Shown here: one piece after another, positions 1-64,000 of the stretch | Layout: every line of letters begins with the position of its first letter | Position numbering within the stretch: position 1 is the first letter of the stretch | Virus record (IMG/VR): IMGVR_UViG_3300027816_000055 | Reading direction: 5' to 3' (one strand) | DNA from: a virus | DNA: 64,000 nt | Notes under the pieces: generated by a model | The model's input: the letters and a program-made list of their open reading frames with translations, nothing else | What the model was told of the DNA's origin: nothing | Database searches by the model: none | Made by a program: the position numbers and the translations under genes

Positions 1-1
1 A

Positions 2-1810
2 ACTCCATCCACAATTATAGTTCATTCCATACCTTTAGTATGGAATGAACTTATTTCTAACAGTAAATTTAACATTACTGATAAAACACAGATTATTGGA
101 AGAACCGTTTGGGAGTTTGAAAAAGTACATCCTGATTGGATTGATAGTATTAATAACAGTGTTGTAACTCATGTTAGCGTTCCCACTGAATGGAATAAAA
201 ATATATTTTTAAAGGCAGGTATATTTAAGCCTATTATTGTTGAACCGCATATATTTGTTGACTTTCAAAATCAATTATATACGATTGAACACTTACTAAA
301 GAAAAGTGTAGTTTTAATAAAATCTGACATTAAATTGTTAAATATAAAAGATTATTATAAATTCTATTGTATAGAACAATTGACAGATAGAAAGAATTTA
401 ATTGCAACATTGCATTCTTATTGTAAAGCATTTAAATCAACTGACAAAGTTGCACTATTTTTAAAAACATTTAGATCAAATTATTCAATACAAGAACAAG
501 TCGAGTGTGCTAAATATTTAAATGAATTATCTGCTCAATATCCCGATCACGCACCTATTGTATATATTAAAGAACAATTAAATCATGATGAAGTACACAG
601 TATGCATTATCATTTTGATTGTTATGTAAGTTTAACTCACACTGAAGGATTTGGTCTTAGCATTTATGACGCATATAAACACAATAAAAATCTTATTGTA
701 ACTGGATATGGAGGTCACGTTGAATATTTAGGAGAAAATTATTCGGGATTGGTCAGATATAACACATCCCCAGTAAATTCATACATAACTCAAAAACATT
801 ATTTAAATGAAGATTATGTATGGGCTAATGCTGATGAAAATCATGCAATTGAACTGATGCAGAACGCGTATCAGAATGGAATGGAATCAGAAAAATATTG
901 TGTATCAAATTTTACATTAAATAATAATTCCATACCAATTCAAATTCAAAATTCAAATGTTAAGTTGTTAAACTTACCATATGATGCAAATAATTTTTAT
1001 TTTAATCCAGCAATATTTAAATTTAATAATAATAAATATTTGATGACTAGATATTGCCATATTGATGAAGATAAAATTCCACATAACACGTTAAAATTAT
1101 TTAACTTAAATGAAGGAATAAAAGAAATTCCGTTAAAAATTAAAGATGAAGTTCAAGACGAACAATATGAAGATCCAAGAGTATTAATTCATCAAAATAA
1201 AATTTATGTGGGATGTGCAAATTATCAATTACATGTTTCTGAAAAGATACATCAAAAAATATTAGTATTTGATAGTGCGTTTAATCATATTGAAAATATT
1301 CATCCTGTATATGACGGTAATTCATCTAATTGTTTAAGTAATACTCGTTCCCAAAAAAATTGGACATATTTTGTACATGATGATAAAATTCTATGTGTGT
1401 ATCAAATGCATCCACACACAGTTATAGAATTTGATAACACCGGTCGTATATTGACTGAATACAAAACTTTTGTTGATATTACTAAAACATGGCGCTTTGG
1501 AGAACCGCGCATGGGCAGTAATCCAATTCTGAAAGATGGTATATACTATAATTTCTTTCATAGTAGCGTTCCTTGGAAAAATCCTAAACGACAATATTTT
1601 ATGGGATATTATACATTTGAAGCTAAACCTCCATTTAAAATTATTGAAATCTCAAAGGAGCCTATTATTTGGGGAAATGAATCGGATTTTAGATTTTTAC
1701 CAAATTTTAATCCAATTGTTGTATTTCCATGTGGAGCTATTTATGAAGATAATAGTTTTTATGTTAGTTTTGGATTTAATGACGAAAAGACAGGAATTAT
1801 AAAATTATGA
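2..1810 (+). CDS. 5'-truncated GT4-like glycosyltransferase fused to a C-terminal GH130/GT91-like beta-propeller domain
   Basis: Frame is open from base 2 (GRTVWEFEKVHPDW). GT4 motif LTHTEGFGLSIYDA; C-terminal YEDPRV, QKNWTYF and VVFPCG motifs. Confidence 0.75.
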   Translation, partial: TPSTIIVHSIPLVWNELISNSKFNITDKTQIIGRTVWEFEKVHPDWIDSINNSVVTHVSVPTEWNKNIFLKAGIFKPIIVEPHIFVDFQNQLYTIEHLLKKSVVLIKSDIKLLNIKDYYKFYCIEQLTDRKNLIATLHSYCKAFKSTDKVALFLKTFRSNYSIQEQVECAKYLNELSAQYPDHAPIVYIKEQLNHDEVHSMHYHFDCYVSLTHTEGFGLSIYDAYKHNKNLIVTGYGGHVEYLGENYSGLVRYNTSPVNSYITQKHYLNEDYVWANADENHAIELMQNAYQNGMESEKYCVSNFTLNNNSIPIQIQNSNVKLLNLPYDANNFYFNPAIFKFNNNKYLMTRYCHIDEDKIPHNTLKLFNLNEGIKEIPLKIKDEVQDEQYEDPRVLIHQNKIYVGCANYQLHVSEKIHQKILVFDSAFNHIENIHPVYDGNSSNCLSNTRSQKNWTYFVHDDKILCVYQMHPHTVIEFDNTGRILTEYKTFVDITKTWRFGEPRMGSNPILKDGIYYNFFHSSVPWKNPKRQYFMGYYTFEAKPPFKIIEISKEPIIWGNESDFRFLPNFNPIVVFPCGAIYEDNSFYVSFGFNDEKTGIIKL

Positions 1811-3012
1811 TCGCCGATTTTATTCTTGGAATAATTACATACAATCGATATGACTATTTAGATGACCTATTAAACACTTTGCAAGATCAATCAATCTTGC
1901 CTAAAGAAATAATCATATCTGATAACGGAATTGGATATACATTGAAAAAAAATATAAACATACCCGTTACTATTATTAAAAATGCGTATAACTATGGAAC
2001 GTGTAGAGCACTAAATCAAATAATAAAAATTGCATCGGGTCAAACGATAATGTTTATATGCGATGATATCTATTTTACATCAAATGATTCATTAAAAAGT
2101 ATATATGATAAATTTAATAAAAATCTAAAAGAAGATAATATACATTTAATATGGTGTAATCATTGGGCAGCTTTCATCGCTTCACCAGCTTGGATTGAAA
2201 AAACCGGATATTTTGATGAGAATATATGGCCATGTTATTTTGAAGATTCTGATATGGTTGAAAGAATTAGAAAAAAACAAAATAATAATATATCTCATAA
2301 TTGTATCGGATTTAAATCGGTTAGAATGATAAACAATTTTGAAGAAACAGAAGTACTCGGTAATAAACGGGGCACTGCGGAGCCACTGATAACAACTAAA
2401 TTTTCAGATTTCAAAGATCGTAACTTATTTTATTTTTTGTATAAGTGGAAAAATACATTTAATCTAAATGAAGATATGCATTTGAATACAAAACATTTTT
2501 ATGTGGAACAATCCGATGTAGATTTGTTTGATTTTGAAAGACAATATCTTAATAATCAAATCTCTTCAGTAAATATACACAATCCACAAAACAATGCCGT
2601 TGGTTTTTTTGATGAAATAATCGATCTTAAAAAATATAATATTCAAAATATTATCGAGTATAAAACTGATAGAGCATATATTTCTAGAATTTTACTACAT
2701 CTTAAACCACTTCAGTTCACAACAATACGAGATGAACCACAATTACAACATGATATTTTACATCACTTAAATTATTTATTTAATTATAAAATTAACATTA
2801 TATTCAAAGATAGTAAAATATTAGACGATATTAATTATGAAAATTATGATTTATTAGTATTAAACAATCAACAAGTTCCATCAAATATCAAAGATATAAA
2901 ATATATTTTATATTTTTCAAATAATGACAATTTAATTATAAGCAATTACAAAAAAACAATAATTAAAAAAAATGTAAATAACACATACATGATATTTTTT
3001 GAAAAAATATGA
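1807..3012 (+). CDS. GT2-family glycosyltransferase with C-terminal extension
   Basis: IITYNR...IIISDNG, FICDDI, GYFDENIWPCYFEDSD. Confidence 0.8.
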   Translation: MIADFILGIITYNRYDYLDDLLNTLQDQSILPKEIIISDNGIGYTLKKNINIPVTIIKNAYNYGTCRALNQIIKIASGQTIMFICDDIYFTSNDSLKSIYDKFNKNLKEDNIHLIWCNHWAAFIASPAWIEKTGYFDENIWPCYFEDSDMVERIRKKQNNNISHNCIGFKSVRMINNFEETEVLGNKRGTAEPLITTKFSDFKDRNLFYFLYKWKNTFNLNEDMHLNTKHFYVEQSDVDLFDFERQYLNNQISSVNIHNPQNNAVGFFDEIIDLKKYNIQNIIEYKTDRAYISRILLHLKPLQFTTIRDEPQLQHDILHHLNYLFNYKINIIFKDSKILDDINYENYDLLVLNNQQVPSNIKDIKYILYFSNNDNLIISNYKKTIIKKNVNNTYMIFFEKI

Positions 3013-3923
3013 ATATCGGATATTTCTTCATGAATGCAAACAGCATCGGCGACACTGTTGCTGGTGCTCGACTATTTTTTGCATTATATCACTACGCACA
3101 GTTAAAACAATTAAGAAAGATTGCAATATTGCATATTGCAAATCAAATAGAGTTGAAACTTACGTGCGAAGGCCAGATTGATTCAACATGGGCAATTTAT
3201 ACAGAACTACTGACATTGTATAAAAAAGCGAATATTTTGGATGATTTTACATATATTTGCGGTATATCCGATGAAATAAAAGATAATCCGTCAAGTAGAC
3301 AAAAGATAGAAGACACGATTAAACATTATTTCTCTAAAAGAAATGCGTCAATTGAATGTATGTTAGATAATAAACTAGAACTTTGGAATCATTTCCATTC
3401 TATTATTAGTAGTGATGCTATAATTAAATTTTATCAAGAGCGATTTGCTTTCTTGAAAGAGGATATCACAGAAAATTATAATATAGTGCAGTATTGTAGT
3501 CATCATTATTCACCGCATCACGTTGATAAATTTGCAAAATGTCATAAACGAATATCATTCTCAAATTTAACAAATTGGATTGAATCAAATAATATAATTG
3601 TTAATAAATTTGTTGGCAGCACTATAGATTATGATTTGACACAACGCTGTATTGAAAAGCTTCAGCCATTATATCCAAACAAAATATTCATAAATATGTG
3701 CGGCGATCTTTATTTAGAAGACACATTTAAACAAATATACAACGCTTCCAATGTTTTATCAACCGAAAGCTTTGCCGGACTATTGGGTGGTGTATTTAAT
3801 AAACCTAGTATTATTTATTTTAGACATGAACTAGTACAAACACTACTTAACTTTAAAAGTGGTCTAGATTTATTTCCTAATTTAACTATGAAATTAGATA
3901 ATGTTTTAACAGAGAATGATTGA
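3009..3923 (+). CDS. GT9 (heptosyltransferase)-like glycosyltransferase
   Basis: N-terminal SIGDTV; C-terminal NMCGDLYLED...VLSTESFAGLLGGVFNKPSI resembles the GT9 C-terminal signature. Confidence 0.55.
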   Translation: MNIGYFFMNANSIGDTVAGARLFFALYHYAQLKQLRKIAILHIANQIELKLTCEGQIDSTWAIYTELLTLYKKANILDDFTYICGISDEIKDNPSSRQKIEDTIKHYFSKRNASIECMLDNKLELWNHFHSIISSDAIIKFYQERFAFLKEDITENYNIVQYCSHHYSPHHVDKFAKCHKRISFSNLTNWIESNNIIVNKFVGSTIDYDLTQRCIEKLQPLYPNKIFINMCGDLYLEDTFKQIYNASNVLSTESFAGLLGGVFNKPSIIYFRHELVQTLLNFKSGLDLFPNLTMKLDNVLTEND

Positions 3924-4533
3924 TAATTATATACAATTAAACAATAAACTTATAAAACAAAATATTGTAAATAAAATTACAAAAGAATATTTTGATTATT
4001 ATAATAAAATTAGAACATCTAGTTTACAGATAAGCTATTTGCGTCTTGGATTTTTACTTGGAAATTTAAACTTTATTCCAAAATCATTATTGGATGTTGG
4101 ATATGGTAATGGTGATTTTTTAACAGTTAGTGCCGATATAATAGAAAACTGTTATGGATATGATGTATCAAACTATCCGGCACCAAATAAAATTAAAAAG
4201 ATAAATTCATTGTATGAAAATACATTTGATGTCGTAACGTTGTTTGACGTATTAGAGCATTTTGATGATGTATACGATATAAAAAATATTAAAACGAAAT
4301 ATTATCTAATATCAGTACCAGAATGTCATTATTTTTCTGACGATTGGTTTTTTAATTGGAAGCACCGAAAACCAAATGAACATATATGGCATTTTAACAA
4401 AACTTCGTTAGAAAACTTTATGAATGAAATAAATTTTGATCTAGTAAAATATTCAAATATAGAAGATGTCATTCGTAAACCAGTGGATGGTAATACAAAT
4501 ATTTTAACCGGATTATTTAAAAATAAGTTATGA
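3916..4533 (+). CDS. Class I SAM-dependent methyltransferase
   Basis: LLDVGYGNG, FDVVTLFDVLEHF. Confidence 0.85.
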   Translation: MIDNYIQLNNKLIKQNIVNKITKEYFDYYNKIRTSSLQISYLRLGFLLGNLNFIPKSLLDVGYGNGDFLTVSADIIENCYGYDVSNYPAPNKIKKINSLYENTFDVVTLFDVLEHFDDVYDIKNIKTKYYLISVPECHYFSDDWFFNWKHRKPNEHIWHFNKTSLENFMNEINFDLVKYSNIEDVIRKPVDGNTNILTGLFKNKL

Positions 4534-5138
4534 TAAATTATAATTTAGTAAAAGGTATAGAAGGGTGGTGTAGCACTGAAAAAATGACAAAAATGACAAG
4601 TCTTATATTAGCTACCAAACCACAACGTGTAGTAGAAATAGGTGTTTTTTATGGAAAATCTTTAATATGTCAAGCATTGGCAATGAAGAAAAACAAAATC
4701 GGAAAAATATATGGAATTGATTCATGGAATCCAATAGATTGCTTAATGCATATGACAAATGAAAATGACATTAAATGGTGGAGTTCATTAAACTATGACA
4801 TGATTTATGATCAATGTATAACGAATATAAGAGAATCTGAAACAGAACATTTCGTACATATTTTAAAAGATAATTCGATGAATGTCGCTAATAATATAAA
4901 TTTTCCTATAGACATCCTTCATATTGATGGAAATCACGAAGCATTATCAGCGTGTCAAAACGTTTCATTATATGTACCAAAAATAAAATCTGGTGGATTT
5001 TTATGGTTTAATGACGCCGATTGGGAACAAAGTAAAAAAGCAATCGAATTAATAGAACAAAACTTTAAATTACAATTAATTGATAAAGCCAAATCGGATG
5101 ATATTAATAATCATTGTAACCTATATATTAAATTATAA
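4530..5138 (+). CDS. Class I SAM methyltransferase (Methyltransf_24-like)
   Basis: VVEIGVFYGKS, IDILHIDGNH, GGFLWFND. Confidence 0.85.
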   Translation: MINYNLVKGIEGWCSTEKMTKMTSLILATKPQRVVEIGVFYGKSLICQALAMKKNKIGKIYGIDSWNPIDCLMHMTNENDIKWWSSLNYDMIYDQCITNIRESETEHFVHILKDNSMNVANNINFPIDILHIDGNHEALSACQNVSLYVPKIKSGGFLWFNDADWEQSKKAIELIEQNFKLQLIDKAKSDDINNHCNLYIKL

Positions 5139-6010
5139 TGAATAATTACATTACAAAAATAACAGCGGGATATCCATATAACGATTTTAATTTTTATATT
5201 GGTGATGAAACTGGAAAAGCATGGTATGATGATGTTGTTATTTACAAAACAACAGATCCATATCCAGTTCATGTGAGTTTGAAAAAAAATGAAAATTACA
5301 AATCATATATTTCTTTTGAATTAATTTTATGTACTTTGTTTTTTTATAATAAAATAAATTTCAAAGATCATTTGTATGCAAATAAAAACACAAATAATTA
5401 TTTAATTGACCTTTATCAAAAACTCAATAATATTGATAATACGTACAATAAACTGGATACAATTATTGATGTTGGAGCACATCATGGATTCTATTCATTA
5501 AATTATTCATCAATTTCTAAAAAGGTAATTGCAATCGAACCGTATATAAAAAATTTTGCAATACTACAAAAAAATCTTGAAATTAATAATATAAATAATA
5601 TTTTTGCATACAATTATTATATTACAAATCAAAGAAATAATTTATCATTTACTAATTTGGATAAATTTAAATTTTGCAATGAAAATTTTGAAAGTTGTGA
5701 TTGTATAACTAAAACACTAGATGATTTATTGCCATATTGTTCTAATAATATGTTAATTAAATTAGACACTGAAGGAGAAGAAGTAAAAATTTTAGAGCAA
5801 TCACAACAAGTAATAAAACAATACAAACCTAATTTTTTAATTGAGTTACACTCAACGTGTCTTGAAGATTTGAATGATATTAAAAAGTATATTCCTGTTA
5901 AAAATTATGAGATTGTAAAAATTAACAAATATACATTTTATCCCGAATTATCAACTGAAAATGACAATTATAATAATTGTGGATATCTATTTTGCCGAGC
6001 ATTAATATGA
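5138..6010 (+). CDS. FkbM-family methyltransferase
   Basis: IIDVGAHHGFYS, IAIEP, IKLDTEGEE. Confidence 0.85.
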   Translation: MNNYITKITAGYPYNDFNFYIGDETGKAWYDDVVIYKTTDPYPVHVSLKKNENYKSYISFELILCTLFFYNKINFKDHLYANKNTNNYLIDLYQKLNNIDNTYNKLDTIIDVGAHHGFYSLNYSSISKKVIAIEPYIKNFAILQKNLEINNINNIFAYNYYITNQRNNLSFTNLDKFKFCNENFESCDCITKTLDDLLPYCSNNMLIKLDTEGEEVKILEQSQQVIKQYKPNFLIELHSTCLEDLNDIKKYIPVKNYEIVKINKYTFYPELSTENDNYNNCGYLFCRALI

Positions 6011-6690
6011 ACAAATTACCAAAAATATTCTGTTTAACTTTAAAAAGCACCCCAAAGCGAAAAGAATACGCTGAATCCCATTTTAAAAAACATAATGTTG
6101 ATGTTGAATTTTTTGAAGGATTCGATGGTCCATTATCCGGATTAAGAACAACAATACCATTTACGGAACACGACAAAGAGATATTTATAAGACAAGGTCG
6201 TATCGGATGTATTTTATCTCATTATATGTTATGGAAAACAATATGGCACAGCTCATATGATGAAGTTTTAATTCTAGAAGATGACGCACAACTGGTAGAT
6301 AATTTCACCGAAAAATTCCTAGAAATAAAATCCAGATTGCCGAATGATTGGCAATATGTGTTTGTTGGACATTGTTGTTTACCACAAATGGAACACAATA
6401 CTATTATATCAGATGGAATAATATATCCAATACATCCCCCGATGTGTACACATGCTTATATGATTAAAAAATCAAGTATACCAACACTGATAGATACCAA
6501 TAGTCAAATCCAAGCGGCAGTTGATGTTCAAATACAATTAAAATCATTAAAACAATTAAAACATTACGTTTTAAATCCTCCATTAGTAAATCAAATGTCG
6601 TTACTTCAGCAACAAAATCCTGAATTATTTGATAACAATGATAAAACATTTGCATCTTTAACATTGGATGCAAATTTTGAATCATACTAA
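6007..6690 (+). CDS. GT25-family glycosyltransferase
   Basis: GCILSHYMLW, LILEDDA, CTHAYMI. Start moved to the ATG at 6007. Confidence 0.85.
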   Translation: MNKLPKIFCLTLKSTPKRKEYAESHFKKHNVDVEFFEGFDGPLSGLRTTIPFTEHDKEIFIRQGRIGCILSHYMLWKTIWHSSYDEVLILEDDAQLVDNFTEKFLEIKSRLPNDWQYVFVGHCCLPQMEHNTIISDGIIYPIHPPMCTHAYMIKKSSIPTLIDTNSQIQAAVDVQIQLKSLKQLKHYVLNPPLVNQMSLLQQQNPELFDNNDKTFASLTLDANFESY

Positions 6691-6767
6691 AACTATTCAC
6701 TTTAGATTCAACATTCTATGACAAGTCATTTGAATCTTTTTCTAATTTAAATAAAAAGTATTTTTTA

Positions 6768-7475
6768 CTATCCTATAATATTAATATTTTTAATACCAGT
6801 AGCATGTGCATTCAAATGCAATAATTTTACTGGATTTTTATTCTCCTTTTCATAAATAAATGGAGGATGTGTATATCCTGAATGTAATAATTTGCAAGGA
6901 TTATTTAAAATGTATTTATTAAAATGAGACTCGTCATGCCATATAGCGATATAATTATTTTTTAAATCTTTATTAATATTTTCATTCAATTCCATAGTCA
7001 TTTTAATAAAAGATTGTGCATTCGATCCAAAAAAACAAGCCTGACAATATTTTCCATATAGCATATCCGTAACTTCTACATATGCGGTTGAATTTATATT
7101 TGTTTCATATGTTCCGGTAGAATTTTCTAAATAAAAGTGTTTTGCCGCAACAATTTCATTATTAACGGGTAATATTTCTTCTGTGATAGTGGTATGTACC
7201 AACATATCGCAATCAATATAATAAATATAATCAAATGTTTGTAATAGACTTGATATACTATTAAAATAAAAAAATCTCATTAAAGTGGTAATTGGCCATG
7301 GTAAACAATTGATTTTAATAGTGTTTGTATTTATATAATTTATATCTTTATCTGTAAATACAAATAAAGTTTTATCGTGATCTGGTAGAAACTTTAAAAA
7401 TATACTTCTGTGCAATGGTTCTAAAAATGAAATATATTTATCAGTTGCAATCGTTAATATTGCTATTTTTGCCAT
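6768..7475 (-). CDS. GT6 (ABO-like) glycosyltransferase
   Basis: IATDKY, YIDCD (DXD), AIWHDESHFNKY. Confidence 0.9.
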   Translation of the reverse strand: MAKIAILTIATDKYISFLEPLHRSIFLKFLPDHDKTLFVFTDKDINYINTNTIKINCLPWPITTLMRFFYFNSISSLLQTFDYIYYIDCDMLVHTTITEEILPVNNEIVAAKHFYLENSTGTYETNINSTAYVEVTDMLYGKYCQACFFGSNAQSFIKMTMELNENINKDLKNNYIAIWHDESHFNKYILNNPCKLLHSGYTHPPFIYEKENKNPVKLLHLNAHATGIKNINIIG

Positions 7476-8188
7476 AATTTAAAATTGTTTAATTGTGATT
7501 TGTAAGTATCATAATACCATCCAGTGAAATGATAAATATATCCTTCCATAGTTTTTGAATTTAATGGCGGATCAATATAATTCCATTCTTTAGAAATATG
7601 TATCAGTTTATCATTCAAATAATACATAGTAGTATAGTTTAACAATGCCTGTTCAACTTGATGAATTCGTGGATACGGATCTTGTATCAACGACAATGCT
7701 TTGATCATATGATCGAATAAATACAAATGTTTTTGTGGAGTAAATAAGAACATTCCAGCATTAAAAAAATTATCGTTGTATATTTGATACTCTAAATTGA
7801 CATTTAATACGCGTTTACATTCGTTATACCAAGGTCTACAAAGTTGATTGTTTTTGAAATCCTGTTTGATTTCATCTGAAAGAAATGTCTGCTGCATGTC
7901 TTTGACAACATAAAAATAATCCGTGTCGTTGAAAATATCAAAGGGATTTGGTGAATCGTGTTTTATCAACACATCAGTATCAAGATACATACATCTATCA
8001 AAATTTAATGTTTGATATGGTAAGTATAATTTTGTAAACATATCATGAAATCTACTTGGTTGAAGTGGAGTTTCTATGCGTAGATATTTACAATTCCAAT
8101 TTGCACATGCACATTTAATACTTTCTTCAACATTTGAAGAAACGATATGTGGATTATTTTTTGTATTAAATGATACAATACAATTCAT
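7463..8188 (-). CDS. GT8-like glycosyltransferase
   Basis: YLDTDV, FNAGMFL, EQALLN, EWN, IYHFTG. Confidence 0.85.
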   Translation of the reverse strand: MNCIVSFNTKNNPHIVSSNVEESIKCACANWNCKYLRIETPLQPSRFHDMFTKLYLPYQTLNFDRCMYLDTDVLIKHDSPNPFDIFNDTDYFYVVKDMQQTFLSDEIKQDFKNNQLCRPWYNECKRVLNVNLEYQIYNDNFFNAGMFLFTPQKHLYLFDHMIKALSLIQDPYPRIHQVEQALLNYTTMYYLNDKLIHISKEWNYIDPPLNSKTMEGYIYHFTGWYYDTYKSQLNNFKLWQK

Positions 8189-8198
8189 AAACATATAT

Positions 8199-8895
8199 AT
8201 GCATATGACTATTGAAGATTGGAAATTTTTAGTAGATACTGAAATATCTCATTGGAATAATGTATTTTATAAATATACCACAGATACAAATTCATATTTA
8301 CATCAATATGTAAAAACTAGATTATACATAGAATTACCGGTTCATAGAAATGTTCAATTGTTGATAGATTCAATAAAAAAAAAATAAAATAACAATTTTG
8401 GATGTAGGATCTGGTCCTTTTCCTTTTTTGGGAAGAACGTCCACAAAAAATATACAACTAACTGCGGTAGATTATTTAGCAGAAAGTTATTATAAATTGT
8501 ATAATCAGTATAATGTTTATCCTCCAACGATTCCAATCGCATTGGATGCATCGGAATTATCTTTGAATTTTCAACACAATTCATTTGATATTGTTTATGC
8601 TAGAAATAGTATTGATCATACATATAATCCAATAAAATGTATTCAGGAAATGGTGAATGTTTCCAATAAATATGTTATTCTTGAACACAAAATAAATGAA
8701 GGTATTGTTGAAAATTATCACGGATTGCACAATTGGAATTTTTTCATTAAAAACTCTAAATTTTATATTAGTAATAAATGCGGCGATGAAATTTGTGTTA
8801 ATGATTTATTACCAACATCGACAATTAATTGTCAGTTAACTATTGAAGAAGAAGAAAAAATTACCGATTGGTTAGTGGTTATTATTGAAAAATAA
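8199..8895 (+). pseudogene. SAM methyltransferase split by a frameshift in an A10 tract (8375-8384)
   Basis: Removing one A joins the frames as ...IKKNKITILDVGSGPFP...FDIVYARNSIDH. Confidence 0.75.
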
Positions 8896-8908
8896 TATTT
8901 AAATCTAT

Positions 8909-9841
8909 ATGAAACTTTTATTTGTTGTACATCGCACGTATCCTTACAATGGAGGATCGGAATATAATATTAAATTAATTAGTGAAGCGATGGCTAAAGA
9001 AAAATATCAAGTAACCGTTTTGACTGATTGCAGTCAGGGAAATTATGGAAATGTCACAGTTATTAATGATAGAAACGAATTATTTTCATGCCAATATGAT
9101 TGGATAATCATTCACGGAAATGATATGCCAATTCAAGATTATGCATTATTAAATATTAAAAAAATCAAAGCAAAAACTTTATACTGGATAATTAAACCAT
9201 CTGATAGCGAAAGTGCAATAAATGGTTTTAAACACGCGACGGCAATAGGATGGGGCACATCATATGATTTTAATCATGCTTTAAAATATAATTGTGCAGC
9301 AAAAGCTAAACATATCAGATATTCTGTCGATTTGAATGATTGTTTTGGAACAAAATCAACACATAATGATTTCGTTTTTTTAAGTTCCGGGGGATTTGGT
9401 GCTCATAAAGGATTTTGTGATTTAATTGATATATTTACAGAGTTAAACGTACCAAATACTAAATTGATTTTAACAGGATATATAGGTGATCCTCCTATTT
9501 CAACGAATAAAAATATAGAAGTTTTTAAAATAAATAATCGATTGGATTATTTAAATATACTTGCAAATGCGGATGTATACATAATGAATAGTTATAGTGA
9601 GGGATTTGGATTGGTTTTATTAGATGCAATGATCAACAAAATTCCATGGATTAGTAGAGATATCGCAGGAGCGACTGATATGAAACAATACGGAAACATC
9701 TATTCATCCAATCAAGAATTAAAAAAATTAATTTTAAATTATAAACACGATCAAAATAAAATTGAGGCAGCATATGACTATATTTTAAATGAAAAAACAA
9801 TTAATTGTATGGTAAAAGATTTTTATTCTATACTAAACTGA
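8909..9841 (+). CDS. GT4-family glycosyltransferase
   Basis: GGFGAHKG, YIMNSYSEGFGLVLLDAM. Confidence 0.85.
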   Translation: MKLLFVVHRTYPYNGGSEYNIKLISEAMAKEKYQVTVLTDCSQGNYGNVTVINDRNELFSCQYDWIIIHGNDMPIQDYALLNIKKIKAKTLYWIIKPSDSESAINGFKHATAIGWGTSYDFNHALKYNCAAKAKHIRYSVDLNDCFGTKSTHNDFVFLSSGGFGAHKGFCDLIDIFTELNVPNTKLILTGYIGDPPISTNKNIEVFKINNRLDYLNILANADVYIMNSYSEGFGLVLLDAMINKIPWISRDIAGATDMKQYGNIYSSNQELKKLILNYKHDQNKIEAAYDYILNEKTINCMVKDFYSILN

Positions 9842-9857
9842 TTTAATATTTATATAT

Positions 9858-10334
9858 ATGCCAAAATTAAAAGAAAACGAAATGGGCGATAGAATGATGA
9901 CGGGATTACCCTATTCACAAGGTGGTGGATTGGGTACTACTGGTGTAGATACTATTAATAGTCCAGATATCAGTCAGAAACCAGAAAAATTTAAATATCC
10001 ACAAACCGCTACAAGTGCAAGTGATATTACTACACCCACCCCTGACCAATATGATAATACATCACCCGAAGGTAGCGAAAATTTTAAAAATGATGTAGAT
10101 GCTATTAAAAACGTCGTAACACCAGATGAAGTATTGACAGGTATGCAATATGAACTGAAACAAATGGTATTCAAACGTAAAGATATTGCAAAACAACTGG
10201 TCGTATCCAATTTAAAGAAAGATCCAAAGTTCTATAGTAAATTGCATATGATGCAAGTCGATGAAAACGGAGTTCGTCAAGAAGCCATTAGTGATATTAT
10301 TCGTGAAATGAAAAAAAGAAAGCGTTATCTATGA
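9858..10334 (+). CDS. Hypothetical protein with a degenerate DUF5661-like motif
   Basis: GMQYEL...NLKKDPKFYSKL resembles the motif in the next gene. Confidence 0.6.
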   Translation: MPKLKENEMGDRMMTGLPYSQGGGLGTTGVDTINSPDISQKPEKFKYPQTATSASDITTPTPDQYDNTSPEGSENFKNDVDAIKNVVTPDEVLTGMQYELKQMVFKRKDIAKQLVVSNLKKDPKFYSKLHMMQVDENGVRQEAISDIIREMKKRKRYL

Positions 10335-11431
10335 AAATTACAGGCAAACATCCTACTAAGCTTAATGATCCTATAATTAAACATCCTGCTATGCATGGAA
10401 ATAGATGGCAAATAGATCCAACCGCTGAACCTCATACTAGTTTTGATAAATTATCCAAACATCAAGTGGATGAATTTGCTGTAAACAATATGGACACATG
10501 GACTGATACTAATCATAATGACGTAGATATTGGCTACAATGAATTTTATGAAGAGTTAACAGGGGGAGTTGGTGATGCAACTGCTCCACATGATGTTGAT
10601 CCAATTGAATTGGCATTGGGGCAAACTGTAGAAATGGAACATACAACAGATCCAAACGTTGCCACCGAAATTGCATTGGATCATTTGAGTGAAGATCCAA
10701 AATATTATACCAAACTCAAAAAAGCAGGATTGGCAAAAGAGTTAGATCAAATTGGAACATCAACAGGATTTGGTGATCCAGATCATTCAATTAATCATGA
10801 AAAGCTAGTAGGGTCCAATAAAACAGCAATCGCTGGAAACAATATTGCAGGGAAAATCGGTAATACACCCGATGATCATGTCAATAAAGTTAATGACAAA
10901 ATTTCTAGTGATAATAAAAACTTAAATCAAATGAATAATGATGATTTTACAGTAGATGTAAATATCGAAGAACCTTCTTTGGAGGAAGATAGATGTACTG
11001 ATATTGCAAAAAGAAAATACAAAAAATGGCCAAGTGCATATGCCAGTGGTGCTGTTGTTCGTTGTCGAAAAGGTAAAATATGGAAAAAGACTCAGGAAGA
11101 AATTGAACAGATCAAAAAAGAATTAGAAGAAGATTTCTCAAAAGAAAAAAAACAAGGATTGCATGGCTGGTTTGCCCGTCGTGGCGGTAAAGGAGGCAAA
11201 GGTTGGGTAGATTGTAATACATGCCGCAAAGATCCTGAAACCGGAACTAAAAAATGCAAAACTTGCGGAAGACAATCCGGAGAAAAACGAAGTAAATATC
11301 CTGCGTGCCGACCTACACCTAGTCAATGCACAAAAAAAGGAACCAGTCATAAAAAGGGTCCAAGTACGGTTTCATGGAAGAATGAAGTATCATTGACAGA
11401 AATTGCTAAACGATTGTTAAGTGATGAATAA
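10331..11431 (+). CDS. Multi-domain protein (DUF5661-like plus Cys-rich DUF5872-like)
   Basis: GQTVEMEHT...IALDHLSEDPKYYTKL; KWPSAYASG; LHGWF...WVDC...YPACRP. Confidence 0.65.
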   Translation: MKITGKHPTKLNDPIIKHPAMHGNRWQIDPTAEPHTSFDKLSKHQVDEFAVNNMDTWTDTNHNDVDIGYNEFYEELTGGVGDATAPHDVDPIELALGQTVEMEHTTDPNVATEIALDHLSEDPKYYTKLKKAGLAKELDQIGTSTGFGDPDHSINHEKLVGSNKTAIAGNNIAGKIGNTPDDHVNKVNDKISSDNKNLNQMNNDDFTVDVNIEEPSLEEDRCTDIAKRKYKKWPSAYASGAVVRCRKGKIWKKTQEEIEQIKKELEEDFSKEKKQGLHGWFARRGGKGGKGWVDCNTCRKDPETGTKKCKTCGRQSGEKRSKYPACRPTPSQCTKKGTSHKKGPSTVSWKNEVSLTEIAKRLLSDE

Positions 11432-11876
11432 AATTTATTTATCTAAATATGCAAAATTATTATTACGGGAATCATTAGAAGATATTCCTGAATTGCCCGA
11501 TTTCTTTATAGATAAAGCCACAGGAAAAGAAGTAAAAATTCCTAAAAACCGTTTGGTTTCTACTGCACGTTATTCTGGTATCAATCCGCAACTCGCAGAT
11601 CGAATACATCGGTTATGCATTCACAATTTACGAAATCCGTCTGAAATAACAAAAAAAGGAATCGAATCAGCATATATGTATATCGTTTCTAAAAATCCTG
11701 AAATTAACGCGATTCGTATAAATATATCAGATTATGATCCGCTTCGTAGTCCAATGCATGATATTGTGCATGGAGTAGCATCTGGTATTGAACCTTATAA
11801 TATTTCGTATTTTGTGCAAAATTTAAAAGGTTATGGAAAAAAAGGAGATAGTTCTAAAGGATATATAACAACATGA
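11421..11876 (+). CDS. Hypothetical protein
   Basis: 151-aa ORF overlapping its neighbours in the operon. Confidence 0.6.
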   Translation: MMNKIYLSKYAKLLLRESLEDIPELPDFFIDKATGKEVKIPKNRLVSTARYSGINPQLADRIHRLCIHNLRNPSEITKKGIESAYMYIVSKNPEINAIRINISDYDPLRSPMHDIVHGVASGIEPYNISYFVQNLKGYGKKGDSSKGYITT

Positions 11877-12205
11877 ACGATACCGAATCATATCCAACTG
11901 CTGATTTTAATCAATTGTTATTGAGAAAAATGCAACAACCAGTTGCTAGTGTACCGCATGAATTTGATCCATATCAAGCATTGTTAAAAAGAAAAAAACA
12001 ACAGGACAGTGGAGAATTGCCACCTATCAAAAATATCAATCCCGATGACTTGTATGAGCTACAACAATTCTGTCAAACACACGGTATTGTCGGATTCAAT
12101 TGTGGTAAAATGAATCCAAGAGCAGCATTACAAATGTTAAAATCACGTATGGGAATTAAAGAAAATCCCGCCACTTCTGTCCAGAAAAAAATATTATTAG
12201 GTTAA
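11873..12205 (+). CDS. Hypothetical protein
   Basis: 110-aa ORF with ATGA coupling. Confidence 0.6.
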   Translation: MNDTESYPTADFNQLLLRKMQQPVASVPHEFDPYQALLKRKKQQDSGELPPIKNINPDDLYELQQFCQTHGIVGFNCGKMNPRAALQMLKSRMGIKENPATSVQKKILLG

Positions 12206-13071
12206 CTCCAACGGGCCTTTGGTATTCTAGTCCATATGTTGTTTGTATAGATATAAACATAATGATCATCAAATCTCATTTCTCCGGGCATGCCACTATC
12301 TGTACTATTTGTTGGAGCACTTCCGCTATTAGTTAATGAAAAATATACCACACTTGCTGTATTTGCTGTGACTACATTAAGTGAACTGGTTTGTACTACT
12401 GTTAAATTACTTGCGGTGGCAACACTACCGCTAAAATAACTACTTGTCATTGAACTGGTAGATCCACTTGCTAACGCATCACTAACAAATTGACCAATAT
12501 ATTGATATACAGTTGCATAAACTCGGTTTGATGGTACCGTTGATCCCGAGAATTGCAATACACCGGTTTTATAATCAAATGCATAGTTGCTTGCTGTCCA
12601 ATTCGTAAACGTACTACCATTGGCTGATGTAAACAAAGCAATATTATAGCCCGGTGGATTACCATTGTTACTAGCATCTGCTGTTTGATTTGCAATGGTA
12701 GTTACACCATATTTTGGACTGATAAAATTTGTTTGTTGTCCATTGACAATCAATTGACTACCAGTACCAGAAACACTCCCCGTTGGACTCATAAAAAACC
12801 AAACACTATTTGCAGGTGATGTATCATTTGCTACTGTCAATGGAAATTTAAACCAGTATTTTAAAACACCTGTTGTTTGTGTCGTTCCCGCAGTTGCGCT
12901 TGAACTAAATGGCAAACTTGCGCTTGGAATTAATGCAGTTTGTGACCAGATTTCATCGGCTCCCATTTGAATAGTAGAAGTAAATGCTTCTTGAGAGTCC
13001 GATAAATCGGTAGTTGTATAACGTCGTCCTACCAATAATCTTGCTGCTTTTGTTAGAAGGTCAAATGCCAT
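12202..13071 (-). CDS. Virion/tail-fibre-associated protein
   Basis: S/T/G-rich; C-terminal PTNSTDSGMPGEMRFDDHYVYIY.NN.W.R module typical of phage fibre proteins. Confidence 0.6.
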   Translation of the reverse strand: MAFDLLTKAARLLVGRRYTTTDLSDSQEAFTSTIQMGADEIWSQTALIPSASLPFSSSATAGTTQTTGVLKYWFKFPLTVANDTSPANSVWFFMSPTGSVSGTGSQLIVNGQQTNFISPKYGVTTIANQTADASNNGNPPGYNIALFTSANGSTFTNWTASNYAFDYKTGVLQFSGSTVPSNRVYATVYQYIGQFVSDALASGSTSSMTSSYFSGSVATASNLTVVQTSSLNVVTANTASVVYFSLTNSGSAPTNSTDSGMPGEMRFDDHYVYIYTNNIWTRIPKARWS

Positions 13072-13072
13072 G

Positions 13073-16000
13073 TTATGAAAGTTTTTCTATTTTAATGCTT
13101 GTAATTGGAGTTGGACTTCCGTTGTAACGAATTAGTAAATAAATTTCATCCTGTGCCGTATTAGTGTTATCCAATATTGCACCGTCAGCAGCTCTTGTTG
13201 GAAATATAAATATACCACTTGAGTTACTTGCACCTGTGCCGTTGTTTCCGTATAAATCAATATTTGATCCAAATGGATTTACACCACTTGTACTTAAGTT
13301 GGAAGGTGCTACACTAGATGATATTACGTTGGTTGATAAATTATTTACATCATACAAACGGCATCGAGCATAAACATTACTATTTGCGCTTTCAAATAAA
13401 ATAGCCATTGCCACACTATTTGATGCAGTAGAATCCCAATTTACCAATGAAGTATTTCCCGTGAGTGTAATTTGTAATTTATTAACAACGACATTACTCT
13501 TGAATCTACGTACATAATATTTGTATGTTGTACCATATCCACTTGGATACCAATAACCATTTGAGCCACCCGGATTTACTAAAAATCCGGGTTTGACTTG
13601 TAAAGATGACGTAGCCAATACAGAAGCACTGTTAAACGATGATCCGCTCATATTTAACATATTGTCAGCTAATACGATGCGATTTGCTTCGTCCAGCAAC
13701 TGTTCTGTAATTGCACCCGGATTCAATGATTGTGAACCAAACGTTAAAGATGATGTCACGTAGCCTTCTGGTCTTCCAAAATACAATAAACTACCACTTG
13801 AAGCTGGTGTACCAAATGATCCTGCTGTGTGAACATTGTATGTTTGGGATCCTACGACAGTTCCGCTGCCTGCTCTATTGTATGTAGTTGTAGATACGGC
13901 GAAGGTTGAAAATGACGAACCTGAACTTGCAGCATTGCTACCTGTTCCACCCGCATTTAGAGTCAAATCAAATACAACAACATCACTTTCAAACGGATAA
14001 CTACCAACGGTGCGAGTGGTAACATAATCTGATGATTTTACAACACCCGCAGTTTGAATAGTTGGATTTGTAGTTAATGACGAGCTATTTGGAGTAACAA
14101 ACCCAAGGGTGGCATTTGTAAAAGATACACTTGACACGATTCCATTATAATATAATGGATTAAATGCTCCGCTTGATGTTATAGTATAGCGATAACTAGA
14201 TCCGCTTGTTAAATATGGTGCTCCACTCAAACTTCTTGTGACAGCACTAATATAACTACCGGAACTACTTGGTGAAGTAATAGTTTGGGTAAATGAGCCA
14301 TCCGTTAACGGTGTATAATAATAAGTTACTGTGGATGGAGTATAAACTCTATATGCTGAACTACCAGAACTAATACCAATACTTGCACTAAACACATAGA
14401 TACCACTGCTGCTAATGTTTGATAATGCAATACTATTGGTTAAATTAGAACCAGTGAAATTACTGAAATATCCATCTTGATAAACAGGAGGAATAACTGC
14501 TATATTTGCTGATGGCACTGTATTAAGTGCAATTGGCGTGGCAATTGACGGTGTTAAATTAGTTGTCGATTGACTTAGAATAATCGATGCAGAATTATTT
14601 GTATAATTAATTGTGCCGGCACTACTTGATGCAAATGTTAATCTAAAAGATCCGCTAAGATTTACTTGTGTAATATTATTACTAGTTAATGGCCCCAATC
14701 CAAATGCACTGCTACCTAAACTTGAACTTACAGTTGTACTACCACCAACAGTGCTTGCATAACTTATATATGCAGCACCACTATTAAATGTATAACCACT
14801 AAAAATTGTCGATCCAATTGTTGCCCATCCAAGCGGCTGCAAATATAAAATATTTGAGTTGGTACTTCCAGATGGAACTCTACCATTAATAGTTACAGTA
14901 GAACCAAATCCAGTGTTTGTACCAGTTACTCCGCTAAAAGTTCGTGTATTTGGACTTGGTATCGGATAACTTGCGCTAAACGCTCCTGCAAAAAATCTAA
15001 CGATATCTGATACATTTGTATTAGAGTTCCAAGTACTAAAATAAGATCCTGTCATACTATCGCCCCATGGATAATTATCAGCCGGCGTTCCAACATTTAT
15101 GTTTGATCCAGAATAACGACCGTAAAAATTAAAACTTCCACTATTATTTTGTACATTTATAATGCTCTGTGTTTGAATTAACAATAAAGGTACATTCGAT
15201 ACACTTGAACTTATAAAATTATCGGTCGCAGCAACAAATGTTTGTGTATTTGGACTTGAAATGAGATTTCCATTTACATTTAAATTTGAAATATATGATG
15301 CTGTTAGCGCATAACTTGAACTTAAATTGTAACTTGATGAAACCACATTGTTTGCCCAACTGCTTGTAATCGGATATGTGCTTCCTGTTATTAAATTTGT
15401 TCCACCCGTGCTACTTGATATAAACAAACTTGAAGTCGCTACGCATAGATTTTTATTAACATTATCCCAAGTTACTACGTAATCTACATCGTTAATATTA
15501 GTTGCTGGTGAGCAATCAAAATTATTTACTTTTATACTACCGGTAAAATTAGCTTCCGATGATACATTTAAAACACCAACTGTAATTGTTGATGTATCAA
15601 AGTTATTAATAGGACTACTACTGCCGCTTGGATCAAATGCTTGAATTGTTCTTAAATTTGAGTACACAATGTTTGAATTTGCATCAAACAATTCTGCTTT
15701 AATATCAAACAATTCATTTGGTTGATCAACCGGAAATGGAACTCGGATTGTATATGAAGCATAATTAAATCCATCAATTTTTTCTTGTTGAAGGGAAATA
15801 TTGTTTATAATTAAACTATTAAATTTTCTCGGTACAATTACAATCGTTCCAAATAAATCATTTAATGGAGTAAACTTAAATTTTAATGTATTATTAAAAT
15901 TTCTAGATATAACAGCATCCGCGACCTGAATATTTCCTAACAATACGCCATATACTTCATTATAATTTTTTTCTTTTTTATTATTTGGATACGATCCTAT

Positions 16001-17419
16001 TAAATAAATTGACAAATCCATCGAATCTGTCGCATTTTTTTCTAATAAATTACAATTAAAACTTAAAATATAATTTGTTTTTCCTAATAATTTAATAAAA
16101 TTACAATCATACGCCGCTCCTCTTTGATCTAAATATTCATATTTATCATATGGAATATATGTTGCATCACGATAAGATCCAGTGGTATCTAGTTTTACAA
16201 TAATATAACCATCGTTTATAGAAGATCCCGTGATTTTTAGTCCATTGATATAGTACTGTGAGTCTTCAAATAATTGAAAACTATTAGAGCTTGTAAACCA
16301 AAATTTATTAATAAAATCCTGCGAATAAAAGTTACCTAAATTTTGATAACTCTTTATAGGAACATTATAATTTTTTAAATATTCAAATTGATTAAATGAT
16401 TCATCAACGACAGTGGTATAGTCTTCGGGTACATTTAAACTTCTTTTATATAATTTATGCCGTGTAACAGTTCCACTAAAAGTATCAATATTTCTATACG
16501 TAACTTCGGCAATTGAATTTTTTTTGTATCTAACATTTCCAGAAAAATCAACACTTTCCGTCAAATAGCTTGCTGTTGTAAAATATACTGGATTATAGTC
16601 ATACTCTGAATATAAAATTTCATATGTTCCGTCTATAATTTCTGTGACAGAATTTTTATTATTTGCTGAATTTTTATAAATAAAAGGTGAGTCTAATTGT
16701 AAAGTCGTTGAATTAATTACATTTTTAATTAAAATTGATGACGTTGCATTTACATTCTGCTCCTGTCCTGTCAATGTGTTTTTAATTTTACTGACATATA
16801 GGGTCGCATAAAAATTTTTAAAACTTGAAGAAAATACAGAATTTGTAGCAATTAATTGATAGTCTGTATATGACTTATTATATTTATTGTCCTCAACATT
16901 AAAATTAACAATTGGATATCCCGCTTTTGTGTAAAATGAGCCGGTGGCGGTTTTTGGATTTGCCTCATTTAAATTTGTTTTTGTAACAAATGTCAACAAT
17001 GGTGTTACTTCTATCTGAGGCGTTGAATAAAATGCTACGTTACTATTATTAATTACAGAATTATTAATATATATATTTGTTGAATATCTTACTACTTTAT
17101 TTTTAAAAGTACCAACAATATACAATTTTCCTATACCAGTTGGGTTTTTTTGATAAACATGGAATGAATATATATTTTTTTGACTCTTATTTACAATATC
17201 TACATCTGTCGCTTTTTCATAGTATAGCTCTATACCATTTGCATCATAAGCCTCAATCTTGATATCATTAGGTGGATTATTGATTATAATACTATTTTTA
17301 CCTAATCCAAAATTGCTATCAAATCCGGAAATTAAAAAATATGTAGACGACATCAATGAATTGTCGTCTACATCTACTTTAAGTCGGCTTAAGCTCTTAC
17401 CAGTCTGGAATTGTGACAT
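13073..17419 (-). CDS. Large Ser/Thr-rich virion structural protein (about 1448 aa)
   Basis: Long ORF. Start moved to MSQF, 6 nt after an ATATTTAT motif; contains SSWANN..SSSY..TASY repeats. Confidence 0.7.
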   Translation of the reverse strand: MSQFQTGKSLSRLKVDVDDNSLMSSTYFLISGFDSNFGLGKNSIIINNPPNDIKIEAYDANGIELYYEKATDVDIVNKSQKNIYSFHVYQKNPTGIGKLYIVGTFKNKVVRYSTNIYINNSVINNSNVAFYSTPQIEVTPLLTFVTKTNLNEANPKTATGSFYTKAGYPIVNFNVEDNKYNKSYTDYQLIATNSVFSSSFKNFYATLYVSKIKNTLTGQEQNVNATSSILIKNVINSTTLQLDSPFIYKNSANNKNSVTEIIDGTYEILYSEYDYNPVYFTTASYLTESVDFSGNVRYKKNSIAEVTYRNIDTFSGTVTRHKLYKRSLNVPEDYTTVVDESFNQFEYLKNYNVPIKSYQNLGNFYSQDFINKFWFTSSNSFQLFEDSQYYINGLKITGSSINDGYIIVKLDTTGSYRDATYIPYDKYEYLDQRGAAYDCNFIKLLGKTNYILSFNCNLLEKNATDSMDLSIYLIGSYPNNKKEKNYNEVYGVLLGNIQVADAVISRNFNNTLKFKFTPLNDLFGTIVIVPRKFNSLIINNISLQQEKIDGFNYASYTIRVPFPVDQPNELFDIKAELFDANSNIVYSNLRTIQAFDPSGSSSPINNFDTSTITVGVLNVSSEANFTGSIKVNNFDCSPATNINDVDYVVTWDNVNKNLCVATSSLFISSSTGGTNLITGSTYPITSSWANNVVSSSYNLSSSYALTASYISNLNVNGNLISSPNTQTFVAATDNFISSSVSNVPLLLIQTQSIINVQNNSGSFNFYGRYSGSNINVGTPADNYPWGDSMTGSYFSTWNSNTNVSDIVRFFAGAFSASYPIPSPNTRTFSGVTGTNTGFGSTVTINGRVPSGSTNSNILYLQPLGWATIGSTIFSGYTFNSGAAYISYASTVGGSTTVSSSLGSSAFGLGPLTSNNITQVNLSGSFRLTFASSSAGTINYTNNSASIILSQSTTNLTPSIATPIALNTVPSANIAVIPPVYQDGYFSNFTGSNLTNSIALSNISSSGIYVFSASIGISSGSSAYRVYTPSTVTYYYTPLTDGSFTQTITSPSSSGSYISAVTRSLSGAPYLTSGSSYRYTITSSGAFNPLYYNGIVSSVSFTNATLGFVTPNSSSLTTNPTIQTAGVVKSSDYVTTRTVGSYPFESDVVVFDLTLNAGGTGSNAASSGSSFSTFAVSTTTYNRAGSGTVVGSQTYNVHTAGSFGTPASSGSLLYFGRPEGYVTSSLTFGSQSLNPGAITEQLLDEANRIVLADNMLNMSGSSFNSASVLATSSLQVKPGFLVNPGGSNGYWYPSGYGTTYKYYVRRFKSNVVVNKLQITLTGNTSLVNWDSTASNSVAMAILFESANSNVYARCRLYDVNNLSTNVISSSVAPSNLSTSGVNPFGSNIDLYGNNGTGASNSSGIFIFPTRAADGAILDNTNTAQDEIYLLIRYNGSPTPITSIKIEKLS

Positions 17420-17447
17420 ACATATATAAATATATGTCATTTAGAGT

Positions 17448-20400
17448 TTATACGGCCATAATTTTAGAAAATCCACGCTCTTTCTTGATTTCTAATTGCT
17501 TATCAACCATATCTTTCATAGCATCCAAATGACTTACAACCCATACAAAATCAAATGTATTGCGGAAGTACGACAATAGAGATGACATTGAATTGAGATT
17601 CTCTTTATCAGCACATCCAAATCCTTCATCAATTGCTATGAAATTAGGACGCGGCAAATTGGAGATATTTATTAATGCTACACGTATTGCAAGAGATAAC
17701 ACAAACTTTTCCAAACCGCTACCCATTTCAATTGGCCATTTCTTTCCATCATAATTGATATGACCAATAACATTCTTTCCATCGGTTGTTAAATTGACAG
17801 TGAATTCAACAATTTGATGTAAAATATTATTAATTTCCGATTCTATTGTCGGTAACGCTTTGCTAATAAGATTGTATGGAATGCCGTCGCGACTGATTGC
17901 CATCATGTAATATGTGTATGCATGTTGTTGCAATTCCCATATTTTTGCATTTTTAATTTGTTCTTCATAATTGGCTTTTTGTTCGTTTGCCAACATCAAT
18001 TTTCCATTCAAATCTGAAATTTTACGAGTTGCTGTCTTTATTAGACTATCTAATTTATTAATATTGTCTTTTATTATTTTTATTTTTTCGTTTGTATTCT
18101 TATTAGACTCAATTGCATCTTTTTGTTTATAATACAAGGTAATGTCTTGTTCTAGAGTCAGAAGTTGATTCTCAAACTGAACAAGTTTTGTGGAATTTTT
18201 CAAAAACTCCGAGTTAGCATAATTATATTTTCTTTCCAGATCAGATTTTCTCTGAATAAGTTCATTGACTTTTTGGTTTTTTTCAACAACATCAGAAACC
18301 AAATTAATATCATCAATTAGATTATCTTTACGAAGGGTTAATGATTCAATTTCTATCTGAATCTTGTTGTATTCCTCACCTGTTTTATTGATGTGATCTG
18401 CGTGTTTTTTGTTTGCTTTTACGCAAAAAGAACAATGCGGATCATACTCCATATTACTTCCAAAACTAGATAATATTGATTTTTTGGATGCTTTTTCTAT
18501 GGTTTTCTTGTCAATTTCATTTTGAATCTTTTGAAGATCGCGATTCAAATTATCATAATGAGTTGTATTAGTTTTTAGTTTAATCAGATCAAACTTGTTT
18601 AATTCAATGTCAATTGCATCAATGACATGTTTTAACTTTTCAACCAATTGTTTAATCGATATATTATTTTCTGCCAAGGTATTTTTTTCAGAAATTATCT
18701 TCTTTTGAGTAGACTCCAACAAAATAATATTAGTCGGAGCATTGCCAATATTTATAATATTGGCCATTTCTTCCATTAATCTTTCATTTTCATATTTAAA
18801 TTTAGATTCGACTTTATCTAATTCAATATTTTCAGTCTCAAGATTTTTCTTTAATACAACAATTTCCTGAATTCTCTGTTCAAGTAATTTTGGATAATCG
18901 GTTTTATTATAATTTTTAAGGAGTGTAGTAATTTCTTTGCTTTCAGACTTGGCAATTTGATCCAATTGATCGTATACTGTAATTCCCATGAATTTGGCGA
19001 TCAAATCTTTACGATCTGCCTGCCCCATATCAATGAAATTACCTACGCTATTATTTTGAATGCTTAATACAGTTAGTAGAAAATCATCGTATGTACCAAT
19101 ATAATCACGTATAACATCATTTGTATTACGTCGTGCCTCGCCATTTAAATCGATCATTTTGTTGTCTTTATCTAATTGATAAAATTTTACATCAACTTTG
19201 ACATTTCCTTTTTTGTCCTGAACACCAACTCGTTCAATAAAATAATCAACTCCCTCAATTTCAAAATTAAATTTGCAATTGAAGCTCATTTTTTGTGTAT
19301 TCAAAACATGAACCGCTTTAAATGCACGATCACATTTATCAAACAAACAGTACGATAATGCAGACAAAATACTACTCTTACCGCTTGCATTTGCAGCAAA
19401 TAATCCAATTAATCCTTTGAGTGTAGTAAAGTCAATCACATTGCCTTCTCCATAAGAGAACATATTTTCAAACTCAAACCGCTTTGGCTTCCAACGAATA
19501 TTACGAGGAACAAGTTCTTTTTCTAGCTTACCATTGACATCTTTATTGATTTCAAAAATCTGATCAATCAATTCTTCAGTCATTACTTCGCGTTTCTTTT
19601 CTAACAAAAACTCTTTGATCAATTGATTTTGATAATCAACATTTGATGCAATACTGATAAGATTGATATTTGTAGTATCAATGATATTTTTCTTTTCTTC
19701 ATCTGTGTTGATTTTATCATATGTAATTTCAATTAATTCATGCTTTTTGCTCATTTTTGCCATCAAAGATTTTACTTCTGACGGAATTGTTTCTTTACAT
19801 TTTGCTCTTAATGTAACTTTTTTAGGCATGCTGCTTACATCAGTCAGCAATTTACCCTTTTCAATTTCTACGGTAAAAAATCCGTAGTCATTTGGCAATT
19901 CTACATGTGTATATTCATGATGTTTAATGTCCCATATTACATATCCGTGTTTCTCTAAAGCTTCACCATGATTCTGTTGAATCATAGATCCCGCGTATAG
20001 AATAACAGGTTTATTATAATTGACACTATGTTCTTGAAGTCTCTGAAATTTATGAATATCTCCCAACAAAACAATATCATGACCGTCAAAACTATCATTT
20101 GATACTGTTTTACTCACCACTCTATATCCAACATCAGTGGTAGCACCTTGAACAGGACCATGAAATAATGCGATTCGTGAATCAGTCTCGTTAATTAGTT
20201 TTTTAGGAATGTTAGCCGCAGGAATATACTTTGTATAATCATCAAATACAGAATAATGATTGAATAACAAATTTCCCAACACAAACAAGCCACTTTCTTT
20301 AAGATAAAATAGGTGTGGGTGGTTCAATGGTTCAACTACTGAAGTTAAACTATCCAATCTAGTTTTATTGTTTAATGTTGCATCGTGATTGCCTGAAATA

Positions 20401-20663
20401 AGAATGGTTGTACGTTTATCAGCAATTGTCTTCAGAAAATCACTGGCTAATTTAAGCGATTCTGGAACCAAGTCAGTTTTATTATGAAATAAATCTCCTA
20501 GAATTGCAACAACGGTTGTTTCTGGAGTTTTATCTATCTCTTTATAAAATTTTTCAAATACTTCACGATATTCTTCATGTCGCTTTAACAGACGAATGTG
20601 AATGTCCGCCACATGAACTATGTGAGTAAATTTTTTTACATTTGTATTTAAATACTTTGTCAT
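17448..20663 (-). CDS. Fused Mre11/SbcD phosphoesterase and Rad50/SbcC ATPase (gp47-gp46-like)
   Basis: ADIH, GDLFH, GNHD, HG, GDIH; Walker A AANASGKS; CSFC hook; signature MGSGLEK; Walker B IAIDEGFG. Confidence 0.92.
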   Translation of the reverse strand: MTKYLNTNVKKFTHIVHVADIHIRLLKRHEEYREVFEKFYKEIDKTPETTVVAILGDLFHNKTDLVPESLKLASDFLKTIADKRTTILISGNHDATLNNKTRLDSLTSVVEPLNHPHLFYLKESGLFVLGNLLFNHYSVFDDYTKYIPAANIPKKLINETDSRIALFHGPVQGATTDVGYRVVSKTVSNDSFDGHDIVLLGDIHKFQRLQEHSVNYNKPVILYAGSMIQQNHGEALEKHGYVIWDIKHHEYTHVELPNDYGFFTVEIEKGKLLTDVSSMPKKVTLRAKCKETIPSEVKSLMAKMSKKHELIEITYDKINTDEEKKNIIDTTNINLISIASNVDYQNQLIKEFLLEKKREVMTEELIDQIFEINKDVNGKLEKELVPRNIRWKPKRFEFENMFSYGEGNVIDFTTLKGLIGLFAANASGKSSILSALSYCLFDKCDRAFKAVHVLNTQKMSFNCKFNFEIEGVDYFIERVGVQDKKGNVKVDVKFYQLDKDNKMIDLNGEARRNTNDVIRDYIGTYDDFLLTVLSIQNNSVGNFIDMGQADRKDLIAKFMGITVYDQLDQIAKSESKEITTLLKNYNKTDYPKLLEQRIQEIVVLKKNLETENIELDKVESKFKYENERLMEEMANIINIGNAPTNIILLESTQKKIISEKNTLAENNISIKQLVEKLKHVIDAIDIELNKFDLIKLKTNTTHYDNLNRDLQKIQNEIDKKTIEKASKKSILSSFGSNMEYDPHCSFCVKANKKHADHINKTGEEYNKIQIEIESLTLRKDNLIDDINLVSDVVEKNQKVNELIQRKSDLERKYNYANSEFLKNSTKLVQFENQLLTLEQDITLYYKQKDAIESNKNTNEKIKIIKDNINKLDSLIKTATRKISDLNGKLMLANEQKANYEEQIKNAKIWELQQHAYTYYMMAISRDGIPYNLISKALPTIESEINNILHQIVEFTVNLTTDGKNVIGHINYDGKKWPIEMGSGLEKFVLSLAIRVALINISNLPRPNFIAIDEGFGCADKENLNSMSSLLSYFRNTFDFVWVVSHLDAMKDMVDKQLEIKKERGFSKIMAV

Positions 20664-21598
20664 ATTAATTTCATTTTAATCAGATTGTCAAATTCAATGA
20701 TGGGAGATTTATTGATGATTTCCCATGTTTTATCAAATCCCAATAGTGATGGATCCTTTTCTTCCAGTTTAACCCAAGCAGTAGGAATATGGTTACGTAC
20801 CAGATACTCGCATAATTTTACTGTGTCAGCGTAAGCATCATTATCTAACAATACATTTACTCTAGGTACGTCGCTTTCAAGCAAACGAGCTTTGAGTTTC
20901 TTGGACATATTCTTTCCAAATAATGGAATAACATTTCTACGAACAGATATGGCATCAAATTGTCCTTCAACCAAAGTGATAGGTTCATCAAAATTGATTA
21001 ACAGTTCATTTCCAATGATATTTTTAGAAAAATTACATAGCTTATATTTGTGTCCTGATAATCCCAAATAATCACGGGCGGAAAAGAAATTCAACTTACC
21101 ATCAACGTCATATGATGGTATGATAATACGGTGTTGATAATAACCAGTGTCACAATATCCAATATTGTATCGTAGAATATCATATTTTGTTATGTTACGC
21201 GCAAGTACATAATTGAGCGCCATTTTATAATGGCGTGTATTTGAAGGAATCGCAAGTGGTTTGAATTCATCCGGCAATCTATTAATTGCAGTTACTTCCT
21301 GTAAGTCATCAAAATTTATTTTCCATTCAGAGCCATCGGAACGCATCTGTTCGACTTCTCCCAGTATTGCATAATACTCCGACGAAGCTTGCATTTTCTT
21401 AAATAAGGAGCGAAAACTAAGCCCTCTGAAATTACAGACCCAACAATTATATTTGCCTGTTGTAAGACTAACTTCTAGTTTACGTTTATAATGTTTGCAA
21501 TGAGGACAGTAATAAACTGCGTCTGTTCCTTTACGGATTTTTGCTGTCTGATTAAACAGTTTGTTGAGTGCTACCAAAATTGTCTCTTGTCTTAGCAT
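20660..21598 (-). CDS. DNA primase (Zn finger + TOPRIM)
   Basis: CPHC...CWVC; LVEGQFDAI; LLDND. Confidence 0.9.
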   Translation of the reverse strand: MLRQETILVALNKLFNQTAKIRKGTDAVYYCPHCKHYKRKLEVSLTTGKYNCWVCNFRGLSFRSLFKKMQASSEYYAILGEVEQMRSDGSEWKINFDDLQEVTAINRLPDEFKPLAIPSNTRHYKMALNYVLARNITKYDILRYNIGYCDTGYYQHRIIIPSYDVDGKLNFFSARDYLGLSGHKYKLCNFSKNIIGNELLINFDEPITLVEGQFDAISVRRNVIPLFGKNMSKKLKARLLESDVPRVNVLLDNDAYADTVKLCEYLVRNHIPTAWVKLEEKDPSLLGFDKTWEIINKSPIIEFDNLIKMKLI

Positions 21599-22208
21599 GA
21601 TTATTTTGAATCACTGTATCAGAATGATTTGCTTCGATCAAGTTTTTATCTTCAGAAAGTTTTTTCCATGGATTTGCTTCTATCGCCACAGCCAATTTCA
21701 TCAATTTGATCATGTCAAATTCAGATTCTGTGGAGTTATTGCCTTTATTTTGTTCACTATTCATATTGGGAACTTCCAGTGCAGGTTCTTGTGCCGACTG
21801 TGGTTTTGGTATAAACCCAATTGCGTTTCTTGAAATTATTGCTTGCATCAAATACATTGAATAATCATCAAAATTTTTTTGATAATATTCATATGCATCA
21901 ACAATATTATTATATTGCTCATCCGTTAATTTAATTCTCAATATATTTTTAGACTCGCCACAGCCAAATGACGGAGTTTGTAAAATCATGCAAATCAAAT
22001 TAGACAATAATTTTCTGTCATGTTGGTGTCTAATAATAAAATAACGATTATGAGATTCTTGCAATTCAACAAAATCAGCGTCTGAAAGATTGTATTTTTC
22101 ATATAATCTTTGAAGTTTGATCTTTGCAGACTCCGCTTCACCACCAACACCATGATCCGCTAATTTTTTTACCTTGCGTACTAATTCCAATATGGTTTTT
22201 TTATCCAT
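21552..22208 (-). CDS. DUF2786-like domain protein
   Basis: N-terminal KVKKLAD..GGEAESAK.KLQRLYEKYNL. Confidence 0.65.
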   Translation of the reverse strand: MDKKTILELVRKVKKLADHGVGGEAESAKIKLQRLYEKYNLSDADFVELQESHNRYFIIRHQHDRKLLSNLICMILQTPSFGCGESKNILRIKLTDEQYNNIVDAYEYYQKNFDDYSMYLMQAIISRNAIGFIPKPQSAQEPALEVPNMNSEQNKGNNSTESEFDMIKLMKLAVAIEANPWKKLSEDKNLIEANHSDTVIQNNHAKTRDNFGSTQQTV

Positions 22209-22209
22209 A

Positions 22210-22707
22210 TCAATACATAGAAGTTACTATTGCATCATACATATCAAAATTACGATCATCCCAATTACCATTTTTCTTTGTTTTGTCCCATTTTGCTAAT
22301 GGCATTTTGGCTTCAAGTTGCATTTTGACAAAATCTTTTGACTTTATTCCTTTAATACGACATTTTCCAAACGCCTTTTTACGCATTGTATTGACACTAA
22401 CTAAATTAACAGGTATTTTCCAATATTCACTTATAATATATTCAAATAATGCATTGAATCTAGCAAGTTTAATAATAACTTGTTGGCTTGTGAATCCACC
22501 TGCAAATCCACTCAAAGCAGCTTCTAGATTGATTTTGTCTACTTTGTTTATAAGCGGATGTTTTTTCAGTGTGTCGATAACCAAAAATGCCTTTTCTTTG
22601 TTGGTGGATAATTTACTTATGTCAATAAATCCACAATCTTGTACTGCATTTTGGTCAAAAAAAGACCACCCTACGGTGGTCGTGCTTGCATCAAATCCTA
22701 ATGTCAT
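22210..22707 (-). CDS. RuvC-like Holliday junction resolvase
   Basis: LGFDASTTTVGW, LE, DMYDAI. Start moved to MTLG, after a CTATTTAT motif. Confidence 0.8.
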   Translation of the reverse strand: MTLGFDASTTTVGWSFFDQNAVQDCGFIDISKLSTNKEKAFLVIDTLKKHPLINKVDKINLEAALSGFAGGFTSQQVIIKLARFNALFEYIISEYWKIPVNLVSVNTMRKKAFGKCRIKGIKSKDFVKMQLEAKMPLAKWDKTKKNGNWDDRNFDMYDAIVTSMY

Positions 22708-22729
22708 ATAACCATAAATAGTATAAAAC

Positions 22730-23026
22730 TTATGGTTTATATTTTTTATTTGATAATCCTTGAGTATATTGAGATAATTGCTTAGAAGTACTGTTTCTGC
22801 GATCTGGTACATCAGCCAAGCTTGATAAGCCGGTAGGCATTTTTACTCTAAATCCACCTTTATCAATACTATATTTCTGACCTTGAATAGACGGTTCAAC
22901 TGACGGTGCCACAGTATCCTCCGCCGTTACAATATTTTTTGCATCAAACGCTCCTCCAGCTTTTTGCTTATTGTATCTACTTTCTAAATCAGTGATTAAA
23001 GAATCTCTATTGATTGGGTTGGGCAT
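22730..23026 (-). CDS. Hypothetical protein
   Basis: 98-aa ORF preceded by ATATTTAT. Confidence 0.65.
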   Translation of the reverse strand: MPNPINRDSLITDLESRYNKQKAGGAFDAKNIVTAEDTVAPSVEPSIQGQKYSIDKGGFRVKMPTGLSSLADVPDRRNSTSKQLSQYTQGLSNKKYKP

Positions 23027-23053
23027 ATTTTATCTTTCTTTTTATAAATATTG

Positions 23054-23938
23054 TTAAATATCCCATTTAACCAAAATATTTAGTGGTAATTCACCACTAT
23101 TTTTAATTGGCATTCCTAATTTTGCTACACCTACCAATTCCGCTCCGCTATACAAACCAATCGTGGTAATAAATGGAGCCAAATAAGAACCAGTTTTATC
23201 TAGCGAAGAACTATAATCAAAATTAAAAAATTCAGTATTAATCTTACCATGACCATACTTTCCGGTTTTTTCGTCCAAGTATCTTACGATTGATTCTGTG
23301 CTTTTACGAATTGATCGAATGTCGGCATATTTAAAAATTACATCTTTTGTCAATGTATTTGTAAAGTATTTAAACATTAAATATGCATCCGTGATTTGAA
23401 TTTTACTGTTTCCATCAACATCGAAACTGTTGTATATAGATTCTAAATAATTAATATAAGGAACATGATATGAAGAATCTTTACTTTGTAAATTATATTT
23501 TTCTGAGTAATATGTGTACCAATCAATGTCATCATCTGTGAAAAAGTTAGACAAATAATTATACCATTGGTAATCATTATTTACTTTTAAACTAATATAT
23601 CTTAAAATTAAATCTAAATCAACATATGTAAAATAATTATTTTTATCAATATCAAATTCAAATACATTTGGAATCAATGCACTTGGATTTGTACTGTAAT
23701 TGAATTCACCCGGTTCTATTCTGCACAGTACTTGTTTTTCATATAATGTCTGCTGACTTTTATACGTAATATTGTATTTTGGTAATGTTAAATTAGATCT
23801 ATCTTTCAATAATTCATCAAATACAGAACCGCTGTTTGAAAAAATAATTTTTCCATTACGATAAAAAACATTTCCAACAACATGATCATTGACCAAATTA
23901 TTTAAATCGTAAATATATGCAGATCCACTTGTTATCAT
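23054..23938 (-). CDS. Baseplate/tail-collar-like protein with two dockerin/EF-hand-like repeats
   Basis: FDIDKNN..TYVDLDLILRY and FDVDGNSKIQITDAYLMFKY; C-terminal ITTIGLY..ELVGVAKL. Confidence 0.65.
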   Translation of the reverse strand: MITSGSAYIYDLNNLVNDHVVGNVFYRNGKIIFSNSGSVFDELLKDRSNLTLPKYNITYKSQQTLYEKQVLCRIEPGEFNYSTNPSALIPNVFEFDIDKNNYFTYVDLDLILRYISLKVNNDYQWYNYLSNFFTDDDIDWYTYYSEKYNLQSKDSSYHVPYINYLESIYNSFDVDGNSKIQITDAYLMFKYFTNTLTKDVIFKYADIRSIRKSTESIVRYLDEKTGKYGHGKINTEFFNFDYSSSLDKTGSYLAPFITTIGLYSGAELVGVAKLGMPIKNSGELPLNILVKWDI

Positions 23939-23941
23939 AAT

Positions 23942-25351
23942 TTAAGCTTTTTCAATTACAGGAGATCCTATAATTATTGAAGTGTCATATAACGCAGCAT
24001 CATATCCATAAACACTATATGATTCTCCGTATATTTTGTTTTTTGTTAAAGTTGTAATTGGATTCCAGAACGATTCAGTTGTCTTTTGATAAACTACAAC
24101 CTGCCCTAAAATATTGTATTCATGATCATTCGGATTACAATCATATTTTTTATATAATGTATTTTCAACATACGATTGCGAAAATGGCCAGTTTGTTTTT
24201 AATGAAGTTATTACAGAAGATGTGTTATACATTTCTACATCCCATCCAAAGTAGTTGGTTTTTAATAACTCATCCGTTCCATATTCTTTTTGAATTAAAC
24301 TCCAATAAATTCCTGTGTCAGTACAGTCTTCATAAAAATAAACTGCACCTCGTTGATGAAATATGTCAGATCCGTCGTATTGAAAATAATTTATATCAGT
24401 TGGAGATCCAACCATGATTGATTTTCCATAGATTGCGACCGAACGACCGTAACTAGATGAATTGGCTGATGACGTAACATACGGCGGCCAATTATTGTTA
24501 ATCGTTTGCAGCGATTGTGTTAATTCTAGTGATCTATTTTCTGATAATATAGCTCCTTCCTTCCAATATCCGCTTGAAGAATTATAATTGAAAATATAAA
24601 CATTTCCAGTCAGTGGTGATTTATTACCAACAATAATGTTATACGATCCACTTTGATCTATTTTTACCACACTTCCAAATTTACTATTATTAGTAGTATT
24701 ACTTCCAGTTAACGTTTGATAATACGTCCATGTGCCAGAGATATTTTTATATAAATACACAGCACCTTGGCTTGCAGAAATATTACTTGCACCTATTGCT
24801 AATATATCATTATATAATGACACAGATTCACCAAATGATGTATTAACGTCATATGAAGATTCAAATGTATTAATAATGGTTGTAACAAAACTTGCAGTTT
24901 GTGTAATTGAACCAGATAAAGAAAAAATATCAACACTAGAACCAGTTAAAGTTGTTGTCGCATTGTCTGATACTTTATAATAGAATAGAGAATCACCAAT
25001 TGCTAACGTAGTATTGTATAACGCTACGGATTGTCCAAATCTACTTGCGGTAAAGACTAAATAATCATATTCATACAAAAATTGAGAGCTTGTAACTACA
25101 TTTGATCCCGTGTCTGTTGCCAAAATTTCCGGGGTTTCTGATGCCAAATAGATATCAGGAGTCCATACTTTTTTAATAGTATCTTTATGCTTATATGAAT
25201 CTGAAATATTATTATACTGAAGTACTTCAACGCTGCCTGTCGCAAATACAGATGATGAATATGCAAATATTGACGGATTCGCAATAGCAACATATGTTTT
25301 ATTGGTCGCTACTGAGTATCCATAATTTGCATTATCAATATTAAAACTCAT
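23942..25351 (-). CDS. FG-GAP repeat beta-propeller protein
   Basis: Repeats YGYSVA, FGQSVAL, FGESVSL, FGSVVKI, YGRSVAI, FGWDVEM, YGYDAAL. Confidence 0.8.
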   Translation of the reverse strand: MSFNIDNANYGYSVATNKTYVAIANPSIFAYSSSVFATGSVEVLQYNNISDSYKHKDTIKKVWTPDIYLASETPEILATDTGSNVVTSSQFLYEYDYLVFTASRFGQSVALYNTTLAIGDSLFYYKVSDNATTTLTGSSVDIFSLSGSITQTASFVTTIINTFESSYDVNTSFGESVSLYNDILAIGASNISASQGAVYLYKNISGTWTYYQTLTGSNTTNNSKFGSVVKIDQSGSYNIIVGNKSPLTGNVYIFNYNSSSGYWKEGAILSENRSLELTQSLQTINNNWPPYVTSSANSSSYGRSVAIYGKSIMVGSPTDINYFQYDGSDIFHQRGAVYFYEDCTDTGIYWSLIQKEYGTDELLKTNYFGWDVEMYNTSSVITSLKTNWPFSQSYVENTLYKKYDCNPNDHEYNILGQVVVYQKTTESFWNPITTLTKNKIYGESYSVYGYDAALYDTSIIIGSPVIEKA

Positions 25352-25977
25352 AGGGTAGATTCGAATGTAACTTTTTGAAATGTAGAAAAATAAATACCAT
25401 CTAAAATTAAATTAGTATTACCATCATCGATTATAGTGTAATCAATTTCTCCAAGATTGTCCTGAATTAACACTGAATTTGGTATAATTTTTTCACCAAA
25501 TTGATTTTTAGATAACGTAAACACATCTACCGTATCAGTCAATAAACGGTAATTTGAATTTAAATTAATATTTTCTAATCCCCATATTTGAGTAGGATTA
25601 TCATATGTGTTATAAAATAATTGTTTATTTACAGCGTATACAACACTCATGAAAGTGCCGTCTGAATTGACTGGCTGTGAACCTGAATTATAATAAGGAC
25701 TAGTAATTGGAAAATAAGTTCCACTTCCACTTATGCCACGTTGATATTTTAGAGTTAATTGTGAATCTTGTTGTTGCAATGCTAAATTACAATAACTATT
25801 TGTTATTGGAGCAGACAGTCCATCTTGATAGTCGATATAAATATGAGATATCGATCCAGATTCTGAGCCAGACATCCACAAAATAAGATCTTCATCTTCT
25901 ATATTTTGTAAGTTCCATGTTTTGGCTGCAATAAATGGAGTGACTTGAATATCATCTCTATTTAAACTTTTAATCAT
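25348..25977 (-). CDS. Baseplate-region structural protein
   Basis: Operon position; shares an IIPNSVLIQD...IIDDGNTNL segment type with its neighbours. Confidence 0.6.
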   Translation of the reverse strand: MIKSLNRDDIQVTPFIAAKTWNLQNIEDEDLILWMSGSESGSISHIYIDYQDGLSAPITNSYCNLALQQQDSQLTLKYQRGISGSGTYFPITSPYYNSGSQPVNSDGTFMSVVYAVNKQLFYNTYDNPTQIWGLENINLNSNYRLLTDTVDVFTLSKNQFGEKIIPNSVLIQDNLGEIDYTIIDDGNTNLILDGIYFSTFQKVTFESTL

Positions 25978-25978
25978 G

Positions 25979-27073
25979 TTAGAAATCTAGTCTTACACGT
26001 ACTAATAATTCGCTGTCAAAGCTCTTTTGAACTGGTTGACTTAGTTTTGCAACAGCTACCAATTCGTTAGATGAATCATATAATCCAATAGTTGTTGGAT
26101 ATGCCTTTGGATCAGTTAAAAATTCAGTAATTTTAATTGTTCCTTTAGTATTACCATCGGTTCCGTCACTAACATAAGTTGGATTGTTACTATAATTAAA
26201 GTCTTGATTTTTTACACGAACGAAATACTGTCTAGATGGTAAAAATTCAGATTTACGAACCTTCATTACAGAAGTTTGAGCTTTAACTAAAGCACCATAC
26301 AAATATTGTTGATTTATTTTATAGTTTCCTGTATTTGACTCGTTTACCGTAATACCCACTTGATTTTTGATTGCATCCGCATTCAACACAATCACGCCTG
26401 TTTTTGGATAAAACAAACCAATCGATTGATATGCTACTACATTGCCGGTTTTATATGGATTAGGAACACCATCAACAACGCTTCCACTGATGATATTGTA
26501 TACGTCTTGTTGAGTTTTAATTACCGATGAATCATCGATAAATGTTAATTTATCGACACTTCCACTCAAAGTAAATTCAAGTTGTCCTTCATCAACACGA
26601 TCTTTGTAACGTGTTGTAGAAAAGCTAATAACAAAAATTGATGATCCTGTGACTACGGTGGTGGCATCAATTGGTGCATTACCAGTTGTATAACTGCCTG
26701 TTTTAAAACTAAAATATTGATCATCAGGATTTAACAAATAATTTTTGTATTGTGAGTATATCGCTTTGGTTGGATTTGCTAAACTACTTGTGTTCGCATC
26801 ACCAGATCCAGAATTGTTATAATTACCATATGCAATAGAAAAATGAACTTGTGCATTGATATCTGTTGTTGGATTAGCGTTGTATACATCAAAATAATAC
26901 AATCCACTCTTTACATCAGTGGCTCCATTAGATCCGGTTATTTGCGTTTGAGTAGAAGATGTAAACAACGCTGATTGTGAATGAGCATAGTTACCATCCA
27001 GCCAAAATCCAGATGAGACTCTGTTTGTTCTTCCCAAAACAATATCGGTGTCAGAAAATTGATTAAATATCAT
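25979..27073 (-). CDS. Baseplate/tail-collar-like protein
   Basis: C-terminal YPTTIGLYDSSNELVAVAKLSQP, paralogous to 23054-23938. Confidence 0.65.
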   Translation of the reverse strand: MIFNQFSDTDIVLGRTNRVSSGFWLDGNYAHSQSALFTSSTQTQITGSNGATDVKSGLYYFDVYNANPTTDINAQVHFSIAYGNYNNSGSGDANTSSLANPTKAIYSQYKNYLLNPDDQYFSFKTGSYTTGNAPIDATTVVTGSSIFVISFSTTRYKDRVDEGQLEFTLSGSVDKLTFIDDSSVIKTQQDVYNIISGSVVDGVPNPYKTGNVVAYQSIGLFYPKTGVIVLNADAIKNQVGITVNESNTGNYKINQQYLYGALVKAQTSVMKVRKSEFLPSRQYFVRVKNQDFNYSNNPTYVSDGTDGNTKGTIKITEFLTDPKAYPTTIGLYDSSNELVAVAKLSQPVQKSFDSELLVRVRLDF

Positions 27074-27080
27074 AATATTA

Positions 27081-27710
27081 TTATACGGTTACTTTTACTG
27101 GAATAGTAAGACTGCCACCACTTTCATTACCAATAATTGTAATGGTCGATGTAGTAGTTACAGTTAAAGCTGAATTTGGCACAAATTTAAATTGTATACC
27201 AATAACAACTTGAGAGCTTTCTGTTACGGCATCACCAGCAAAACTCGGAATTGTACTAGATACACTATTTAAACTATTTACTTGGGTTACAATTAAAGTT
27301 CCGATATTTTTATTACCCAAAATTGCAGTATATCCTAGTGTTGTATTGTAAGTAGGATTTGTGCTTGGTGAGATGATAACATCGGCTGCATATGCCCGTG
27401 GAATATCAATAGAGGATTGTGCAACACTAATAACAGGAATCGCAGTGACACCTGCTGGTAATGTGACTAGTTTATATTTCATTAATTGCGATTCGTCGCT
27501 AAATGGTTCCAAAACAGGAGTATTTCGTAATGCCAAATCATAATAAGCACTACCAAGTGGATGATTTGATTGATAAAGATTATAATCAATTTCATCATCG
27601 GCCAAAGCAAATGAAGTTATGTTCAAATTACCATTTTTTGCAAGCAACTCTCGTCCTTTTTTTGTCAAGGTTGCAGTTACGGTTAATGTATTGTTATCTA
27701 AATATGCCAT
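27081..27710 (-). CDS. Baseplate/tail-collar-like protein
   Basis: ATLTKKGRELLA..ITSFALADDEIDY, resembling the DUF3751 N-terminus. Confidence 0.6.
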   Translation of the reverse strand: MAYLDNNTLTVTATLTKKGRELLAKNGNLNITSFALADDEIDYNLYQSNHPLGSAYYDLALRNTPVLEPFSDESQLMKYKLVTLPAGVTAIPVISVAQSSIDIPRAYAADVIISPSTNPTYNTTLGYTAILGNKNIGTLIVTQVNSLNSVSSTIPSFAGDAVTESSQVVIGIQFKFVPNSALTVTTTSTITIIGNESGGSLTIPVKVTV

Positions 27711-27754
27711 ATTACTTATAAGTATGTTTGTTCTGCACTATTTTCATTTAAATA

Positions 27755-30700
27755 TTAACTAGTTGTCAAAGAAATTTGATTTATATCTCTATTTACACTA
27801 GAAATCTCCACGGGCAAACTACCATCTGGAATGCCGAGATCATTGACGGTTGTATATATAGTTTGTTGTGATTTGATAAACAGTGACGAACTTATTGATT
27901 TATTTTCCAATTTAATTACACTAAAACTAGTCAATGGACGATTCAATGTTGACAAATGACCTTTTGGATAGGAGACAGTGTCTATTGAATCCGCACTTGC
28001 AGTTTCACTTCCGCTCAAATTAAAATTGTATGTTAGAAATTCTTTGCTTGAACTGACATCATTTATAATCAACAATTGATTATTTGTAGACTTATATGTT
28101 CTGTAATTTTGCAAGGATCCAGTACGATCTCTATCTATATAATTACCATTGATTACAAACACGCTACGACGCTTTAATACGTCTGCATCTGAAATATAAT
28201 TACTAATATAGTTATTTAAATGTCCCGTTGTTTCATGTCCGTTTTTAGCAATATTTGATGAAATTTCGGAAGGTAACATCGAAATATTAGATCCGGATAC
28301 ATTGTATGCTTTGTTATATGCAGTTACATTAAAATCATTTATTACACCGCTATCAATTGGTCTATGTTGATATTTGCTACGCTCCAGAATACTTGGCTCA
28401 ATTAAAATACCATCAATAACTTTTGCTCTTGCCGGAAACAATTGTTTTGCGGTTGTAAAGAAAGAACCATCAAAATAATTTTTGTAAAGTGTCAAAAATT
28501 CTTGATACAATACCTTTTCAGCAAGATTATTCGTATTGTATTGATTACGCAAAATACGCAACGAATCATATTGATCTGTGTATAATTCAACAGGACTTCC
28601 AATTTGATTCATCAGATCATAATTACCCAAAAAGTTTGTGATGTCATCATCTCTAACTTTAAACGGAGCAATATACACTCCTATTAAATTAGAATCTTGT
28701 GTTACGGTGTTTGATACAACGCTACGTTCATTTGGCATCAACCGTGCAACTACATTTTCAGTTACCTTATTGATTTTTAAATTTTTATATTTGTTTGGAC
28801 CTGCGTTATCAAGTTTTATATTCTGACGAGTATTGATTTCATCAAATTGATAAGGAAATACTGAAGTTGAAATTTCAGAACAATTTACAGTTGTTGTAGT
28901 CGTTTGTAAAAAGTTATAAACAGATGACGTTACAGTGCTATAATATTTATTTGCATTACTTAATTTATATATTCCAGAAGAGGTATATAAATTCACTGGA
29001 TAATCAATACTGTATCTATAATATAAATCACTATATGTTGCGGATGCGCTGTAGTTATTATATGCGTCAAAATTTCTTGCATGATCTAAAAATGACTCGT
29101 CTGTTAATTCAGAAGACCATACATTAATTTTATCAATATTACCGTGAAAATTGTTTGATGCAGTGTAATTACCAACGTATATTGTGCTGCTTGAATAGAA
29201 CAAATCTGCAAACGTAGATGCTATAACCAATGATTTAGTTCTGTCAAATATTAATCGATCATCCTCTACTGACACAACTCTAAATTCTAAATATGATGGA
29301 TTTCCCACACCGACATCAAATTGATCTGATGCAGATTTTACTTTCAAAAGAACGCTATATATTTTTCCATTAAAAATAGGAATATCATCAATCACTAAAT
29401 CAGTATTTTGAAATGATGCAATAATTTTTCCACACTTATCTTTTACATCTTTAACTATACGAATATTCCAATCATTGTTATAATTTGTCATTAAATACAC
29501 AGGAATATTCTGTGTGAAAGAATATTCTGGATCTACTCTAAATTTAAATTCGATTGTTTTTAAAGTTGCTGGCACTGGAACCAATACCGATTCATTATTT
29601 CCTTTATATTTAGTAAAATAATATTTTTGATCAAACACATAAGAAGATTCATCTTCTTGTGAAACATTATTGCCTCCAAACTCTTTAATATTAAGTAAAC
29701 TATGTGGTATACCATAAATGTTTGCAAGCAAACGCACACATTCTTCAGTTCCTTTTGTTTTGTATAATATAGGAAGATTGTGTAAAATACGATTCCAAAT
29801 TGTTTTTAACTTTTCATCGTCTGATACACTATTGCTACCAGTCAGATAGGTATTTGCAATTGTAGAACTATCAAATGAACTGATTGGCTTCCAACCAAAT
29901 TGCTCAAGTAAAGTATTAGCAAATGAAGAAAGATATGAAGACGAAACATTTGTCAAAACAGAATCATCTGTTGGAAATTCTACATTATCAACATATTGTA
30001 ATGTCGGAAATTTTTTGTAATATAAATAGATATTATCAAAATGATGTCCGATCATCGACAAAAAGATTAAATAATCTGAATTATCACTGTCAACTACAAC
30101 ATATTCAGGTGTGTTGTTAATTAAACTATCAGAATTATTTTTATCATATTCAATAGCCTCATTAATATATGTTTTCAACGCATCACCTGCAAGACTTGCA
30201 GACGGCAATGAATTTAAATAAACATCATAACCATCAAATCCATTATAAATTGTATCAATTTGACCCTGTGTAATATTATAATCCACCGAATACGAACTAC
30301 TAATTGCTACTGACGCACTAACTGATGCACTGGCATACTGTGTTAGTTTGTTTTTCAATGTATTTATCTTCGACAATTTATTCAAAAACAAATTTATTCT
30401 CAATTCTGCTGATGAAAACAAAATAAATTCAGAAAAATCACTATAATTAATATTTAATTCAGTTAATTTTTTATAAAATTGTATTTGTGTTGTTTGAGTG
30501 GTGGATAGTTTTAAATCATTACTTGATTGATAATCAACCGGTTTTGATTTGTAATCATCAACTTTAACTTTAAAATTTGGTCCTGCAATTTTGAAACGTC
30601 GTTTTACAACAGGAGCATTTAAAATTAATTTTTGTATCATTGGCTGCAATGATATATTGCTAATCCAACAAAGATCTCGCAGACCGATTGACTTTGGCAA

Positions 30701-31840
30701 ATAGTCTAATAACTTTACTATAATATTAATCGTTCCGTTTTCAACATATCCGTCATAATTTAAAATTGGCAAAAAATTATTATTACCAAAATTTAAAGTA
30801 TTTTGTAAATAACTAAAATATTTGTTTTGATAATCAATATTAATCTGATTAATTACATTTTTTATGAAATTATCATAAAAAATATTAGTAATGAAATTGG
30901 TAATTAATGCTTGATTAACTACGTTGGTTCCAAAAAATGTATTTACTTTACGCAAACGGATTTCAGTTGCTTTATTAATAATATACTGAAATTTTGTTTG
31001 TAATTGTGCCGCCGATTCTACATTTTTATAATATGTATACAACCAATTTTTTAAATATCCAACAATACCATCAAATACATCATATATAATCTGATTATCA
31101 TTGCCTTGAATTGGTTTTGTAAAACCAATGTATGTTTCATTTAAAAAATTAATTACATCCAAATCTGTGCGAAAACCAAAAGTAGTTTTCATGATTTGAA
31201 ATGTTTGCTTGTTATTTTTTATTAATTCTTCTGATTGTGAATAAATTTGATATGAATCCAATTGTTGCACCAATACAGGAACGATATCACGAATTAAAAA
31301 TTTTTTTGTAGCGAATGCTTGTATTTCTAAATTTATTAATACTTGTAATTCATCGTTCGGATCGATTTTAAAAGATGGTATTAGTTGTAATTCTTTTCTT
31401 GAAACTGAAATATTTTTTATGATCAACGGATAAGTTGCATCACCGATGTTACGCACACTATTATATGAAACAACATGATTTCCGTTTACAATATTACTAG
31501 AACTCAAATGTGCGAGAGTATCAAATAAAATATTACGATCATATGAAACTATATATCCACTATTATATTGTTTATAATTATAAGTTAACACATTTTGATC
31601 TACGTCTTTATATGTTTTGCTAATAACATTATAAACCGGATTTACAGGAACATTTTTCAATAGTTGCAAATTTCCGTCTATATCATATACCGAAAACTCA
31701 ATAATATCTTGTTCAGATGTGCCGAAATATTTATCAATAACAGACCCTGATAAAACTGTGTCCAAATCTGATTGATCGTAAAACGATCCAGAATTTACAC
31801 TGTCAATGTTAGTTGATATTGTTTTGTATGGAAATGCCAT
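27755..31840 (-). CDS. Large baseplate wedge protein (P2 gpI/T4 gp7-like domain)
   Basis: IGHHFDNI...ILYKTKGTEECVRLLANIYG; lies next to the gp6-like gene. Confidence 0.65.
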   Translation of the reverse strand: MAFPYKTISTNIDSVNSGSFYDQSDLDTVLSGSVIDKYFGTSEQDIIEFSVYDIDGNLQLLKNVPVNPVYNVISKTYKDVDQNVLTYNYKQYNSGYIVSYDRNILFDTLAHLSSSNIVNGNHVVSYNSVRNIGDATYPLIIKNISVSRKELQLIPSFKIDPNDELQVLINLEIQAFATKKFLIRDIVPVLVQQLDSYQIYSQSEELIKNNKQTFQIMKTTFGFRTDLDVINFLNETYIGFTKPIQGNDNQIIYDVFDGIVGYLKNWLYTYYKNVESAAQLQTKFQYIINKATEIRLRKVNTFFGTNVVNQALITNFITNIFYDNFIKNVINQINIDYQNKYFSYLQNTLNFGNNNFLPILNYDGYVENGTINIIVKLLDYLPKSIGLRDLCWISNISLQPMIQKLILNAPVVKRRFKIAGPNFKVKVDDYKSKPVDYQSSNDLKLSTTQTTQIQFYKKLTELNINYSDFSEFILFSSAELRINLFLNKLSKINTLKNKLTQYASASVSASVAISSSYSVDYNITQGQIDTIYNGFDGYDVYLNSLPSASLAGDALKTYINEAIEYDKNNSDSLINNTPEYVVVDSDNSDYLIFLSMIGHHFDNIYLYYKKFPTLQYVDNVEFPTDDSVLTNVSSSYLSSFANTLLEQFGWKPISSFDSSTIANTYLTGSNSVSDDEKLKTIWNRILHNLPILYKTKGTEECVRLLANIYGIPHSLLNIKEFGGNNVSQEDESSYVFDQKYYFTKYKGNNESVLVPVPATLKTIEFKFRVDPEYSFTQNIPVYLMTNYNNDWNIRIVKDVKDKCGKIIASFQNTDLVIDDIPIFNGKIYSVLLKVKSASDQFDVGVGNPSYLEFRVVSVEDDRLIFDRTKSLVIASTFADLFYSSSTIYVGNYTASNNFHGNIDKINVWSSELTDESFLDHARNFDAYNNYSASATYSDLYYRYSIDYPVNLYTSSGIYKLSNANKYYSTVTSSVYNFLQTTTTTVNCSEISTSVFPYQFDEINTRQNIKLDNAGPNKYKNLKINKVTENVVARLMPNERSVVSNTVTQDSNLIGVYIAPFKVRDDDITNFLGNYDLMNQIGSPVELYTDQYDSLRILRNQYNTNNLAEKVLYQEFLTLYKNYFDGSFFTTAKQLFPARAKVIDGILIEPSILERSKYQHRPIDSGVINDFNVTAYNKAYNVSGSNISMLPSEISSNIAKNGHETTGHLNNYISNYISDADVLKRRSVFVINGNYIDRDRTGSLQNYRTYKSTNNQLLIINDVSSSKEFLTYNFNLSGSETASADSIDTVSYPKGHLSTLNRPLTSFSVIKLENKSISSSLFIKSQQTIYTTVNDLGIPDGSLPVEISSVNRDINQISLTTS

Positions 31841-31843
31841 AAA

Positions 31844-32278
31844 TTATTTTTTTAAATATGGAAAACTGTCAGAGAAATCATCTGCTGTTTTTCCTTCATT
31901 TAATTTGATACGTAAATTTATAATTACATCTTTAGATGCATCAATAACCGCACTGGCGCTATTTTGATTGTCAGCCGCAATAACAGCATTTAATTGGTTT
32001 CTTAAAGTTTCATTTTCTTGAATCAATTGATTTGTATTATTATCAATATTAACGACAGGTATTATAGTTGTGGGAATTGAAAATTCTTTTATTTCCACAT
32101 CATATAACATCTTAATTTGTTCATTATTATATAAATAATTTTGAAATGCAAATTCAATATATCGTTCATTAACATCAATCGGGTCTATAGATAAATTAAT
32201 ATTGCCAACATCATCTAAATTATTATTAAATGTGCCATCAACCAAAAATTGAGTTATTTCTTTGTCAAATGATTTCAT
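31844..32278 (-). CDS. Hypothetical protein in the baseplate operon
   Basis: 144-aa ORF, translationally coupled. Confidence 0.6.
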   Translation of the reverse strand: MKSFDKEITQFLVDGTFNNNLDDVGNINLSIDPIDVNERYIEFAFQNYLYNNEQIKMLYDVEIKEFSIPTTIIPVVNIDNNTNQLIQENETLRNQLNAVIAADNQNSASAVIDASKDVIINLRIKLNEGKTADDFSDSFPYLKK

Positions 32279-33852
32279 CTAGTTACTTTAAATATATATC
32301 CATTATCAAATATTTGCTCTTCATTATTTGTAACAACTTTAACTAAAATTCTATAGAATCTTTCCTGTGCAAACGAAGTTGTGTCCAATATAAAATAATG
32401 CATGTTACCATCACAACTTAATTTTGTAGCATCATCAAAATCAACAATAGTTTGTTCACTTTCATTATCTTTTATACAATAATATGAACTTGTAGGCAAT
32501 AAACTTGATGTTAAAAATTGATTCATTTGATAACCTTTAACAAAATTTTTCAATGGATTTTTTGGACGAGCATATACATCTACTCTAGGAATTGCGCCAA
32601 ATTTATAATTTTTACTCAAGTTACGAAGCACCACAGTAAACGGATTACTTTCAGTTACAGCAGATAAACTACCTGTAACATAACTACTATCGTCCCATTG
32701 TACGTCCAAATACGGTGTATAAATAGTGTTAGTGTCTCTACTAAAGAATTTAAAAGTACCCTTTGTTGTTTCTGCCTGCGATAATTCCAATGACGTTAAT
32801 ACTATCAATCCTTCATTTGGAACACATCCACAAATCCATGATTTAGCAATAGTTGATACATCGATGCCAAGATTACTCTTTTCATAATTAAAATTTTGAC
32901 GAGCAATCAAACTATTGCTCGCAGAAATTGTACTACAATATCCACTAGAAGCCGATGAATAAGAAGCAGGAACATTATAATACCACGTTCCTCCACCTTT
33001 ATTAAAAGATTCAGATGCGTATGACGCTGTATTTAAATAATCTACAAATTTATATGTTGAACTTGAAACGACTGGATACCAATAACTACCAGAATCTCCC
33101 GAAAAATCTCTATAATACCAACTTGCGCCGAGCGTAGAACCCCCTGTTTCATAATATCCATCTCCCATTTCCCAACTTTGGCTTACTGGATATGCATACA
33201 TTGAATAAGACAATGGAATTTCCGATGCTTCTACAATTTCCATTTTTAATGTAAATTTTAAAGATCCAGTCTTTGCTATCGTACCATCAGCAATTGATTT
33301 AGAAATTGAGGAAACATCAAATTTTAATAATGCTCTACTCAATGATGGTATATTTTCAAACGTTGTCGTAGGACTATAAAAACTGCCAGTGCCCAGTGCA
33401 ACTCCTTGGATTAAACCAACAAAACTATTTACAGATCCGCTTGCATTGCAGATAATACCGTACCAATTACCACTTAAACTACCACTTAAACTACCACTCA
33501 AATGACCTGTTTGATTAGATACACTAGAAGTCGTAGTGATTCCATTAATACTACCCGTTATTTTTCCAGTAAATAATAACGTTCCTTGTACGTCCGCACT
33601 TGACGAAATGACGAGTGATGAATTGCTATCTGATCCACTAAGATAGCCGCTCACCTGACCATTAAATAAATATAAACTTGACTCGGACGCGTAACTTTGC
33701 GAAATACTTGCGGTTTGATAAACTGTGACGGTACGATATAATTGTGTATTTGCTTTTACTTCTAAAATTTCATCTAATCCCAAGTTTTTACTCAGGTAAT
33801 TAGTTTCGTTAGTAATATATGTATCTTTAGATGGATAAATAAAATGGTGCAT
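32275..33852 (-). CDS. DNRLRE/CBM96-like virion protein
   Basis: PSKDTYI, RALLKFDVS, FFSRD....PYLDV. Confidence 0.55.
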   Translation of the reverse strand: MHHFIYPSKDTYITNETNYLSKNLGLDEILEVKANTQLYRTVTVYQTASISQSYASESSLYLFNGQVSGYLSGSDSNSSLVISSSADVQGTLLFTGKITGSINGITTTSSVSNQTGHLSGSLSGSLSGNWYGIICNASGSVNSFVGLIQGVALGTGSFYSPTTTFENIPSLSRALLKFDVSSISKSIADGTIAKTGSLKFTLKMEIVEASEIPLSYSMYAYPVSQSWEMGDGYYETGGSTLGASWYYRDFSGDSGSYWYPVVSSSTYKFVDYLNTASYASESFNKGGGTWYYNVPASYSSASSGYCSTISASNSLIARQNFNYEKSNLGIDVSTIAKSWICGCVPNEGLIVLTSLELSQAETTKGTFKFFSRDTNTIYTPYLDVQWDDSSYVTGSLSAVTESNPFTVVLRNLSKNYKFGAIPRVDVYARPKNPLKNFVKGYQMNQFLTSSLLPTSSYYCIKDNESEQTIVDFDDATKLSCDGNMHYFILDTTSFAQERFYRILVKVVTNNEEQIFDNGYIFKVTR

Positions 33853-33853
33853 A

Positions 33854-35833
33854 TTATATTACGGCTCCTTTAACATCATTATCTGGATATTTTAGTTCAA
33901 AAACAGATGGATCTAGTGATGGGTAAACAATTTTATTCAATGTTGCTTGGTCCAAGTTATATTCATGCGGTGAGTAATCACCGTCATTCATTGTTAAATT
34001 TTTAAACTTGATTTCTACCACAGATTGAACACCTTCTACTTTTGCAATCTCAAGTTCCAATTGACTAATATTAATTGGTTGATTAAAAGTCCATTTATCA
34101 ATAACAAAAAAATCTTTTACTTTTTGAATACATATATTCAAAACATCACGCTTATTATAGTTGTTAAATACAGATATTTTAAAGTCTACACCAAAATTAA
34201 TAATATATCCATCGATAATGTTGATACCATCTGTTAAAAGTTTATATTTTTCTAAATATTTACGTAAATTGTATAATAGTGCTTCATTAATGCTAGTCAA
34301 ATTTTTATTTGAATTGTAACTTAACACATACAAATTGATGCTAAACGGATTGGAAATATCGTAGTTTACTTTACGAAAATAATTGGATACAGCATCATTC
34401 AATAATGTAACTTGATCTATATTATCACTAAACCCACTTACATATTTATTGATATTTACATTTAAATTTGAATTAGAAACAACGTAAGCTTTTGCAATTG
34501 TTCCAAATCTAGGCGGAAGATTATAAATTCTAGAAGTATAATCGTCTGTTGTGACTGCTCTGTTCTGTGAAGCAAAATACGCAAGTGCATTTTGACGAAT
34601 TTCGTCTACACTTTCGGAATCTGCGCCGCCAGTCGCAGGCACTGGATTAGTTACACGCAGAGAATTTTTAACAGTTTGCATTAATGCCAATTGTGAAGGT
34701 GTCAATCCACTTGTATCCGTGGCAAATTCCACTGAGACAATTGTTTTAATGTCATCCGAGGCACAATTACTCAATACACCGCCACCTACAATATATTTGA
34801 TAGTGAGTGTAGTATTTGCAGGTGCTTGACCCATACTGTTTGTGTTTAACAATTTACTACTGTCATACGAAATATTTAAATTAGTAATGTTTTGTAGTCC
34901 AATGCCGACCAATTCTTGAGACGGATAAATGATTTCGTCAGACAAACTCTCAGTTCCGGGACCAAATTGTAAATATGTTACATTATTTGCATTTGTATTG
35001 ACTGTAAATTTACGTGAAGTTATAAATGATTTCAGTAATTTTGGCACTTCGCTATTATATTGAAATAATACTCCATCGTTTACACTCGTATTTTCTTCTT
35101 CTGAAAAAATTAAATCTTGAGCCAAATAATCTACTTGATACCATCTATTATTGTCACTGTCTCTTACCTCCAATACATCAATGACATTATTTTCATTTAG
35201 CGGAATATTTAAAAACGCTTGTGCATTATTTAAATTAAAACTTGCTACAACAATTCTACCTGCAATTGCACGTATTGATTTTTTTAATAAAAAGAATTGT
35301 GGTACTCCATAATCATCGCGAGAATATACAGTTGATTCTCTTGGTGAATTTTTTGTGTCCACGGCAAAATTTACTGGATCCGTAGTTAAGTAATTTACTC
35401 CCGCGCTATTAACTAGTTGCATATATTCGCGCAAAGATAATGCATATGTATTGTCAGGTACATATTCTCCTGCGCTATTTTTGATTGATGGAACCAGTTG
35501 ATAGATATCAATTGTAGTAACTGCGGCTTTGGTTGGTTTGGTTTTATAACCAAGATAATTTGCCAACGCAATAACATTTTTGCGCTCGCCGGCATAATTT
35601 AACAAACTTTCTTTTAATTGATAATCACCATAGTAGGAAAGAACATCTCCAACATATGCAGCTTGTTCAATAAACATTGTTCCCGGCGAAGCAGTATTAA
35701 AGTCCTTGTATGTATTTGGAAAATATGTCTGTGCATATTGAATTAATGCATCTCGAAAAGAATTGAAATCTTTATTAATATACTTCAAATCTTTTTTTCC
35801 GGTATTAAATTGTTTTTGAATGATGTCAGCCAT
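33854..35833 (-). CDS. Baseplate wedge protein, T4 gp6-like
   Basis: YINKDFNSFR, GGADSESVDEIR, QNRAVTTDDY. Confidence 0.9.
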   Translation of the reverse strand: MADIIQKQFNTGKKDLKYINKDFNSFRDALIQYAQTYFPNTYKDFNTASPGTMFIEQAAYVGDVLSYYGDYQLKESLLNYAGERKNVIALANYLGYKTKPTKAAVTTIDIYQLVPSIKNSAGEYVPDNTYALSLREYMQLVNSAGVNYLTTDPVNFAVDTKNSPRESTVYSRDDYGVPQFFLLKKSIRAIAGRIVVASFNLNNAQAFLNIPLNENNVIDVLEVRDSDNNRWYQVDYLAQDLIFSEEENTSVNDGVLFQYNSEVPKLLKSFITSRKFTVNTNANNVTYLQFGPGTESLSDEIIYPSQELVGIGLQNITNLNISYDSSKLLNTNSMGQAPANTTLTIKYIVGGGVLSNCASDDIKTIVSVEFATDTSGLTPSQLALMQTVKNSLRVTNPVPATGGADSESVDEIRQNALAYFASQNRAVTTDDYTSRIYNLPPRFGTIAKAYVVSNSNLNVNINKYVSGFSDNIDQVTLLNDAVSNYFRKVNYDISNPFSINLYVLSYNSNKNLTSINEALLYNLRKYLEKYKLLTDGINIIDGYIINFGVDFKISVFNNYNKRDVLNICIQKVKDFFVIDKWTFNQPINISQLELEIAKVEGVQSVVEIKFKNLTMNDGDYSPHEYNLDQATLNKIVYPSLDPSVFELKYPDNDVKGAVI

Positions 35834-35836
35834 ACA

Positions 35837-36232
35837 TTATAAATTATTAGACGTAAATTCCATAGACACAGAATCTGTTTGTTGATTAACACTAAATATA
35901 ATTTTTAGATATACTTTATAAGTATCAGTGAGCATGTTTTTTTCACTATTCGATATATTTAAATTTATATTTTCTACTGTTACACCCGGTATCCACATAT
36001 TTATTTTGTTTTCAATAATACGTTTTATTAAATCGGGGGTATTTTGCAAATTTTGCTCAAACAATGCTTCTTGTAATCCAGAAGAAAATTGAGGTTGCAT
36101 TCTTCGTTCACCACTATTGGTACGTAAAAGATTAATAATGTTACTTTTGATCTGTGTCATTGTATCATATGACTGATCAAAATATCCATTATTTCCTCTA
36201 GTTAAAGGTAATACTAGTCCAATAGGTTTCAT
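35837..36232 (-). CDS. GPW/gp25-family baseplate protein
   Basis: IKSNIINLLRTNSGERRMQPQF. Confidence 0.9.
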   Translation of the reverse strand: MKPIGLVLPLTRGNNGYFDQSYDTMTQIKSNIINLLRTNSGERRMQPQFSSGLQEALFEQNLQNTPDLIKRIIENKINMWIPGVTVENINLNISNSEKNMLTDTYKVYLKIIFSVNQQTDSVSMEFTSNNL

Positions 36233-36234
36233 AA

Positions 36235-36774
36235 TTAATCAATTGTACTAAAGTCATTTGGTACGCCGCCCTCAATACTTAGTCCGCCAATGCTGCCTCC
36301 ACCAAACGGTCCTTGTTTTTTCTTTACATCGACTGCTTTCATCAATTTACGATAATCTTTAAATACGCCAAGTTCAGCTTGCGCTTTAGTTGTCTCATTT
36401 AAAACTGGAGATACGGGTGCCTGAATATTCAATGGTTGTGTACCTTGTTTAAAGTTTATTTGTTGCATTTGACTACCAAATGAAACGTCTTGTGGAACAC
36501 CATCTTCTGTTTCATTCAACACTTGGTTTAATAATGGATTGTTAGTAAATTTCTTTGGTTGTTTTGGTTTCGGTGCCGCTGGAATTGGACTTCCCGCCAT
36601 CTCATTTTTTAAGCTTTCAAAAAAATCTTCGTTATTGGTTTCAATCAATTTTGGTTTGACAGACTTACCAGATAATGCTTCAGCAACAATCTGAGGCACC
36701 AACACAGGTAATGATTTTTTAATTTCTTCTTGCACAATTGCTCGTACTAATTGTTTGAATTGTTCTGCTTTCAT
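36235..36774 (-). CDS. Hypothetical (probably virion-associated) protein
   Basis: KKFTNNPLLNQVLNET motif; located in the structural operon. Confidence 0.6.
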   Translation of the reverse strand: MKAEQFKQLVRAIVQEEIKKSLPVLVPQIVAEALSGKSVKPKLIETNNEDFFESLKNEMAGSPIPAAPKPKQPKKFTNNPLLNQVLNETEDGVPQDVSFGSQMQQINFKQGTQPLNIQAPVSPVLNETTKAQAELGVFKDYRKLMKAVDVKKKQGPFGGGSIGGLSIEGGVPNDFSTID

Positions 36775-36809
36775 AAGATTATATAATAACTATCGTGAAT
36801 ACAATGGTT

Positions 36810-38408
36810 TTATTTATTTAATTTTCTACTATTTTTACCGAAAAATCCTCCCGGCACACCATTTCCATTACGTGTATTAATAGAAACTGGCTCGACTTTA
36901 CTATCTGTATTTACTGGCTTTACTCCATTTGCACCCGGTGCATATCCACCACCAGTAACAAATACTCTTCTACTTAACAATGGTTCCAACCGAGATTGCA
37001 ATGCCTCCAATTGGACAATTTGAACTGGTTTTTGTGTTTGATTTGGTTCAGCACCTCCAGCATCTGGATGGCTATGATTATACCAATGAGTATGCGCTTT
37101 TAACCATTCACACAAATCGTACAACCAATCAAGTGTTGTTTGTCCCAATAATACAGGTTCATTGGTTTGATCATACTGCCCTAAATAAATCGCAGGACTA
37201 TTGATGACAGTTTTTTTGTTGGTAGTAATAACAATTTGATCATGTGCATCTAATGTGTATTCGCTATCTGTAACAATACCATATCGTTTTTTACTGTAAT
37301 GAAAAGTTTCTTCAAATCTACTACTAAAAATTAGTCGATCTGTTTGTATAACAATTTGATCCCCTGTGTATTTTGGTTTTGTAAATTCGGTGGCATCCTT
37401 TGGAGAAAACAATGGCTGTTCTTCATTTATTTCTTTACAAAATATTGTTTTATACACTGTGGTTTTCCATCCACTTTCTGTTAATCCCGACGTAATATGT
37501 ATACTACTACCATCGTTATTAATGTCTTCTTCTATAATACCACCGGCATTTTTTTCCAAATTTGTTATTTTTGGAATAGGATTTAACAACGGATGTAGTG
37601 GTCTATCTCGTTTTTCATCACCAAGTGGGCGTTGACGATTTCTAATCAATATCATTGGATTGCCCGTATTTTTATAATCTGGATATCTTGGATCGCCTAT
37701 ATCATTTTTTCGTAAAGCATCATATGATGAAAAACGAATAGATTGCCCATGACGACTTTCAATCGTAAGATCACCTTCAAATTTACGCACGGCACGTATT
37801 TTATTATTTGCATTAAAATAAGCACCCATTCTTCCACTATTATTTGCGTTTTTTACAGAAATCGGCCCTGTATATGATATTGGTCCCTCAATTGGAATGC
37901 TTTTGTTAATATTTTGAAAATCATCTTGTCGATTGCCAGAAGTATTACCTTCTGTTTTTTCAACATTAAAATTAACATTATTATTAACAAATCCATTAAT
38001 ATTCAACTTACGAAAATAATACCACTCATTTCTATATTTTGCTACCGTTACAATTTCATTTAACAATGGATACTCAATCAACCCAGTCGAATGTGCTGGT
38101 TTTGCCCAAGATAATGATTCTTTAGGTAAATTGATTTGTGAATGTAGTAATCTAAAACAAACACGACCAATATAGCTATAATTTTTATCTTTTGGATTAG
38201 CCGGTTCGTCTTTATAATTATCGGGCCATTGATTTACAATAAGATTTTTAATTTCTGGATGTGTTTCATCATAAATTACATCAAGTACAACAGCTTCTTC
38301 GAATTCATAAAATTCTGAAAGTTGTGCAAACGAATCGTTTGTGCGAAATCCAGCCTCATGAATTCTAGAACTATTACCAATATCACGTTTTATGTTCCAA
38401 TATGACAT
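36810..38408 (-). CDS. Baseplate hub/central spike (gp5/gpV-like)
   Basis: OB-fold-like YPLLNEIV; EGDLTIESRHGQSIRF; C-terminal HTHWYNHSH double HxH. Start moved to MSYWN. Confidence 0.75.
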   Translation of the reverse strand: MSYWNIKRDIGNSSRIHEAGFRTNDSFAQLSEFYEFEEAVVLDVIYDETHPEIKNLIVNQWPDNYKDEPANPKDKNYSYIGRVCFRLLHSQINLPKESLSWAKPAHSTGLIEYPLLNEIVTVAKYRNEWYYFRKLNINGFVNNNVNFNVEKTEGNTSGNRQDDFQNINKSIPIEGPISYTGPISVKNANNSGRMGAYFNANNKIRAVRKFEGDLTIESRHGQSIRFSSYDALRKNDIGDPRYPDYKNTGNPMILIRNRQRPLGDEKRDRPLHPLLNPIPKITNLEKNAGGIIEEDINNDGSSIHITSGLTESGWKTTVYKTIFCKEINEEQPLFSPKDATEFTKPKYTGDQIVIQTDRLIFSSRFEETFHYSKKRYGIVTDSEYTLDAHDQIVITTNKKTVINSPAIYLGQYDQTNEPVLLGQTTLDWLYDLCEWLKAHTHWYNHSHPDAGGAEPNQTQKPVQIVQLEALQSRLEPLLSRRVFVTGGGYAPGANGVKPVNTDSKVEPVSINTRNGNGVPGGFFGKNSRKLNK

Positions 38409-38409
38409 A

Positions 38410-38778
38410 TTATTTGTCCTTATTTGGTAAAGGTTTAGTAACTTCCTTTGCAATTGTATTCGCTTCCTCCATCAATTGTTTGCGTTCTTCTTCACTTAAT
38501 CCGAACGCACCCTCACCTTCTTTTCCAGCACTATTAGAAGCCAATCTTTGAACAATTGCAGCCAATTTTACCAACTGTTCGTCATTTTTAACAGTGACAT
38601 CAAGATACTCTTTTATCAATGGAATAATAATAATAGCATCATTTGGCGTTTTGACCATGATACGAAGATCATCAATTAGTTTCTGAATAGTATCATTACG
38701 ATCTTCGCTGTTCACCACAATATCCTTCAACAAAGAAGAAAATTTCTTTCCTTTATAAATTTCAAATTCAAAGTCCAT
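38410..38778 (-). CDS. Hypothetical helical protein
   Basis: 122-aa ORF after an ATATTTAT motif. Confidence 0.65.
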   Translation of the reverse strand: MDFEFEIYKGKKFSSLLKDIVVNSEDRNDTIQKLIDDLRIMVKTPNDAIIIIPLIKEYLDVTVKNDEQLVKLAAIVQRLASNSAGKEGEGAFGLSEEERKQLMEEANTIAKEVTKPLPNKDK

Positions 38779-38790
38779 AATTAATAAATA

Positions 38791-39717
38791 TTACATTTTA
38801 TAAGTATTAGTTTGTAAAATACCATTATTTATGTAAGATTTGGTAATATTGGTTTGATACTGCTTCATCTTATTAATTACTTTGGTAATTTGTTGGGTTT
38901 TACATGAGCTAATTTCTCTAATGTAAAGATATAACGCTTTCTTATTAAAAGCATCAATTCGATCACTGTTTCGAAACAATTCAATAACAGCATTCGCAAT
39001 ATTTAAATCTTTTTGTTTGGTAAAAATTTTACCAACATGCTTTTCCCAATAATCAATCATCATTTTCATAAATTCTGACATTTCAGTGTTCTTATAATAT
39101 GAATCTTCAACTTGTAGACATACTGTGGTTTCGCTTGGTGTGTCGCTAATGTCTACATTTTGTTTGAAACGTTTATAATTATTATTATTATGAAAAATTA
39201 AATAGTGCTTCGCAACAATACTAAAATAACCAAATGCCTTGCCTTTGTCTTGTTGATACTTGTTTAAGTTGGCAACCAAGTGTGCAACCGTTTCTTTCTG
39301 AATTTCTAATGGAGATGTTTCAAAATAAGTAAACTTAAATGTATTAAATATATTTTCTACCAATTTTTCAAAACTATATTTAATACGCTCGTTGTAAATA
39401 GTATTTCGTTTATCAATATCCTCTTCTTGATTGTATTCAATAACTGCGTTTTCTGTATCTTGTGTAAAATACATGATCGGCGGCTTTTTTGCTTTCTTTT
39501 CTTTTACTTGCAATTCTTCTGCCTCTAAAATGATTTCAGGAACCTCAATTTTAATATTGGGTTCCTTGTTAATTTTCATTTTAGACTTATTTGTCTTTTT
39601 TATTGTTTTTCTAGGCGCTGTCTTGATTTTAGAAACTTTGCCTATTTTTTTGACTTTATTTTTTGGTGCTAGTTTTGACTTTTTTTTATTATTACGCTTC
39701 TTTATGGTTTTTATCAT
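38791..39717 (-). CDS. T4 gp55-like late sigma factor with Lys-rich N-terminal extension
   Basis: YFTQDTENAV.EY...KYQQDKGKAFGYFSIVAKHYLI, resembling gp55 KNPFAYFT. Confidence 0.7.
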   Translation of the reverse strand: MIKTIKKRNNKKKSKLAPKNKVKKIGKVSKIKTAPRKTIKKTNKSKMKINKEPNIKIEVPEIILEAEELQVKEKKAKKPPIMYFTQDTENAVIEYNQEEDIDKRNTIYNERIKYSFEKLVENIFNTFKFTYFETSPLEIQKETVAHLVANLNKYQQDKGKAFGYFSIVAKHYLIFHNNNNYKRFKQNVDISDTPSETTVCLQVEDSYYKNTEMSEFMKMMIDYWEKHVGKIFTKQKDLNIANAVIELFRNSDRIDAFNKKALYLYIREISSCKTQQITKVINKMKQYQTNITKSYINNGILQTNTYKM

Positions 39718-39977
39718 AATTGAGATTTTAATTTTTCTATCAGCTTAACAATGTTTGAAAAAACAAAGCCAACATCATCGTCTTTTTCAAACATCTGCTT
39801 GTCATCAATCAATTTTAACTTATTGTAAGTAATATTGATTGCATTTTCAATATCAGAAATCCATTGTTCATACTGTTCATTTTTATCAATGCTACGATTC
39901 AACATGGCACCAAAATAAACGTTTACTCCAATAGATGTTAGTAATAATACACCTAATATAACAATTGTCAATATCAT
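39714..39977 (-). CDS. Small membrane-anchored coiled-coil protein
   Basis: N-terminal hydrophobic helix. Confidence 0.6.
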   Translation of the reverse strand: MILTIVILGVLLLTSIGVNVYFGAMLNRSIDKNEQYEQWISDIENAINITYNKLKLIDDKQMFEKDDDVGFVFSNIVKLIEKLKSQL

Positions 39978-39991
39978 ATATTTATTTTATT

Positions 39992-40135
39992 TTACTCTTC
40001 TTCGTCATCATCTTCCGATGATTGTTCACAAAAATCAGAGAGATAATCAATAGCTTCTTCTACCATTGACCAATCTTCTAATTTATATGCCTGTTTTAGT
40101 AATTTTTTTACTTCTTGAATATCAGATTCTTCCAT
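39992..40135 (-). CDS. Small acidic protein (47 aa, not in the ORF track)
   Basis: MEESDIQEVKKLLKQAYKLEDWSMVEEAIDYLSDFCEQYSEDDDEEE. Confidence 0.6.
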   Translation of the reverse strand: MEESDIQEVKKLLKQAYKLEDWSMVEEAIDYLSDFCEQSSEDDDEEE

Positions 40136-40194
40136 ATATAGTTTATTCAACTGTTATCTATATATAACCAATTTTCTGAAAAGCAATAAAATAT

Positions 40195-41187
40195 TTAAAA
40201 ACTGAAAGGATATGGCTTTGAACTTGGTTGGGGAGGTGCAACGACCGGTGTAGGTGTAACCGTCAGTTCTTCTGATTTAATAGTACTAGATTCCGGTATA
40301 ATATTTGATGCATCAGATTCTGTCTTCGGCACAGTACTATCAGGTACTACCTCATCGGGTTTATTTGGATCAACAATTAATTTTTCTTTAGATTTACTAT
40401 CGGTAGACTCATTTGAAATTGCAGTATTATAAGCCAATAACAAGCATACTGCCAATGGATCAAATACAGAAATTAATGCTACAATAAACCACTTTACTAC
40501 TTTATTTATATTGACGCCCAATTCATCCGCAACGAATTTAAAAGTTTGCACATCTTTTTTAGATCCACTTTCTAATTTTAGATTTGTGATTTGTTGGTCT
40601 AATTGCTGCAATTCATCAGTTGATTTTTGAATTTTTCCAGTTTCGGTTTCCAAATCTCGGTCACTCTGTTCGATAAGTTCTTGTGTTTGTTGTTGAACTT
40701 GTCTTAATTGAATAGGATTTCTCGCAATTAAAGTGTTTGTCATACTTTGTGACAAACGCAATTCTTGACTATTACGTAGCTGAGTAACATTTAAAATTCT
40801 ATTTTTTGAAGTGGAAATTTTTTCTCTAATTAATATTTTTTGTTCTTCAATTAATTGAATTTTTTGTTCAATTAACTGAGTTTCAAGACTGGATTGTTGA
40901 TATGCACTACTAAGATATCCAAAAATTCCTAACGAAGTAATAATCATCAATACAATAACAGATGTTGTTAAATATAATTTTAAAAATGTTTTTGTTTTAT
41001 TCCAATAGCGATATAAAAAACTAGTCGCGACCAATTTACCAAGTTCCAAAGAACTTGCCATAATCATCGCAGCAATTGCAGATCCACTAAACAACATTCC
41101 AATACCAACAATACTAAAAAATGCCGCACATGATGCGATAAATAAAGAACTGAATCCTAATAAACGCTCAAAATTGATAAATTTCAT
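40195..41187 (-). CDS. Multi-pass membrane protein with coiled coil
   Basis: Three N-terminal TM helices, a coiled coil and a further TM helix (VFDPLAVCLLL). Confidence 0.7.
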   Translation of the reverse strand: MKFINFERLLGFSSLFIASCAAFFSIVGIGMLFSGSAIAAMIMASSLELGKLVATSFLYRYWNKTKTFLKLYLTTSVIVLMIITSLGIFGYLSSAYQQSSLETQLIEQKIQLIEEQKILIREKISTSKNRILNVTQLRNSQELRLSQSMTNTLIARNPIQLRQVQQQTQELIEQSDRDLETETGKIQKSTDELQQLDQQITNLKLESGSKKDVQTFKFVADELGVNINKVVKWFIVALISVFDPLAVCLLLAYNTAISNESTDSKSKEKLIVDPNKPDEVVPDSTVPKTESDASNIIPESSTIKSEELTVTPTPVVAPPQPSSKPYPFSF

Positions 41188-41226
41188 AAATAATATATAT
41201 TAAAAATACAAAATTTATTATTAAAT

Positions 41227-42162
41227 TTATTCTATAGGATTTGGAGGTAACTGATTATCTAATGTATACTCGCTAATGTATTTATCGGCAAATCGAAGAC
41301 CTGCATATGCTTCATAATCTGCTACTGTTCTTATATTACCAAATACATTTGTAATTTTATCAGATGTATTCTCCATTCCAAATAAAATTCTATGTTTCTT
41401 GGTTGATTTAGCATCATGTTCCCACCAAGATTGATTTATATTATTTCCACTTTTGACATTATCATCCCAGTGAGTAGGACGATATGTTCTTTTGTATTGA
41501 TGCCATGCAATTAATTTATGCGGATGATATAGATCATATCCATGTGTAAATCCACGAACAGCAATATTTGTTTCTTCGCCATAAAAATAGTAATCGGGAT
41601 CATGTGGAACTAATTTGCAAAAGTTACCATCTGTAAATGCAAAATGAGCACTGTAAAATCGCGCAGGTATAGGTGCTGTTAATTTATCTATATTCAAAAT
41701 CGGTTCGGGCACAAAAAATAATGGACCCTCATCCATAAATTTGTCTAACCGCATCTGCCATACTTCATGTAAATATTCTTCAGTCAACGCATCATAGTTT
41801 GGAAGATATGTGGTTAATAAAGGGAGATCACTTCCCATATTTTTACATTGTTGATACATTTGTAACAACAAACTATCCCATCCTTTTACGAATCTATGAT
41901 GACTATCCAAATGAAGTGTATATTCTTCATTATTATATTTTTGTTGAATTAAATTACGTGCCCAACAAACTCCTTTACTATCAACATAAGGAATATCAAT
42001 ATATTCTATTAAATGTTTTATAGGGTCAATAGATTCTAAATCATCATGCTGCCATGCCACGACAATACGTAATTGAGTTGGATCATCAGCTTTTTCAACC
42101 AAATCCAAAACAGTAGGTATTAATTCGGGATCTCTATAACTCGCTATTTGAACAAAAATCAT
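41227..42162 (-). CDS. GT60/GlcNAc-transferase-like protein
   Basis: IFVQIASYRDPEL, LHLDSHHRF..GWD, FYGEE. Confidence 0.85.
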   Translation of the reverse strand: MIFVQIASYRDPELIPTVLDLVEKADDPTQLRIVVAWQHDDLESIDPIKHLIEYIDIPYVDSKGVCWARNLIQQKYNNEEYTLHLDSHHRFVKGWDSLLLQMYQQCKNMGSDLPLLTTYLPNYDALTEEYLHEVWQMRLDKFMDEGPLFFVPEPILNIDKLTAPIPARFYSAHFAFTDGNFCKLVPHDPDYYFYGEETNIAVRGFTHGYDLYHPHKLIAWHQYKRTYRPTHWDDNVKSGNNINQSWWEHDAKSTKKHRILFGMENTSDKITNVFGNIRTVADYEAYAGLRFADKYISEYTLDNQLPPNPIE

Positions 42163-42494
42163 GGATATAACGACGACGGATACGCAACAACGGCAGATAC
42201 ATCGCCCGGCAAAGATTCTATTGTAACATCATAAATAACACTGTTAACAGTTACATTGACAACTGTTGCAGCAACAGTTGCATTTGAAACATATGAATTA
42301 ACAACAGATATCATAGCTGTTTTTGCATCGGCAGAAAGCGATGTGCTTGCGTTAATTTGAGAATTTAAATTTGATTTTACAGTTGCTGCATTCCATGAAA
42401 AACTGTAATATGAAAAAATTCCAGAACCTGCTCCACCTCCTCCACCTCCACCGCTTGAAGCAGTTATAGCATTCCAATATGCAAAACCAATCAT
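42159..42494 (-). CDS. Small tail-associated protein with a poly-Gly linker
   Basis: SGGGGGGGAGSG; coupled to the fibre genes. Confidence 0.55.
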   Translation of the reverse strand: MIGFAYWNAITASSGGGGGGGAGSGIFSYYSFSWNAATVKSNLNSQINASTSLSADAKTAMISVVNSYVSNATVAATVVNVTVNSVIYDVTIESLPGDVSAVVAYPSSLYP

Positions 42495-42497
42495 ATA

Positions 42498-43808
42498 TTA
42501 ATACATGTTTTGCACAGCAGTTGCATATATCACTGTGTTGTTTGGTGCTGTAGATCCACTTGGTCCCAATGTAGATGTGTTCACGGCAATAAATGTGAAA
42601 AAATCTGCTCTGTTTAAAGTACCGGTTGTAATTGCTGGTTGAACACCATTTCTCCACACAATAGGACAGTCATAATATATACTACCACTATAAAGTGCTC
42701 CTTTAAACATTAAACTTGCGGTTGGAGTAGTTGCTGCTTGATTAACAACTACATTTAATTGTTGACCACGACTCATTGTTATAGATGCAGTTCCGTGGTT
42801 ATTCAATTGAAGAAATCTAGTTGCTGCACTGGAAGCATCCAAGTATAGAGTTTCTTGAGCAGTTGCAATTCCATCGTAGTCTGCGCTTTTTAACGTAACT
42901 CCACCATTAACTATCAACTCATTTCCAATATAAGTTTTTCCACTGCTACTTACACAAAAAGTTGTGTCAAGGCTACTGCTGCCATAACGAACTTCAATAG
43001 CTTTTTGTATATGATATGTTTGAGGATTGCTTACACTACTACCACTGTATACGTTAATTAAGAAACGAGTGTCTGTGTTTGCCGTTCCTGAATCTACACC
43101 TACATTAAATGTACCATCACGGGATATTGACTGTGCTCCTACCAAAGGCCACATATATATTCCATTACCAGCAATACGCATTGCACGAATTGTACCATTA
43201 CCATCTGGATCATTACCTTGTTTACTTATTAATTGATTTGATCCACTGTATGTTATCAAATCAAGCATGCCTCTTGCGCCTCCTGTATTTTCAGTTCCGC
43301 ATGCCAATGCCCATGCGTCTGATGCACTATACATGCTTTGCATACTATATCCACAGTTGAATGTACCACGGGCATTAAAAAATGCCTGTCCGTTTTCAAT
43401 TGCAATATTTTTATAACTTGAAACGTATCCTAATGATGCTGTGTAATATATACTTGAATCGCCTAACACCGTCGTACCGGTCCATATAGGTAAATAATTT
43501 ACAGTTCCGTTACCGGCTATAATTCCCGCACTACCAGATAAATAACTAGCAGTTAACGCATAACTGGCACTAATAGTATTTCTAGAATAACTTGACGTAA
43601 TTGCATAACTTGAGCTAATAGAATTATTTGCCCAACTTGAAGTGCCAATTAAAGATCCTGAAAAACTACCAGTAGACAATAGTGTTTGCAATTGTCCGAG
43701 TGTAGCACGATATGTTAGTAAACTACTACTTCTGTCAATTGGAAAAAAATCTTCCGTTTTTAACAGCGCCGGAAATGTATTTAATTCGCTTATTTTAATA
43801 GTTGACAT
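42498..43808 (-). CDS. Tail fibre protein
   Basis: MSTIKISEL N-terminus; GTSSWANN..SSSY repeats. Confidence 0.7.
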   Translation of the reverse strand: MSTIKISELNTFPALLKTEDFFPIDRSSSLLTYRATLGQLQTLLSTGSFSGSLIGTSSWANNSISSSYAITSSYSRNTISASYALTASYLSGSAGIIAGNGTVNYLPIWTGTTVLGDSSIYYTASLGYVSSYKNIAIENGQAFFNARGTFNCGYSMQSMYSASDAWALACGTENTGGARGMLDLITYSGSNQLISKQGNDPDGNGTIRAMRIAGNGIYMWPLVGAQSISRDGTFNVGVDSGTANTDTRFLINVYSGSSVSNPQTYHIQKAIEVRYGSSSLDTTFCVSSSGKTYIGNELIVNGGVTLKSADYDGIATAQETLYLDASSAATRFLQLNNHGTASITMSRGQQLNVVVNQAATTPTASLMFKGALYSGSIYYDCPIVWRNGVQPAITTGTLNRADFFTFIAVNTSTLGPSGSTAPNNTVIYATAVQNMY

Positions 43809-43811
43809 AGA

Positions 43812-44906
43812 TTATTTCCAAGTTCTAATTTTAATTTTCCATTTTGTAGGATCTAAATTGACGCGACCGCCAGTTTTTGCATGCGCATATACTCCACCGA
43901 TCCAATTAGCCCATGATATACCAACTTGAGTTGAATTTGTCCAAACAGTTGTAATTGGACGTTCATCATCGGCTCCTCCTGAATCATCATGTAATTGTTC
44001 AACACTAATTTCATCATTTACCGCATATCCTTGATCAATTACTTGACATATTAAAGTCACACGCACAAGTGAAGGAGTTGCTGCAAATCCATGGTTTACC
44101 GCATAATAAATATTAACATATGAGTTTAATGTTGACGGACTTGTTGCTGAATAATAAATACTTGAGTCCAATCCGGCAAATCCACTTCCACCAATAGTTC
44201 CTGCTGCGCTCGCTGCATATGAAGATGTTGTAGAATAACTAGAACTTAATGAATAACTTGATGATATGCTTGACGATGCTCTGCTAGAAGAAACTGCAAA
44301 ACTAGATGTACCTACAAATCCTACAGCATTTGTCACACTTGATGTAAATGTTGTTGCAGATACACCACCGACAACAGTCAATAAATTATTATTGGTAGTA
44401 TCCCATGATAAATTATTAGTGCCAGCAAATGTTCCTGCGGGTGAGCGATATTGAATATTTCCTGTTGCTCCACCTGCGGTTGTTGTTGTAGCAGCAGAAA
44501 TAACAACTACATTAGGATCAAGAGAATCATTGGCAATTGTTATATTTGAGCCTTGTCCTATTTTTTTAAATCTCAAATCTACGCCTACTTTGTCGGAAAC
44601 TAATCCATAGCCGTATGAGCCAGTGTTCGATGCAGTATTTACTTCACCTGTATTTGGTGAATATGAAGCAGTCAGTGCATTTGTTGCCCAGCTACTCGTA
44701 CCACTCAAAGAACCTATAAAACTACCAGTAAAACTACCTGTATATGCTCCTCCAATACTAGTAACATATTGACTCAATTCAAGTGCTGTGATTTTTTTAG
44801 TTTCTTGATTTGCAACATCTGTAATAAACAACAAATCTGTGCCGCTGGATGCTGATAATTCAGCGGCACTATAACTAGTCAAATCGGTAATCTTTTTACT
44901 GGACAT
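43812..44906 (-). CDS. Tail fibre protein
   Basis: MSSKKITDL N-terminus; GTSSWA/GTSSFA repeats. Confidence 0.7.
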   Translation of the reverse strand: MSSKKITDLTSYSAAELSASSGTDLLFITDVANQETKKITALELSQYVTSIGGAYTGSFTGSFIGSLSGTSSWATNALTASYSPNTGEVNTASNTGSYGYGLVSDKVGVDLRFKKIGQGSNITIANDSLDPNVVVISAATTTTAGGATGNIQYRSPAGTFAGTNNLSWDTTNNNLLTVVGGVSATTFTSSVTNAVGFVGTSSFAVSSSRASSSISSSYSLSSSYSTTSSYAASAAGTIGGSGFAGLDSSIYYSATSPSTLNSYVNIYYAVNHGFAATPSLVRVTLICQVIDQGYAVNDEISVEQLHDDSGGADDERPITTVWTNSTQVGISWANWIGGVYAHAKTGGRVNLDPTKWKIKIRTWK

Positions 44907-44935
44907 ATACTTTTAATATATATAAGTATATTTAA

Positions 44936-45652
44936 TCACAAGTTTTTTATTTTTTTAATAATATATTTTACCAATCCACTACGAACAATATCTTCTTCAG
45001 TAAATTTAAATGTAAATATACCATTTTCTCTACTTTCCGCATCATCGAAAACATTTACAATTTTGGTAAACCCGCTTTTATTTCCGATATCAGTTTGTTC
45101 TGGATCACCGATAATAAAAACTTTACTAAATTCACCAGTACGTGTAATAAGTGTGATTATTTCTTTCTGAGTCATGTTTTGAGCTTCGTCTGCAATAATA
45201 CATTTGGCATTCCAATTCAAACCACGTAAAAATCCAATTGGAACACTTGAAACACGACCATCTTTCTCCAACAAATCAACTTCTGATTTTGGTAATAATT
45301 CGTTTAATTTTTCCAAAAGAGGTTGCAAATATGGTGCCATCTTTTCATTGGCTTCTCCGGGTAAAAATCCAATTTTACTATCCGAACTTTCTACAGCACT
45401 TCGTAAATATAGCAAGTCACTTACTTTTTTTAAATTCATCAATTGCAACGCAGCCATTATACTTACATAAGTTTTCGACGTTCCCGCTGGTCCACTAACA
45501 AAAATCATTTTCGTATTTTTATCCATTGCAAGTTCCAAAAACGCTTTTTGTTTTTCAGTTAACTCACGCTGTGTTATATTTAATTCGTTTTTAATTTTTG
45601 ACTTTTGTGGAACAAGTGGACTTGTATCCGGTTTAGATTTATTTTTTTTCAT
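44936..45652 (-). CDS. phoH: PhoH-family ATPase
   Basis: GPAGTSKT, GFLPG, RG, IIADEAQN, GDPEQTD. Confidence 0.95.
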   Translation of the reverse strand: MKKNKSKPDTSPLVPQKSKIKNELNITQRELTEKQKAFLELAMDKNTKMIFVSGPAGTSKTYVSIMAALQLMNLKKVSDLLYLRSAVESSDSKIGFLPGEANEKMAPYLQPLLEKLNELLPKSEVDLLEKDGRVSSVPIGFLRGLNWNAKCIIADEAQNMTQKEIITLITRTGEFSKVFIIGDPEQTDIGNKSGFTKIVNVFDDAESRENGIFTFKFTEEDIVRSGLVKYIIKKIKNL

Positions 45653-45983
45653 GCGAGTTTAATTTATACAAAACAGTATTTAATTTTTCTTCAATTTTTT
45701 TTACTCTTGCACATAATTCATATTTTTCAGTCGAAATATAGTAATTATATACATTTTCTAAATTCTGTTTGAAAGTTTCATGTGACAATGTGATGACAAA
45801 ATCAGATCGTTTAAACTTAAATACCTCCACGATTTCTAATTTTTTATCAATGGCATATTCTATGGAAGACACTACCTGCTCTGTCATTATTGTTTTATTT
45901 TTTTCTATAAATGTATCCATCTCCGAAAAGTCCGAAGGTAACAAATATGGTTTATATGTAACAGTTAATGATTTTTTTGCCAT
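45639..45983 (-). CDS. Hypothetical protein with a C-terminal UVR-like motif
   Basis: YISTEKYELCARVKK. Confidence 0.6.
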   Translation of the reverse strand: MAKKSLTVTYKPYLLPSDFSEMDTFIEKNKTIMTEQVVSSIEYAIDKKLEIVEVFKFKRSDFVITLSHETFKQNLENVYNYYISTEKYELCARVKKIEEKLNTVLYKLNSHEKK

Positions 45984-46011
45984 ACATCAATAAGTATCTG
46001 ATAACCATTTA

Positions 46012-46053
46012 CAAAAACAAAAAAACGTCATCAAATATTATTTTGATGACGTT
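46012..46053 (-). terminator. Intrinsic terminator
   Basis: AACGTCATCAAA/TTTGATGACGTT stem followed by a T-tract on the minus strand. Confidence 0.8.
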
Positions 46054-46076
46054 CATATTTATGTATTTATGTATAC

Positions 46077-46316
46077 TTACTTCTTCTTTTTATAAGAAGA
46101 CTTCTTTTTGGAACTAACTTCTGGCTGTTTATTTGTGTTTGTTGTATCGACAACATTCTGTAGCTGACGCTCTCTGCGTTGCGCGGTGTATCTCCAACTT
46201 AGTTTTGTACGGCGGCTTGCATATTCAAATGCAAGCCCTGTTGCCAACAAATTAATTACTTCCGCTTCAGTTTCAGCGTTGGCAATTTTTTCTCTCAATC
46301 CAATTGGTGTACTCAT
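46077..46316 (-). CDS. Hypothetical protein
   Basis: 79-aa ORF with a basic tail. Confidence 0.6.
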   Translation of the reverse strand: MSTPIGLREKIANAETEAEVINLLATGLAFEYASRRTKLSWRYTAQRRERQLQNVVDTTNTNKQPEVSSKKKSSYKKKK

Positions 46317-46318
46317 AA

Positions 46319-46534
46319 TTAATAGATGCGATGTTTCTTATCGTTGTATTCTTCTACTGTTATTTTTGTTCCATCCGGCCATGTGGCGATGATCTTTTTC
46401 CAATGATCAACTTCTTCAGTTGCATCACTAACATTATCATATTCGCGTTCACTAACACGAATACCACTGCGAGTTACAACAAACTTCTTGTGTGAAGCTG
46501 TTCCATTGTCTTGCTTACTTGTTTTAGTAGCCAT
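46319..46534 (-). CDS. Hypothetical protein
   Basis: 71-aa ORF. Confidence 0.6.
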   Translation of the reverse strand: MATKTSKQDNGTASHKKFVVTRSGIRVSEREYDNVSDATEEVDHWKKIIATWPDGTKITVEEYNDKKHRIY

Positions 46535-46615
46535 AATATACTATCCTTTTTTTAATTCATACTATTTGTTTGGTTTTATTAAAATGATATGCGATAACCA
46601 GTCAACATACCAAAA

Positions 46616-47140
46616 TTATTCGTCAATATTTTTTACTCTGTATTTGTCTTTCTTTGTGGGATGTAGTGCCACAGAATCATAATAAAAATATTGTGTCTGT
46701 TCAAAAGTTGCATTATAGACTTTTATTCCGCCAACAGGAAAATGTGGTTTACCTGCATCAATATATTCCATGAAATATATTTTATAAAACAATGGATATT
46801 TGGCAACAACTACACGGCTTCCAATGTCAGTGTCTTTTGTAATGCGTCTTTCAATAGGAATATGATTATAGATTTCAAATTCAATACTTGAATGCCGAAA
46901 GGTTTTTGAAACAACTTTTAAATCTGAAATAGATTCGTCTGATTCCGCTTCGTCTATCTTTTTTGATTTCGCATCCGATTTAACAGTCTGTTTAATCTCT
47001 TTTTTCGGCTTTATTGGTGTTTCTACTTTTTTAGATTCTACTTTTTTAGGAGTAGAAGGGGCGACTTTTTTTACATCATTACCCTTTAACTTTTTAGTAA
47101 TAATGTCTTTAAAGTCGCCCTTTTTCTTTGGTCGAGCCAT
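46616..47140 (-). CDS. Hypothetical protein with a Lys-rich N-terminus
   Basis: 174-aa ORF. Confidence 0.6.
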   Translation of the reverse strand: MARPKKKGDFKDIITKKLKGNDVKKVAPSTPKKVESKKVETPIKPKKEIKQTVKSDAKSKKIDEAESDESISDLKVVSKTFRHSSIEFEIYNHIPIERRITKDTDIGSRVVVAKYPLFYKIYFMEYIDAGKPHFPVGGIKVYNATFEQTQYFYYDSVALHPTKKDKYRVKNIDE

Positions 47141-47145
47141 AAGTG

Positions 47146-48153
47146 TTACTTCAACACTAACAATTTGGTGCCCTTAATCAACTTACGATTGGTGCTAGTG
47201 CTTTGAACGAAAATATCAAATGCACTATGAGAAGCAGGATTAACTTTTACTTCCTGATTAGGTAATGCCAACATTGCTCGGGCATTTACACCACTGTATA
47301 CTTTGCCGTTCATTTTGTCTTGAATGCAAACTTGCTTATAGCTTTGAATCTTCTCAGGTTTGGTTAGCTGATAATATGAAGAACCATTTACATATGCCGA
47401 TTTAGTCCAGCTTTCAACAAATGGTTTGATTACGCTGTCCGATTGAATTGGAAGCAATAAATAATCGGTAGCAGGCAACTGTGTAAGATTAGTTGCAACC
47501 GCTGCGGTTGTCAACTTCGTTACATCCAAATCAAATAGATTTTTAGTGCTACGAATTCCTTTGGCGCGAGCAGCCATGAAATTATCAGTTGCTGCTTTGA
47601 TAGTTTCACCTGCTTTTTCAACACCGCCAACAGTCGCATTCCATACTTGGATGTTATTTGTTGGAAATCCAAATTTCTTGGCTTCATGAACACCTGTTTG
47701 ATTTGGAACCAACACGGCAACAGTCCAATTATCAGGTAGGGTTTTGAGTTTTGTAGCCAAATGTTCAGGCGTGTTTCGGCTATTGTTTTCTTCTCCGTCT
47801 GTCAGAACATAAGACAAAAACGCATGGTCGCCATACTTTTGTGGAGTCAATGCAAGATCATCCAATGCAGTTACGGTTCCATCAATTAATGATGTATTTC
47901 CACCAGTGCGATAGTAATCTTTTAATGATGGCAGACGTAGTACGTCTTTATCGTAAATTAAACAGCTAACACTGCTATTAAAAAGATAAACAGTGACGCG
48001 AGTTTCTTGATCCAATTCCTTGCTACGTAGAGCAAGGTGCTTAATCTGCGCGTCGAAAACTTTTACAACTTCGTTTGAAAGATGGCCCATTGACCCTGAA
48101 GAATCTACGACGAACACAATGTGATTAATATAATTTTGTAAATTTTTATTCAT
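47146..48153 (-). CDS. vWA-domain protein
   Basis: IVFVVDSSGSM MIDAS, GGNTSLIDG, VLTDGEEN. Confidence 0.9.
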   Translation of the reverse strand: MNKNLQNYINHIVFVVDSSGSMGHLSNEVVKVFDAQIKHLALRSKELDQETRVTVYLFNSSVSCLIYDKDVLRLPSLKDYYRTGGNTSLIDGTVTALDDLALTPQKYGDHAFLSYVLTDGEENNSRNTPEHLATKLKTLPDNWTVAVLVPNQTGVHEAKKFGFPTNNIQVWNATVGGVEKAGETIKAATDNFMAARAKGIRSTKNLFDLDVTKLTTAAVATNLTQLPATDYLLLPIQSDSVIKPFVESWTKSAYVNGSSYYQLTKPEKIQSYKQVCIQDKMNGKVYSGVNARAMLALPNQEVKVNPASHSAFDIFVQSTSTNRKLIKGTKLLVLK

Positions 48154-48209
48154 AATTTTTTATTTGTTAATTTGTTAAGTATGTGCATACCTTTTACCGC
48201 ATGCACACT

Positions 48210-48238
48210 AATATATAGTATCTCAAAACAGATTTCAA
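48210..48238 (-). promoter_or_regulatory. Sigma70-like promoter
   Basis: TTGAAA-N17-TATATT upstream of the vWA gene. Confidence 0.5.
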
Positions 48239-48239
48239 C

Positions 48240-48488
48240 TTATTTTATCTGTGTTGTTTTAAATATTTTTCCAGAGGTTGTGTAATGTGCCCGGTATATG
48301 TTAGTGACAATATAATTGATTGATAGTGTGTTAGTTACATAATGTTCATATTCAATGTAATCATTTGTAATAACAACCACATTACCTGTTTTTTGTATTT
48401 CGTTTAATGCAGGTTCATAATTATATCTTAACATTTTACAACCGGTGTTTAATAATATAATTGCTCCAAAAAACATTAATTTTTTCAT
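48240..48488 (-). CDS. Putative lipoprotein
   Basis: MKK, hydrophobic stretch, then LNTGC lipobox. Confidence 0.55.
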   Translation of the reverse strand: MKKLMFFGAIILLNTGCKMLRYNYEPALNEIQKTGNVVVITNDYIEYEHYVTNTLSINYIVTNIYRAHYTTSGKIFKTTQIK

Positions 48489-49630
48489 TATACAGCTACT
48501 TGTCCTTTAATTGCCGGATGTGGATCATAATCCAACAACTTGATGTCATCATATTTGAAATCAAATAATGATTTAATTTCAGGATTTAACCACAACTTAG
48601 GAAGTTGCTTTGGTTCTCTAGTCATTTGCAATTTAATTTGATCCAAATGATTAACATAAACATGTGAATCTCCATGCGAGTGTGTAAATTTTCCCGGCAC
48701 CATATTCGTGACTTGGGCAATCATAGCGATCAACAAACTATATGATGCAATATTAAATGGAACACCGAGGAAAAAATCATTTGAACGTTGATAGAGCAAA
48801 CAATTCAAACGACGGGTTGGAATATTATATTTTTCCACTAACTCCAAATCAGAACTTGGACGTATTCCATAACTATTTGTTAAATCCAAGTCTTTCTTAC
48901 ATTGTTCGTCAGTTAATAACTTTGTTCGTTCTTCCAAAGTCAATTCTTCTGTATGAAAGTGATACATAACATGACATGGAGGTAATGCACAGTGATCTAC
49001 CCAATATGGGTGCCACGCAGAGACAATAATGCGTCGATCATCTGGATTAGTTTTAAGTTTAACAATTGCCTTTTGTAATTGGTCAACATGATCTACTTCC
49101 GCTACAATTTTATGTCCATATAATGATTGGGTTTCGCTGGATTCATCATAATATGGAAATGCTCTCCACATTCCTCCATAAGTTCCTTCACCGAGTTCAC
49201 CCCATTGTTTGGCAAATTCTGAGTTGGTTTTAATGCGATCAATAAATTCTTCCTGCGTCAATTTACGACAACTTCTAGCTACGGCTTCTCCATCTTTTTC
49301 ACGAATTCCATTTTCTTCATTGAAGATGACATTTTCTTTATGAGCATCTGCATACTTTTTATATGCCCATTCATTCCAAATACGAACATTGTTATCAACC
49401 AGATACTTGATGTTTGTATCTCCACTAATGAACCAAAGCAATTCATGCACAATAGCTGGCCAATGAACTTTCTTGGTGGTTAATATAGGAAATGCGTTGA
49501 GGTCAACATCATATTTGGCTTGAGCACCAAAAATACCAATAGTATCGATACCGGTTCGGTTCTTTTTGAGTCGTCCGTTGGTTAGAATGTCGTTTACAAC
49601 TCTAAAATATTCTGTGTCTACTTTGTTCAT
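48488..49630 (-). CDS. thyA: Thymidylate synthase
   Basis: HELLWFISG, ALPPCH, YQRSND, GVPFNIASY, HVYVNH. Confidence 0.95.
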   Translation of the reverse strand: MNKVDTEYFRVVNDILTNGRLKKNRTGIDTIGIFGAQAKYDVDLNAFPILTTKKVHWPAIVHELLWFISGDTNIKYLVDNNVRIWNEWAYKKYADAHKENVIFNEENGIREKDGEAVARSCRKLTQEEFIDRIKTNSEFAKQWGELGEGTYGGMWRAFPYYDESSETQSLYGHKIVAEVDHVDQLQKAIVKLKTNPDDRRIIVSAWHPYWVDHCALPPCHVMYHFHTEELTLEERTKLLTDEQCKKDLDLTNSYGIRPSSDLELVEKYNIPTRRLNCLLYQRSNDFFLGVPFNIASYSLLIAMIAQVTNMVPGKFTHSHGDSHVYVNHLDQIKLQMTREPKQLPKLWLNPEIKSLFDFKYDDIKLLDYDPHPAIKGQVAV

Positions 49631-49631
49631 A

Positions 49632-50141
49632 TTATTTGTTCCATTTAAATAAATCTAAAAATAAATCCCAACTAGTCATCTCTCTTGGATATTTGTCTTT
49701 TTTCTTTTTAATTTGCTCTAATTGTTTAATTCTAGTAGGTGAAGGAAATTGACCCGTTCCTTCACACAAACTACATTTTTTTAATTCAAAATCTATTGCT
49801 TTATACGATCCTTTACCATCACATATTCTACACAAAATATCATTGTTTGAAATTCTGTGATTTTCCCAATCCTCATAACATTTAAATGAGTATGAATATA
49901 CACTTGGAGTTCCACGCTTCAGCAATGTTTCACATTTATCACAATATCGATCATATTCTGCAATTGTTCCGCTAAAATCTCCATATGACGAACATAAACT
50001 CAACAAAAAATCGAATGATTGGATATTACATCGTCTACAAGCCATATGTGAACAACGATCACAGGTCTTAAAATAATGCCCTTGATCATCAATACAAACG
50101 GGTAATTTCTTACCATCGAATGTGTGAGTATTTTTGTTCAT
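49632..50141 (-). CDS. Cys-rich protein with DnaJ-type CxxCxGxG motifs
   Basis: CRICDGKG, CSLCEGTG. Confidence 0.6.
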   Translation of the reverse strand: MNKNTHTFDGKKLPVCIDDQGHYFKTCDRCSHMACRRCNIQSFDFLLSLCSSYGDFSGTIAEYDRYCDKCETLLKRGTPSVYSYSFKCYEDWENHRISNNDILCRICDGKGSYKAIDFELKKCSLCEGTGQFPSPTRIKQLEQIKKKKDKYPREMTSWDLFLDLFKWNK

Positions 50142-50142
50142 A

Positions 50143-50331
50143 TCATTTCTTCATTTTACTTTTGCATTGGCATTCTTTCTTACCACACCCAAGACATAAA
50201 TTGTTTCTATAACGATGATGTAATTTATCTATTGCGGGTGATTCATTAAGATGAATTGGTTGTCCATTTATATGCGGACCATCAAAATGAATATCATATC
50301 CTTTAGTTCGTGGTTTCCGCTTTTTAGCCAT
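50143..50331 (-). CDS. Small basic Cys-containing protein
   Basis: 62 aa, directly downstream of a consensus promoter. Confidence 0.6.
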   Translation of the reverse strand: MAKKRKPRTKGYDIHFDGPHINGQPIHLNESPAIDKLHHRYRNNLCLGCGKKECQCKSKMKK

Positions 50332-50338
50332 ATTACTT

Positions 50339-50367
50339 ATTATAATTCACAACTTTGTGTAGGTCAA
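50339..50367 (-). promoter_or_regulatory. Sigma70-like promoter
   Basis: TTGACC-N17-TATAAT, 7 nt before the ATG. Confidence 0.75.
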
Positions 50368-50677
50368 ATTCTTTTACAACGCCTCGTTTGTTATAAATAT
50401 GTACCCAACAAAGACATTAACCGGTAAAATTTATTCATACAGTTTTCTTGCGAGTCTTAATAAGTTCCATAAAGGCGGCGGGTTTCTTAAGATCAGGATT
50501 ACTGTGATCCTTCTCTGTTACTTCGTCAACTTCTTTTGTATTGCCGGATTCGATTTGTGTCTCAGCCATTACAGCTTTGATTGCCATTTTTGATTTGACT
50601 CGCAAGTATTTTACTATCTTCTAAAGGATCATGAAAAGTATATTCAGTATCTACTTTGATCATATCAATCTTTTTAT

Positions 50678-50875
50678 TCAAATTATTCCAGCAGTTGAGT
50701 GGTTATTTCTATCGGCAAGTGCTATTTTATATGTTTCTTCTAATACAGAAACATTATATAATTCTTTTACTGTGGAAATTGTTTCCCAATCTACTAAGAA
50801 TGTTTTATTTTTTCCATCACGATATTTGATGGTTACTTCCAAATCGTGTGGGTCTATTTCATCGTAATTGTTCAT
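50678..50875 (-). CDS. Hypothetical protein
   Basis: 65-aa ORF, coupled to the HEAT gene. Confidence 0.55.
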   Translation of the reverse strand: MNNYDEIDPHDLEVTIKYRDGKNKTFLVDWETISTVKELYNVSVLEETYKIALADRNNHSTAGII

Positions 50876-51138
50876 ATATCTAATATATCCTTGGCAATAT
50901 CTCGTATCATAGGATCAGGATCACTATCCGCTATCGTTTCGATTTTGTCAACAACATTTTGATGTTCGATAAAAAAACTTAATCCCGCCAATGCTCCTTC
51001 TCTCACAGTTGGATCTTCATGCCGAAGAATTCTAAATAAGGTTGGAATTGCGGCGGGATCACCTTCGATACCCAAGTCTTCCGCATGATATGTAAGTATA
51101 TGCGGCTCCATATTTTCAATCTCTCTGTCGTAATTCAT
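50872..51138 (-). CDS. HEAT-repeat protein
   Basis: LRHEDPTVREGALAGL, DPDPMIRDIA. Confidence 0.75.
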   Translation of the reverse strand: MNYDREIENMEPHILTYHAEDLGIEGDPAAIPTLFRILRHEDPTVREGALAGLSFFIEHQNVVDKIETIADSDPDPMIRDIAKDILDI

Positions 51139-51146
51139 ATGCGCTG

Positions 51147-51175
51147 ATACTACGCCAGAGAGTCTATATGGTCAA
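51147..51175 (-). promoter_or_regulatory. Sigma70-like promoter
   Basis: TTGACC-N17-TAGTAT, 8 nt before the ATG. Confidence 0.65.
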
Positions 51176-51184
51176 TTTTTTATA

Positions 51185-51958
51185 TCAACTATACGTATTG
51201 TTATCAATTTTTGTATATGTCACAGATTTTGGTTCTTTAGTTACTCCTTGTTCCAAAAATCCAAAACTATAACTATATTTTCCAATATGTGCCAGTTTAA
51301 TTCGGGTATCACAATACAATTTGATTCCAGCACTTCGTATTCTATGACAAAATGCAAAATCTTCACCGATATATTCGTCATTTAATAACAATGGATAAAA
51401 ATAAGGATATACTTCGTATTGCCCACCCCAAATTTTTACTCTTGTCATCTTTTCATTTTTCACAATTGCCTCATATACACTACGATGTGTATACATAAAC
51501 CCAGTGGCAGCATATTTTATTTCATATAATCCGCCGCTTTCACCAAGCAAAACTTTTTTGTCAAGAAATTCAGTGGTTAATGCTGGCCAACCTTTGACAC
51601 TATACGGAGCACTAACAAATGGAAGGCCCAATTTAATTACCTTTTCAACATCATATGGCCAAAATGCTACATCCGCATCAATCCAAAACAAATGTTCGAA
51701 ACCTTCGTCTAATGCATCCTGTGCCATGGCGCATCTACCTTGATCAATCGCACTAAATCCATATTTTCTACGAACTGTGTAACCAAATGATTCCAATTTT
51801 CTTAATGCTTCATCCACGGCTGGTTCGATACTATGTGCAACAGGAACCAAAATAACGACGGAATTTGGTTTAAATGATTGTGGCAAAATAGCATTAACTT
51901 TTGCTTTTTTAGACGAGCGTAACTTCTGAAATAATCCAACGATGTAATCTATAATCAT
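51185..51958 (-). CDS. GT-A fold glycosyltransferase
   Basis: HLFWIDADV, ATGFMY, GEDFAFC. Confidence 0.85.
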   Translation of the reverse strand: MIIDYIVGLFQKLRSSKKAKVNAILPQSFKPNSVVILVPVAHSIEPAVDEALRKLESFGYTVRRKYGFSAIDQGRCAMAQDALDEGFEHLFWIDADVAFWPYDVEKVIKLGLPFVSAPYSVKGWPALTTEFLDKKVLLGESGGLYEIKYAATGFMYTHRSVYEAIVKNEKMTRVKIWGGQYEVYPYFYPLLLNDEYIGEDFAFCHRIRSAGIKLYCDTRIKLAHIGKYSYSFGFLEQGVTKEPKSVTYTKIDNNTYS

Positions 51959-51972
51959 AACAATAATAAGTA

Positions 51973-52461
51973 TTATACTGTTTTTGAATACTTCAAAACT
52001 TTATGTTCTCCTTCAAATTCTCTTATAACTTCTTGCTTATCAAATAGATGCTCAAATGGTGACATATAAGTATCAGCATCAAATTCTCCATTTACATGTG
52101 TAACATAAAATTCTCTGATATATGGAAGAAATAATTCATATGTCTTGGCACCACCGATGACAATCAATTCTCCTTTGAGTTGAACGTCAAGATTGACAAT
52201 ACTCATTGCATTGCGATAGGTATGCGCCGAATTATAAATAACATTATAATCATCTACGTGTTTATATGGAGTTCTCGTCAGTACAATTAAATTGCGATTT
52301 TTTAGTTTTGGTAACGTTGAAAAAGTCGTGTGTCCAACAACCAAAATTTTATTAGTTGTAAACTCTTTAAACCATCTGAAATCATCTTTTATACTTGGCC
52401 AAGGCAATTGATTTTTTTTCCCAATTGCTCTATTTTTATCCATTGCAATAATTGCTTTCAT
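51973..52461 (-). CDS. folA: Dihydrofolate reductase
   Basis: IGKKNQLPW, DFRWFK, VIGGAKTY, DTY. Confidence 0.92.
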   Translation of the reverse strand: MKAIIAMDKNRAIGKKNQLPWPSIKDDFRWFKEFTTNKILVVGHTTFSTLPKLKNRNLIVLTRTPYKHVDDYNVIYNSAHTYRNAMSIVNLDVQLKGELIVIGGAKTYELFLPYIREFYVTHVNGEFDADTYMSPFEHLFDKQEVIREFEGEHKVLKYSKTV

Positions 52462-52570
52462 ATATCTTTAATCAAATTTTTGAAACTAGTAGTTGTTAAT
52501 TTTGATGCTGTTGTGTTACTACATTTGTATTGTCACGATTTTCATTGAATATTATGTATTATATCTAAAA

Positions 52571-52610
52571 CAAAAAAACCGTCAACATATAAATAATGTT
52601 GACGGTTTTA
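52571..52610 (-). terminator. Intrinsic terminator at the end of the RNA cluster
   Basis: AAAACCGTCAACAT/ATGTTGACGGTTTT stem plus T-tract. Confidence 0.85.
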
Positions 52611-52617
52611 AATAAAT

Positions 52618-52709
52618 TGGCGGATAGAACAGGATTCGAACCTGTGGTACGCTTTTAAACGTACAGAAGTTTAGCAAACTTCCGCTTTCGGCCACTCAGC
52701 CATCTATCC
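52618..52709 (-). tRNA. trnS: tRNA-Ser(GCT), canonical
   Basis: GAAGT-TTGCTAA-ACTTC, long V arm, TTCGAAT, CCA. Confidence 0.95.
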
Positions 52710-52713
52710 ATTA

Positions 52714-52913
52714 GCTGTAAATTAATAGTTTGTTTTGACCTTGCAGCATTGACGCTTTTGACGCCCCATTCGGTTCGTGCTGCTACCATAGCACTGTTTC
52801 AGTCGTACCACTTTTCTTGATTTTCCTTGCATTCAAGCAATTACTTTTTAATATCAAGGCAACCGGCATGATCTTCAATCCGGCATTACCGTATCGGTAT
52901 ATCAATTTACAAC
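52714..52913 (-). ncRNA. Unknown 200-nt structured RNA
   Basis: 14-bp closing helix GTTGTAAATTGATA/TATTAATTTACAGC with internal hairpins; lies between two tRNAs. Confidence 0.6.
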
Positions 52914-52920
52914 TATAAAT

Positions 52921-53010
52921 TGGAGGAAAGAGAGGGATTCGAACCCCCGGAGGCTTTTAGACCCCTACGGTTTTCAAGACCATCGCCTTAAACCACTCAG
53001 CCATCTTTCC
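52921..53010 (-). tRNA. trnS: tRNA-Ser(TGA), canonical
   Basis: ATGGT-CTTGAAA-ACCGT, long V arm, CCA. Confidence 0.95.
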
Positions 53011-53028
53011 AATATTTTAAAAGAACAA

Positions 53029-53229
53029 TTATACGTCTTCTTCTGGTACAATTTTATCTGCTTTCAAACTCAAATCGCCACCCGCTTCTTCTACCACAGC
53101 TTTGATTTCACTTTCAAGCTCTTTGATTTTTTCTTTGTAACCAGCGGCTACATCCTTAAAATCTTTTTTGGTGAAGATTAATTTTTCCGTCAATTCGTAA
53201 ACCTTTTTTTCTGCTTCTGCTTTTGTCAT
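53029..53229 (-). CDS. Small coiled-coil protein
   Basis: MTKAEAEKKVYELTE... Confidence 0.6.
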   Translation of the reverse strand: MTKAEAEKKVYELTEKLIFTKKDFKDVAAGYKEKIKELESEIKAVVEEAGGDLSLKADKIVPEEDV

Positions 53230-53246
53230 ATGACAATACATAGTTG

Positions 53247-53570
53247 TTACATTGTCAATTCATTTGATTTTTTTACAGCAATTTCATATGACGAATTTAT
53301 TAATTTATACAAATCATTTGGATACATTCCATCCACACCATTTGTTTTATTAAATATATGATATTGCTCTGCTTCAAGATGATGAAGTGAGCATAACGTT
53401 ATACCATTTTCTATTACATAGCCTCCATTTGGCATTTCATGTCTATCTGTAATATGATGTGCATCAAGATTTTCAGTCGATCCACAAATTTTGCACCGAT
53501 TCTTATCTCGCGCAAATACATTTTTTGAGAAATTCTTGCGCCATTCCTTATGTGCTTGTTTCTTGCTCAT
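53247..53570 (-). CDS. HNH endonuclease
   Basis: CKICG..LDAHHI..NGITLCSLHH. Confidence 0.85.
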   Translation of the reverse strand: MSKKQAHKEWRKNFSKNVFARDKNRCKICGSTENLDAHHITDRHEMPNGGYVIENGITLCSLHHLEAEQYHIFNKTNGVDGMYPNDLYKLINSSYEIAVKKSNELTM

Positions 53571-53751
53571 CTTTTTTAATTTGTTTATATATTGCATCTG
53601 CTTCTTCTAAATAAAGATCTTGTTCGCATCTGGCCCATTCTTCCGCCGACATTCCATTTCCATAATATCCATGAAATTCAGCATGCATTTTCCAACCTTC
53701 TGCATATTTTTTTGCCAAATTATATGCAATATTTGTAATAACTTTATTCAT
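53548..53751 (-). CDS. Hypothetical protein
   Basis: 67-aa ORF. Confidence 0.5.
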   Translation of the reverse strand: MNKVITNIAYNLAKKYAEGWKMHAEFHGYYGNGMSAEEWARCEQDLYLEEADAIYKQIKKDEQETST

Positions 53752-53763
53752 ATTTTACTAAAT

Positions 53764-54147
53764 TGGTGGACGTGGAGGAAGTTGAATCCTCGTCTTTAAC
53801 ATTTTACCCATACCAGACTACATGTTTATTCATTTTGAATTTATTCGTGGCAATTCTAATAAATGAAAAACAAAATTGCCCTTAAGATTGCTCAATGTTC
53901 AACAATACAACACAATCCGATTATATCGTTTACTCTGATAAATGGCGTTTACATCAGTATCAGATATTCTGATATAAACGGGCTACCAGTAAATTAGGCA
54001 GCAACAGCGACTTCATCATAGTTGAAGTCATATGCAATTACATTGTCTTCTGCATTTAGGTTTTTAATGGATTTTTTTAGGAAGCCAACCATCATCTTCC
54101 ACATGCCTAGCATGACTAGTATATTAAATCGAAACCAGTACACGCCC
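53764..54147 (-). ncRNA. ssrA: tmRNA; tag reading frame 54053-53994 (AEDNVIAYDFNYDEVAVAA)
   Basis: GGGCGTG/CACGTCC acceptor with G3.U70, ACCA end, T-arm GAGG-ATTCAACTT-CCTC, tag ending in AA-TAA. Confidence 0.93.
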
Positions 54148-54153
54148 GTAAAA

Positions 54154-54342
54154 TTATATTTCTGTATTAATAGATTGTGCTTTTTCAGCATCAAAATTTT
54201 TTAATGCCTGATAAACTTCTTTCAGACACGAATACTCACTTTGATCCATACCCGGCATCACACTAACTCTTAAGTTAGAGTAATTTTTTTCTTTACAAAT
54301 TTTGTTTAATTGGTGTTTATACCAGTCATTGCTTTTTTTCAT
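54154..54342 (-). CDS. Hypothetical protein
   Basis: MKKSNDWY..., coupled to the Sir2 gene. Confidence 0.5.
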   Translation of the reverse strand: MKKSNDWYKHQLNKICKEKNYSNLRVSVMPGMDQSEYSCLKEVYQALKNFDAEKAQSINTEI

Positions 54343-55079
54343 ATTATTGATTCCTCTAATACTTGGCCACAACTTTCTCGTAAAACAAGTGCGGCAAACT
54401 TATCAAACGCAGTAGGAGTATTGTTGATAATTACCAACTTGCATTGTGGATTACGATCCAACAACAAATTGCATGCTGGCATAACCTGTAAACTACTGCC
54501 AATTGCAATCAATAAATCACATTCAGCAATTGCTTTTTGTGCCGTCTCAAAAACAACATCATCCAACCATTCATCAAACAATACCGTGTTTGGTCGAATA
54601 GTTCCAAATGTACAAATTGGACACTTAGGAATTCCTTTGTCATTGAATAAACCAAGATATTGAGAAATATCAAATGTATATTTACATCCATTGGTACATC
54701 TAAAAGATTTACAAGTGCCATGTAATTCTAAAACTTTCTTAGAACCAGCTTTTACATGTAATCCATCAATATTTTGAGTAACAACAGCTTTTAATTTTCC
54801 TTGCTCTTCTAATTTTGCAAGAGCAAAATGCGCTCTATTTGGTTCCTTATCAACCAATTTTAACAACCGTTCCTTGTAAAATAACGATAACAATGCTGGA
54901 TCTTTTCTAAGAGTACGACGAGAAAGAATATCTTCAGGTTCCATTCCTTCAAATGGTCCGCTTGTATACAGCCCACCAACACTACGAAAATCAGGAATTC
55001 CACTTTCGGTGCTAATTCCCGCCCCCGTAAATGCAACGATATTTGTTGCATTATCAATATAACTTTTTAATGTATTCAT
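54339..55079 (-). CDS. Sir2/CobB-type NAD-dependent protein deacylase
   Basis: TGAGISTESGIPDFR, TQNIDGLH, ELHG, Zn Cys pairs, GSSLQV. Start moved to MNTLK. Confidence 0.93.
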   Translation of the reverse strand: MNTLKSYIDNATNIVAFTGAGISTESGIPDFRSVGGLYTSGPFEGMEPEDILSRRTLRKDPALLSLFYKERLLKLVDKEPNRAHFALAKLEEQGKLKAVVTQNIDGLHVKAGSKKVLELHGTCKSFRCTNGCKYTFDISQYLGLFNDKGIPKCPICTFGTIRPNTVLFDEWLDDVVFETAQKAIAECDLLIAIGSSLQVMPACNLLLDRNPQCKLVIINNTPTAFDKFAALVLRESCGQVLEESII

Positions 55080-55084
55080 AAAAT

Positions 55085-55158
55085 TGGCAGGGGATGAAGG
55101 AATCGAACCTTCACTAAGAGATCCAAAGTCTCCTGCACTACCATTATGCAAATCCCCA
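55085..55158 (-). tRNA. trnQ: tRNA-Gln(TTG) copy 1
   Basis: GGAGA-CTTTGGA-TCTCT; CCA. Confidence 0.9.
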
Positions 55159-55265
55159 GTTAAAATTAACCTAACACAAACCGTGCTATTATACGCTAAA
55201 AAGCAATGCGGCACATGCGCCCAAACCCTTATGAAATACTTCTTTCGGGTGTTTGTGTTGAAATT

Positions 55266-55535
55266 GACACTCGCCGTAGCCGATGTTCTGTTCTATTCCT
55301 ACATTTATCTCAATATTTCTATTGGCAATCTGTTAAAGATTGCTGCTCCAACCTTGTCCTGATAACGTGCAGCACTACACTCGGACACTTTAGGATTACT
55401 GCTAATTTGTGGTATTAACGTGCGGTATGTCGTCGTATAACGCTTGAGCGCATCAAACGAAAGCACTCCCAATCATCTGCTGTGCAGCATCGAACTTCCT
55501 CTAAGATATAATCTCAGCGTAGGATCGCTTGTGTC
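55266..55535 (-). ncRNA. rnpB: Compact RNase P RNA
   Basis: CR-I GAGGAAGTTCGATG pairs with CR-V AACAGAACATCGGCT (P4 with bulged U). P1 GACAC/GTGTC; P2 ATCCTAC/GTAGGAAT; P3 CTGAGAT/ATCTTAG; CR-IV-like CCAATAG. Confidence 0.85.
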
Positions 55536-55540
55536 AAAAT

Positions 55541-55615
55541 TGGCTGCTCTTGATGGAATTGAACCACCATTCTCTCGTTCAAAGCGAGTAGTAATAGCCA
55601 TTATACTAAAGAGCA
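55541..55615 (-). tRNA. trnQ: tRNA-Gln(TTG) copy 2
   Basis: CTCG-CTTTGAA-CGAG; TGCTCTT/AAGAGCA acceptor; CCA. Confidence 0.85.
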
Positions 55616-55624
55616 ATATTAAAA

Positions 55625-55700
55625 TGGTGCCAGAATTTGGATTTGAACCACGACAAAAAGATTCAAAGTCTTTTGTGCTAAACCGTTACACCATCGGGCA
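55625..55700 (-). tRNA. trnQ: tRNA-Gln(TTG) copy 3, weak T stem
   Basis: AAAGA-CTTTGAA-TCTTT; mismatches in the T and acceptor stems; CCA. Confidence 0.75.
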
Positions 55701-55709
55701 ATTAAAAAA

Positions 55710-56003
55710 TCAGTCGTATTCCGCTTCTTCATATCCATTTTCTTTTAGATATTTTTCTATCTTTTTACATAAAGCTTTACTAAGCTTTTTTTGAAAATCT
55801 AATGATATAAATTCCGAATCATATGTTGCTTGAAATTTTTTCATGAAAACACGCGGCAACTGTTCTGGAAACTCAAACGATGAATCACTCCAATCATGAT
55901 GATAAATAACATTTTTATTTTCATCAAGAACAACTAAAATTTCTCCAGCTATATTTATAGCATCGTGATCGCACGTATTATTTAAATAATAAAATTTTTT
56001 CAT
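55710..56003 (-). CDS. Hypothetical protein
   Basis: 97-aa ORF between tRNAs. Confidence 0.6.
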   Translation of the reverse strand: MKKFYYLNNTCDHDAINIAGEILVVLDENKNVIYHHDWSDSSFEFPEQLPRVFMKKFQATYDSEFISLDFQKKLSKALCKKIEKYLKENGYEEAEYD

Positions 56004-56010
56004 AAAAATT

Positions 56011-56096
56011 TGGTGCCAGCGATTGGATTTGAACCAATGATTCCATTGTTTGGATTGCTGTTAATACCTTTATGATCTAGATATATTTCACTGGCA
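56011..56096 (-). ncRNA. tRNA-like RNA with acceptor stem, T arm and CCA but no recognisable D or anticodon arm
   Basis: TGCCAGT/GCTGGCA, ATTGG-TTCAAAT-CCAAT, internal ACAGCAA. Confidence 0.6.
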
Positions 56097-56104
56097 TTAT
56101 AAAT

Positions 56105-56179
56105 TGGAGCGCGGAATGGGACTTGAACCCACAACAATTTGCTTGGAAGGCAAATACTCTGCCATTGAGCTACCCGCGC
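56105..56179 (-). tRNA. trnG: tRNA-Gly(TCC) copy 1
   Basis: TTTGC-CTTCCAA-GCAAA; CCA. Confidence 0.93.
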
Positions 56180-56189
56180 ATTTTAAATT

Positions 56190-56264
56190 TGGAGCGTCAT
56201 GTCGGAATCGAATCGACTTGTTCAACTTGGAAGGATGATGCCTAATCCAATCGGCCAATGACGC
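56190..56264 (-). tRNA. trnG: tRNA-Gly(TCC) copy 2
   Basis: TCATC-CTTCCAA-GTTGA; A-C mismatch at the T-stem closing pair; CCA. Confidence 0.85.
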
Positions 56265-56270
56265 ATAAAT

Positions 56271-56364
56271 AGGTGAGACAAAAAATCATTTGTCTGCTGG
56301 ATTAGCTCCCCAGCTTATATTAGTTTTACAACTAATCATAGCTAATAGTGTTTTATTTTCACCT
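56271..56364 (-). ncRNA. Multi-stem tRNA-like element (possible permuted tRNA)
   Basis: AGGTG/CACCT closure, ATTAG/CTAAT arm, GCTGG/CCAGC arm, then a 7-bp AGACAAA/TTTGTCT hairpin. Confidence 0.4.
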
Positions 56365-56370
56365 TTAAAG

Positions 56371-56469
56371 TGGCGGATGATGTCCGTACTGCCCGGACCT
56401 TCGACATTCATATAGAAGCGAATTTAGTTTTCAAGACTAACGAGGCCAGCTTATATCCCCCTATCATCC
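56371..56469 (-). tRNA. trnS: Non-canonical tRNA-Ser(TGA)
   Basis: GGATGAT/ATCATCC-G-CCA; TTAGT-CTTGAAA-ACTAA; A8; T loop GGCAGTA. Confidence 0.75.
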
Positions 56470-56587
56470 ATGTCAATTAAAATCGTTACAAAAGCTCACT
56501 AGTGGAATTAATGTCATCGCCAATACAATTGTAACTAGTTCTTTAGTTTAATATACAACGTCTTATATATCGTTTCAAGAACGAAAA

Positions 56588-56677
56588 TGGCGGAAGTTGA
56601 GGGAATTGCACCCCCACCGGTTTTACCCGGCACTGTTTAGCAAACAGTTCTGACAACCTAATATTCAGCTAACTTCC
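56588..56677 (-). tRNA. trnS: Non-canonical tRNA-Ser(GCT)
   Basis: ACTGT-TTGCTAA-ACAGT; A8; T loop TGCAATT; CCA. Confidence 0.85.
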
Positions 56678-56682
56678 AGAAA

Positions 56683-56760
56683 TGGTGGACACAGAGGGGA
56701 TTCGAACCCCTAATATTCTCATTGCAAGTGAGATGCATTGCCAATTGATGCTACTGGCCC
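56683..56760 (-). tRNA. trnA: tRNA-Ala(TGC) with a bulged acceptor stem
   Basis: TCTCA-CTTGCAA-TGAGA; G3.U70; one extra T in the 3' strand. Confidence 0.85.
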
Positions 56761-56770
56761 ATTTTAAAAT

Positions 56771-56856
56771 TGGTAGGTGTGGTAGGATTCGAACCTACAA
56801 GGACTTCTCGTTTTAAGCAAGATGTTTCTTCCAATTTCACTTTCGTCCACACACCC
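56771..56856 (-). tRNA. trnL: tRNA-Leu(TAA), atypical (short V region, long 8-9 linker)
   Basis: TCTTG-CTTAAAA-CGAGA; GGGTGTG/CACACCT-A-CCA. Confidence 0.85.
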
Positions 56857-56870
56857 ATTATTAAATTAAC

Positions 56871-56922
56871 AAGATACATTTGTTTATTTTTGCTAAATAA
56901 TTTTTGTTGCTGTATGTATCTT
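56871..56922 (-). repeat. Stem+ACAGCAA element copy A
   Basis: AAGATACAT-ACAGCAA...ATGTATCTT; flank identical to copy B. Confidence 0.75.
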
Positions 56923-56927
56923 AAAAT

Positions 56928-57012
56928 TGGTAGTCATGACCCGATTCGAACGTGCAAAGGATATGATATTTTGAGTATCACGGTTGTTCCAGTTTCCCTT
57001 ATCCACATGACC
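56928..57012 (-). tRNA. trnL: tRNA-Leu(CAA), atypical (short V region, long 8-9 linker)
   Basis: TGATA-CTCAAAA-TATCA; GGTCATG/CATGACT-A-CCA. Confidence 0.75.
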
Positions 57013-57035
57013 ATTATCCACATGACCATTATCCA
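56999..57035 (+). repeat. 15-bp tandem repeat (about 2.5 copies) containing TTATCCACA DnaA-box matches
   Basis: TTATCCACATGACCA x2 followed by TTATCCA. Confidence 0.85.
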
Positions 57036-57038
57036 AAT

Positions 57039-57206
57039 TTACGTTTTTAGTACTTTGAGTACGAGTTTTGCTTTTTTTAATTTTTCTTGAGTTGCCGCAA
57101 ACTCTTCGGCACCAACATTACGTTTGAAGTTTGCACTATTCAATTTTCTTTCTAGAAACTTGATATAAAGTTCTTCGTGTGCAATACGTTCTTTATTTGT
57201 TTTCAT
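57039..57206 (-). CDS. Small basic protein (55 aa, not in the ORF track)
   Basis: MKTNKERIAHEELYIKFLERKLNS... Confidence 0.6.
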   Translation of the reverse strand: MKTNKERIAHEELYIKFLERKLNSANFKRNVGAEEFAATQEKLKKAKLVLKVLKT

Positions 57207-57252
57207 AATGTTGCGGTTTTATTTGAAGGATAACCGCAAACCTTATGCTAAG

Positions 57253-57627
57253 TTACTTTACTTCAATATACTTTGTTTTTGCTTCCGGCGTTTTCGGCAC
57301 CGTCAACTTTAACACGCCGTCTTCTAGTTTAGACTCGATTTTATCGAAATCGACATAAGGCAATGCAAACTCTCTCACATAACTTGCTCTTGCATTTTTT
57401 GCAGATACCTTAATTACACCCTTAGTGACTTCAACTTTAATTTCGTCACGTTTGAAGCGGGGCAACTCAATTTCAATCGTATATTGAGATTCAGTTTCCG
57501 CAAAATCAGTTGGTCTCCAATTGCGACTCAATTGAAATGATGGTTCTTTCCAGAAGTCATCATGCAATCTATCAAACAACTGAAATATATCTGTCATTCC
57601 ACTGCCATATCTTTGAATATTATTCAT
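57253..57627 (-). CDS. Hsp20/alpha-crystallin small heat shock protein
   Basis: IELPRFKRDEIKV, YVREFALP, SKLEDGVLKLTVPK; SD AAGGA. Confidence 0.92.
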   Translation of the reverse strand: MNNIQRYGSGMTDIFQLFDRLHDDFWKEPSFQLSRNWRPTDFAETESQYTIEIELPRFKRDEIKVEVTKGVIKVSAKNARASYVREFALPYVDFDKIESKLEDGVLKLTVPKTPEAKTKYIEVK

Positions 57628-57723
57628 ATTTTTATTTCCTTTATTTATATTTCACAAATAAAGTATTTGGATATGTTCTCTACACAAGATATTATCCAAG
57701 ATAATACTTTATGTGAAAAAAGT

Positions 57724-57798
57724 TGGTGGACCTGAGCGGGATCGAACCGCTAACCTCTGAGTGCAAATCAGATGTGTTACCATTAGCACCACAAGCCC
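57724..57798 (-). tRNA. trnA: tRNA-Ala(TGC) copy 2
   Basis: TCTGA-TTTGCAC-TCAGA; G3.U70; CCA. Confidence 0.93.
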
Positions 57799-57825
57799 AT
57801 TATATAAAAATATAATGTAATAAAT

Positions 57826-58060
57826 ACGGCAGGAGTTCCTGCTCCCAGCATAATTTGCAGGTAGGCATATCTACTGAGCCATCTGCGACCAGATACGGTT
57901 TGTCTGTGATTTCGGATCTTGTAGTATTTCCCCCGACGCACGAATTTGCAGAATCTCTACTTCAGGATTTTCACCTTGCCTCAATTCTCACCATTCTACA
58001 TGGTAGACCAACGGGCTCTCGCTTATGCAGTCTAATTTGGACATTAGGTGTCCCCGACAT
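57826..58060 (-). ncRNA. Unknown structured RNA, about 235 nt
   Basis: GC-richer inter-tRNA stretch with at least six hairpins and no credible ORF. Confidence 0.55.
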
Positions 58061-58073
58061 TATTACATAAAAA

Positions 58074-58157
58074 TGGTAGGCATGATAGGACTTGCACCTA
58101 CACGGATTTCTCCATTGATTTCTAAGACCAACGCGGCTTCTTTTACGCCACATGCCC
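58074..58157 (-). tRNA. trnL: Non-canonical tRNA-Leu(TAG)
   Basis: TTGGT-CTTAGAA-ATCAA; T loop TGCAAGT; D loop lacks GG. Confidence 0.88.
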
Positions 58158-58171
58158 ATTATTAAATTAAC

Positions 58172-58279
58172 AAGATACAACAATTTACAGTTTTGCTTCT
58201 GACCTGCATTTTTTTCATGGTCCGCAGACAAGACGATTCATTTCCTATGATAATTTATATTTGTTGCTGTGTGTATCTT
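58172..58279 (-). repeat. Stem+ACAGCAA element copy B
   Basis: AAGATACA-C-ACAGCAA...TGTATCTT. Confidence 0.75.
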
Positions 58280-58288
58280 AAAAATTAC

Positions 58289-58404
58289 GAGATGTGTTTT
58301 TATAATTTGAGTTTCAAGCTCAATGCCTTACCATTAGGCGAATTTTCCACACGGAAAATATTGGATTTGAACCAATAATTTATTTGTATTGCTGCGCACA
58401 TCTC
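58289..58404 (-). ncRNA. Circularly permuted tRNA-Ser(TGA)
   Basis: Order is T arm, closed 7-bp acceptor, D arm, anticodon arm, all inside a GAGATGTG/CACATCTC helix. Confidence 0.75.
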
Positions 58405-58410
58405 TGAAAT

Positions 58411-58488
58411 TGGTCGGCAAGACAGGATTCGAACCTGCGACCTTCTGCTCCCAAAGCAGACGCACTAGCCAAGCTGTGCTACTTGCCG
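58411..58488 (-). tRNA. trnP: tRNA-Pro(TGG), canonical
   Basis: TCTGC-TTTGGGA-GCAGA; CCA. Confidence 0.95.
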
Positions 58489-58496
58489 ATAAAAAA

Positions 58497-58572
58497 TGGT
58501 CGGGATGGAGAATTTTGCAATCTCAACCTCCTGTCTCCAAAACAGGCCGTCTACTTTTGACATTACATCCCG
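58497..58572 (-). tRNA. trnP: Non-canonical tRNA-Pro(TGG)
   Basis: CCTGT-TTTGGAG-ACAGG; T loop TGCAAAA; D loop AAAAGTA. Confidence 0.85.
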
Positions 58573-58579
58573 ATAAAAT

Positions 58580-58654
58580 TGGTAGGCGGTGAAGGATTTG
58601 AACCTCCGACAAACTGAGTGTAAGTCAGCTACTCTACCCCTGAGCTAACCGCCC
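58580..58654 (-). tRNA. trnV: tRNA-Val(TAC)
   Basis: GCTGA-CTTACAC-TCAGT; CCA. Confidence 0.93.
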
Positions 58655-58808
58655 ATTTTTTAATAAATTTAAGGATTTGTGTACCTATCGTTGGTAGCCC
58701 AATTTTCATTGAACCGGCGTCTCCGATTTCCCACGGCTCGCCTCTACGGTTTTGATTATACGCTCAAAATTTCTAAATGCGTTACTTACTATCTTCAATG
58801 TGCTAACT

Positions 58809-58927
58809 ATCTTAGCACTGATTTCATCGTTGTCAACAGCTTTGTTGAGTTTTTTGTTTCTTACGTTTCGCTCAACCTCGCAGTCTCAACTGTGGATACA
58901 TCTTACACCATCCGATCCAAACGTCAA
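58809..58927 (-). promoter_or_regulatory. Tandem sigma70-like promoters heading the tRNA cluster
   Basis: TTGACG-N16-TAAGAT (58927-58900) and TTGACA-N16-TAAGAT (58836-58809). Confidence 0.6.
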
Positions 58928-58941
58928 CAACTTTCGCAAAC

Positions 58942-58974
58942 AAAAAACCCGTTGGTTTTTAGGCCAACGGGTTT
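58942..58974 (-). terminator. Intrinsic terminator
   Basis: AAACCCGTTGG/CCAACGGGTTT plus T-tract. Confidence 0.85.
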
Positions 58975-59126
58975 AAACTTACGAAAATGTCCGTTGGTTA
59001 GCCTAGTACCAAACTAGGTTGTGACGCAGCACTAGCAAGTGCTGGCCCTACTACGGATAATTGTACAAATGTATTCATTGTAAGAATAAATATTTTCAAT
59101 TTTTCGAAACGTTCATTTTTTTTTAA

Positions 59127-59279
59127 TTACTTTGCAGAGGTCTTTGCAACAACCTTCTTGGTGACACTTGCAGTCTTAGTCTTTGCAGGTGTCTTGGCTA
59201 CCGTCTTGGTTGCCTTCTTGGTAGCTGTCTTGGTTGTCTTAGTTGCCTTTGTGGTCTTTGTTGTCTTTTGTGTTGCCAT
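59127..59279 (-). CDS. Histone H1-like Lys/Thr/Ala-rich protein (50 aa, not in the ORF track)
   Basis: MATQKTTKTTKATKTTKTATKKATKTVAKTPAKTKTASVTKKVVAKTSAK. Confidence 0.75.
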   Translation of the reverse strand: MATQKTTKTTKATKTTKTATKKATKTVAKTPAKTKTASVTKKVVAKTSAK

Positions 59280-59422
59280 AACTTATTTTTTCTTTCTATT
59301 GTTTTACGATTCTTACGAATCAGATTAATCAATATATAACTGAAACTATTTTATTACATTTATTTTATTTTGGAATATTTGATATGTTTCTAAATCACAT
59401 CTACATTTTCTTTTAATTTTTA

Positions 59423-60424
59423 TTAACGTATTTTTGGATTTCCGTGAATCGTAAATTTCCAATACTCGGAAAATGGACCTTCTTCGTTTTTGACGTGTTC
59501 TATATCACTTATTTCAAATCCACTTCGTTTAAGTAATTTCCAATATCGTGATGAGCGAACTTGATTCATAGTACCTATATCTAGTGGTGCATAACGATTC
59601 ACCCATTCTCCAAGTTTATGTATTAATTTTTTATAAATTTCAATTTGATTTTTTCTACCAATCACAGGAGATCTTTTAATTTGAGACTGATGTGTTGTAA
59701 ATGATTGTTCTCCTGAAGTTAATGCAACTTCATGTGATCCATCTTCATTCTTTATTAGAATCATCGTATAATCACCGGCCACAATTTTATCTATAGGTTC
59801 CATTCCAATACTAGTTAAGTATTCTAATTCATCATTTACAGATTCTTCCAATTCTTCCACTTGCTCATTCATCTGCAAAATGCCTATTGGATAGTTTGTA
59901 ACAATATCATCTAATTTTTCAGCAAGCGTTGTTTTATCACTCTCCTGTAATTTAGTACGTAAATACTCACGTAAACTTAAAAGATGTTTGCATAGACCGG
60001 GACGCAAATATGGATTCGTTGTTTTTGGAAAATTGCCATTACATTTATTTAAACTATTATTGCCCATTTCGCCTGCTTCTTTGTCGTTATTTGCGTAGGC
60101 GTATTTATACCGATAATCTTCACACGTACAATCTACTTTGCAAGGAATATCAATGGAACTTGCACTGCTATTTTCTTTTTTAAATGTGATTCTGCCTTTG
60201 TGCCCGATACCATTTGGTTTTTCAGGACGTGGTGTAATATGACTAAGATCACTCTTATAACTAAAATTCCAATATTCGTTTGTCGAGTCGGCGCGTATTG
60301 GCAATGATTGCGTTCTCATTTTCAATGCGCGTTTTTTTCTTTTTGGCTCAGAAAAATTCATGAGTTCTTTAAATGATAAAATCTCATTTAATACTCGTTT
60401 AGCGATGTTCGACAGCAAAATCAT
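59423..60424 (-). CDS. SWIM zinc-finger-containing protein
   Basis: VDCTCEDY...GLCKHL. Confidence 0.7.
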   Translation of the reverse strand: MILLSNIAKRVLNEILSFKELMNFSEPKRKKRALKMRTQSLPIRADSTNEYWNFSYKSDLSHITPRPEKPNGIGHKGRITFKKENSSASSIDIPCKVDCTCEDYRYKYAYANNDKEAGEMGNNSLNKCNGNFPKTTNPYLRPGLCKHLLSLREYLRTKLQESDKTTLAEKLDDIVTNYPIGILQMNEQVEELEESVNDELEYLTSIGMEPIDKIVAGDYTMILIKNEDGSHEVALTSGEQSFTTHQSQIKRSPVIGRKNQIEIYKKLIHKLGEWVNRYAPLDIGTMNQVRSSRYWKLLKRSGFEISDIEHVKNEEGPFSEYWKFTIHGNPKIR

Positions 60425-60471
60425 ACATATAAATAGTTAAAAAAACTATAATATGTCTATTTATTAGAGTT

Positions 60472-60972
60472 ATGATTACACCAACAAGTTTTAAAATAAA
60501 AGTCAGCGGCGAGCCAAAAACCATCGACACTGTTATCGACACCGATCCTACAAAAGATAATATTGAAAATTATACTAAAGATTTGTTTGAACCAAGAACA
60601 AACAATAGATTTTTGGTAAAAATCTTAGATGATCAAAATAATGATATTGTTCCATCTTTTTTGATTAAGGAATTTAATCGTCCAGAATTGACGAGTGCTA
60701 TGGCCACGTCTTTTTCATGTATTATTTATGACAGTGTAACACAACGTGTAGTTGCATTGTTAATGCCATTTTTAATGCCGGTTTTAGAAAACAAAATTAA
60801 AGTAATTTTGCAAATTACAGATCCAATTGGCAATATTATTGAAACATGGACATTTAAAAATGTCACATTAAAAAAGGTTTCGCCATCGTTACTCAATTGG
60901 TCCGATGATGATGTTTCTTTGATTTATGCTGAATTTAGAGTAAGCTATTCAGATATAACTATCGAAGGTTAA
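60472..60972 (+). CDS. Tail tube protein, T4 gp19-like (orphan copy)
   Basis: FEPRTNNRFLV...DPIGNIIETWTFKN...LNWSDDD. Confidence 0.75.
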   Translation: MITPTSFKIKVSGEPKTIDTVIDTDPTKDNIENYTKDLFEPRTNNRFLVKILDDQNNDIVPSFLIKEFNRPELTSAMATSFSCIIYDSVTQRVVALLMPFLMPVLENKIKVILQITDPIGNIIETWTFKNVTLKKVSPSLLNWSDDDVSLIYAEFRVSYSDITIEG

Positions 60973-61451
60973 ACGGGTATCTTTTTGAGCTTACTGATAG
61001 GCAGATTATAGCAATCAGCCTTAAATTTCCATTTGTACGAAGAACTTTCGTCAATGGTTCCCTTTTTGTTTAATTGAGCATGCTTATAAAAATAATCTTT
61101 ACTACAGCCGCCTAGTATCCATGCTCTACTAAAATCTTCCATTATGCGAACAAAAAAATATACGTCGCATTTTTGACGTATATTGTATGCGGCAACACTA
61201 CAATAATAATGAGGTTGTGGTGGACTTGTGCAAGTTTTTGTTTTAACATCTATTTTGATATCATCTTTAATAATATCATAATCATATGTGTTTTTCGACT
61301 TGCCACCAATATATTCGTTTACCAACAATTCTCCCAAAAAACCATAAACATTTCCCTTGCCGTCTGTAATGCTATTGTTCAGAACTCCCATTTCTTTTGA
61401 TTTACGCTTGGCAACAGAAATTTGTTTTTTAGTTGGAATTACTTCGATCAT
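60969..61451 (-). CDS. PD-(D/E)XK-like nuclease
   Basis: GFLGE...YDYD...IDVKT. Confidence 0.55.
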   Translation of the reverse strand: MIEVIPTKKQISVAKRKSKEMGVLNNSITDGKGNVYGFLGELLVNEYIGGKSKNTYDYDIIKDDIKIDVKTKTCTSPPQPHYYCSVAAYNIRQKCDVYFFVRIMEDFSRAWILGGCSKDYFYKHAQLNKKGTIDESSSYKWKFKADCYNLPISKLKKIPV

Positions 61452-61563
61452 CTTTTTCCAATTCTTCTTCTAGTCTAGAATTGATTCCACAAAATCGTGC
61501 AATCAATACTGCGACAACAACATATGCACAAATTAATATTGCTCCAATTAATACGTATTTCAT
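61429..61563 (-). CDS. Small membrane protein (44 aa)
   Basis: MKYVLIGAILICAYVVVAVLIARFCG... Confidence 0.45.
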   Translation of the reverse strand: MKYVLIGAILICAYVVVAVLIARFCGINSRLEEELEKDDRSNSN

Positions 61564-61913
61564 TTCTTTTTCTTTTTAGATGACTCTTGATTCTTAATTT
61601 CACCTGCACACTGCTTGCCCAGTTCAGTTAACCCAAACTTTGGTTCTCCGTTTTCATCAACACCAGTGCATTCTAAAATACCATCTTTCACTAACTTATC
61701 AACAGTCTGCTTGACTTCCTCTAGAGCAATCATATTATAAATTTCAATAGCTTCATCTCTTGAAACTTCCTCACTGTCCATAATGAGTTGCAACGACATT
61801 TCGTATTCTCTTTGTTTAATTTGTTCTTCGCTAATATCAAACTCTAATTTTGAACAATGTTCAAGTAGTTGATCGACAGTGCCTGTGAATGTTGTGTTGA
61901 TGTTTTCGTTCAT
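61560..61913 (-). CDS. Hypothetical protein, possible C-terminal winged helix
   Basis: VDKLVKDGILEC...KFGLTELGK. Start moved to MNEN. Confidence 0.6.
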   Translation of the reverse strand: MNENINTTFTGTVDQLLEHCSKLEFDISEEQIKQREYEMSLQLIMDSEEVSRDEAIEIYNMIALEEVKQTVDKLVKDGILECTGVDENGEPKFGLTELGKQCAGEIKNQESSKKKKK

Positions 61914-61921
61914 ATATAAAT

Positions 61922-61996
61922 TGGTGCGCCCAGCGAGATTCGAACTCGCAAATATAGTTTTAGAGACCACTGTTTTAACCGTTAAACTATGGACGC
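61922..61996 (-). tRNA. Amber suppressor tRNA (anticodon CTA)
   Basis: GTGGT-CTCTAAA-ACTAT; GCGTCCA/TGGGCGC-A-CCA; TTCGAAT. Confidence 0.92.
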
Positions 61997-62236
61997 ATTA
62001 ATAGTAGCTTCATTCAGATCATCAATAACGACGTTTACATTTTTGAATTTTAAACTTCCCTTGGTGTGCGAGCTATCAGGAGTTTCTTTTGTGGTCCAAC
62101 CAACATTTGCATTGACATGGTTGACATAATAGGTCGTTCCTTTAGTTTTTAACACCCACATTGGGATATTATTGTCAGTCAAGTGCGCTTTGTTGAAGTG
62201 AAATACAACTTCTTTGCAATTCTATAATGTAGTCAT
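61982..62236 (-). CDS. Hypothetical phage protein with an in-frame TAG at codon 5
   Basis: AAGGA-N8-ATG ACT ACA TTA TAG AAT TGC AAA GAA GTT GTA TTT CAC TTC AAC AAA continues into MWVLKTKG...KETPDSSHTKGSLK. Confidence 0.7.
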
Positions 62237-62270
62237 ATGATGTATCCTTATTACGTCCAATAGCATAGAG

Positions 62271-62447
62271 TCACTTTGCGTCGTTGTCAATCTTTTTCTG
62301 TGCCGACACCCAATCAGGTAAATGCTTTGTAACCCATTCTACAAGCGCAGTCTCAAATCCAATATCATATTTCTTTTTTTCGCTTTCAATCCATTTGTGC
62401 TTCATTATTTCTTCACGAATTAATATAAATTTTTGATATAAAGACAT
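62271..62447 (-). CDS. DUF4032-like small protein (58 aa, not in the ORF track)
   Basis: REEIMKHKWIESEK...DIGFETALVEWV.KH. Confidence 0.75.
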   Translation of the reverse strand: MSLYQKFILIREEIMKHKWIESEKKKYDIGFETALVEWVTKHLPDWVSAQKKIDNDAK

Positions 62448-62468
62448 AGACTTTTTATATATATAATT

Positions 62469-62690
62469 ATGAAATCGAAAATATTACTTTTAATTACAAC
62501 GGCCCTTCTTTTTGGATGTGCAAATGAAAAAACCATTAGCATTGATGGTCACACCTACACATTGGTTCGTGCAGGGCAAACAAATGCCAATGGTATTAAT
62601 GATTTGGAATTATGGGAACGTAAAGGAGTCACAAATAGATACTATACTCCATCATTGGATGGAAAATCTATGCATTCGATTATGAAATAA
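62469..62690 (+). CDS. Putative lipoprotein
   Basis: MKSKILLLITTALLFGC lipobox. Confidence 0.6.
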   Translation: MKSKILLLITTALLFGCANEKTISIDGHTYTLVRAGQTNANGINDLELWERKGVTNRYYTPSLDGKSMHSIMK

Positions 62691-63414
62691 TATCTGACTC
62701 GTCAATCTCTTCAAGCGCATGATAAATTATAGATTTTTTATCATCGTATTTGGTTGATAACAACTCCATTTTATACAATTTATCGCTAACACTACGTTTA
62801 TTAACGTATCGTTCGTAATAATGATTGTAATACATTTCTTTATCTATTTCGTCTAAGCGACTTTCCAATTCTCCATATACAGGAGTATAGTGTGTCAGAT
62901 AATGTGGTTTTGTAACTTCTTTCAACATCCATGGAAATTTAAAATAATAATGTGGTCGAAAATATTTTGTATCGTTTTGAAATAATTTCTTTTCATTTTC
63001 GCACGAACAGTTATACAAACTGGAATGATACCACAAATATTTTTCAATTGACTTAATTTTTTCAATATCAGATGCTCTTTTTGCTTCTGTATAATAAAAT
63101 TCGAAACGTGGATCTGTTGCTGATTTCAAGTGTGCGTGTTTCTCGAAACACGTTTTTTTAGTGTGCGTAATAAAATCTTTTTTGGGATGATACGCTTTGT
63201 TTTGCCCAAGAAAATTTATTACTTCCAAAATTTTTGGATAATCACGACGTTGCTTAACATCATCACGCAATTCCAAACTACGAACATAACCGTGATGTAT
63301 TGGCGTATCCAGTTTAATTGGAACAATATTATATTTTTGTCGGTATAATATATCTGCTTCGCGCATCAACGCCAACGCTCGCTTTTTCTCTTTTTCTTTT
63401 TTATGTAGGTCCAT
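62680..63414 (-). CDS. Hypothetical protein
   Basis: 244-aa ORF. Confidence 0.65.
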   Translation of the reverse strand: MDLHKKEKEKKRALALMREADILYRQKYNIVPIKLDTPIHHGYVRSLELRDDVKQRRDYPKILEVINFLGQNKAYHPKKDFITHTKKTCFEKHAHLKSATDPRFEFYYTEAKRASDIEKIKSIEKYLWYHSSLYNCSCENEKKLFQNDTKYFRPHYYFKFPWMLKEVTKPHYLTHYTPVYGELESRLDEIDKEMYYNHYYERYVNKRSVSDKLYKMELLSTKYDDKKSIIYHALEEIDESDIIS

Positions 63415-63416
63415 AA

Positions 63417-63671
63417 TTAGTCATTTTTAACAACAGATGAAAAATTACTTAATTCAACTGTTTTTGGTTCTTTATTAATTGTTTCTACATGCTTTCGTAT
63501 ATATCTCAAAAACAATAATGCTTTGTCCTCGGCCAATAAGGTTGCTTTTCCAATATCCGCAAGCGGCACTGGAAATTCAAATCCACATTCAGTGGAATAA
63601 ATAAACTCTCCCTCACGAAAATATACAAATTTAACTCGCTTGTTGTCACTGACCATGTTTTTGATGTTCAT
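63417..63671 (-). CDS. Hypothetical protein
   Basis: 84-aa ORF directly after a promoter. Confidence 0.65.
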   Translation of the reverse strand: MNIKNMVSDNKRVKFVYFREGEFIYSTECGFEFPVPLADIGKATLLAEDKALLFLRYIRKHVETINKEPKTVELSNFSSVVKND

Positions 63672-63677
63672 ATGTTT

Positions 63678-63705
63678 AATATATCAGATTTTTGTTGTGT
63701 GTCAA
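63678..63705 (-). promoter_or_regulatory. Sigma70-like promoter
   Basis: TTGACA-N16-TATATT with extended TG, 6 nt before the ATG. Confidence 0.6.
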
Positions 63706-63708
63706 TAT

Positions 63709-63741
63709 AAAAAAAAGACGATATCATAATGATATCGTCTT
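63709..63741 (-). terminator. Intrinsic terminator
   Basis: AAGACGATATCA/TGATATCGTCTT plus T-tract. Confidence 0.85.
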
Positions 63742-63748
63742 GATAAAT

Positions 63749-63822
63749 TGGTGGTTCTCCAAGGAATTGAGCCTTGTTCTATACAATGTCAATGTATTAT
63801 TCTACCGTTAAACTAGAGAACC
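63749..63822 (-). tRNA. trnV: tRNA-Val(GAC)
   Basis: ATACA-TTGACAT-TGTAT; T loop CTCAATT; CCA. Confidence 0.88.
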
Positions 63823-63826
63823 ATTA

Positions 63827-63940
63827 GAAGGATTTCACGACGAGCTAATTAGACTCAACAACAACATTTTAATTTTGTCTTTCGTTCCACATTAACACGT
63901 TAACCAAAGGGAATCGAACCCCCGTGATGTGTCTTTCTTC
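63827..63940 (-). ncRNA. Possible permuted tRNA-like element
   Basis: T arm GGGG-TTCGATT-CCCT near the 5' end and an anticodon-like arm near the 3' end, closed by TCACG/CGTGA; no CCA. Confidence 0.45.
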
Positions 63941-63945
63941 AAAAT

Positions 63946-64000
63946 TGGAGCACCGTGTTGGATTTGAACCAACGATTTTAGAGTTTTGCAGACTCTTGCC
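63946..64000 (-). tRNA. trnC: tRNA-Cys(GCA), 5' end outside the window
   Basis: AGAGT-CTGCAAA-ACTCT; T arm; CCA. Confidence 0.9.

Follow-up and report, generated by a model that had tools for sequence, protein, structure and literature searches.

A block of RNA genes spanning 6–11 kb in a large uncultured freshwater phage was found to carry 20 tRNA genes and a tmRNA, together with RNAs that look like tRNAs and a reduced RNase P RNA. We consider it reasonably likely that this block is a translation-support island of a ~300-kb jumbo myovirus-like phage, built as a mosaic whose RNA modules were gained and lost independently of one another and include a class-A-derived ribozyme and working tRNAs. 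Every component named in the initial annotation of the window, the whole 64,000-nucleotide stretch of DNA analysed here, was found in its place on the minus strand within 52618–64000 (Table 1). The tmRNA, which had been proposed in the same annotation, matched the RF00023 covariance model and contained a tag reading frame; the tag given by ARAGORN was AEDNVIAYDFNYDEVAVAA, with the C-terminus VAVAA*.

Table 1. Features of the RNA-gene block and their positions in the window. An asterisk after an anticodon marks the non-canonical copy of a same-anticodon pair.
Feature	Position	Strand	Basis
Candidate transcription unit	52575–58974	−	consensus scan only
Terminator-like hairpins bounding the unit	58974–58945, 52609–52575	−	consensus scan only
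Promoter-like sites of the unit	58927–58900, 58836–58809	−	consensus scan only
tRNA-Ser(GCU), canonical	52618–52709	−	ARAGORN, Rfam
Conserved structured RNA, 200 nt, between two tRNA-Ser genes	52714–52913	−	four homologues
tRNA-Ser(UGA), canonical	52921–53010	−	ARAGORN, Rfam
tmRNA	53764–54147	−	RF00023, 124.7 bits, full length; ARAGORN tag peptide
SIR2-family protein gene within the RNA island	54339–55079	−	Pfam PF02146, E = 6.7e-48
Three tRNA-Gln(UUG) genes bracketing the RNase P-like RNA (span 55085–55699)	55625–55699, 55541–55615, 55085–55158	−	
RNase P-like RNA, 270 nt: class-A catalytic domain, stub replacing S-domain	55266–55535	−	covariation (n = 46); motif common to E. coli rnpB
P1	55535–55527 / 55274–55266	−	
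P2	55524–55519 / 55302–55297	−	
P3	55517–55501	−	
CR-I and P4 5′ strand	55501–55488	−	
P4 3′ strand	55285–55278	−	
P5	55487–55484 / 55402–55399	−	
S-domain stub, 81 nt, between P5 strands	55483–55403	−	
P15/P16	55398–55347 (GGU at 55353–55351)	−	
Two additional hairpins	55343–55311	−	
J18/2	55310–55303	−	
tRNA-like RNA, non-permuted: acceptor stem, T arm, CCA	56011–56095	−	purpose-made finder
tRNA-Ser(UGA)*-like, T loop GGCAGUA (G54 G55)	56371–56469	−	purpose-made finder (acceptor 7/7, T stem 5/5); missed by ARAGORN and Rfam
tRNA-Ser(GCU)*, G55, T loop UGCAAUU	56588–56677	−	Rfam, 35.5 bits; purpose-made finder
tRNA-Leu(UAA)	56771–56856	−	relaxed ARAGORN, purpose-made finder
Leader element between tRNA-Leu(CAA) and tRNA-Leu(UAA)	56860–56930	−	
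tRNA-Leu(CAA)	56928–57012	−	relaxed ARAGORN, purpose-made finder
Non-coding stretch, 235 nt	57826–58060	−	
tRNA-Leu(UAG), A18/G55, T loop UGCAAGU	58074–58157	−	ARAGORN, purpose-made finder
Leader element elB, upstream of tRNA-Leu(UAG)	58161–58274	−	nhmmer homologues in L001, L002, L003, L007
Circularly permuted tRNA-like RNA	58289–58404	−	MFE fold and L002 homologue share five helices
tRNA-Pro(UGG), canonical	58411–58488	−	66.8 bits
tRNA-Pro(UGG)*, A18/G55, T loop UGCAAAA, D loop without GG	58497–58572	−	purpose-made finder (acceptor 7/7, CCA)
tRNA(CUA), candidate amber suppressor	61922–61996	−	65.7 bits; ARAGORN, Rfam
tRNA cut by window end	63949–64000	−	

The RNase P ribozyme trims new tRNAs, and in bacterial RNase P the S-domain reads the tRNA elbow. 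A phage RNase P RNA that has a reduced S-domain and lies among tRNA genes in their orientation had been postulated for this locus, and covariation and a class-A motif confirmed it. Across 46 homologues, the paired cells of the proposed fold amounted to 94%, versus 70% when shuffled and 28–46% when slid, and covariation was observed in P2, P4, P5, P15, and P16. The P4 pseudoknot, which contains a bulged U and is flanked by GAGGAA (CR-I) and ACAGAA (CR-V), consisted of 8 bp that were 100% paired in the 46 sequences, with only compensatory changes at its three variable pairs. P5, P2, P15, and P16 were paired in 100%, 97.5%, 95.7%, and 97.8% of cases, respectively. The AA equivalent to A248/A249 before P15 was invariant, and the P15/P16 internal loop had a conserved (C/A)GGGU(U/A) adjoining a 3-bp covarying P15; the GGU in this region corresponds to the element pairing with the tRNA 3′ CCA. 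The folding z-score was weak (−1.29). The full specificity domain (P7–P14 with CR-II and CR-III) was not present in this RNA, and its place was taken by the 81-nt stub, in which there are a single stem, GGGAG, a hairpin that varies, and GUUAAUACC (= GUUANNACC), which resembles CR-III. The stubs of relatives were as small as about 35 nt, and the distance from CR-I to J18/2 was as short as 117 nt.

The RNA had no match to the Rfam RNase P models, either at the gathering threshold (100 bits for RF00010) or at E ≤ 10 (401 nt), and no such match was obtained in 20 homologous loci; by contrast, RF00010 gave 126 bits for the bacterial RNase P RNA of L101, which is 241 nt long. With the sequence profile of the family, E. 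coli rnpB was matched at the right place, but the E value was as high as 35. As a generalised motif, the 3′ sequence AGAURAAUG-N-ACAGAA-N-CGGCU (J18/2-P2-J2/4-P4) was common to the window RNA, all family members, and E. coli rnpB. All 18 bacterial loci checked that contained the 3′ motif were RF00010 RNAs, and the strict form of the motif had no match in 185,579 cellular genomes. The family has 75 or more copies from phages or metagenomes. It occurred on 74 metagenome contigs and 9 viral contigs, and the cultured Stenotrophomonas phage DLP6 had a copy in an unannotated gap before tRNA-Arg. Neighbouring tRNAs were on the same strand as the family member in 470 cases and on the opposite strand in one, and a tRNA started 15–40 nt downstream of the RNA in 18 of 47 loci. 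In the window, the RNA started 5 nt past the CCA of the middle tRNA-Gln(UUG). The RNA, in which every element of the catalytic domain is retained, most likely descends from bacterial class-A RNase P RNA.

A search for rnpA in a relative of 303 kb (89% complete) gave no match, so the RNA probably borrows the protein of the host, and the designation of the system as private was only half right. The missing rnpA, together with conservation of the RnpA-binding side of the C-domain (P2–P3, J18/2, and P15), would fit a non-enzymatic role, in which the RNA acts as a regulator or, by mimicry, sequesters host RnpA or other RNase P-binding factors; either activity would slow host tRNA maturation. We regard such a role as improbable: the residues with functions only in chemistry or substrate contact (the bulged U of P4, the A248/A249-equivalent AA, GGU, and ACAGAA) were invariant in about 46 diverged copies, and the RNA is placed among the tRNAs of the phage itself, which need processing.

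With default settings, ARAGORN called 14 of the 20 tRNAs in the window, 13 of which encode CCA. The Leu(CAA), Leu(UAA), and Ser(GCU)* tRNAs were recovered with relaxed ARAGORN or Rfam, and Pro(UGG)* and Ser(UGA)* were recovered with a purpose-made acceptor/T-arm/CCA finder; the gene cut by the window end completes the 20. Neither Leu(CAA) nor Leu(UAA) has a long variable arm, and relaxed ARAGORN misnamed them Thr and Met. Pairs with the same anticodon, each combining a high and a low Rfam tRNA score, were present for Pro, Ser GCU, Ser UGA, Gly UCC, and Ala UGC, and Gln UUG occurred three times; the three methods together bore out the annotated set of 20 tRNAs with several canonical/non-canonical pairs. 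A tRNA with the anticodon CUA, likewise annotated before, is a candidate suppressor. It was kept in L002, L003, and L007, and TAG served as the stop codon in 2 of 56 ORFs of at least 100 amino acids.

Four tRNA genes in the window have A18/G55 in place of G18/U55 and retain a cloverleaf, a 7-bp acceptor stem, a T arm, an anticodon loop, and CCA. Orthologues of the Pro(UGG)* gene were found in L002, L007, L008, and L009. Among 310 unique tRNAs, U55 occurred with GG in 224 and with AG in 4, and G55 occurred with GG in 7 and with AG in 28 (p = 5e-27 by a Fisher test, which ignores the relatedness of the tRNAs). This coupling indicates that the A18/G55 elbow class of the initial annotation is real. 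The nuclease CbCash cleaves between U54 and U55, and a single mutation of U54 or U55 abolishes cutting (PMC13462974). By analogy with this enzyme, G55 tRNAs may resist T-loop nucleases.

The permuted tRNA-like RNA consists, in order, of an 8-bp closing helix, a 20-nt linker, a T arm, a loop-sealed acceptor stem, a D arm, and an anticodon-like arm, and had a partial Rfam tRNA match of 32 bits at 58279–58348. Its sole homologue among the relatives, in L002, showed about 78% identity, with five helices kept and a compensatory change in the anticodon stem. The anticodon loop was not conserved (CUUGAAA versus CUAAACA in L002), a difference that speaks against a decoy for a particular anticodon nuclease. 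The other tRNA-like RNA, which is conserved in L003 and L001, has a non-tRNA core where the D and anticodon arms would be. Permuted RNAs had been claimed in the plural: the first is clearly permuted, but the second is tRNA-like and non-permuted. The decoy role assigned to these RNAs gained no support: the second has no anticodon arm, and the loop of the first is unconserved. Further structured RNAs had also been predicted, in agreement with the 200-nt RNA, which has a 16-bp closing helix and four compensatory pairs in four relatives. The elB element has ends in common with the other leader element, and its homologues gave no covariation information. The 235-nt non-coding stretch had no homologue among the fetched loci and no Rfam match.

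Standard tRNA finders give the non-canonical tRNAs and the tRNA-like RNAs low scores or miss them, and these genes adjoin canonical copies with the same anticodon, as would be expected of functionless decaying duplicates. That they are pseudogenes is nevertheless very improbable. A18 and G55 change jointly, and decay would not produce such pairs; the acceptor stems are 7/7 paired with CCA encoded, and orthologues are retained in several relatives. Entire arrays (L019 and L076) are of the G55 type, and the helices of the permuted RNA are maintained in L002 despite the sequence divergence.

The distribution of these elements was compared among relatives. L003 had the RNase P-like RNA, with no G55 tRNA in 20 kb and no permuted RNA. 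L001, a fragment of 31% completeness, had four G55 tRNAs, and L002, a fragment of 16% completeness, had two G55 tRNAs and the permuted RNA; neither had the RNase P-like RNA at the syntenic site. All four combinations of presence and absence were seen among close relatives, and G55 tRNAs were absent from 18 of 28 RNase P-like-RNA-bearing arrays with at least five tRNAs. Since close relatives mix the RNA elements freely, these are separate add-on modules rather than a matched system. The initial annotation had instead tied them into one, in which the S-domain-less ribozyme is specifically needed for altered-elbow tRNAs and permuted RNAs that are poor substrates of host RNase P, yielding a resistant tRNA pool plus decoys. 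The elements do lie in one co-oriented block between terminator-like hairpins, the elbow-reading S-domain is reduced, and the nearly all-G55 arrays L019 (15/15) and L076 (8/9) carry the ribozyme, although these loci were selected for carrying it. The co-occurrence suggested for the three elements gave way to independent distribution in the closest relatives, and this double dissociation (L003 versus L001 and L002), the 18 arrays without G55, and the unconserved anticodon loop of the permuted RNA speak against a single processing system. In addition, the conserved residues of the stub were the same in all-G55 and all-U55 arrays, GC content apart. We therefore judge a matched system to be quite unlikely. 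A looser version, also unlikely, is that the ribozyme with host RnpA forms a relaxed-specificity RNase P that matures unconventional substrates when host RNase P discriminates or is shut down. Its substrates would then be the rewired-elbow tRNAs escaping T-loop nucleases, the sealed-acceptor permuted RNAs, and the ribozyme's own ends, and such facultative coupling would explain why the modules are also found apart.

In the translation-support island that we favour, the RNase P-like RNA would be transcribed as part of the tRNA polycistron, would most likely bind host RnpA, and may add relaxed-specificity 5′-leader cleavage for the many closely packed pre-tRNAs and the tmRNA. The 20 tRNAs would be working tRNAs with CCA encoded, four of them with the alternative elbow, which may protect them by removing the U54–U55 dinucleotide needed by T-loop-cutting defence nucleases. 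The permuted RNA, the 56011 tRNA-like RNA, and the 200-nt RNA would be separate small RNAs.

The phage RNA resembles E. coli M1 RNA (rnpB, RF00010) in the P1–P5 topology, the P4 pseudoknot with bulged U, GAGGAA (CR-I), the AA before P15, the AAAYAG / GGGU(U/A) P15/P16 internal loop, AGAURAAUG (J18/2), and ACAGAA-P4-CGGCU. It differs in having the 81-nt stub for the ~160-nt S-domain, with P8, P9, P13, and P14 absent, a J3/4 shorter by one nt, a P4 longer by one bp, and an optional P18, and in its location within tRNA arrays of phages. The type T RNase P RNA of Pyrobaculum/Thermoproteaceae and engineered C-domain-only M1 RNAs likewise keep the catalytic domain without most of the S-domain, and the isolated C-domain cleaves (PMC13462272, PMC5839562), being catalytic by itself in vitro (PMC5839562). 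Type T RNAs belong to archaea and have archaeal protein partners, whereas the phage RNA is viral with bacterial class-A signatures.

Phages have been described whose tRNA sets make good the host tRNAs lost to defence nucleases or escape such cleavage (van den Berg et al. 2023, PMC10264068; PARIS and T5 tRNA-Lys, PMC11464382), and the window similarly holds a phage tRNA pool with some copies altered at nuclease-read sites. The published evading tRNAs alter the anticodon loop, whereas those of the window are altered at the elbow, in the pair formed by position 18 of the D loop and position 55 of the T loop, for which the relevant nuclease would be a T-loop cutter such as CbCash (PMC13462974).

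YrlA-type Y RNAs (RF02553; Chen et al. 2014, PMC4201824), which also occur in phages, contain a tRNA-like module whose acceptor stem is sealed by a loop. They share with the permuted RNA the order T arm, acceptor, and D arm on a terminal helix; unlike them, the permuted RNA has an added anticodon-like arm, and its terminal helix is at the variable-arm position. The window had no RF02553 match at E ≤ 10, and no TROVE/Ro60 gene was matched in G003, G001, and G002, including the 303-kb relative. In the permuted tRNA genes of Cyanidioschyzon merolae, the 3′ half precedes the 5′ half and the acceptor ends are joined by a short linker, and the maturation of these tRNAs depends on a splicing endonuclease and a ligase, which act on a bulge-helix-bulge motif. 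The order of the halves and the joined acceptor ends are alike in the permuted RNA, which differs in its extra linker of 20 nt and in an anticodon unconserved in L002; RtcB was searched for and not found. The tRNA cluster of T4 also contains the stable RNAs C and D and homing endonuclease genes, and T4 is not known to carry a gene for RNase P RNA or tmRNA. Both clusters are phage tRNA operons with small stable RNAs, and that of the window is distinguished by its RNase P-like RNA and tmRNA.

RNase P RNA is generally seen as a universal housekeeping ribozyme of cells, and a full-text literature search yielded no paper describing a virus-encoded one. A 401-nt slice around the 270-nt RNase P-like RNA of the window matched none of the RNase P families of Rfam, even with the threshold relaxed to E ≤ 10, and the folding energy of this RNA was unremarkable (z-score, −1.29). 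Read from 55535 to 55266, its layout was P1, P2, P3, and GAGGAAGUUCGAUG, with AGAUAAAUG-GUAGGA-AUAGAACAGAAC-AUCGGCU further on. Helices were written and pairs were counted for 46 distinct aligned copies (A1); 94.0% of the cells were paired, versus 70.2% after shuffling and 28–46% when the partners were slid. P2 was 97.5% paired, with double changes in five of six pairs. P4 and P5 were both 100% paired, the three variable pairs of P4 running through CG, AU, GC, and UA and all four pairs of P5 covarying, and P15 (3 bp) and P16 were 95.7% and 97.8% paired, respectively. The pairing in P4 and P2 was not selected for, because the pattern used to collect the copies had N at their variable positions. 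A conserved (C/A)GGGU(U/A) adjoins P15 at the position where, in E. coli, a GGU base-pairs to the 3′ CCA of tRNA, and an invariant AA precedes P15 as the equivalent of A248/A249 in comparison with the E. coli sequence. The generalised 3′ motif matched E. coli rnpB at nt 328–359 and occurred in more than 120 bacterial genomes, coinciding with the 3′ end of the RF00010 match at all 18 checked loci; its strict phage form matched none of 185,579 cellular genomes. The nhmmer family profiles hit the E. coli rnpB locus at the correct place with an E-value of 35, which was not significant. The pairing and covariation, the GGU, the AA, and the shared 3′ motif together identify this RNA as a class-A RNase P RNA homologue in which the entire catalytic domain is kept.

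An exact 26-mer of this RNA was found in eight IMG/VR stretches of related phages, and a degenerate 3′-core pattern hit 74 contigs in metagenomes of lake, sediment, soil, and sludge origin. The 3′ motif was missing from the more distant Microcystis phage Mel-JY01, Flavobacterium phage immuto, and the 484-kb LR756508. An unannotated mini RNase P RNA was present in the cultured Stenotrophomonas phage vB_SmaS-DLP_6 (DLP6; KU682439.2, approximately 105,770–106,020, corresponding to L091:2300–2545), between a hypothetical CDS and tRNA-Arg, with P1, P2, P4, and P5 discernible by eye. This copy provides a cultured phage-host pair and thus makes direct testing possible. At 76 loci, 470 tRNAs beside the ribozyme were on the same strand and one was on the opposite strand; a tRNA started 15–40 nt downstream of the ribozyme at 18 of 47 loci, and in the window the ribozyme starts 5 nt past the tRNA-Gln CCA. 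The shared strand and the close spacing therefore place the RNA in a tRNA polycistron. Neither the 303-kb relative (G003) nor two other related contigs (G001 and G002) yielded a Ribonuclease_P (rnpA) gene, and the protein partner, if the ribozyme needs one, would be host-encoded. A GOLLD RNA (L022:413–871; RF02032, 183 bits) was found alongside a tRNA array and a mini RNase P RNA on one metagenome contig.

The RNase P-like RNA, the tmRNA, the 20 tRNAs, and the tRNA(CUA) listed in the initial annotation were all observed on the minus strand. Among the 20 tRNA genes at 52618–64000, 14 were called by ARAGORN with default settings, three were added by relaxed ARAGORN or Rfam, two were detected only by a finder of the acceptor, T arm, and CCA, and one was truncated at the window end. 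Rfam searches of 51000–64000, at gathering thresholds and at E ≤ 10, yielded no RNase P, YrlA, GOLLD/ROOL, or ribozyme family, and no TROVE (Ro60) or RtcB gene was found in G003, G001, or G002. The heptamer ACAGCAA was not enriched in the window (14 observed versus 9.5 expected), and the "helix + ACAGCAA family" is therefore founded on just three or four longer, similar copies.

Features of the RNA island and its borders
Feature	Coordinates	Strand	Remarks
DHFR gene	51973–52461		just beyond the island
Terminator-like hairpin	52609–52575		flanks most of the island with the hairpin at 58974–58945; consensus scan only
200-nt-region RNA	52714–52913	minus	conserved in four relatives; four compensatory pairs
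HNH endonuclease gene	53247–53597	minus	inside the island
tmRNA	53764–54147	minus	124.7 bits
SIR2-family gene	54339–55079	minus	embedded among tRNA genes
RNase P-like RNA	55266–55535	minus	
tRNA-like RNA	56011–56095	minus	acceptor stem, T arm, and CCA enclosing a non-tRNA core; conserved in L003 and L001
Hsp20 gene	57253–57627	minus	embedded among tRNA genes
Permuted RNA	58289–58404	minus	closing helix, T arm, loop-sealed acceptor stem, D arm, anticodon-like arm
Terminator-like hairpin	58974–58945		consensus scan only
tRNA(CUA)	61922–61996	minus	

The window had a G+C content of approximately 31% and contained phage genes, including baseplate and SbcCD-like genes. Its baseplate wedge protein shared 41% identity with the Microcystis phage Mel-JY01 counterpart and 36% with those of Flavobacterium "immuto" phages, and one related IMG/VR contig was 303,564 bp long and 89% complete; the source is therefore considered to be a jumbo myovirus-like freshwater phage. 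The genetic code was standard, with ORF statistics in agreement with table 11 and TAA, TGA, and TAG counted 37, 17, and 2 times, respectively, as stop codons. Recoding of TAG was rejected on the basis of the ORF lengths, which agree with table 11. The region 61922–62240 includes tRNA(CUA), in a genome with TAG as the stop codon of just two among 56 long ORFs. Upstream of this tRNA, an ORF reads ATG, four codons, and TAG, and amber readthrough is not needed there because an in-frame internal ATG follows the TAG.

The contact between positions 18 and 55 in the elbow is a near-universal tertiary contact of tRNA. Four tRNAs of the window, Pro(UGG) at 58497, Leu(UAG) at 58074, Ser(GCU) at 56588, and Ser(UGA) at 56371, had G at position 55, and for three of them a canonical gene with the same anticodon lay nearby. 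In a tally of 310 unique tRNAs from all collected loci, GG in the D loop and AG without GG were found in 224 and four U55 tRNAs versus seven and 28 G55 tRNAs, respectively (Fisher p = 5e-27, with the relatedness of the tRNAs ignored). Two arrays were almost wholly A18/G55, comprising 15 of 15 tRNAs in 3.2 kb (L019) and eight of nine in 1.5 kb (L076). The A18/G55 coupling and these near-pure arrays argue against decay, and the G55 tRNAs are therefore regarded as working variants. Both arrays are on GC-rich contigs that also carry the ribozyme. CbCash, a CRISPR-associated Schlafen nuclease, cuts tRNA between U54 and U55, and single mutations of U54 or U55 abolish the cleavage (PMC13462974). As a working alternative to the usual elbow contact, A18/G55 happens to abolish the cut site of this published T-loop defence nuclease, and the G55 tRNAs would plausibly escape CbCash-like enzymes. 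Two tRNA-Leu genes (CAA and UAA; 56771–57012) were without the long variable arm and were wrongly called Thr and Met by ARAGORN; their enlarged region past position 7 could pair with the variable region (GGAC/GUCC and GGAUA/UAUCC). A 15-mer, TGGATAATGGTCATG, was tandemly duplicated just upstream of this pair.

The sole homologue of the permuted RNA was found in L002, one of the closest relatives' loci, where all five helices are kept and the anticodon stem shows a compensatory change. The sequence of the anticodon loop was CUUGAAA in the window and CUAAACA in L002, a difference that speaks against both a decoding role and a specific anticodon-nuclease decoy. The decoy role suggested earlier gained no support. 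The region 57826–58060 on the minus strand had no homologue among the loci compared.

The initial annotation had joined the ribozyme, the A18/G55 tRNAs, and the permuted RNAs into one processing and decoy system and proposed to examine their co-occurrence. We carried out this comparison in the closest relatives, which share the gene order of the window and 77–84% identity in an island protein. All three modules were present in the window. L003 had the ribozyme, no G55 tRNA in 20 kb under relaxed criteria, and no permuted RNA; L001 had four G55 tRNAs and neither of the other modules; and L002 had two G55 tRNAs and the permuted RNA without the ribozyme. The ribozyme motif was missing from the entire 89-kb L001 and 56-kb L002 contigs, which are genome fragments, and in L001 tRNA-Gln is followed 153 nt on by the tmRNA. 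G55 tRNAs were absent from 18 of 28 ribozyme-bearing loci with at least five tRNAs. All four presence/absence combinations were seen, and the modules therefore assort independently. The SIR2 gene was missing from the syntenic site in L001, lost along with the ribozyme. The island's HNH endonuclease gene would offer a plausible route or driver of module shuffling. A facultative functional interaction may exist between the modules despite their independent distribution. The initial interpretation is thus only partly supported: the phage has an RNase P RNA of its own as well as a tRNA class of an alternative type, but the evidence argues against a matched processing-plus-decoy system. The island is most likely a mosaic for translation support, in which the ribozyme would add tRNA 5′-processing capacity using host RnpA. 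This lack of pairing matters for annotation, and every module calls for annotation and study in its own right.

The S-domain of E. coli RNase P RNA spans approximately 160 nt between the P5 strands, whereas that of the window copy spans 81 nt, which agrees with the reduced S-domain noted initially. This stub is made up of one short stem, GGGAG, a variable hairpin with a covarying closing helix, and the CR-III-like GUUAAUACC, and its length in relatives ranges from almost nothing to approximately 150 nt. The ribozyme of L003 had an arm of approximately 150 nt in the stub, and the copies in L005, L008, L009, and L065 had an insertion of approximately 110 nt at the P18 position; both sites correspond to peripheral positions that vary among cellular RNase P RNAs. 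An uncultured-bacterium MAG contig with 36% GC had a class-A RNase P RNA of 241 nt (L101:3702–3942; RF00010, 126 bits); unusually small for a bacterium, it may represent a bridge form or have been mis-binned. The family of at least 75 phage copies keeps the catalytic half and drops most of the substrate-reading half, with a total length down to approximately 200 nt, and it illustrates the extent to which a bacterial-type RNase P can be reduced in nature under selection. For comparison, catalysis by E. coli RNase P RNA persists, at reduced efficiency, in the C-domain on its own (PMC5839562), and Pyrobaculum has a naturally reduced type T RNase P enzyme (PMC13462272).

Follow-up and report, generated by a model that had tools for sequence, protein, structure and literature searches.

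A class-A RNase P-like RNA with a vestigial specificity domain, encoded within a phage tRNA array

RNase P RNA counts as a hallmark of cells. The locus described here raises the question of whether a phage can encode one as well: the first-pass annotation of our window (the whole stretch of 64,000 nucleotides from the IMG/VR record IMGVR_UViG_3300027816_000055) had claimed a compact phage RNase P RNA on positions 55266-55535. That claim is now borne out by a covariation-proven architecture of the class-A catalytic domain, by correspondence with Escherichia coli M1 RNA, by a link to an RNA of the published phage LR756508.1 and by the phage context of the gene. We consider it very probable that the locus encodes an RNase P RNA of the bacterial class-A lineage, with a complete catalytic domain (C-domain) and a mere stub of the specificity domain (S-domain); that it is catalytic is inferred. 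No report of a virus- or phage-encoded RNase P RNA was found in the literature that we searched, including a survey of huge phages, which does not mention RNase P (PMC7162821), and a 2024 review of RNase P (PMC11143913); in a study of megaphages, Rfam showed only tRNAs and tmRNA (PMC8172020).

The window is phage DNA of low G+C content (~30%). It contains members of the PHROG families baseplate wedge, SbcCD-like and thymidylate synthase, and its proteins find their best matches in phages; the baseplate protein shares 41.5% identity over its full length with that of Microcystis phage Mel-JY01, and 38.7% with that of the 484-kb uncultured phage LR756508.1. Related IMG/VR contigs of 31-108 kb are rated 9-31% complete and another, of 303.6 kb, is rated 89% complete, from which we estimate that the full phage genome probably comprises ~340 kb.

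The RNase P-like RNA lies within a minus-strand array of 14 tRNA genes and one tmRNA gene. As the first-pass annotation had noted, it is embedded in this array, with a tRNA-Gln(UUG) gene on either side and on the same strand (Table 1). All 14 tRNAs and the tmRNA of the window have an encoded 3'-CCA, and 13 of the 15 carry U at position -1. As to a promoter of its own, we found just a weak consensus match, from which the start would fall inside the RNA. Several other features of the array deserve mention. Three tRNA-Gln(UUG) genes are grouped around the RNase P-like RNA (55085-55699, minus strand), and their acceptor stems differ (UGGGGAU, UGCUCUU and GCCCGAU). The 107-nt spacer that leads from the RNA to the next tRNA-Gln (55159-55265, minus strand) begins with AAUUUCAACACAAACACCCGAAAGAAGU, which is identical in the relatives L031 and L093 and may be a further conserved element or a processing site. 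A Sir2-family gene (54339-55079, minus strand; PF02146, E 6.7e-48) is inserted between a tRNA-Gln and the tmRNA, inside the cluster of RNA genes. The phage tmRNA itself (53764-54147, minus strand; Rfam 124.7 bits) encodes the tag peptide AEDNVIAYDFNYDEVAVAA, and tmRNAs with similar tags adjoin the RNase P-like RNA in the relatives L093, L009, L020 and L031. A tRNA with the anticodon CUA (61922-61996, minus strand), an amber suppressor assigned to Pyl by ARAGORN, is present in the window and also in L093; the long open reading frames of the window are open under translation table 11, so that any recoding would be partial.

Exact-motif scans of viral and metagenome contigs identified 19 distinct homologs, 235 to ~404 nt in length. 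All of them lie in phage tRNA arrays and on the same strand as the tRNAs; a tmRNA is often close by, and the RNA usually starts a few nucleotides past the CCA end of a tRNA. Their variation in length is limited to P3, the P12-like hairpin, P18 and a hairpin ahead of the 3' strand of P1, and since the differences are not multiples of three, the region is non-coding. We derived the secondary structure from compensatory changes, which were counted on an alignment of 19 sequences (A4). Standard pairs occupy 96.9% of the cells of this alignment, and 36 of the 68 pairs show compensatory change on both sides; none of 500 shuffles reached these values, and sliding the partners by 1-3 columns gave at most 14 such pairs. 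The minimum free energy (MFE) fold is unremarkable (z-score -1.29). The minus strand of 55266-55535 encodes a conserved structured RNA, and its conservation is not due to chance.

The pattern of the family, run against one genome per species for 185,579 species of bacteria and archaea, gave no true copy; its three matches, all in coding DNA, were due to chance. A blastn search of 50,697 GenBank phages with the RNA returned no match, and neither the pattern nor the covariance models R1 (described below) and RF00010 revealed a convincing homolog in Microcystis phage Mel-JY01 or Flavobacterium phage immuto. Some members bear additions of their own. In four of them (L130:48-432, L161:6132-6452, L175:1608-2011 and L159:2173-2568) P3 is extended to ~85 nt, with the internal sequence GAAGUCC..UUCGUGC.UAA common to the first three and a different extension in L159; the extended P3 could be a protein- or RNA-docking module. 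In L020:10174-10577 (also in L120, L121 and L138) an insertion of ~96 nt takes the place of the P18-like GNRA loop, and L127, L169 and L175 have an extra hairpin between the 3' strands of P4 and P1.

Table 1. Elements of the phage RNA and its neighbours, all on the minus strand of the window. RNA position 1 corresponds to window position 55535; pairs separated by a slash are the two strands of a helix.
Feature	RNA positions	Window positions	Phage sequence	E. coli sequence	Remarks
Upstream tRNA-Gln(UUG)		55541-55615			encoded CCA ends 3-5 nt ahead of P1
Whole RNase P-like RNA		55264-55537			55266-55535 (270 nt) in the first-pass annotation; P1 extendable by two U-A pairs
P1, 5' strand	1-5	55531-55535			pairs with 55266-55270 (RNA 266-270); covaries AU/UA, AU/GC, CG/UG; P1b = 8-9
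P2	12-17/234-239	55519-55524 (5' strand), 55297-55302 (partner)			two pairs covary (UA/CG 9:10, CG/UA); 100% paired
P3 hairpin	19-25/29-35	55501-55517			compensatory changes at 4/6 pairs
CR-I and P4, 5' strand	35-48	55488-55501	GAGGAAGUUCGAUG; CR-I AGGAAGUUCGAUG	CR-I GAGGAAAGUCCGGG	U42 bulged; A36-G45 invariant; pseudoknot with 55278-55285
P4 pseudoknot	40-41 and 43-48 with 251-258				8 pairs, 98.6% paired; U42 invariant
P5, 5' strand	49-52	55484-55487	CUGC	CUCC	pairs with 134-137 (55399-55402): CUGC/GCAG, CUUC/GAAG, GUGA/UCAC, CUGU/ACAG; compensatory changes at 3/4 pairs
P6, 5' strand	55-58	55478-55481	AGCA		directly after P5 in phage and E. coli; pseudoknot with UGCU in the L17 loop (162-165, 55371-55374)
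Vestigial specificity domain	59-133	55403-55477			75 nt
P7-like helix	62-65/129-132				one double compensation (L161)
P10/11-like helix	66-67/124-125				2 bp; invariant, so no covariation evidence for pairing
P12-like variable hairpin	70-116 (base 70-73/113-116)				base covaries: GUGC/GCAC, GAAU/AUUC, GGAC/GUCC and others
P5, 3' strand; J5/15; P15, 5' strand; L15, 5' side	134-148	55388-55402	GCAG; UAA; UCC; UAAAG	GGAG; CAA; GGCC; AAAUA	A139-A147 invariant in 19/19
P16; P17; L17 loop with P6, 3' strand	149-153/177-181; 156-158/167-169	55355-55387	L17 UAGUGCUG		compensatory changes at 5/5 (P16) and 2/3 (P17) pairs
L15, 3' side; P15, 3' strand	GGU = 183-185	55347-55354	AGGUU; GGA	GGGUA; GGCU	A182-G193 invariant in 19/19
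Hairpin F	193-211 (193-199/205-211)	55325-55343			compensatory changes at 5/7 pairs; 100% paired
P18-like hairpin, GNRA tetraloop	212-225 (212-216/221-225)	55311-55324			stem covaries; loops GAAA, GCAA, GGAA, GAGA, GUAA
J18/2	226-233	55303-55310	AGAUAAAU	AGAUGAAUGA	nearly invariant
P2, 3' strand; J2/4; P4, 3' strand	234-239; 240-250; 251-258	55278-55302	J2/4 ...ACAGAA; P4 CAUCGGCU	J2/4 ACAGAA; P4 CCCGGCUU
P1, 3' strand	266-270	55266-55270			P1 extendable by UU/AA to 55264-55537
Downstream tRNA-Gln(UUG)		55085-55158			presumed substrate; starts 107 nt downstream of the RNA

The P4 pseudoknot with its bulged U, CR-I, CR-V, P1, P2 and P3 had all been recognized from the sequence in the first-pass annotation; each lies where it had been placed, on the minus strand, and the helices are kept by compensatory changes in the 19 homologs. 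P4 covaries at three of its pairs (AU/CG 9:9, UA/CG 11:7 and GC/AU 16:2), and CR-V together with the 3' strand of P4 reads ACAGAACAUCGGCU (RNA 245-258). The equivalent of J5/15-P15-L15 is UAAUCCUAAAG (RNA 138-148); here the three pairs of P15 (RNA 141-143/187-189) never vary, and hence there is no covariation evidence for their pairing. Evidence for P6 is modest: it consists of a single compensatory pair plus one G-U, and L130 and L179 exclude the alternative partners. The same two homologs ruled out a pairing of 133-136 with 162-165, as well as the local hairpin CUGC-ACA-GCAG (49-59) of the MFE fold: they have GUGA at 49-52, and its complement is found at 134-137 rather than at 56-59. A kissing interaction between the loop of hairpin F (UUAAC) and GUUAA at 117-121 was also rejected, as its variants, inspected by eye, do not compensate. 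Among the 19 phage RNAs the invariant single-stranded stretches comprise CR-I, J5/15, L15 with GGU, J18/2 and J2/4. In bacterial RNase P, these non-helical regions make up the active site and touch the substrate at its acceptor stem, its RCCA end and N(-1) (PMC4919922).

The best-known bacterial class-A RNA, with which the phage RNA can be compared position by position, is E. coli M1 (rnpB, 377 nt; RF00010). We took its sequence from the genome record, and its helix boundaries follow the secondary structure as published. The two molecules are collinear, element by element, all the way from CR-I to the 3' end, and they share the class-A order of P1, P2, P3, CR-I and P4 with the bulged U, P5, the P6 pseudoknot, J5/15, a putative P15, L15 with GGU, P16/P17, a GNRA-capped P18, J18/2, J2/4 with ACAGAA and the 3' strand of P4. 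The core topology P1-P2-P3-P4(5')...P2(3')-J2/4-P4(3')-P1(3') is that of M1, with compensatory changes in P1, P2 and P3, and the long-range P4 helix expected of class A, with a bulged U and formed between CR-I (GAGGAAAGUCC-like) and CR-V (ACAGAA...GGCU-like), is present in the phage RNA. Phage positions 134-148 are collinear with E. coli 243-258; the phage GGU at 183-185 and its flanks are invariant and correspond in position to G292-G293-U294 of M1, in an L15 that forms an internal loop of 5 nt/5 nt, although this correspondence is positional and there are no data on CCA binding. The phage J18/2 sequence AGAUAAAUG recurs unchanged in a genuine Prevotellaceae rnpB (L146). In comparison with M1, the phage P4 is shifted by one (2 bp + U + 6 bp versus 3 + U + 5), J2/4 is longer (11 nt versus 6), an extra hairpin is found between P15 and P18, and P18 is present while its usual docking partner P8 is not; moreover, the gene is virus-encoded, sits in a tRNA array and is not detected by RF00010. 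The phage RNA also differs from class B (RF00011), which has P5.1, P10.1 and P15.1 and lacks P6, P16 and P17: all three of the latter are present in the phage RNA. Hairpin F, which has no counterpart in class A, occupies the place where P15.1 would be.

The main departure from M1 concerns the specificity domain, which had been described as apparently reduced in the first-pass annotation. It indeed comprises only 75 nt, versus ~157 nt in E. coli, and among the homologs its length ranges from 39 nt (L126) to ~190 nt. P8, P9, P13 and P14 are missing, J11/12 (CR-II) is practically absent, and with them the modules that read the tRNA elbow are gone. A CR-III-like stretch does exist within this vestige, as had been claimed; however, the sequence named at the time, ACCACAAA, lies just 3' of the true one, which is GUUAAUACCAC (family form GUUAAYACCAC) and whose E. 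coli counterpart is GGUAAACUCCAC at positions 229-240. The CCAAUAG at RNA 211-217, in turn, had been read as CR-IV-like, which turned out to be incorrect: it is the 5' strand of the covarying, GNRA-capped P18-like hairpin.

Such a resemblance has to be reconciled with the behaviour of the standard models. The first-pass annotation had proposed a search with Infernal and the Rfam models of RNase P, and had held that the lack of a significant covariance-model match would count towards refuting its reading. RF00010, RF00011 and RF02357 gave no significant match, so that this condition is formally met for the family. Cmscan with Rfam 15 at the gathering score reported only tRNAs and the tmRNA in the whole window; at E<=10 no RNase P family appeared in a 411-nt stretch of the window, nor in short stretches of L159 and L126. 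Run against the contigs of relatives, the three RNase P models found nothing but one 5.5-bit noise match elsewhere, and RF00011 and RF02357 had no match on five relatives' contigs. Profile searches with nhmmer failed in both directions (the family profile against genuine rnpB loci, and an rnpB profile against the window). On these failures rests the view that we are dealing with an unrelated, novel structured RNA of tRNA arrays whose likeness to RNase P is convergent or coincidental; other large structured RNAs, among them ROOL and GOLLD, reportedly occur near phage tRNAs too. Yet about fifteen ordered elements, two pseudoknots among them, match class A one to one, and Rfam detected no ROOL or GOLLD in the window, which leaves this view hardly credible to us. 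We conclude that Rfam misses the family because of the missing S-domain and sequence divergence, not because the fold is absent.

Two further tests support the assignment to RNase P. In the first, we composed a descriptor solely out of the bacterial consensus (GAGGAA(A)GU and 5 nt, with ACA[GA]AA, the complement and CU at a distance of 100-500 nt downstream) and applied it to both strands of 1.34 Mb of loci, a background that includes ~110 loci picked for containing the CR-I 14-mer by chance. It retrieved only three genuine rnpB genes and the phage RNA family, a specificity that likewise argues against coincidence. In the second, we used R1, a covariance model built on the family's 3' module (RNA 134-260) and thus partial, not full-length. 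Against the genuine rnpB genes of E. coli, Paenibacillus, a Bacillota MAG and a Prevotellaceae MAG this model gave only noise. Its best genome-wide match in the 484-kb phage LR756508.1 (76124-76220; 28.4 bits, E 0.003, or 4e-5 within the locus) falls inside the sole match of RF00010 in that genome, at 76010-76235 on the plus strand (49 bits, E 7.9e-15, with the S-domain skipped). The latter is below the RF00010 gathering score of 100. The chance that the top match of R1 would land in that 226-nt stretch is ~2e-4; that it lands on an RF00010-positive RNA is again at odds with an unrelated origin. By this coincidence the family is linked to RNase P transitively, through an intermediate in a related phage.

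The intermediate (L194:1387-1612 in our set) is a miniature RNase P RNA of class A, 226 nt long and not annotated in the published genome of this uncultured huge phage; it is located directly upstream of tRNA-Ser(CGA). Like the RNA of the window, it is phage-encoded and adjacent to a tRNA, its S-domain is a stub, and it has AGAUAAAUG in J18/2, ACAGAA, and an L15 of the same kind (GGGUA in this case). Unlike the RNA of the window, it is nearer to the bacterial consensus, lacks P18 and hairpin F, and has a different P4 sequence.

Extensive loss of the S-domain is not without precedent. In Thermoproteaceae (Pyrobaculum), the type T RNase P RNA (RF02357) has nearly no specificity domain but still acts on pre-tRNAs (PMC3579882). 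This RNA is archaeal, as are the type of its C-domain and its protein partners, and it lacks L15 GGU and P6, whereas the phage RNA has both and thereby shows bacterial class-A traits. Reduced RNase P RNAs without P12 and other helices are known from Mycoplasma fermentans and candidate-phyla bacteria, and their detection required lower Rfam thresholds (PMC8172020); these RNAs are cellular and retain a recognisable S-domain core, while the compact phage forms of 235-270 nt have lost more. Finally, the isolated C-domain of the E. coli RNA is catalytic both with and without protein, with an efficiency that depends on a P6-type contact (PMC5839562). That engineered RNA (Eco CP RPR) is a laboratory construct of reduced efficiency; the phage RNA, in which P6 is kept, is the product of a conserved gene that occurs in nature, and it has additional hairpins that stabilise it.

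Does the phage also provide the protein subunit? The first-pass annotation had found no rnpA in the window, and we can confirm this as far as a small HMM allows: based on three RnpA sequences from bacteria and run over six frames, it returned no RnpA. The search for RnpA (PF00825) in the 303-kb relative that is 89% complete, and in two fragments, was likewise negative. Any protein partner must therefore come from the host, a circumstance that could also point to a non-catalytic mimic, which sequesters host RnpA or competes for pre-tRNAs and so skews the maturation of host tRNAs in the infected cell; P2/P3 and J18/2, where the bacterial RNA contacts RnpA, are well kept, which would fit this reading. 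We nevertheless find a mimic very unlikely, given that the nucleotides needed solely for chemistry (the A-A-G-U bulge of P4, ACAGAA and L15 GGU) are invariant over 19 divergent members, none of which would be needed in a protein sponge, and that the gene is placed inside an array whose very products need RNase P.

If the RNA is instead a functional RNase P RNA, as we favour, it would be co-transcribed with the minus-strand tRNA array, released by the processing of tRNA ends and folded around the P4 pseudoknot. It could then trim pre-tRNAs and pre-tmRNA of the phage itself at their 5' leaders, probably together with host RnpA, the use of which is inferred. Substrates with encoded CCA and U(-1) are common to the phage array and to class A; bacterial RNase P recognises substrates of this type by means of L15 GGU and the adenosine of J5/15 (PMC4919922). 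Recognition, by inference, would concern mainly the acceptor stem: the encoded 3'-CCA would pair with GGU, which is invariant in L15, U(-1) would pair with an adenosine of J5/15, and the elbow formed by the D- and T-loops would play little part.

It may be asked whether an enzyme that has lost almost its whole S-domain still acts on tRNAs. A ribozyme derived from RNase P could have kept the core and been retargeted, e.g. to unusual tRNA-like or permuted elements of the array or to host RNAs, in parallel with RNase MRP, which diverged from RNase P; the family-specific hairpin F and the variable insertions in P3, the P12-like hairpin and P18 would fit such a history. We regard retargeting as very unlikely, since L15 GGU, the adenosines of J5/15 and J18/2 are invariant, and all ordinary tRNAs of the array have CCA and mostly U(-1), just as expected for a standard pre-tRNA reaction of the bacterial type; besides, RNase P RNAs consisting of the C-domain only still cut pre-tRNA-like substrates (PMC5839562).

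Taking the window RNA and LR756508.1 together, we are inclined, with little more than even confidence, towards the broader proposal that huge phages carry a working RNase P ribozyme of their own, of 226-270 nt and essentially without S-domain, which matures the CCA-bearing array solely via contacts of the catalytic domain, either with host RnpA or with no protein at all; the activity is inferred. To our knowledge, a phage RNase P RNA of this size would be smaller than any known RNase P RNA of bacterial cells. If the proposal is true, RNase P would for the first time be known from a virus, and the takeover of translation by the phage would be partly independent of host tRNA processing. An active RNA would also show that a recurrent class of phage RNA genes escapes standard annotation, Rfam reporting just tRNAs and a tmRNA in genomes of this kind. 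A possible bearing on the supply of phage tRNAs under host defences that target tRNAs can be envisaged, although this is pure inference. Should the RNA prove active, the translation-related functions of huge phages would extend to a ribozyme, and a natural, minimal bacterial-type RNase P would become available for studies of which share of the enzyme is indispensable and of catalysis in the absence of elbow recognition.

Follow-up and report, generated by a model that had tools for sequence, protein, structure and literature searches.

Two leucine tRNA genes in phage DNA with a covariation-supported fifth helix between the acceptor-to-D connector and the variable region

The question raised by this locus is whether two tRNA-Leu genes lying close together in phage DNA, both without a long variable arm, carry an extra helix around the D and anticodon arms, and whether such RNAs could work as leucine tRNAs. 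The window, meaning the whole stretch of 64,000 nucleotides from virus record IMGVR_UViG_3300027816_000055 that was analysed, was AT-rich (about 27-37% GC) and contained phage-type genes (thymidylate synthase, glycosyltransferase, and PHROG families of unknown function), with a tRNA array and a tmRNA on the minus strand from about 52.6 kb to the window end. The sequence-only reading had placed the two tRNA-Leu genes at 56771-57012, and both were present there on the minus strand. The genes were parsed by hand and checked with a script, and are referred to as c1, a tRNA-Leu(UAA) of 86 nt (56771-56856), and c2, a tRNA-Leu(CAA) of 85 nt (56928-57012).

In both genes the acceptor stem has 7 bp, with G1-U72, and is accompanied by A73 and a CCA that the gene itself encodes. 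The anticodon arm consists of 5 bp and a loop of 7 nt that carries U33 and A37; the T stem, also of 5 bp, closes the loop UUCGAAU, and UGG was found in the D loop of each gene. The D arm was reduced to two Watson-Crick pairs and a G.A (G10-C25, N11-N24, G12.A23) below an 11-nt loop with G18G19; in c1 it lies at 56824-56840, with U11-A24 as the middle pair and the loop AAAUUGGAAGA. The D-region motif GAAAYUGGAA, reported earlier as common to the two genes, was recovered in each. The anticodon arm of c1 covers 56806-56822 (anticodon UAA, 56813-56815) and that of c2 covers 56964-56980 (anticodon CAA, 56971-56973). As the sequence-only reading had it, the long variable arm was missing and the linker after position 7 was enlarged: the variable region, which forms no hairpin in either gene, measured only 7 nt (c1) and 8 nt (c2), while the connector from acceptor to D arm measured 9 nt in c1 (UGGACGAAA) and 7 nt in c2 (UGGAUAA), against 2 nt in ordinary tRNAs. 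An ordinary class II tRNA-Leu(UAG) in the same array (58074-58157, minus strand), with a variable arm made of a 3-bp stem and a GAAA loop, served as the comparison gene.

Four bases of the connector (GGAC or GGAU) can pair with GUCC or AUCC of the variable region, and this pairing is called helix X. In c1 the 5' strand GGAC (56845-56848, minus strand) stands directly 3' of U8 (56849) and is followed by the junction GAAA (56841-56844), and the 3' strand GUCC (56801-56804, minus strand) has A44 (56805) before it and UU (56799-56800) after it, so that the complementarity claimed earlier for the UAA gene is present. In c2 the 5' strand GGAU (57001-57004, minus strand) follows U8 (57005) and precedes the junction AA (56999-57000), and the 3' strand AUCC (56959-56962, minus strand) stands between U44 (56963) and UUU (56956-56958). 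Here the sequence-only reading had drawn five pairs (GGAUA/UAUCC); four of them stood, while the fifth, A with U44, was given up, as only 34 of 48 relatives have it and it competes with 26-44. Position 44 acts in the relatives as the normal partner of position 26, and G.U, A.C, G.A, A-U, and C-G all occur there. The earlier statement that the pairing is kept with different sequences is thus right for GGAC/GUCC versus GGAU/AUCC, with a helix length of 4 bp and not 5.

When the standard arms were enforced, the best fold of both genes included helix X, which added -3.0 kcal/mol in c1 and -2.4 kcal/mol in c2, a small computed gain. In unconstrained minimum-free-energy folds, c1 kept helix X with a misfolded anticodon arm, and c2 folded differently (z = +0.6).

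Relatives were sought with sequence patterns and with a covariance model. A first pattern, derived from c1 and c2, returned true relatives in viral contigs amid many chance matches. The second pattern consisted of the D-loop motif and the T loop only, with the helix left out. It returned 14 stretches from viral contigs, all 14 with family members, and 47 from metagenomes, 36 of them with family members; in one genome per prokaryote species (185,579 species) it gave 6 matches and no family member. A looser D-loop pattern added 13 further viral stretches. Because the pattern that fetched most homologues omitted the helix, the helix sequences were not selected by the search. In total, the family comprised 86 genes (64 distinct sequences) on 65 stretches of phage and metagenome DNA, the window included. 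Covariance model R1, built from 14 sequences, scored the 86 family genes at 64.6-107.9 bits (c1 93.0 bits, c2 102.7 bits) and the ordinary tRNAs of the same DNA at 53.3 bits or less, a clean separation. A structural descriptor (acceptor stem, 4-bp connector-variable pairing, anticodon arm, and T arm) was run over 1.3 Mb of DNA containing roughly 320 ordinary tRNA matches, and returned family members only, all with Leu anticodons and none of any other isotype; the pattern seen in c1 and c2 is therefore more than chance.

BLAST against 50,697 GenBank phage records, with the 2.2-kb array, c1, c2, and two other members as queries, gave no family member; the matches were T-arm fragments, ordinary tRNAs, and type I tRNA-Leu. 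Relatives sought through the neighbouring Hsp20-like protein gave none in viral contigs. The family has so far been found only in phage and metagenome DNA, and it appears to be confined to uncultured phages.

Some other tRNA-like genes also departed from the usual form. Unusually long (90-93 nt) tRNA-Ile(UAU) calls adjoin fifth-helix Leu genes on three stretches (L129:1293-1385, L150:1432-1523, and L169:2374-2463), and these may carry an insertion or an extra arm. Another stretch (L140:918-1255) contained three tRNA-Leu-like genes of 81-82 nt, in which one nucleotide separates the acceptor from a GGAC/GUCC D stem and the 11-nt variable region shows no obvious stem.

Covariation in homologues, the check that had been proposed with the original observation, gave the main evidence on whether helix X exists. 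Across the 64 distinct sequences, the helix was standard-paired in 254 of 255 cells. The first pair was GC in 63 sequences and GU in 1; the second was GC in 56, GU in 6, and UA in 2; the third was AU in 61, CG in 2, and AC in 1; and the fourth was UA in 50, CG in 11, and UG in 2. Observed variants were GGAU/AUCC, GGAC/GUCC, GGAU/AUUC, GGAU/GUCC, GGCC/GGUC, GGCC/GGCC, GUAU/AUAC, and GGAU/AUCU, and the exceptions were one A.C mismatch (GGAU/ACCC) and one gapped sequence. In shuffles, none of 500 reached the observed pairing or the observed covariation score, and 2 of 500 reached the count of both-side pair changes. When the 3' strand was slid by 1-3 columns, pairing dropped to 33-68% and the both-side changes were all gone. 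RNAalifold, run on the alignment with no structure supplied, predicted the same helix together with the four usual arms.

All other stems covaried as well. The acceptor stem was paired in 99.6% of cells, with all seven pairs covarying in the family, as did all five pairs of the anticodon stem; D-arm pair 11-24 also covaried across the family (GC 39, CG 23, UA 2). The acceptor/T branch was 7/5 in all family members.

It could be argued that the two segments are conserved for other reasons and that the genes encode short-variable-loop tRNAs with floppy long connectors and no added helix. Variation in the helix is indeed modest, as the same GGAU/AUCC occurs in 42 of the 64 sequences, about two thirds of the members, and only 4 bp with a small computed energy gain are involved. 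Set against this are changes on both sides at three of the four pairs and nine G.U intermediates with a single mismatch in 255 cells, the shuffles that never reached the observed values for pairing or covariation score, and a direct comparison at one locus, where closely related phages carry GGAC/GUCC (c1 of the window) and GGAU/AUCC (relative L021), both strands having changed together. A tree made from the remaining alignment columns requires at least 16 changes of helix state, a count that overstates independent events since the alignment is 85 nt long, and some both-side changes may have been inherited or moved between genes by recombination. A tRNA family that has no helix at this place is considered highly improbable, and the covariation and the RNAalifold prediction support, at the level of secondary structure, the earlier proposal that the D and anticodon arms are enclosed by an added helix.

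Standard gene finders mostly passed over these genes. ARAGORN made no call for c1 and none for c2; the Rfam tRNA model gave a partial match of 25.1 bits to c1, under the gathering cut-off of 29 bits, and no match to c2 up to E = 1. Over the family, ARAGORN overlapped 7 of the 86 genes, with the wrong length every time, and 2 of 20 relatives passed the cut-off of the Rfam model (RF00005). About nine in ten fifth-helix genes are thus missed by ARAGORN and Rfam, an annotation gap that makes the leucine tRNA counts of large phages too low and so biases work on the codon use and tRNA complement of phages. The failure of gene finders on c1 and c2 is also what decaying tRNA pseudogenes would give, but 64 distinct sequences on 65 stretches keep every stem by compensatory change and keep all universal tRNA residues, and decay is almost certainly not the explanation.

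Several other features of the array were recorded. The phage tmRNA (53764-54147, minus strand; Rfam 124.7 bits) encodes a 19-residue tag ending in AVAA and is also present in the close relatives L021 and L091. A class II tRNA-Ser(GCU) with G73 (56591-56677, minus strand) was missed by ARAGORN and scored 35.5 bits with Rfam. A tRNA-like sequence at 58279-58348 (minus strand; Rfam 32 bits) has good D and anticodon arms (UGA) and no recognisable T arm; it is a tRNA that has either degenerated or been truncated. At 61922-61996 (minus strand) lies an amber-suppressor tRNA (anticodon CUA), which ARAGORN labels 'Pyl'. Recoding of TAG was considered in view of this tRNA; none of the 24 long window ORFs ends in TAG, and reading TAG as sense merged no ORFs, so that no sign of recoding was found in the window. 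Just upstream of c2 (57013-57042, minus strand), the first 15 nt of the gene (acceptor 5' strand and connector) are tandemly duplicated in about 2.5 copies, a duplication missing from L021 and L091. The leaders before c1 (56857-56927, minus strand) and before the class II tRNA-Leu(UAG) (58158-58285, minus strand) have in common an inverted repeat, AAGAUACA ... UGUAUCUU, that brackets a variable loop; its 3' flank is identical in both leaders. The repeat is also conserved in L021 and L091 and may serve in processing or as a promoter.

For the suitability of the fifth-helix genes as leucine tRNAs, residues, anticodons, and codon use were compared. Anticodons in the 64 distinct sequences were UAA (31), CAA (21), UAG (11), and GAG (1), and no others. 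All 64 sequences had A73, U8, U33, and a purine (A or G) at position 37, and 58 of the 64 encoded CCA. Among the leucine codons of 24 window ORFs, UUA (43.6%) and UUG (30.5%) jointly made up 74%. Within each phage cluster, fifth-helix genes, short-loop Leu genes of 77-78 nt, and class II Leu genes occupied different anticodon slots. In the window, UAA and CAA are fifth-helix and UAG is class II; in the close relative L091 all three are fifth-helix, and its fifth-helix Leu(UAG) has an acceptor stem identical to that of the window class II Leu(UAG) whose slot it takes. In L064, UAA is fifth-helix, CAA and GAG are short-loop, and UAG is class II.

The identity elements listed for E. coli leucyl-tRNA synthetase (LeuRS) are A73, A14, A15-U48, G18G19-U55C56, and U54-A58 (PMC6614811), and all of them have counterparts in the fifth-helix genes. 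A bacterial LeuRS can charge a tRNA-Leu that has no long arm, as in Streptomyces coelicolor (PMC6614811). A phage-encoded LeuRS was considered as a co-evolved partner and set aside, as no LeuRS gene was found in the two incomplete viral records searched; the simplest assumption is then that the host enzyme charges these tRNAs.

The genes might instead encode tRNA-shaped RNAs that act outside translation, for example as decoys for host tRNA-cutting defence enzymes or as regulators, and the core does depart from every tRNA known to work on the bacterial ribosome. However, the anticodon loops are intact (U33 and purine 37), the anticodons are Leu only and always occur with A73, and the genes fill anticodon slots left empty by the ordinary Leu tRNAs of the same clusters and match the dominant Leu codons of the phage. 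A role outside translation seems very unlikely on these grounds, and a role in translation is likely, judged from conservation. The sequences suggest that c1 and c2 are most likely working leucine tRNAs charged by the host LeuRS.

The preferred reading in full, which is regarded as probable, is that c1 and c2, from an uncultured AT-rich phage, form a working tRNA-Leu pair built on a re-wired core with a fifth helix. The two genes would be transcribed within the phage tRNA array and charged by host leucyl-tRNA synthetase, and c1 would read UUA and UUG and c2 would read UUG, the commonest leucine codons of the phage. In the re-wired core of the family, the long variable arm is missing, the D stem is down to two Watson-Crick pairs, and the connector after U8 and variable positions 45-48, normally unpaired between the limbs of the L, are lengthened and form a mutual 4-bp helix.

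In a normal tRNA, nucleotides 8-9 descend along the D stem and nucleotides 44-48 return upward, antiparallel to them, and both strands make base triples with the stem; the layers U8.A14 and 15.48 are at the top and 26.44 is at the bottom. The fifth-helix genes retain U8, AAA (13-15), position 44, and a U that follows the helix. By analogy with canonical tRNA geometry, helix X would lie beside the short D stem, with the 26-44 layer on one side and the U8.A14 and A15.U48 layers on the other, and would brace the core in place of the base triples; both the L shape and the contacts of G18G19 with the T loop at the elbow would thereby be kept. This three-dimensional placement is inferred from that geometry.

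The same secondary structure could adopt another three-dimensional arrangement, in which helix X stacks end-to-end on the anticodon stem and replaces the D stem, and the D hairpin becomes a side branch reaching the T loop. With 4 bp from helix X, one layer from 26-44, and 5 bp from the anticodon stem, the limb would reach 10 layers, as many as the D and anticodon stems give in a normal tRNA. Under the arm constraints, c2 folds with helix X directly on a G26-U44 pair, and the 3' strand of the helix begins immediately after position 44 in all members, with 0-1 nt between helix X and the anticodon stem on the 3' strand. In such a stack, however, the top of helix X would meet the acceptor/T helix at the 7/49 junction and not at the elbow, the anticodon-to-CCA distance would shorten unless other parts compensate, and the conserved U8, AAA (14-15), U tail (48), and G18G19 suggest that the canonical core layers are kept. 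The stacked arrangement is accordingly thought unlikely, and placement of helix X beside the D stem is preferred.

Two candidate origins of the helix were considered. One is the variable-arm hairpin, as the class II arm reads GGA-GAAA-UCC and the c1 connector reads GGAC-GAAA and pairs with GUCC; the other is a duplication of a D-loop segment.

If the genes work, they would be a natural and widespread exception in bacterial viruses, in which the tRNA core is held by a Watson-Crick connector helix and not by base triples. They would then serve as a natural test case for how far LeuRS, EF-Tu, and the ribosome depend on the tRNA core, and would supply a ready non-standard scaffold for orthogonal tRNA engineering. 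A more speculative version, which is doubtful, holds that the fifth-helix fold works on bacterial ribosomes with host LeuRS and was evolved by phages as a counter-defence. Were it true, the tRNAs, having neither the long arm nor the standard core, would be spared by host enzymes whose recognition or cleavage is directed at class II tRNAs, and UUA/UUG-rich phage genes could still be translated while host tRNA-Leu is under attack.

When compared with the canonical cloverleaf (RF00005), the fifth-helix genes showed the same acceptor/CCA end, anticodon arm, and T arm with a G18G19 D loop; the 2-nt connector with an unpaired or self-paired variable region was not found, nor did c1 or c2 reach the 29-bit level of that model. 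A full-text literature search found no published description of a connector-to-variable helix.

E-loop tRNAs and allo-tRNAs, which come from metagenomes, are natural departures from the cloverleaf that standard tools miss (Mukai et al. 2017, PMC5389517; PMC7609411). E-loop tRNAs resemble the present genes in that additional nucleotides separate their acceptor stem from their D stem (PMC5389517; PMC7609411), and the portions of the text available on them mention no pairing between this loop and the variable region. In PMC5389517, the acceptor/T branch of allo- and E-loop tRNAs is 8/4 or 9/3, their variable arms are mostly long, and their identities are other than Leu; the E-loop tRNA that was assayed (U73, anticodon GCU) was not charged. 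The 8/4 and 9/3 branches of that group contrast with the 7/5 branch of the fifth-helix family.

Type I tRNA-Leu is also a leucine tRNA without the long variable arm. Examples are tRNA-Leu(CAA) of Streptomyces coelicolor (PMC6614811) and animal mitochondrial tRNA-Leu, and it has been annotated in phages, as in Cronobacter phage LPCS28 (tRNA-Leu(taa), OM638103.1, 21225-21301) and Streptomyces phage Genie2. It has a four-arm cloverleaf with a 2-nt connector and an unpaired variable loop of 4-5 nt, and c1 and c2 differ from this ordinary form in both connectors; on model R1 it scored 46-54 bits, against 64.6-108 bits for the fifth-helix family. In related phages, tRNA-Leu genes of 77-78 nt (CAA, GAG, UAA, and CAG) with an ordinary cloverleaf and a 5-nt variable loop were observed beside fifth-helix genes (L064:8057-8134, L019:9592-9669, L020:6613-6690, and many others).

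Class II tRNA-Leu resembles the fifth-helix genes in its Leu anticodons, A73, 7/5 branch, Leu-type D loop with G18G19, and length of 84-88 nt, and in its place in phage tRNA arrays; a Leu anticodon together with A73 was found in all 64 distinct sequences. It differs in its 2-nt 8-9 connector, its 3-bp D stem, and its variable-arm hairpin. The fifth-helix type has variable regions of 7-8 nt, short of the 10 nt or more with its own stem-loop that marks the long arm; it forms no hairpin, and the variable region pairs instead with the lengthened 8-9 connector, with junctions at both ends of the helix. By the text descriptions of these systems, the fifth-helix genes are a structural variant of tRNA-Leu distinct from class II, type I, and allo-/E-loop tRNAs.

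What the first reader, a model, noticed from the sequence alone, without database searches (positions are those of the whole stretch)
58289..58404. Circularly permuted tRNA-Ser(UGA) gene in a phage
Seen, minus strand: GAGATGTG-C-GCAGCAA-TACAAATAAATT | ATTGG-TTCAAAT-CCAAT (T arm) | ATTTTCC-G-TGT-GGAAAAT (7-bp acceptor closed by a loop; G73, G1-C72, G2-C71, A3-U70) | TC | GCCT-AATGGTA-AGGC (D arm with GG) | A | TTGAG-CTTGAAA-CTCAA (anticodon UGA) | ATTATAAAAA-CACATCTC. All four tRNA arms are present, in the order T, acceptor, D, anticodon. The 8-bp closing helix sits where the long variable arm of tRNA-Ser would be, and the acceptor identity elements agree with the Ser anticodon. Known: permuted tRNA genes are described in Cyanidioschyzon merolae, some other algae and Thermofilum, and two-piece tmRNAs are permuted bacterial genes. 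I do not know of a phage permuted tRNA. Inference: a cut before G1, possibly by the phage RNase P, then trimming and CCA addition would give a two-piece tRNA without ligation. Left uncut, it would be an unchargeable decoy for anticodon nucleases or synthetases.
Basis: partly seen in the sequence, partly recalled or inferred. Interest (0 to 1): 0.92.

Follow-up and report, generated by a model that had tools for sequence, protein, structure and literature searches.

The report
Phage Y-RNA-like permuted tRNA mimic
The element is a real, conserved small RNA gene shaped like a tRNA with a sealed acceptor end and its ends in the variable arm. It is most likely a Y-RNA-type tRNA mimic of a widespread phage family usually encoded beside Ro60-like ring proteins, not a serine tRNA gene.

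Summary
Window 58404-58289 (minus strand) folds into an 8-bp closing helix, T arm, loop-closed 7-bp acceptor hairpin, D arm and a 5-bp/7-nt anticodon-like hairpin. Six homologues in other phage contigs fold the same way, with 200 of 203 stem positions paired and compensatory changes in four of the five helices.

The tRNA-Ser(UGA) reading is not supported:
- The "anticodon" differs in every homologue (TGA, AAA, TCA, TTT, GAT, CAT, TAA).
- Other family members lack that hairpin.
- No acceptor loop encodes CCA, while all 14 true tRNAs of the array do.
- The D arm is unlike the phage's own tRNA-Ser(UGA).

The closing helix followed by CAGCAA is a shared "handle". It occurs on three RNAs in this tRNA array and in many phages.
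- In 6 of 7 searched contigs it lies on the same strand as a DUF2828 gene, whose model matches Ro60 best.
- Two relatives without the CAGCAA motif lie beside TROVE/Ro60 genes.
- The same design follows the DUF2828 gene in a Felixounavirus and a mycobacteriophage.

The closest known thing is YrlA, the bacterial and phage Y RNA described as a circularly permuted tRNA. No Ro60-like gene was found in this 64-kb window. The scan noted this RNA family before on other phage DNA; I found no paper or Rfam model for the CAGCAA type.

The parts
58397..58404 (-). Closing (basal) helix, 5' strand GAGATGTG
   Evidence: Pairs with 58296-58289 in the MFE fold. It belongs to a repeated post-tRNA spacer with three copies in the array (family D7).
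58389..58394 (-). CAGCAA motif, 2 nt after the helix strand: the single-stranded part of the 'handle'
   Evidence: The same helix-N1-4-CAGCAA layout (CAGCAT in one copy) occurs in L004, L110, L124 (two copies), L130, L170, L197, L223, L095 and the L001/L002/L003 paralogue. It also occurs beside DUF2828 genes in phages fjerdesal and DuncansLeg. L002's orthologue has CCGCAA.
58377..58388 (-). Unpaired 5' linker TACAAATAAATT
   Evidence: Length and sequence vary among homologues, from 6 to 21 nt between helix and T arm.
58360..58376 (-). T arm ATTGG-TTCAAAT-CCAAT
   Evidence: MFE fold. The stem covaries at 4 of 5 pairs in seven homologues.
58342..58359 (-). Acceptor hairpin ATTTTCC-GTGT-GGAAAAT: 7 bp closed by a 4-nt loop, no CCA
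   Evidence: Loops in homologues are 3-6 nt, including a GCAA tetraloop, and none has CCA. Pairs 4-6 covary or wobble.
58325..58341 (-). TC linker (positions 8-9) and D arm GCCT-AATGGTA-AGGC
   Evidence: The D arm is identical in six of seven homologues. L027 has a compensated T-A to A-T change.
58307..58324 (-). A26 plus anticodon-like hairpin TTGAG-CTTGAAA-CTCAA
   Evidence: Every stem position shows three or more pair types across homologues. The loop triplet differs in every one. Many family members lack this hairpin.
58297..58306 (-). Unpaired A-rich 3' linker ATTATAAAAA
58289..58296 (-). Closing helix, 3' strand CACATCTC
   Evidence: L002 has CGCATCTC, which gives a U-G wobble that is valid only on this strand.
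58171..58280 (-). Sister handle RNA ('module B'): TAAGATACA-CA-CAGCAA, a cargo of about 84 nt, then TGTATCTTG
   Evidence: Its helix differs from the element's at four positions, all compensated. The cargo is conserved in L001, L002 and L003.
56871..56922 (-). Third, short handle RNA: AAGATACAT-A-CAGCAA, a 27-nt loop, then ATGTATCTT
   Evidence: z = -2.35.
58809..58927 (-). Two sigma-70-like promoters upstream of the Val-Pro-element-module B-Leu unit
   Evidence: Consensus scan: TTGACA-16-TAAGAT with TG, and TTGACG-16-TAAGAT. A strong terminator lies just upstream at 58974-58945. There is no expression data.

Best explanation
The element is a noncoding RNA of the Y-RNA kind (YrlA-like) with two modules.

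Module 1 is a 'handle': the 8-bp helix that joins the two ends, plus the adjacent unpaired CAGCAA motif. The handle is shared with two sister RNAs in the same tRNA array.

Module 2 is the 'cargo': a circularly permuted, acceptor-sealed tRNA mimic. Here the mimic is unusually complete because it keeps an anticodon-like stem-loop.

Proposed working:
- The RNA is transcribed within the polycistronic tRNA transcript.
- It is set free when the flanking tRNA-Pro and tRNA-Leu are processed.
- The handle is bound by a Ro60-like ring protein, of the DUF2828 type in related phages.
- The tRNA-shaped cargo presents a tRNA elbow and anticodon loop to a tRNA-recognising host factor, such as a nuclease, a modification enzyme or a defence effector. 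The factor is thereby tethered, redirected or blocked.

Shown here: the structure, its covariation, the family, the genomic linkage to Ro60-like genes in other phages, and the Ro60-like fold of DUF2828.

Inferred: transcription and processing, protein binding, the host target, and whether this phage has such a protein at all.
For: Structure and covariation. The MFE fold gives the five-helix structure in the window and in the homologues. In seven homologues 200 of 203 stem positions pair. Compensatory changes occur in the T, acceptor and anticodon-like stems, plus one in the D stem. All seven outer helices differ in sequence yet are fully complementary.

Handle.
- Three handle modules lie in the array.
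- The paralogous helices AAGATACA/TGTATCTT and GAGATGTG/CACATCTC differ by four compensated changes inside otherwise homologous spacers.
- 14 of 17 members with the motif have a helix of at least 7 bp ending 0-4 nt before CAGCAA, against 2.4 expected.

Linkage to DUF2828, always on the same strand (coordinates):
- L110: RNA about 110 nt upstream of the gene.
- L004: about 0.5 kb upstream.
- L124: adjacent, just downstream.
- L130: about 0.8 kb downstream.
- L223: 2.7 kb upstream.
- L170: 9.4 kb upstream.

Linkage to TROVE/Ro60. L066 and L027 have no CAGCAA motif. Their 5' linkers are TACTTC and TACATC. Their elements lie 279 and 187 nt downstream of TROVE/Ro60 ORFs on the same strand. L066 carries GGCGAACG, which fits the published YrlA motif GNCGAAN0-1G. 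It shares an identical 25-nt acceptor-plus-D-arm stretch with the window.

Protein fold. The DUF2828 model (pLDDT 68, pTM 0.63) has Ro60 structures as its top 11 full-length PDB matches. These include D. radiodurans Rsr at E = 2.7e-8 and Thermus phage phiLo Ro60 at TM 0.55-0.57.

Cultured phages. The same arrangement follows the DUF2828 gene in Escherichia phage fjerdesal (four handle RNAs; the one at L242 6362-6487 has permuted tRNA cargo). It also follows the gene in Mycobacterium phage DuncansLeg (three handle RNAs; L243 4044-4176 has permuted tRNA cargo). The Rfam YrlA model hits the DuncansLeg cargo below threshold, at 27 bits.

Literature.
- Phage Ro60 binds phage-encoded Y-like RNAs and host PNPase (PMC12135203).
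- Bas63 gp130, described as structurally Ro60-like and lying directly upstream of the tRNA genes, counters the Ppl defence (10.1101/2024.10.10.617714).
Against: - No TROVE or DUF2828 gene was found in the 64-kb window. This rests on Pfam scans of 22 ORFs of 257-659 aa and on tblastn over all six frames. None was found in the three closest contigs either, which are only 15-31% complete.
- Two complete jumbo-phage contigs with no-CAGCAA relatives (L105, L199) have neither gene. The RNA can therefore exist without a phage-encoded partner.
- The window's handle motif (CAGCAA) is not the published YrlA motif. Rfam's YrlA model does not hit the element.
- The anticodon-like loops look like genuine anticodon loops: U33 in six of seven and A37 in six of seven. 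The Y-RNA model does not require this.
- There are no expression, processing or binding data for this phage.
Confidence: 0.72

Rival explanations
1. Protein-independent decoy. The sealed tRNA mimic acts alone as bait or sponge for a tRNA-directed host enzyme, such as an anticodon nuclease, another tRNA-cleaving defence effector, or a modification enzyme or synthetase. The handle only stabilises the ends.
For: - The anticodon-like hairpin has a canonical 5-bp stem and 7-nt loop with U33 and A37. The loop letters differ between phages (CTTGAAA, CTGATAA, CTTTTAC and others), as if tracking different target tRNAs.
- No Ro60-like gene lies in the window or in its close relatives' fragments.
- Complete contigs L105 and L199 carry relatives with neither TROVE nor DUF2828.
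Against: - The handle motif CAGCAA is conserved in sequence across very different phages. It is shared with sister RNAs that carry no tRNA-like cargo. That points to a handle-binding partner.
- Strong same-strand linkage to Ro60-like genes elsewhere.
- Most family members have no anticodon hairpin at all.
Confidence: 0.15
2. RNase P cuts before G1, perhaps the RNase P-like RNA at 55535-55266. The 3' strand is then trimmed and CCA is added. The result is a two-piece tRNA held together by the acceptor stem, the tertiary core and the 8-bp helix. It can be charged and can decode.
For: - A 7-bp acceptor stem with G1-C72 and G73.
- Re-permuted versions with a shortened variable region are accepted by ARAGORN as tRNAs.
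- M. smegmatis YrlA, also with a 7-bp stem, is cut by RNase P and receives CCA in vivo (PMC4201824).
- CR-I-like AGAGGAAGTTCG and CR-V-like ACAGAACATCGGCTAC can be read at 55535-55266.
- Most anticodon-like loops have U33 and A37.
Against: - The anticodon changes between close orthologues: TGA against AAA with C37 in L002, and TCA against TTT in L004 and L110.
- The hairpin is dispensable in paralogues and in most relatives.
- No CCA lies in any acceptor loop, while 14 of 14 array tRNAs encode CCA.
- Relatives seal the stem with 3-nt or GCAA loops.
- The discriminator and pair 3-70 vary.
- 10 and 20 unpaired bases flank the would-be variable arm, and the full construct is not tRNA-like to ARAGORN.
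- A canonical tRNA-Ser(UGA) already exists at 52921-53010, with a different D arm and a proper variable arm.
Confidence: 0.07
3. Inert relic: the junction left by decay of two tandem tRNA genes (3' part of one, 5' part of the next), with no function.
For: - Tandem tRNA duplicates with 9-10 nt spacers exist in the array.
- YrlA itself is proposed to have arisen from dimeric tRNAs (10.1101/312249).
- The element is absent from two close relatives, L001 and L003.
Against: - The same five-helix layout is kept in distant contigs, with compensatory changes in four of the five helices.
- The closing helix sits at a fixed place next to a conserved motif.
- Repeated linkage to Ro60-like genes.
Confidence: 0.03

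Closest known systems
YrlA (Y RNA-like A; Rfam RF02553), the tRNA-like Y RNA bound by bacterial and mycobacteriophage Ro60/Rsr (Chen et al. 2014, PMC4201824; structure in Wang et al. 2018, 10.1101/312249)
   Same: - A basal stem joins the 5' and 3' ends.
- The order is T arm, loop-closed acceptor stem, two-base linker, D arm, with tRNA-like T and D loops.
- YrlA is described in print as a circularly permuted tRNA.
- It is encoded on the same strand as, and close to, a Ro60 gene, often with a smaller sister RNA (YrlB).
- The 7-bp-stem version of M. smegmatis is cut by RNase P and receives CCA.
- The no-CAGCAA relatives L066 and L027 lie beside TROVE genes. L066 carries GGCGAACG, which fits the YrlA motif.
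   Different: - The window's handle motif is CAGCAA, not GNCGAAN0-1G.
- The Rfam model does not hit the element.
- The partner in related phages is DUF2828 rather than TROVE.
- A complete anticodon-like stem-loop follows the D arm. The RNA is therefore opened at the variable-arm position, not at the anticodon loop.
- No Ro60-like gene was found within the 64-kb window.
Thermus phage phiLo Ro60 with its Y-like RNAs Yrl1 and Yrl2 (PMC12135203), and Bas63 gp130 (10.1101/2024.10.10.617714)
   Same: - Phage-encoded Ro60-type ring protein with phage-encoded partner RNAs next to the gene.
- Proposed hijacking of a host RNA enzyme (PNPase), or countering of a defence system (Ppl).
- Bas63 gp130 sits directly upstream of the tRNA array. 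Its authors suggest that some 'tRNA genes' there may be Y RNAs.
   Different: - Yrl1 and Yrl2 were identified by a CGAA motif. In the passages I read they are not described as tRNA mimics.
- No RNA was defined for Bas63.
- Neither paper describes the helix+CAGCAA handle or a permuted tRNA cargo.
Class I RNAs of dictyostelid amoebae (PMC7919456)
   Same: A short stem joins the 5' and 3' ends, a conserved single-stranded motif lies directly after the 5' strand, and the rest is variable. The architecture is confirmed from the paper.
   Different: - Those RNAs are eukaryotic, 42-65 nt long, and have no tRNA-like cargo.
- That their 11-nt motif ends in ACAGCAA is my recollection and an earlier scan note. 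I could not confirm the letters in the paper's text.
- Homology is untested.
Circularly permuted tRNA genes of Cyanidioschyzon merolae and other algae and of Thermofilum (from general knowledge)
   Same: The 3' half of a tRNA is encoded upstream of the 5' half, with a short sequence between the acceptor strands.
   Different: - Those are true tRNAs. They mature through a circular intermediate made by the bulge-helix-bulge splicing endonuclease and a ligase.
- Here the closing helix is a plain 8-bp helix without that motif.
- The setting is bacterial phage.
- The anticodon is not conserved.
Two-piece (permuted) tmRNA (Rfam RF04321)
   Same: A permuted gene order with T arm and acceptor 3' strand before the acceptor 5' strand. 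It is processed into two base-paired pieces. One is present in the L027 contig.
   Different: - tmRNA encodes CCA, carries a tag reading frame and pseudoknots, and has no D stem or anticodon arm.
- The window already has a one-piece tmRNA at 53764-54147.

Membership tests
YrlA / bacterial Y RNA (RF02553) | tRNA-like domain in the order T arm, loop-closed acceptor stem, D arm, enclosed by a stem that joins the RNA ends | tested here: met
YrlA / bacterial Y RNA (RF02553) | GNCGAAN0-1G motif near the 5' end (the presumed Ro60 contact) | tested here: not met
   The window has CG-CAGCAA after the helix strand and no CGAA. The relative L066 does have GGCGAACG.
YrlA / bacterial Y RNA (RF02553) | Encoded within about 4 kb of a TROVE/Ro60 gene, on the same strand | tested here: not met
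   No TROVE gene in the window. The feature is met for relatives L066 and L027.
YrlA / bacterial Y RNA (RF02553) | Match to the Rfam covariance model at the gathering score (69 bits) | tested here: not met
   No YrlA hit at E <= 10 on the element. Related loci give only sub-threshold hits of 28 bits or less, and 13 of 14 control genomes also give sub-threshold hits.
YrlA / bacterial Y RNA (RF02553) | Bound by Ro60/Rsr | not testable with these tools
   Needs RIP or EMSA.
Helix+CAGCAA handle RNAs beside phage DUF2828 (Ro60-like) genes (no published or Rfam description found) | Terminal helix of 7 bp or more, whose 5' strand is followed after 1-4 nt by CAGCAA, with a variable cargo inside | tested here: met
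Helix+CAGCAA handle RNAs beside phage DUF2828 (Ro60-like) genes (no published or Rfam description found) | DUF2828 gene on the same strand nearby | tested here: not met
   None in the window or in the fragments L001-L003. Met in 6 of 7 other contigs searched and in two cultured phages. The rest of this phage's genome was not available.
Decoding tRNA (tRNA-Ser UGA) | Free acceptor end with 3' CCA, which is encoded in this phage's tRNAs | tested here: not met
   The acceptor is closed by GTGT. 14 of 14 array tRNAs encode CCA.
Decoding tRNA (tRNA-Ser UGA) | Anticodon and identity elements conserved among orthologues | tested here: not met
   Seven homologues have seven different triplets. Position 73 is G or A and pair 3-70 is A-U or G-U. 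The D arm is unlike the phage's own tRNA-Ser.
Decoding tRNA (tRNA-Ser UGA) | Recognised as a tRNA after re-permutation | tested here: inconclusive
   ARAGORN says yes with a shortened variable region and no with the natural 46-nt region.
Permuted tRNA genes of the C. merolae type | Bulge-helix-bulge motif at the joined termini for splicing-endonuclease processing | tested here: not met
   The closing helix is an uninterrupted 8-bp helix flanked by 20- and 10-nt single strands.

The most novel reading that the evidence does not exclude
In this phage the mimic may be opened on purpose. The phage's own slimmed RNase P-like RNA, or the host enzyme, would cut the sealed 7-bp acceptor stem before G1. 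The 3' strand would receive CCA. The result would be a two-piece, chargeable, complete tRNA (anticodon arm included) still attached to a Ro60-type handle. This would be an aminoacyl-tRNA-like molecule that could be delivered to, or withheld from, synthetases, EF-Tu, the ribosome or a tRNA-sensing defence system.
Probability: 0.07. Interest if true: 0.9.

Novelty: new variant of a known kind. Interest (0 to 1): 0.6.

Why it matters
Y RNAs and Ro60 are a long-studied but poorly understood RNA-surveillance pair. What the tRNA-like module of bacterial YrlA binds is still unknown.

This element belongs to a large phage family of handle RNAs (helix plus CAGCAA). The family has no Rfam model and no paper that I could find. 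It sits beside DUF2828 proteins, whose predicted fold is Ro60-like. DUF2828 homologues occur in 710 cultured phage records, including Felixounavirus, Listeria, Staphylococcus and Mycobacterium phages. A Bas63 protein described as structurally Ro60-like counters a defence system (10.1101/2024.10.10.617714).

The window's version is the most tRNA-complete form seen here. It keeps a canonical anticodon-like loop that changes from phage to phage. This gives a concrete, testable lead on which tRNA-recognising factor such particles engage. It also warns annotators that 'odd tRNAs' in phage arrays may be Y-like RNAs.

Tried and rejected
- ARAGORN on the re-permuted element with its full variable region, with or without a capping loop: no gene.
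- Exact search for the T-loop/acceptor junction in IMG/VR: no hit. The 24-nt T-arm/acceptor pattern found only L004 and L002's contig in IMG/VR. In the metagenome collection it found one ordinary tRNA-like gene with the same acceptor and T arm (L090) and L004's contig again.
- The acceptor-hairpin pattern gave 86 IMG/VR loci, almost all chance matches in coding DNA.
- An un-anchored search for a closing helix is not significant in AT-rich flanks. I replaced it with the motif-anchored test.
- MAFFT alignments A1 and A3 misplace the outer and anticodon-stem strands. I therefore counted pairs on segments read from the folds and verified them against the sequences. No covariance model was built.
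- Rfam at gathering score and at E <= 10: nothing but partial tRNA matches.
- Search for TROVE or DUF2828 in the window: none. The only lead is a vWA-only protein at 47146-48153, which aligns weakly with the vWA part of both proteins. PHROGs on array ORFs gave nothing relevant.
- phmmer of a DUF2828 protein against PDB sequences: no hit. The fold search was needed.
- A literature search for 'DUF2828' gave nothing relevant.
- The letters of the Dictyostelium Class I motif could not be confirmed from the paper's text.
- Rfam does not detect the RNase P-like RNA at 55535-55266.
- The window's whole genome is not held, so the rest of the phage could not be searched.
Full report
**1. What is in the sequence**

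In order it contains:
- GAGATGTG, then CG-CAGCAA and a 12-nt linker.
- A T arm, ATTGG-TTCAAAT-CCAAT.
- A 7-bp acceptor hairpin closed by GTGT.
- TC, then a D arm, GCCT-AATGGTA-AGGC.
- A, then a 5-bp/7-nt hairpin with loop CTTGAAA.
- A 10-nt A-rich linker, then CACATCTC.

RNAfold returns exactly this five-helix structure: -27.4 kcal/mol, z = -3.3, 1 of 200 shuffles as good. The fold does not change with 11 extra upstream bases.

ARAGORN finds 14 tRNAs and a tmRNA in the window but not this element. The Rfam tRNA model scores the 5' half at 32 bits and the 3' half at 14 bits, as separate hits.

Sigma-70-like promoters lie at 58927-58900 and 58836-58809, just after a strong terminator. This suggests one transcript running through tRNA-Val, a tRNA-Pro-like gene, tRNA-Pro, the element, a sister RNA and tRNA-Leu. 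The element starts 6 nt after the CCA of tRNA-Pro.

**2. The closing helix belongs to a repeated handle**

The helix strand and the bases after it form a repeated post-tRNA spacer with three copies (family D7). The three modules are 58404-58289, 58280-58171 and 56922-56871. Each has a helix strand, 1-2 bases, CAGCAA, a variable inside and the complementary strand.

Between paralogues the helix changes from AAGATACA/TGTATCTT to GAGATGTG/CACATCTC. That is four changes, all compensated.

Taken alone, an 8-bp helix between such AT-rich flanks is not unusual: 51 of 200 shuffles. I therefore used an anchored test. Among 17 family members with the motif, 14 have a helix of at least 7 bp whose 5' strand ends 0-4 nt before CAGCAA, against 2.4 expected.

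**3. Homologues**

A neighbouring protein fetched three syntenic IMG/VR contigs.
- L002 has the orthologous element between tRNA-Pro and the sister RNA. Its differences from the window:
  - A U-G wobble in the closing helix, valid only on this strand.
  - A compensated T-A to C-G change in the anticodon-like stem.
  - G3-U70, A73 and the loop ACACC.
  - An anticodon loop CTAAACA, that is AAA with C37.
- L001 and L003 lack the element.

Pattern scans and a structural scan found the same architecture in unrelated large-phage contigs. These are L004, L110, L098, L066 and L027/L084 with the anticodon-like hairpin, and L001/L002/L003 (a paralogue), L095/L109, L105, L124, L130, L170, L197, L199 and L223 without it. 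Each homologue folds on its own into the same structure.

In the seven members with all five helices, 200 of 203 stem positions pair:
- The T stem varies with compensation at 4 of 5 pairs.
- The acceptor varies at 3 of 7 pairs.
- The D stem varies at 1 of 4 pairs.
- The anticodon-like stem shows three or more pair types at every position.
- All seven closing helices differ in sequence and are fully complementary.

The RNA structure is therefore under selection. The 'dead junction of two tandem tRNAs' reading is excluded.

**4. It is not a tRNA-Ser gene**

- The loop triplets are TGA, AAA, TCA, TTT, GAT, CAT and TAA, and they change even between close orthologues.
- Most family members have no such hairpin.
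- The acceptor loops (GTGT, ACACC, GCTCTA, ATAA, GCAA, GCGTT, ATG) never hold CCA, whereas 14 of 14 tRNAs of the array encode CCA.
- The phage's own tRNA-Ser(UGA) at 52921-53010 has the usual long D loop and a proper variable arm. It shares no arm with the element.
- Re-permuted constructs are accepted by ARAGORN only when the 46-nt variable region is shortened. They are then named Ser, Phe, SeC, Lys, Met or Leu according to the phage of origin.

The four arms are of tRNA grade. The molecule as encoded is not a tRNA.

**5. What it belongs to**

The layout is that of YrlA: basal stem, T arm, closed acceptor stem, two bases, D arm.
- YrlA is the bacterial and phage Y RNA bound by Ro60. Its discoverers modelled it as a tRNA mimic (PMC4201824).

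Two subtypes appear in my set.

*Members without the CAGCAA motif.*
- L066 and L027 have the 5' linkers TACTTC and TACATC. Their elements lie 279 and 187 nt downstream of TROVE/Ro60 ORFs on the same strand.
- L066 carries GGCGAACG, which fits the published GNCGAAN0-1G motif. It shares an identical 25-nt acceptor-plus-D-arm stretch with the window.

*CAGCAA subtype.* The window belongs here. Members lie on the same strand as DUF2828 (PF11443) ORFs in 6 of 7 contigs searched.
- The RNA is 110 nt, 0.5 kb, 2.7 kb and 9.4 kb upstream of the gene in L110, L004, L223 and L170.
- It is adjacent and about 0.8 kb downstream in L124 and L130.

A DUF2828 model built from six of these proteins has pLDDT 68 and pTM 0.63. 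Ro60 structures are its top 11 full-length PDB matches, including D. radiodurans Rsr and Thermus phage phiLo Ro60 (TM 0.55-0.57).

DUF2828 homologues occur in 710 cultured phage records. Some are annotated 'Ro-like RNA binding protein'.

In two cultured phages the gene is followed directly by handle RNAs:
- Escherichia phage fjerdesal (Felixounavirus) has four. One of them carries a permuted T-acceptor-D cargo (L242 6362-6487).
- Mycobacterium phage DuncansLeg has three. One of them carries such a cargo (L243 4044-4176).

Rfam's YrlA model (RF02553) hits the DuncansLeg cargo at 27 bits. That is below its 69-bit threshold, and similar weak hits occur in control genomes. No Rfam family other than tRNA touches the window's element.

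**6. How it most likely works**

By analogy with published Ro60 systems, I propose that the handle docks a Ro60-like ring protein. The sealed tRNA mimic would recruit or block a tRNA-recognising host factor.
- D. radiodurans has a Ro60-Y RNA-PNPase complex.
- Thermus phage phiLo Ro60 binds two phage Y-like RNAs and damps host PNPase (PMC12135203).
- Bas63 gp130 is described as structurally Ro60-like. It lies directly upstream of the tRNA genes and counters the Ppl defence. Its authors suggest that some 'tRNA genes' there may be Y RNAs (10.1101/2024.10.10.617714).

Release from the tRNA transcript by the enzymes that process the neighbouring tRNAs is inferred from position only.

*Weak points.*
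- No TROVE or DUF2828 gene lies in the 64-kb window or in the fragmentary close relatives.
- The genome is larger than the window, according to earlier scan notes, and is not held.
- Two complete jumbo-phage contigs with no-CAGCAA relatives have neither gene.
- The canonical look of the anticodon-like loops (U33 and A37 in six of seven each) is not explained by a plain Y-RNA model. It keeps a decoy-for-anticodon-readers variant alive.

**7.

A 7-bp acceptor stem is the feature that makes M. smegmatis YrlA an RNase P substrate followed by CCA addition in vivo (PMC4201824). An RNase P-like RNA with CR-I-like and CR-V-like strings can be read at 55535-55266, although Rfam misses it. Cleavage is therefore conceivable. 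A decoding role is unlikely, for the reasons given in section 4. I give it about 7%.

**8. Context and novelty**

- The phage is uncultured and AT-rich, about 31% G+C.
- Its nearest cultured relative for a 1071-aa protein is Microcystis phage Mel-JY01, at 36% identity.
- Earlier notes of this scan describe the same handle-plus-permuted-tRNA design in Felix O1-type phages and beside DUF2828 genes. I re-tested the handle, the linkage and the Ro60-like fold independently.
- YrlA and phage Ro60-Y RNA pairs are published. I found no publication or Rfam model for the CAGCAA handle family, its DUF2828 linkage, or a form with a complete anticodon arm opened at the variable-arm position.
- Verdict: a new variant of a known kind.

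Noticed in passing
window 58171-58280 (-): A sister handle RNA (TAAGATACA-CA-CAGCAA ... TGTATCTTG). Its cargo of about 84 nt is strongly conserved in L001, L002 and L003. The cargo contains a tiny frame (ATG AAT CGT CTT GTC TGC GGA CCA TGA). It is not tRNA-like and its fold z-score is only -1.0. It may be a YrlB-like partner RNA.
   Followed up: partly
window 56011-56096 (-): A CCA-ended tRNA shell. It has a Gln-like acceptor stem and the same T arm as the element (ATTGG-TTCAAAT-CCAAT). The D and anticodon arms are replaced by an AT-rich hairpin, ACAGCAA and a small hairpin. Fold z = -3.2.
   Followed up: partly
window 55266-55535 (-): A candidate slimmed RNase P RNA. AGAGGAAGTTCG (CR-I-like) and ACAGAACATCGGCTAC (CR-V-like) can be read, but Rfam gives no RNase P hit at E <= 1.
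   Followed up: partly
window 58497-58563 (-), 56588-56650 (-), 56770-56857 (-): tRNA-like genes with encoded CCA and anticodon loops for Pro(TGG), Ser(GCT) and Leu(TAA), but odd D or T arms. Neither ARAGORN nor the Rfam tRNA model calls them.
   Followed up: no
L001 3869-3923, L002 1952-2006, L003 2274-2328: A second, paralogous permuted tRNA-like RNA in the close relatives. It has a handle of the GAGATG type, CAGCAA, T arm GTGAG/CTCAC and acceptor TCGCGGC/GCCGCGA, but no anticodon hairpin. By synteny its counterpart would lie just beyond the window's end at 64000.
   Followed up: partly
L004 1476-1592 (+): A handle (GGTTTCA-CA-CAGCAA ... TGAAACC) that encloses a native-order tRNA-Lys(UUU)-like sequence, which ARAGORN calls a tRNA at 1508-1579. 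It lies directly upstream of L004's permuted element.
   Followed up: no
L027 101-374 (-), also L084: A circularly permuted (two-piece) tmRNA gene in a phage contig: Rfam tmRNA_permuted at 110 bits, flagged tmRNA* by ARAGORN. It lies a few kb from the TROVE gene and the permuted tRNA mimic.
   Followed up: no
G003 contig 4680-4742 (-) and G004 contig 46673-46780 (-): Sub-threshold RF02553 (YrlA) hits just upstream of the TROVE ORFs. Those genes may therefore be flanked by a canonical YrlA upstream and the permuted full-tRNA mimic downstream.
   Followed up: no
window 47146-48153 (-): A 335-aa protein with only a vWA domain (Pfam VWA, E = 2e-5; phrog_26613). It aligns weakly with the vWA parts of the TROVE and DUF2828 proteins. 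It has no HEAT-repeat ring part, so it is not a Ro60-like protein as it stands.
   Followed up: partly
L001 12400-13320 (+): In this relative, an ORF of about 300 codons sits between the Pro-like tRNA and the sister handle RNA, at the place where the window carries the permuted mimic.
   Followed up: no
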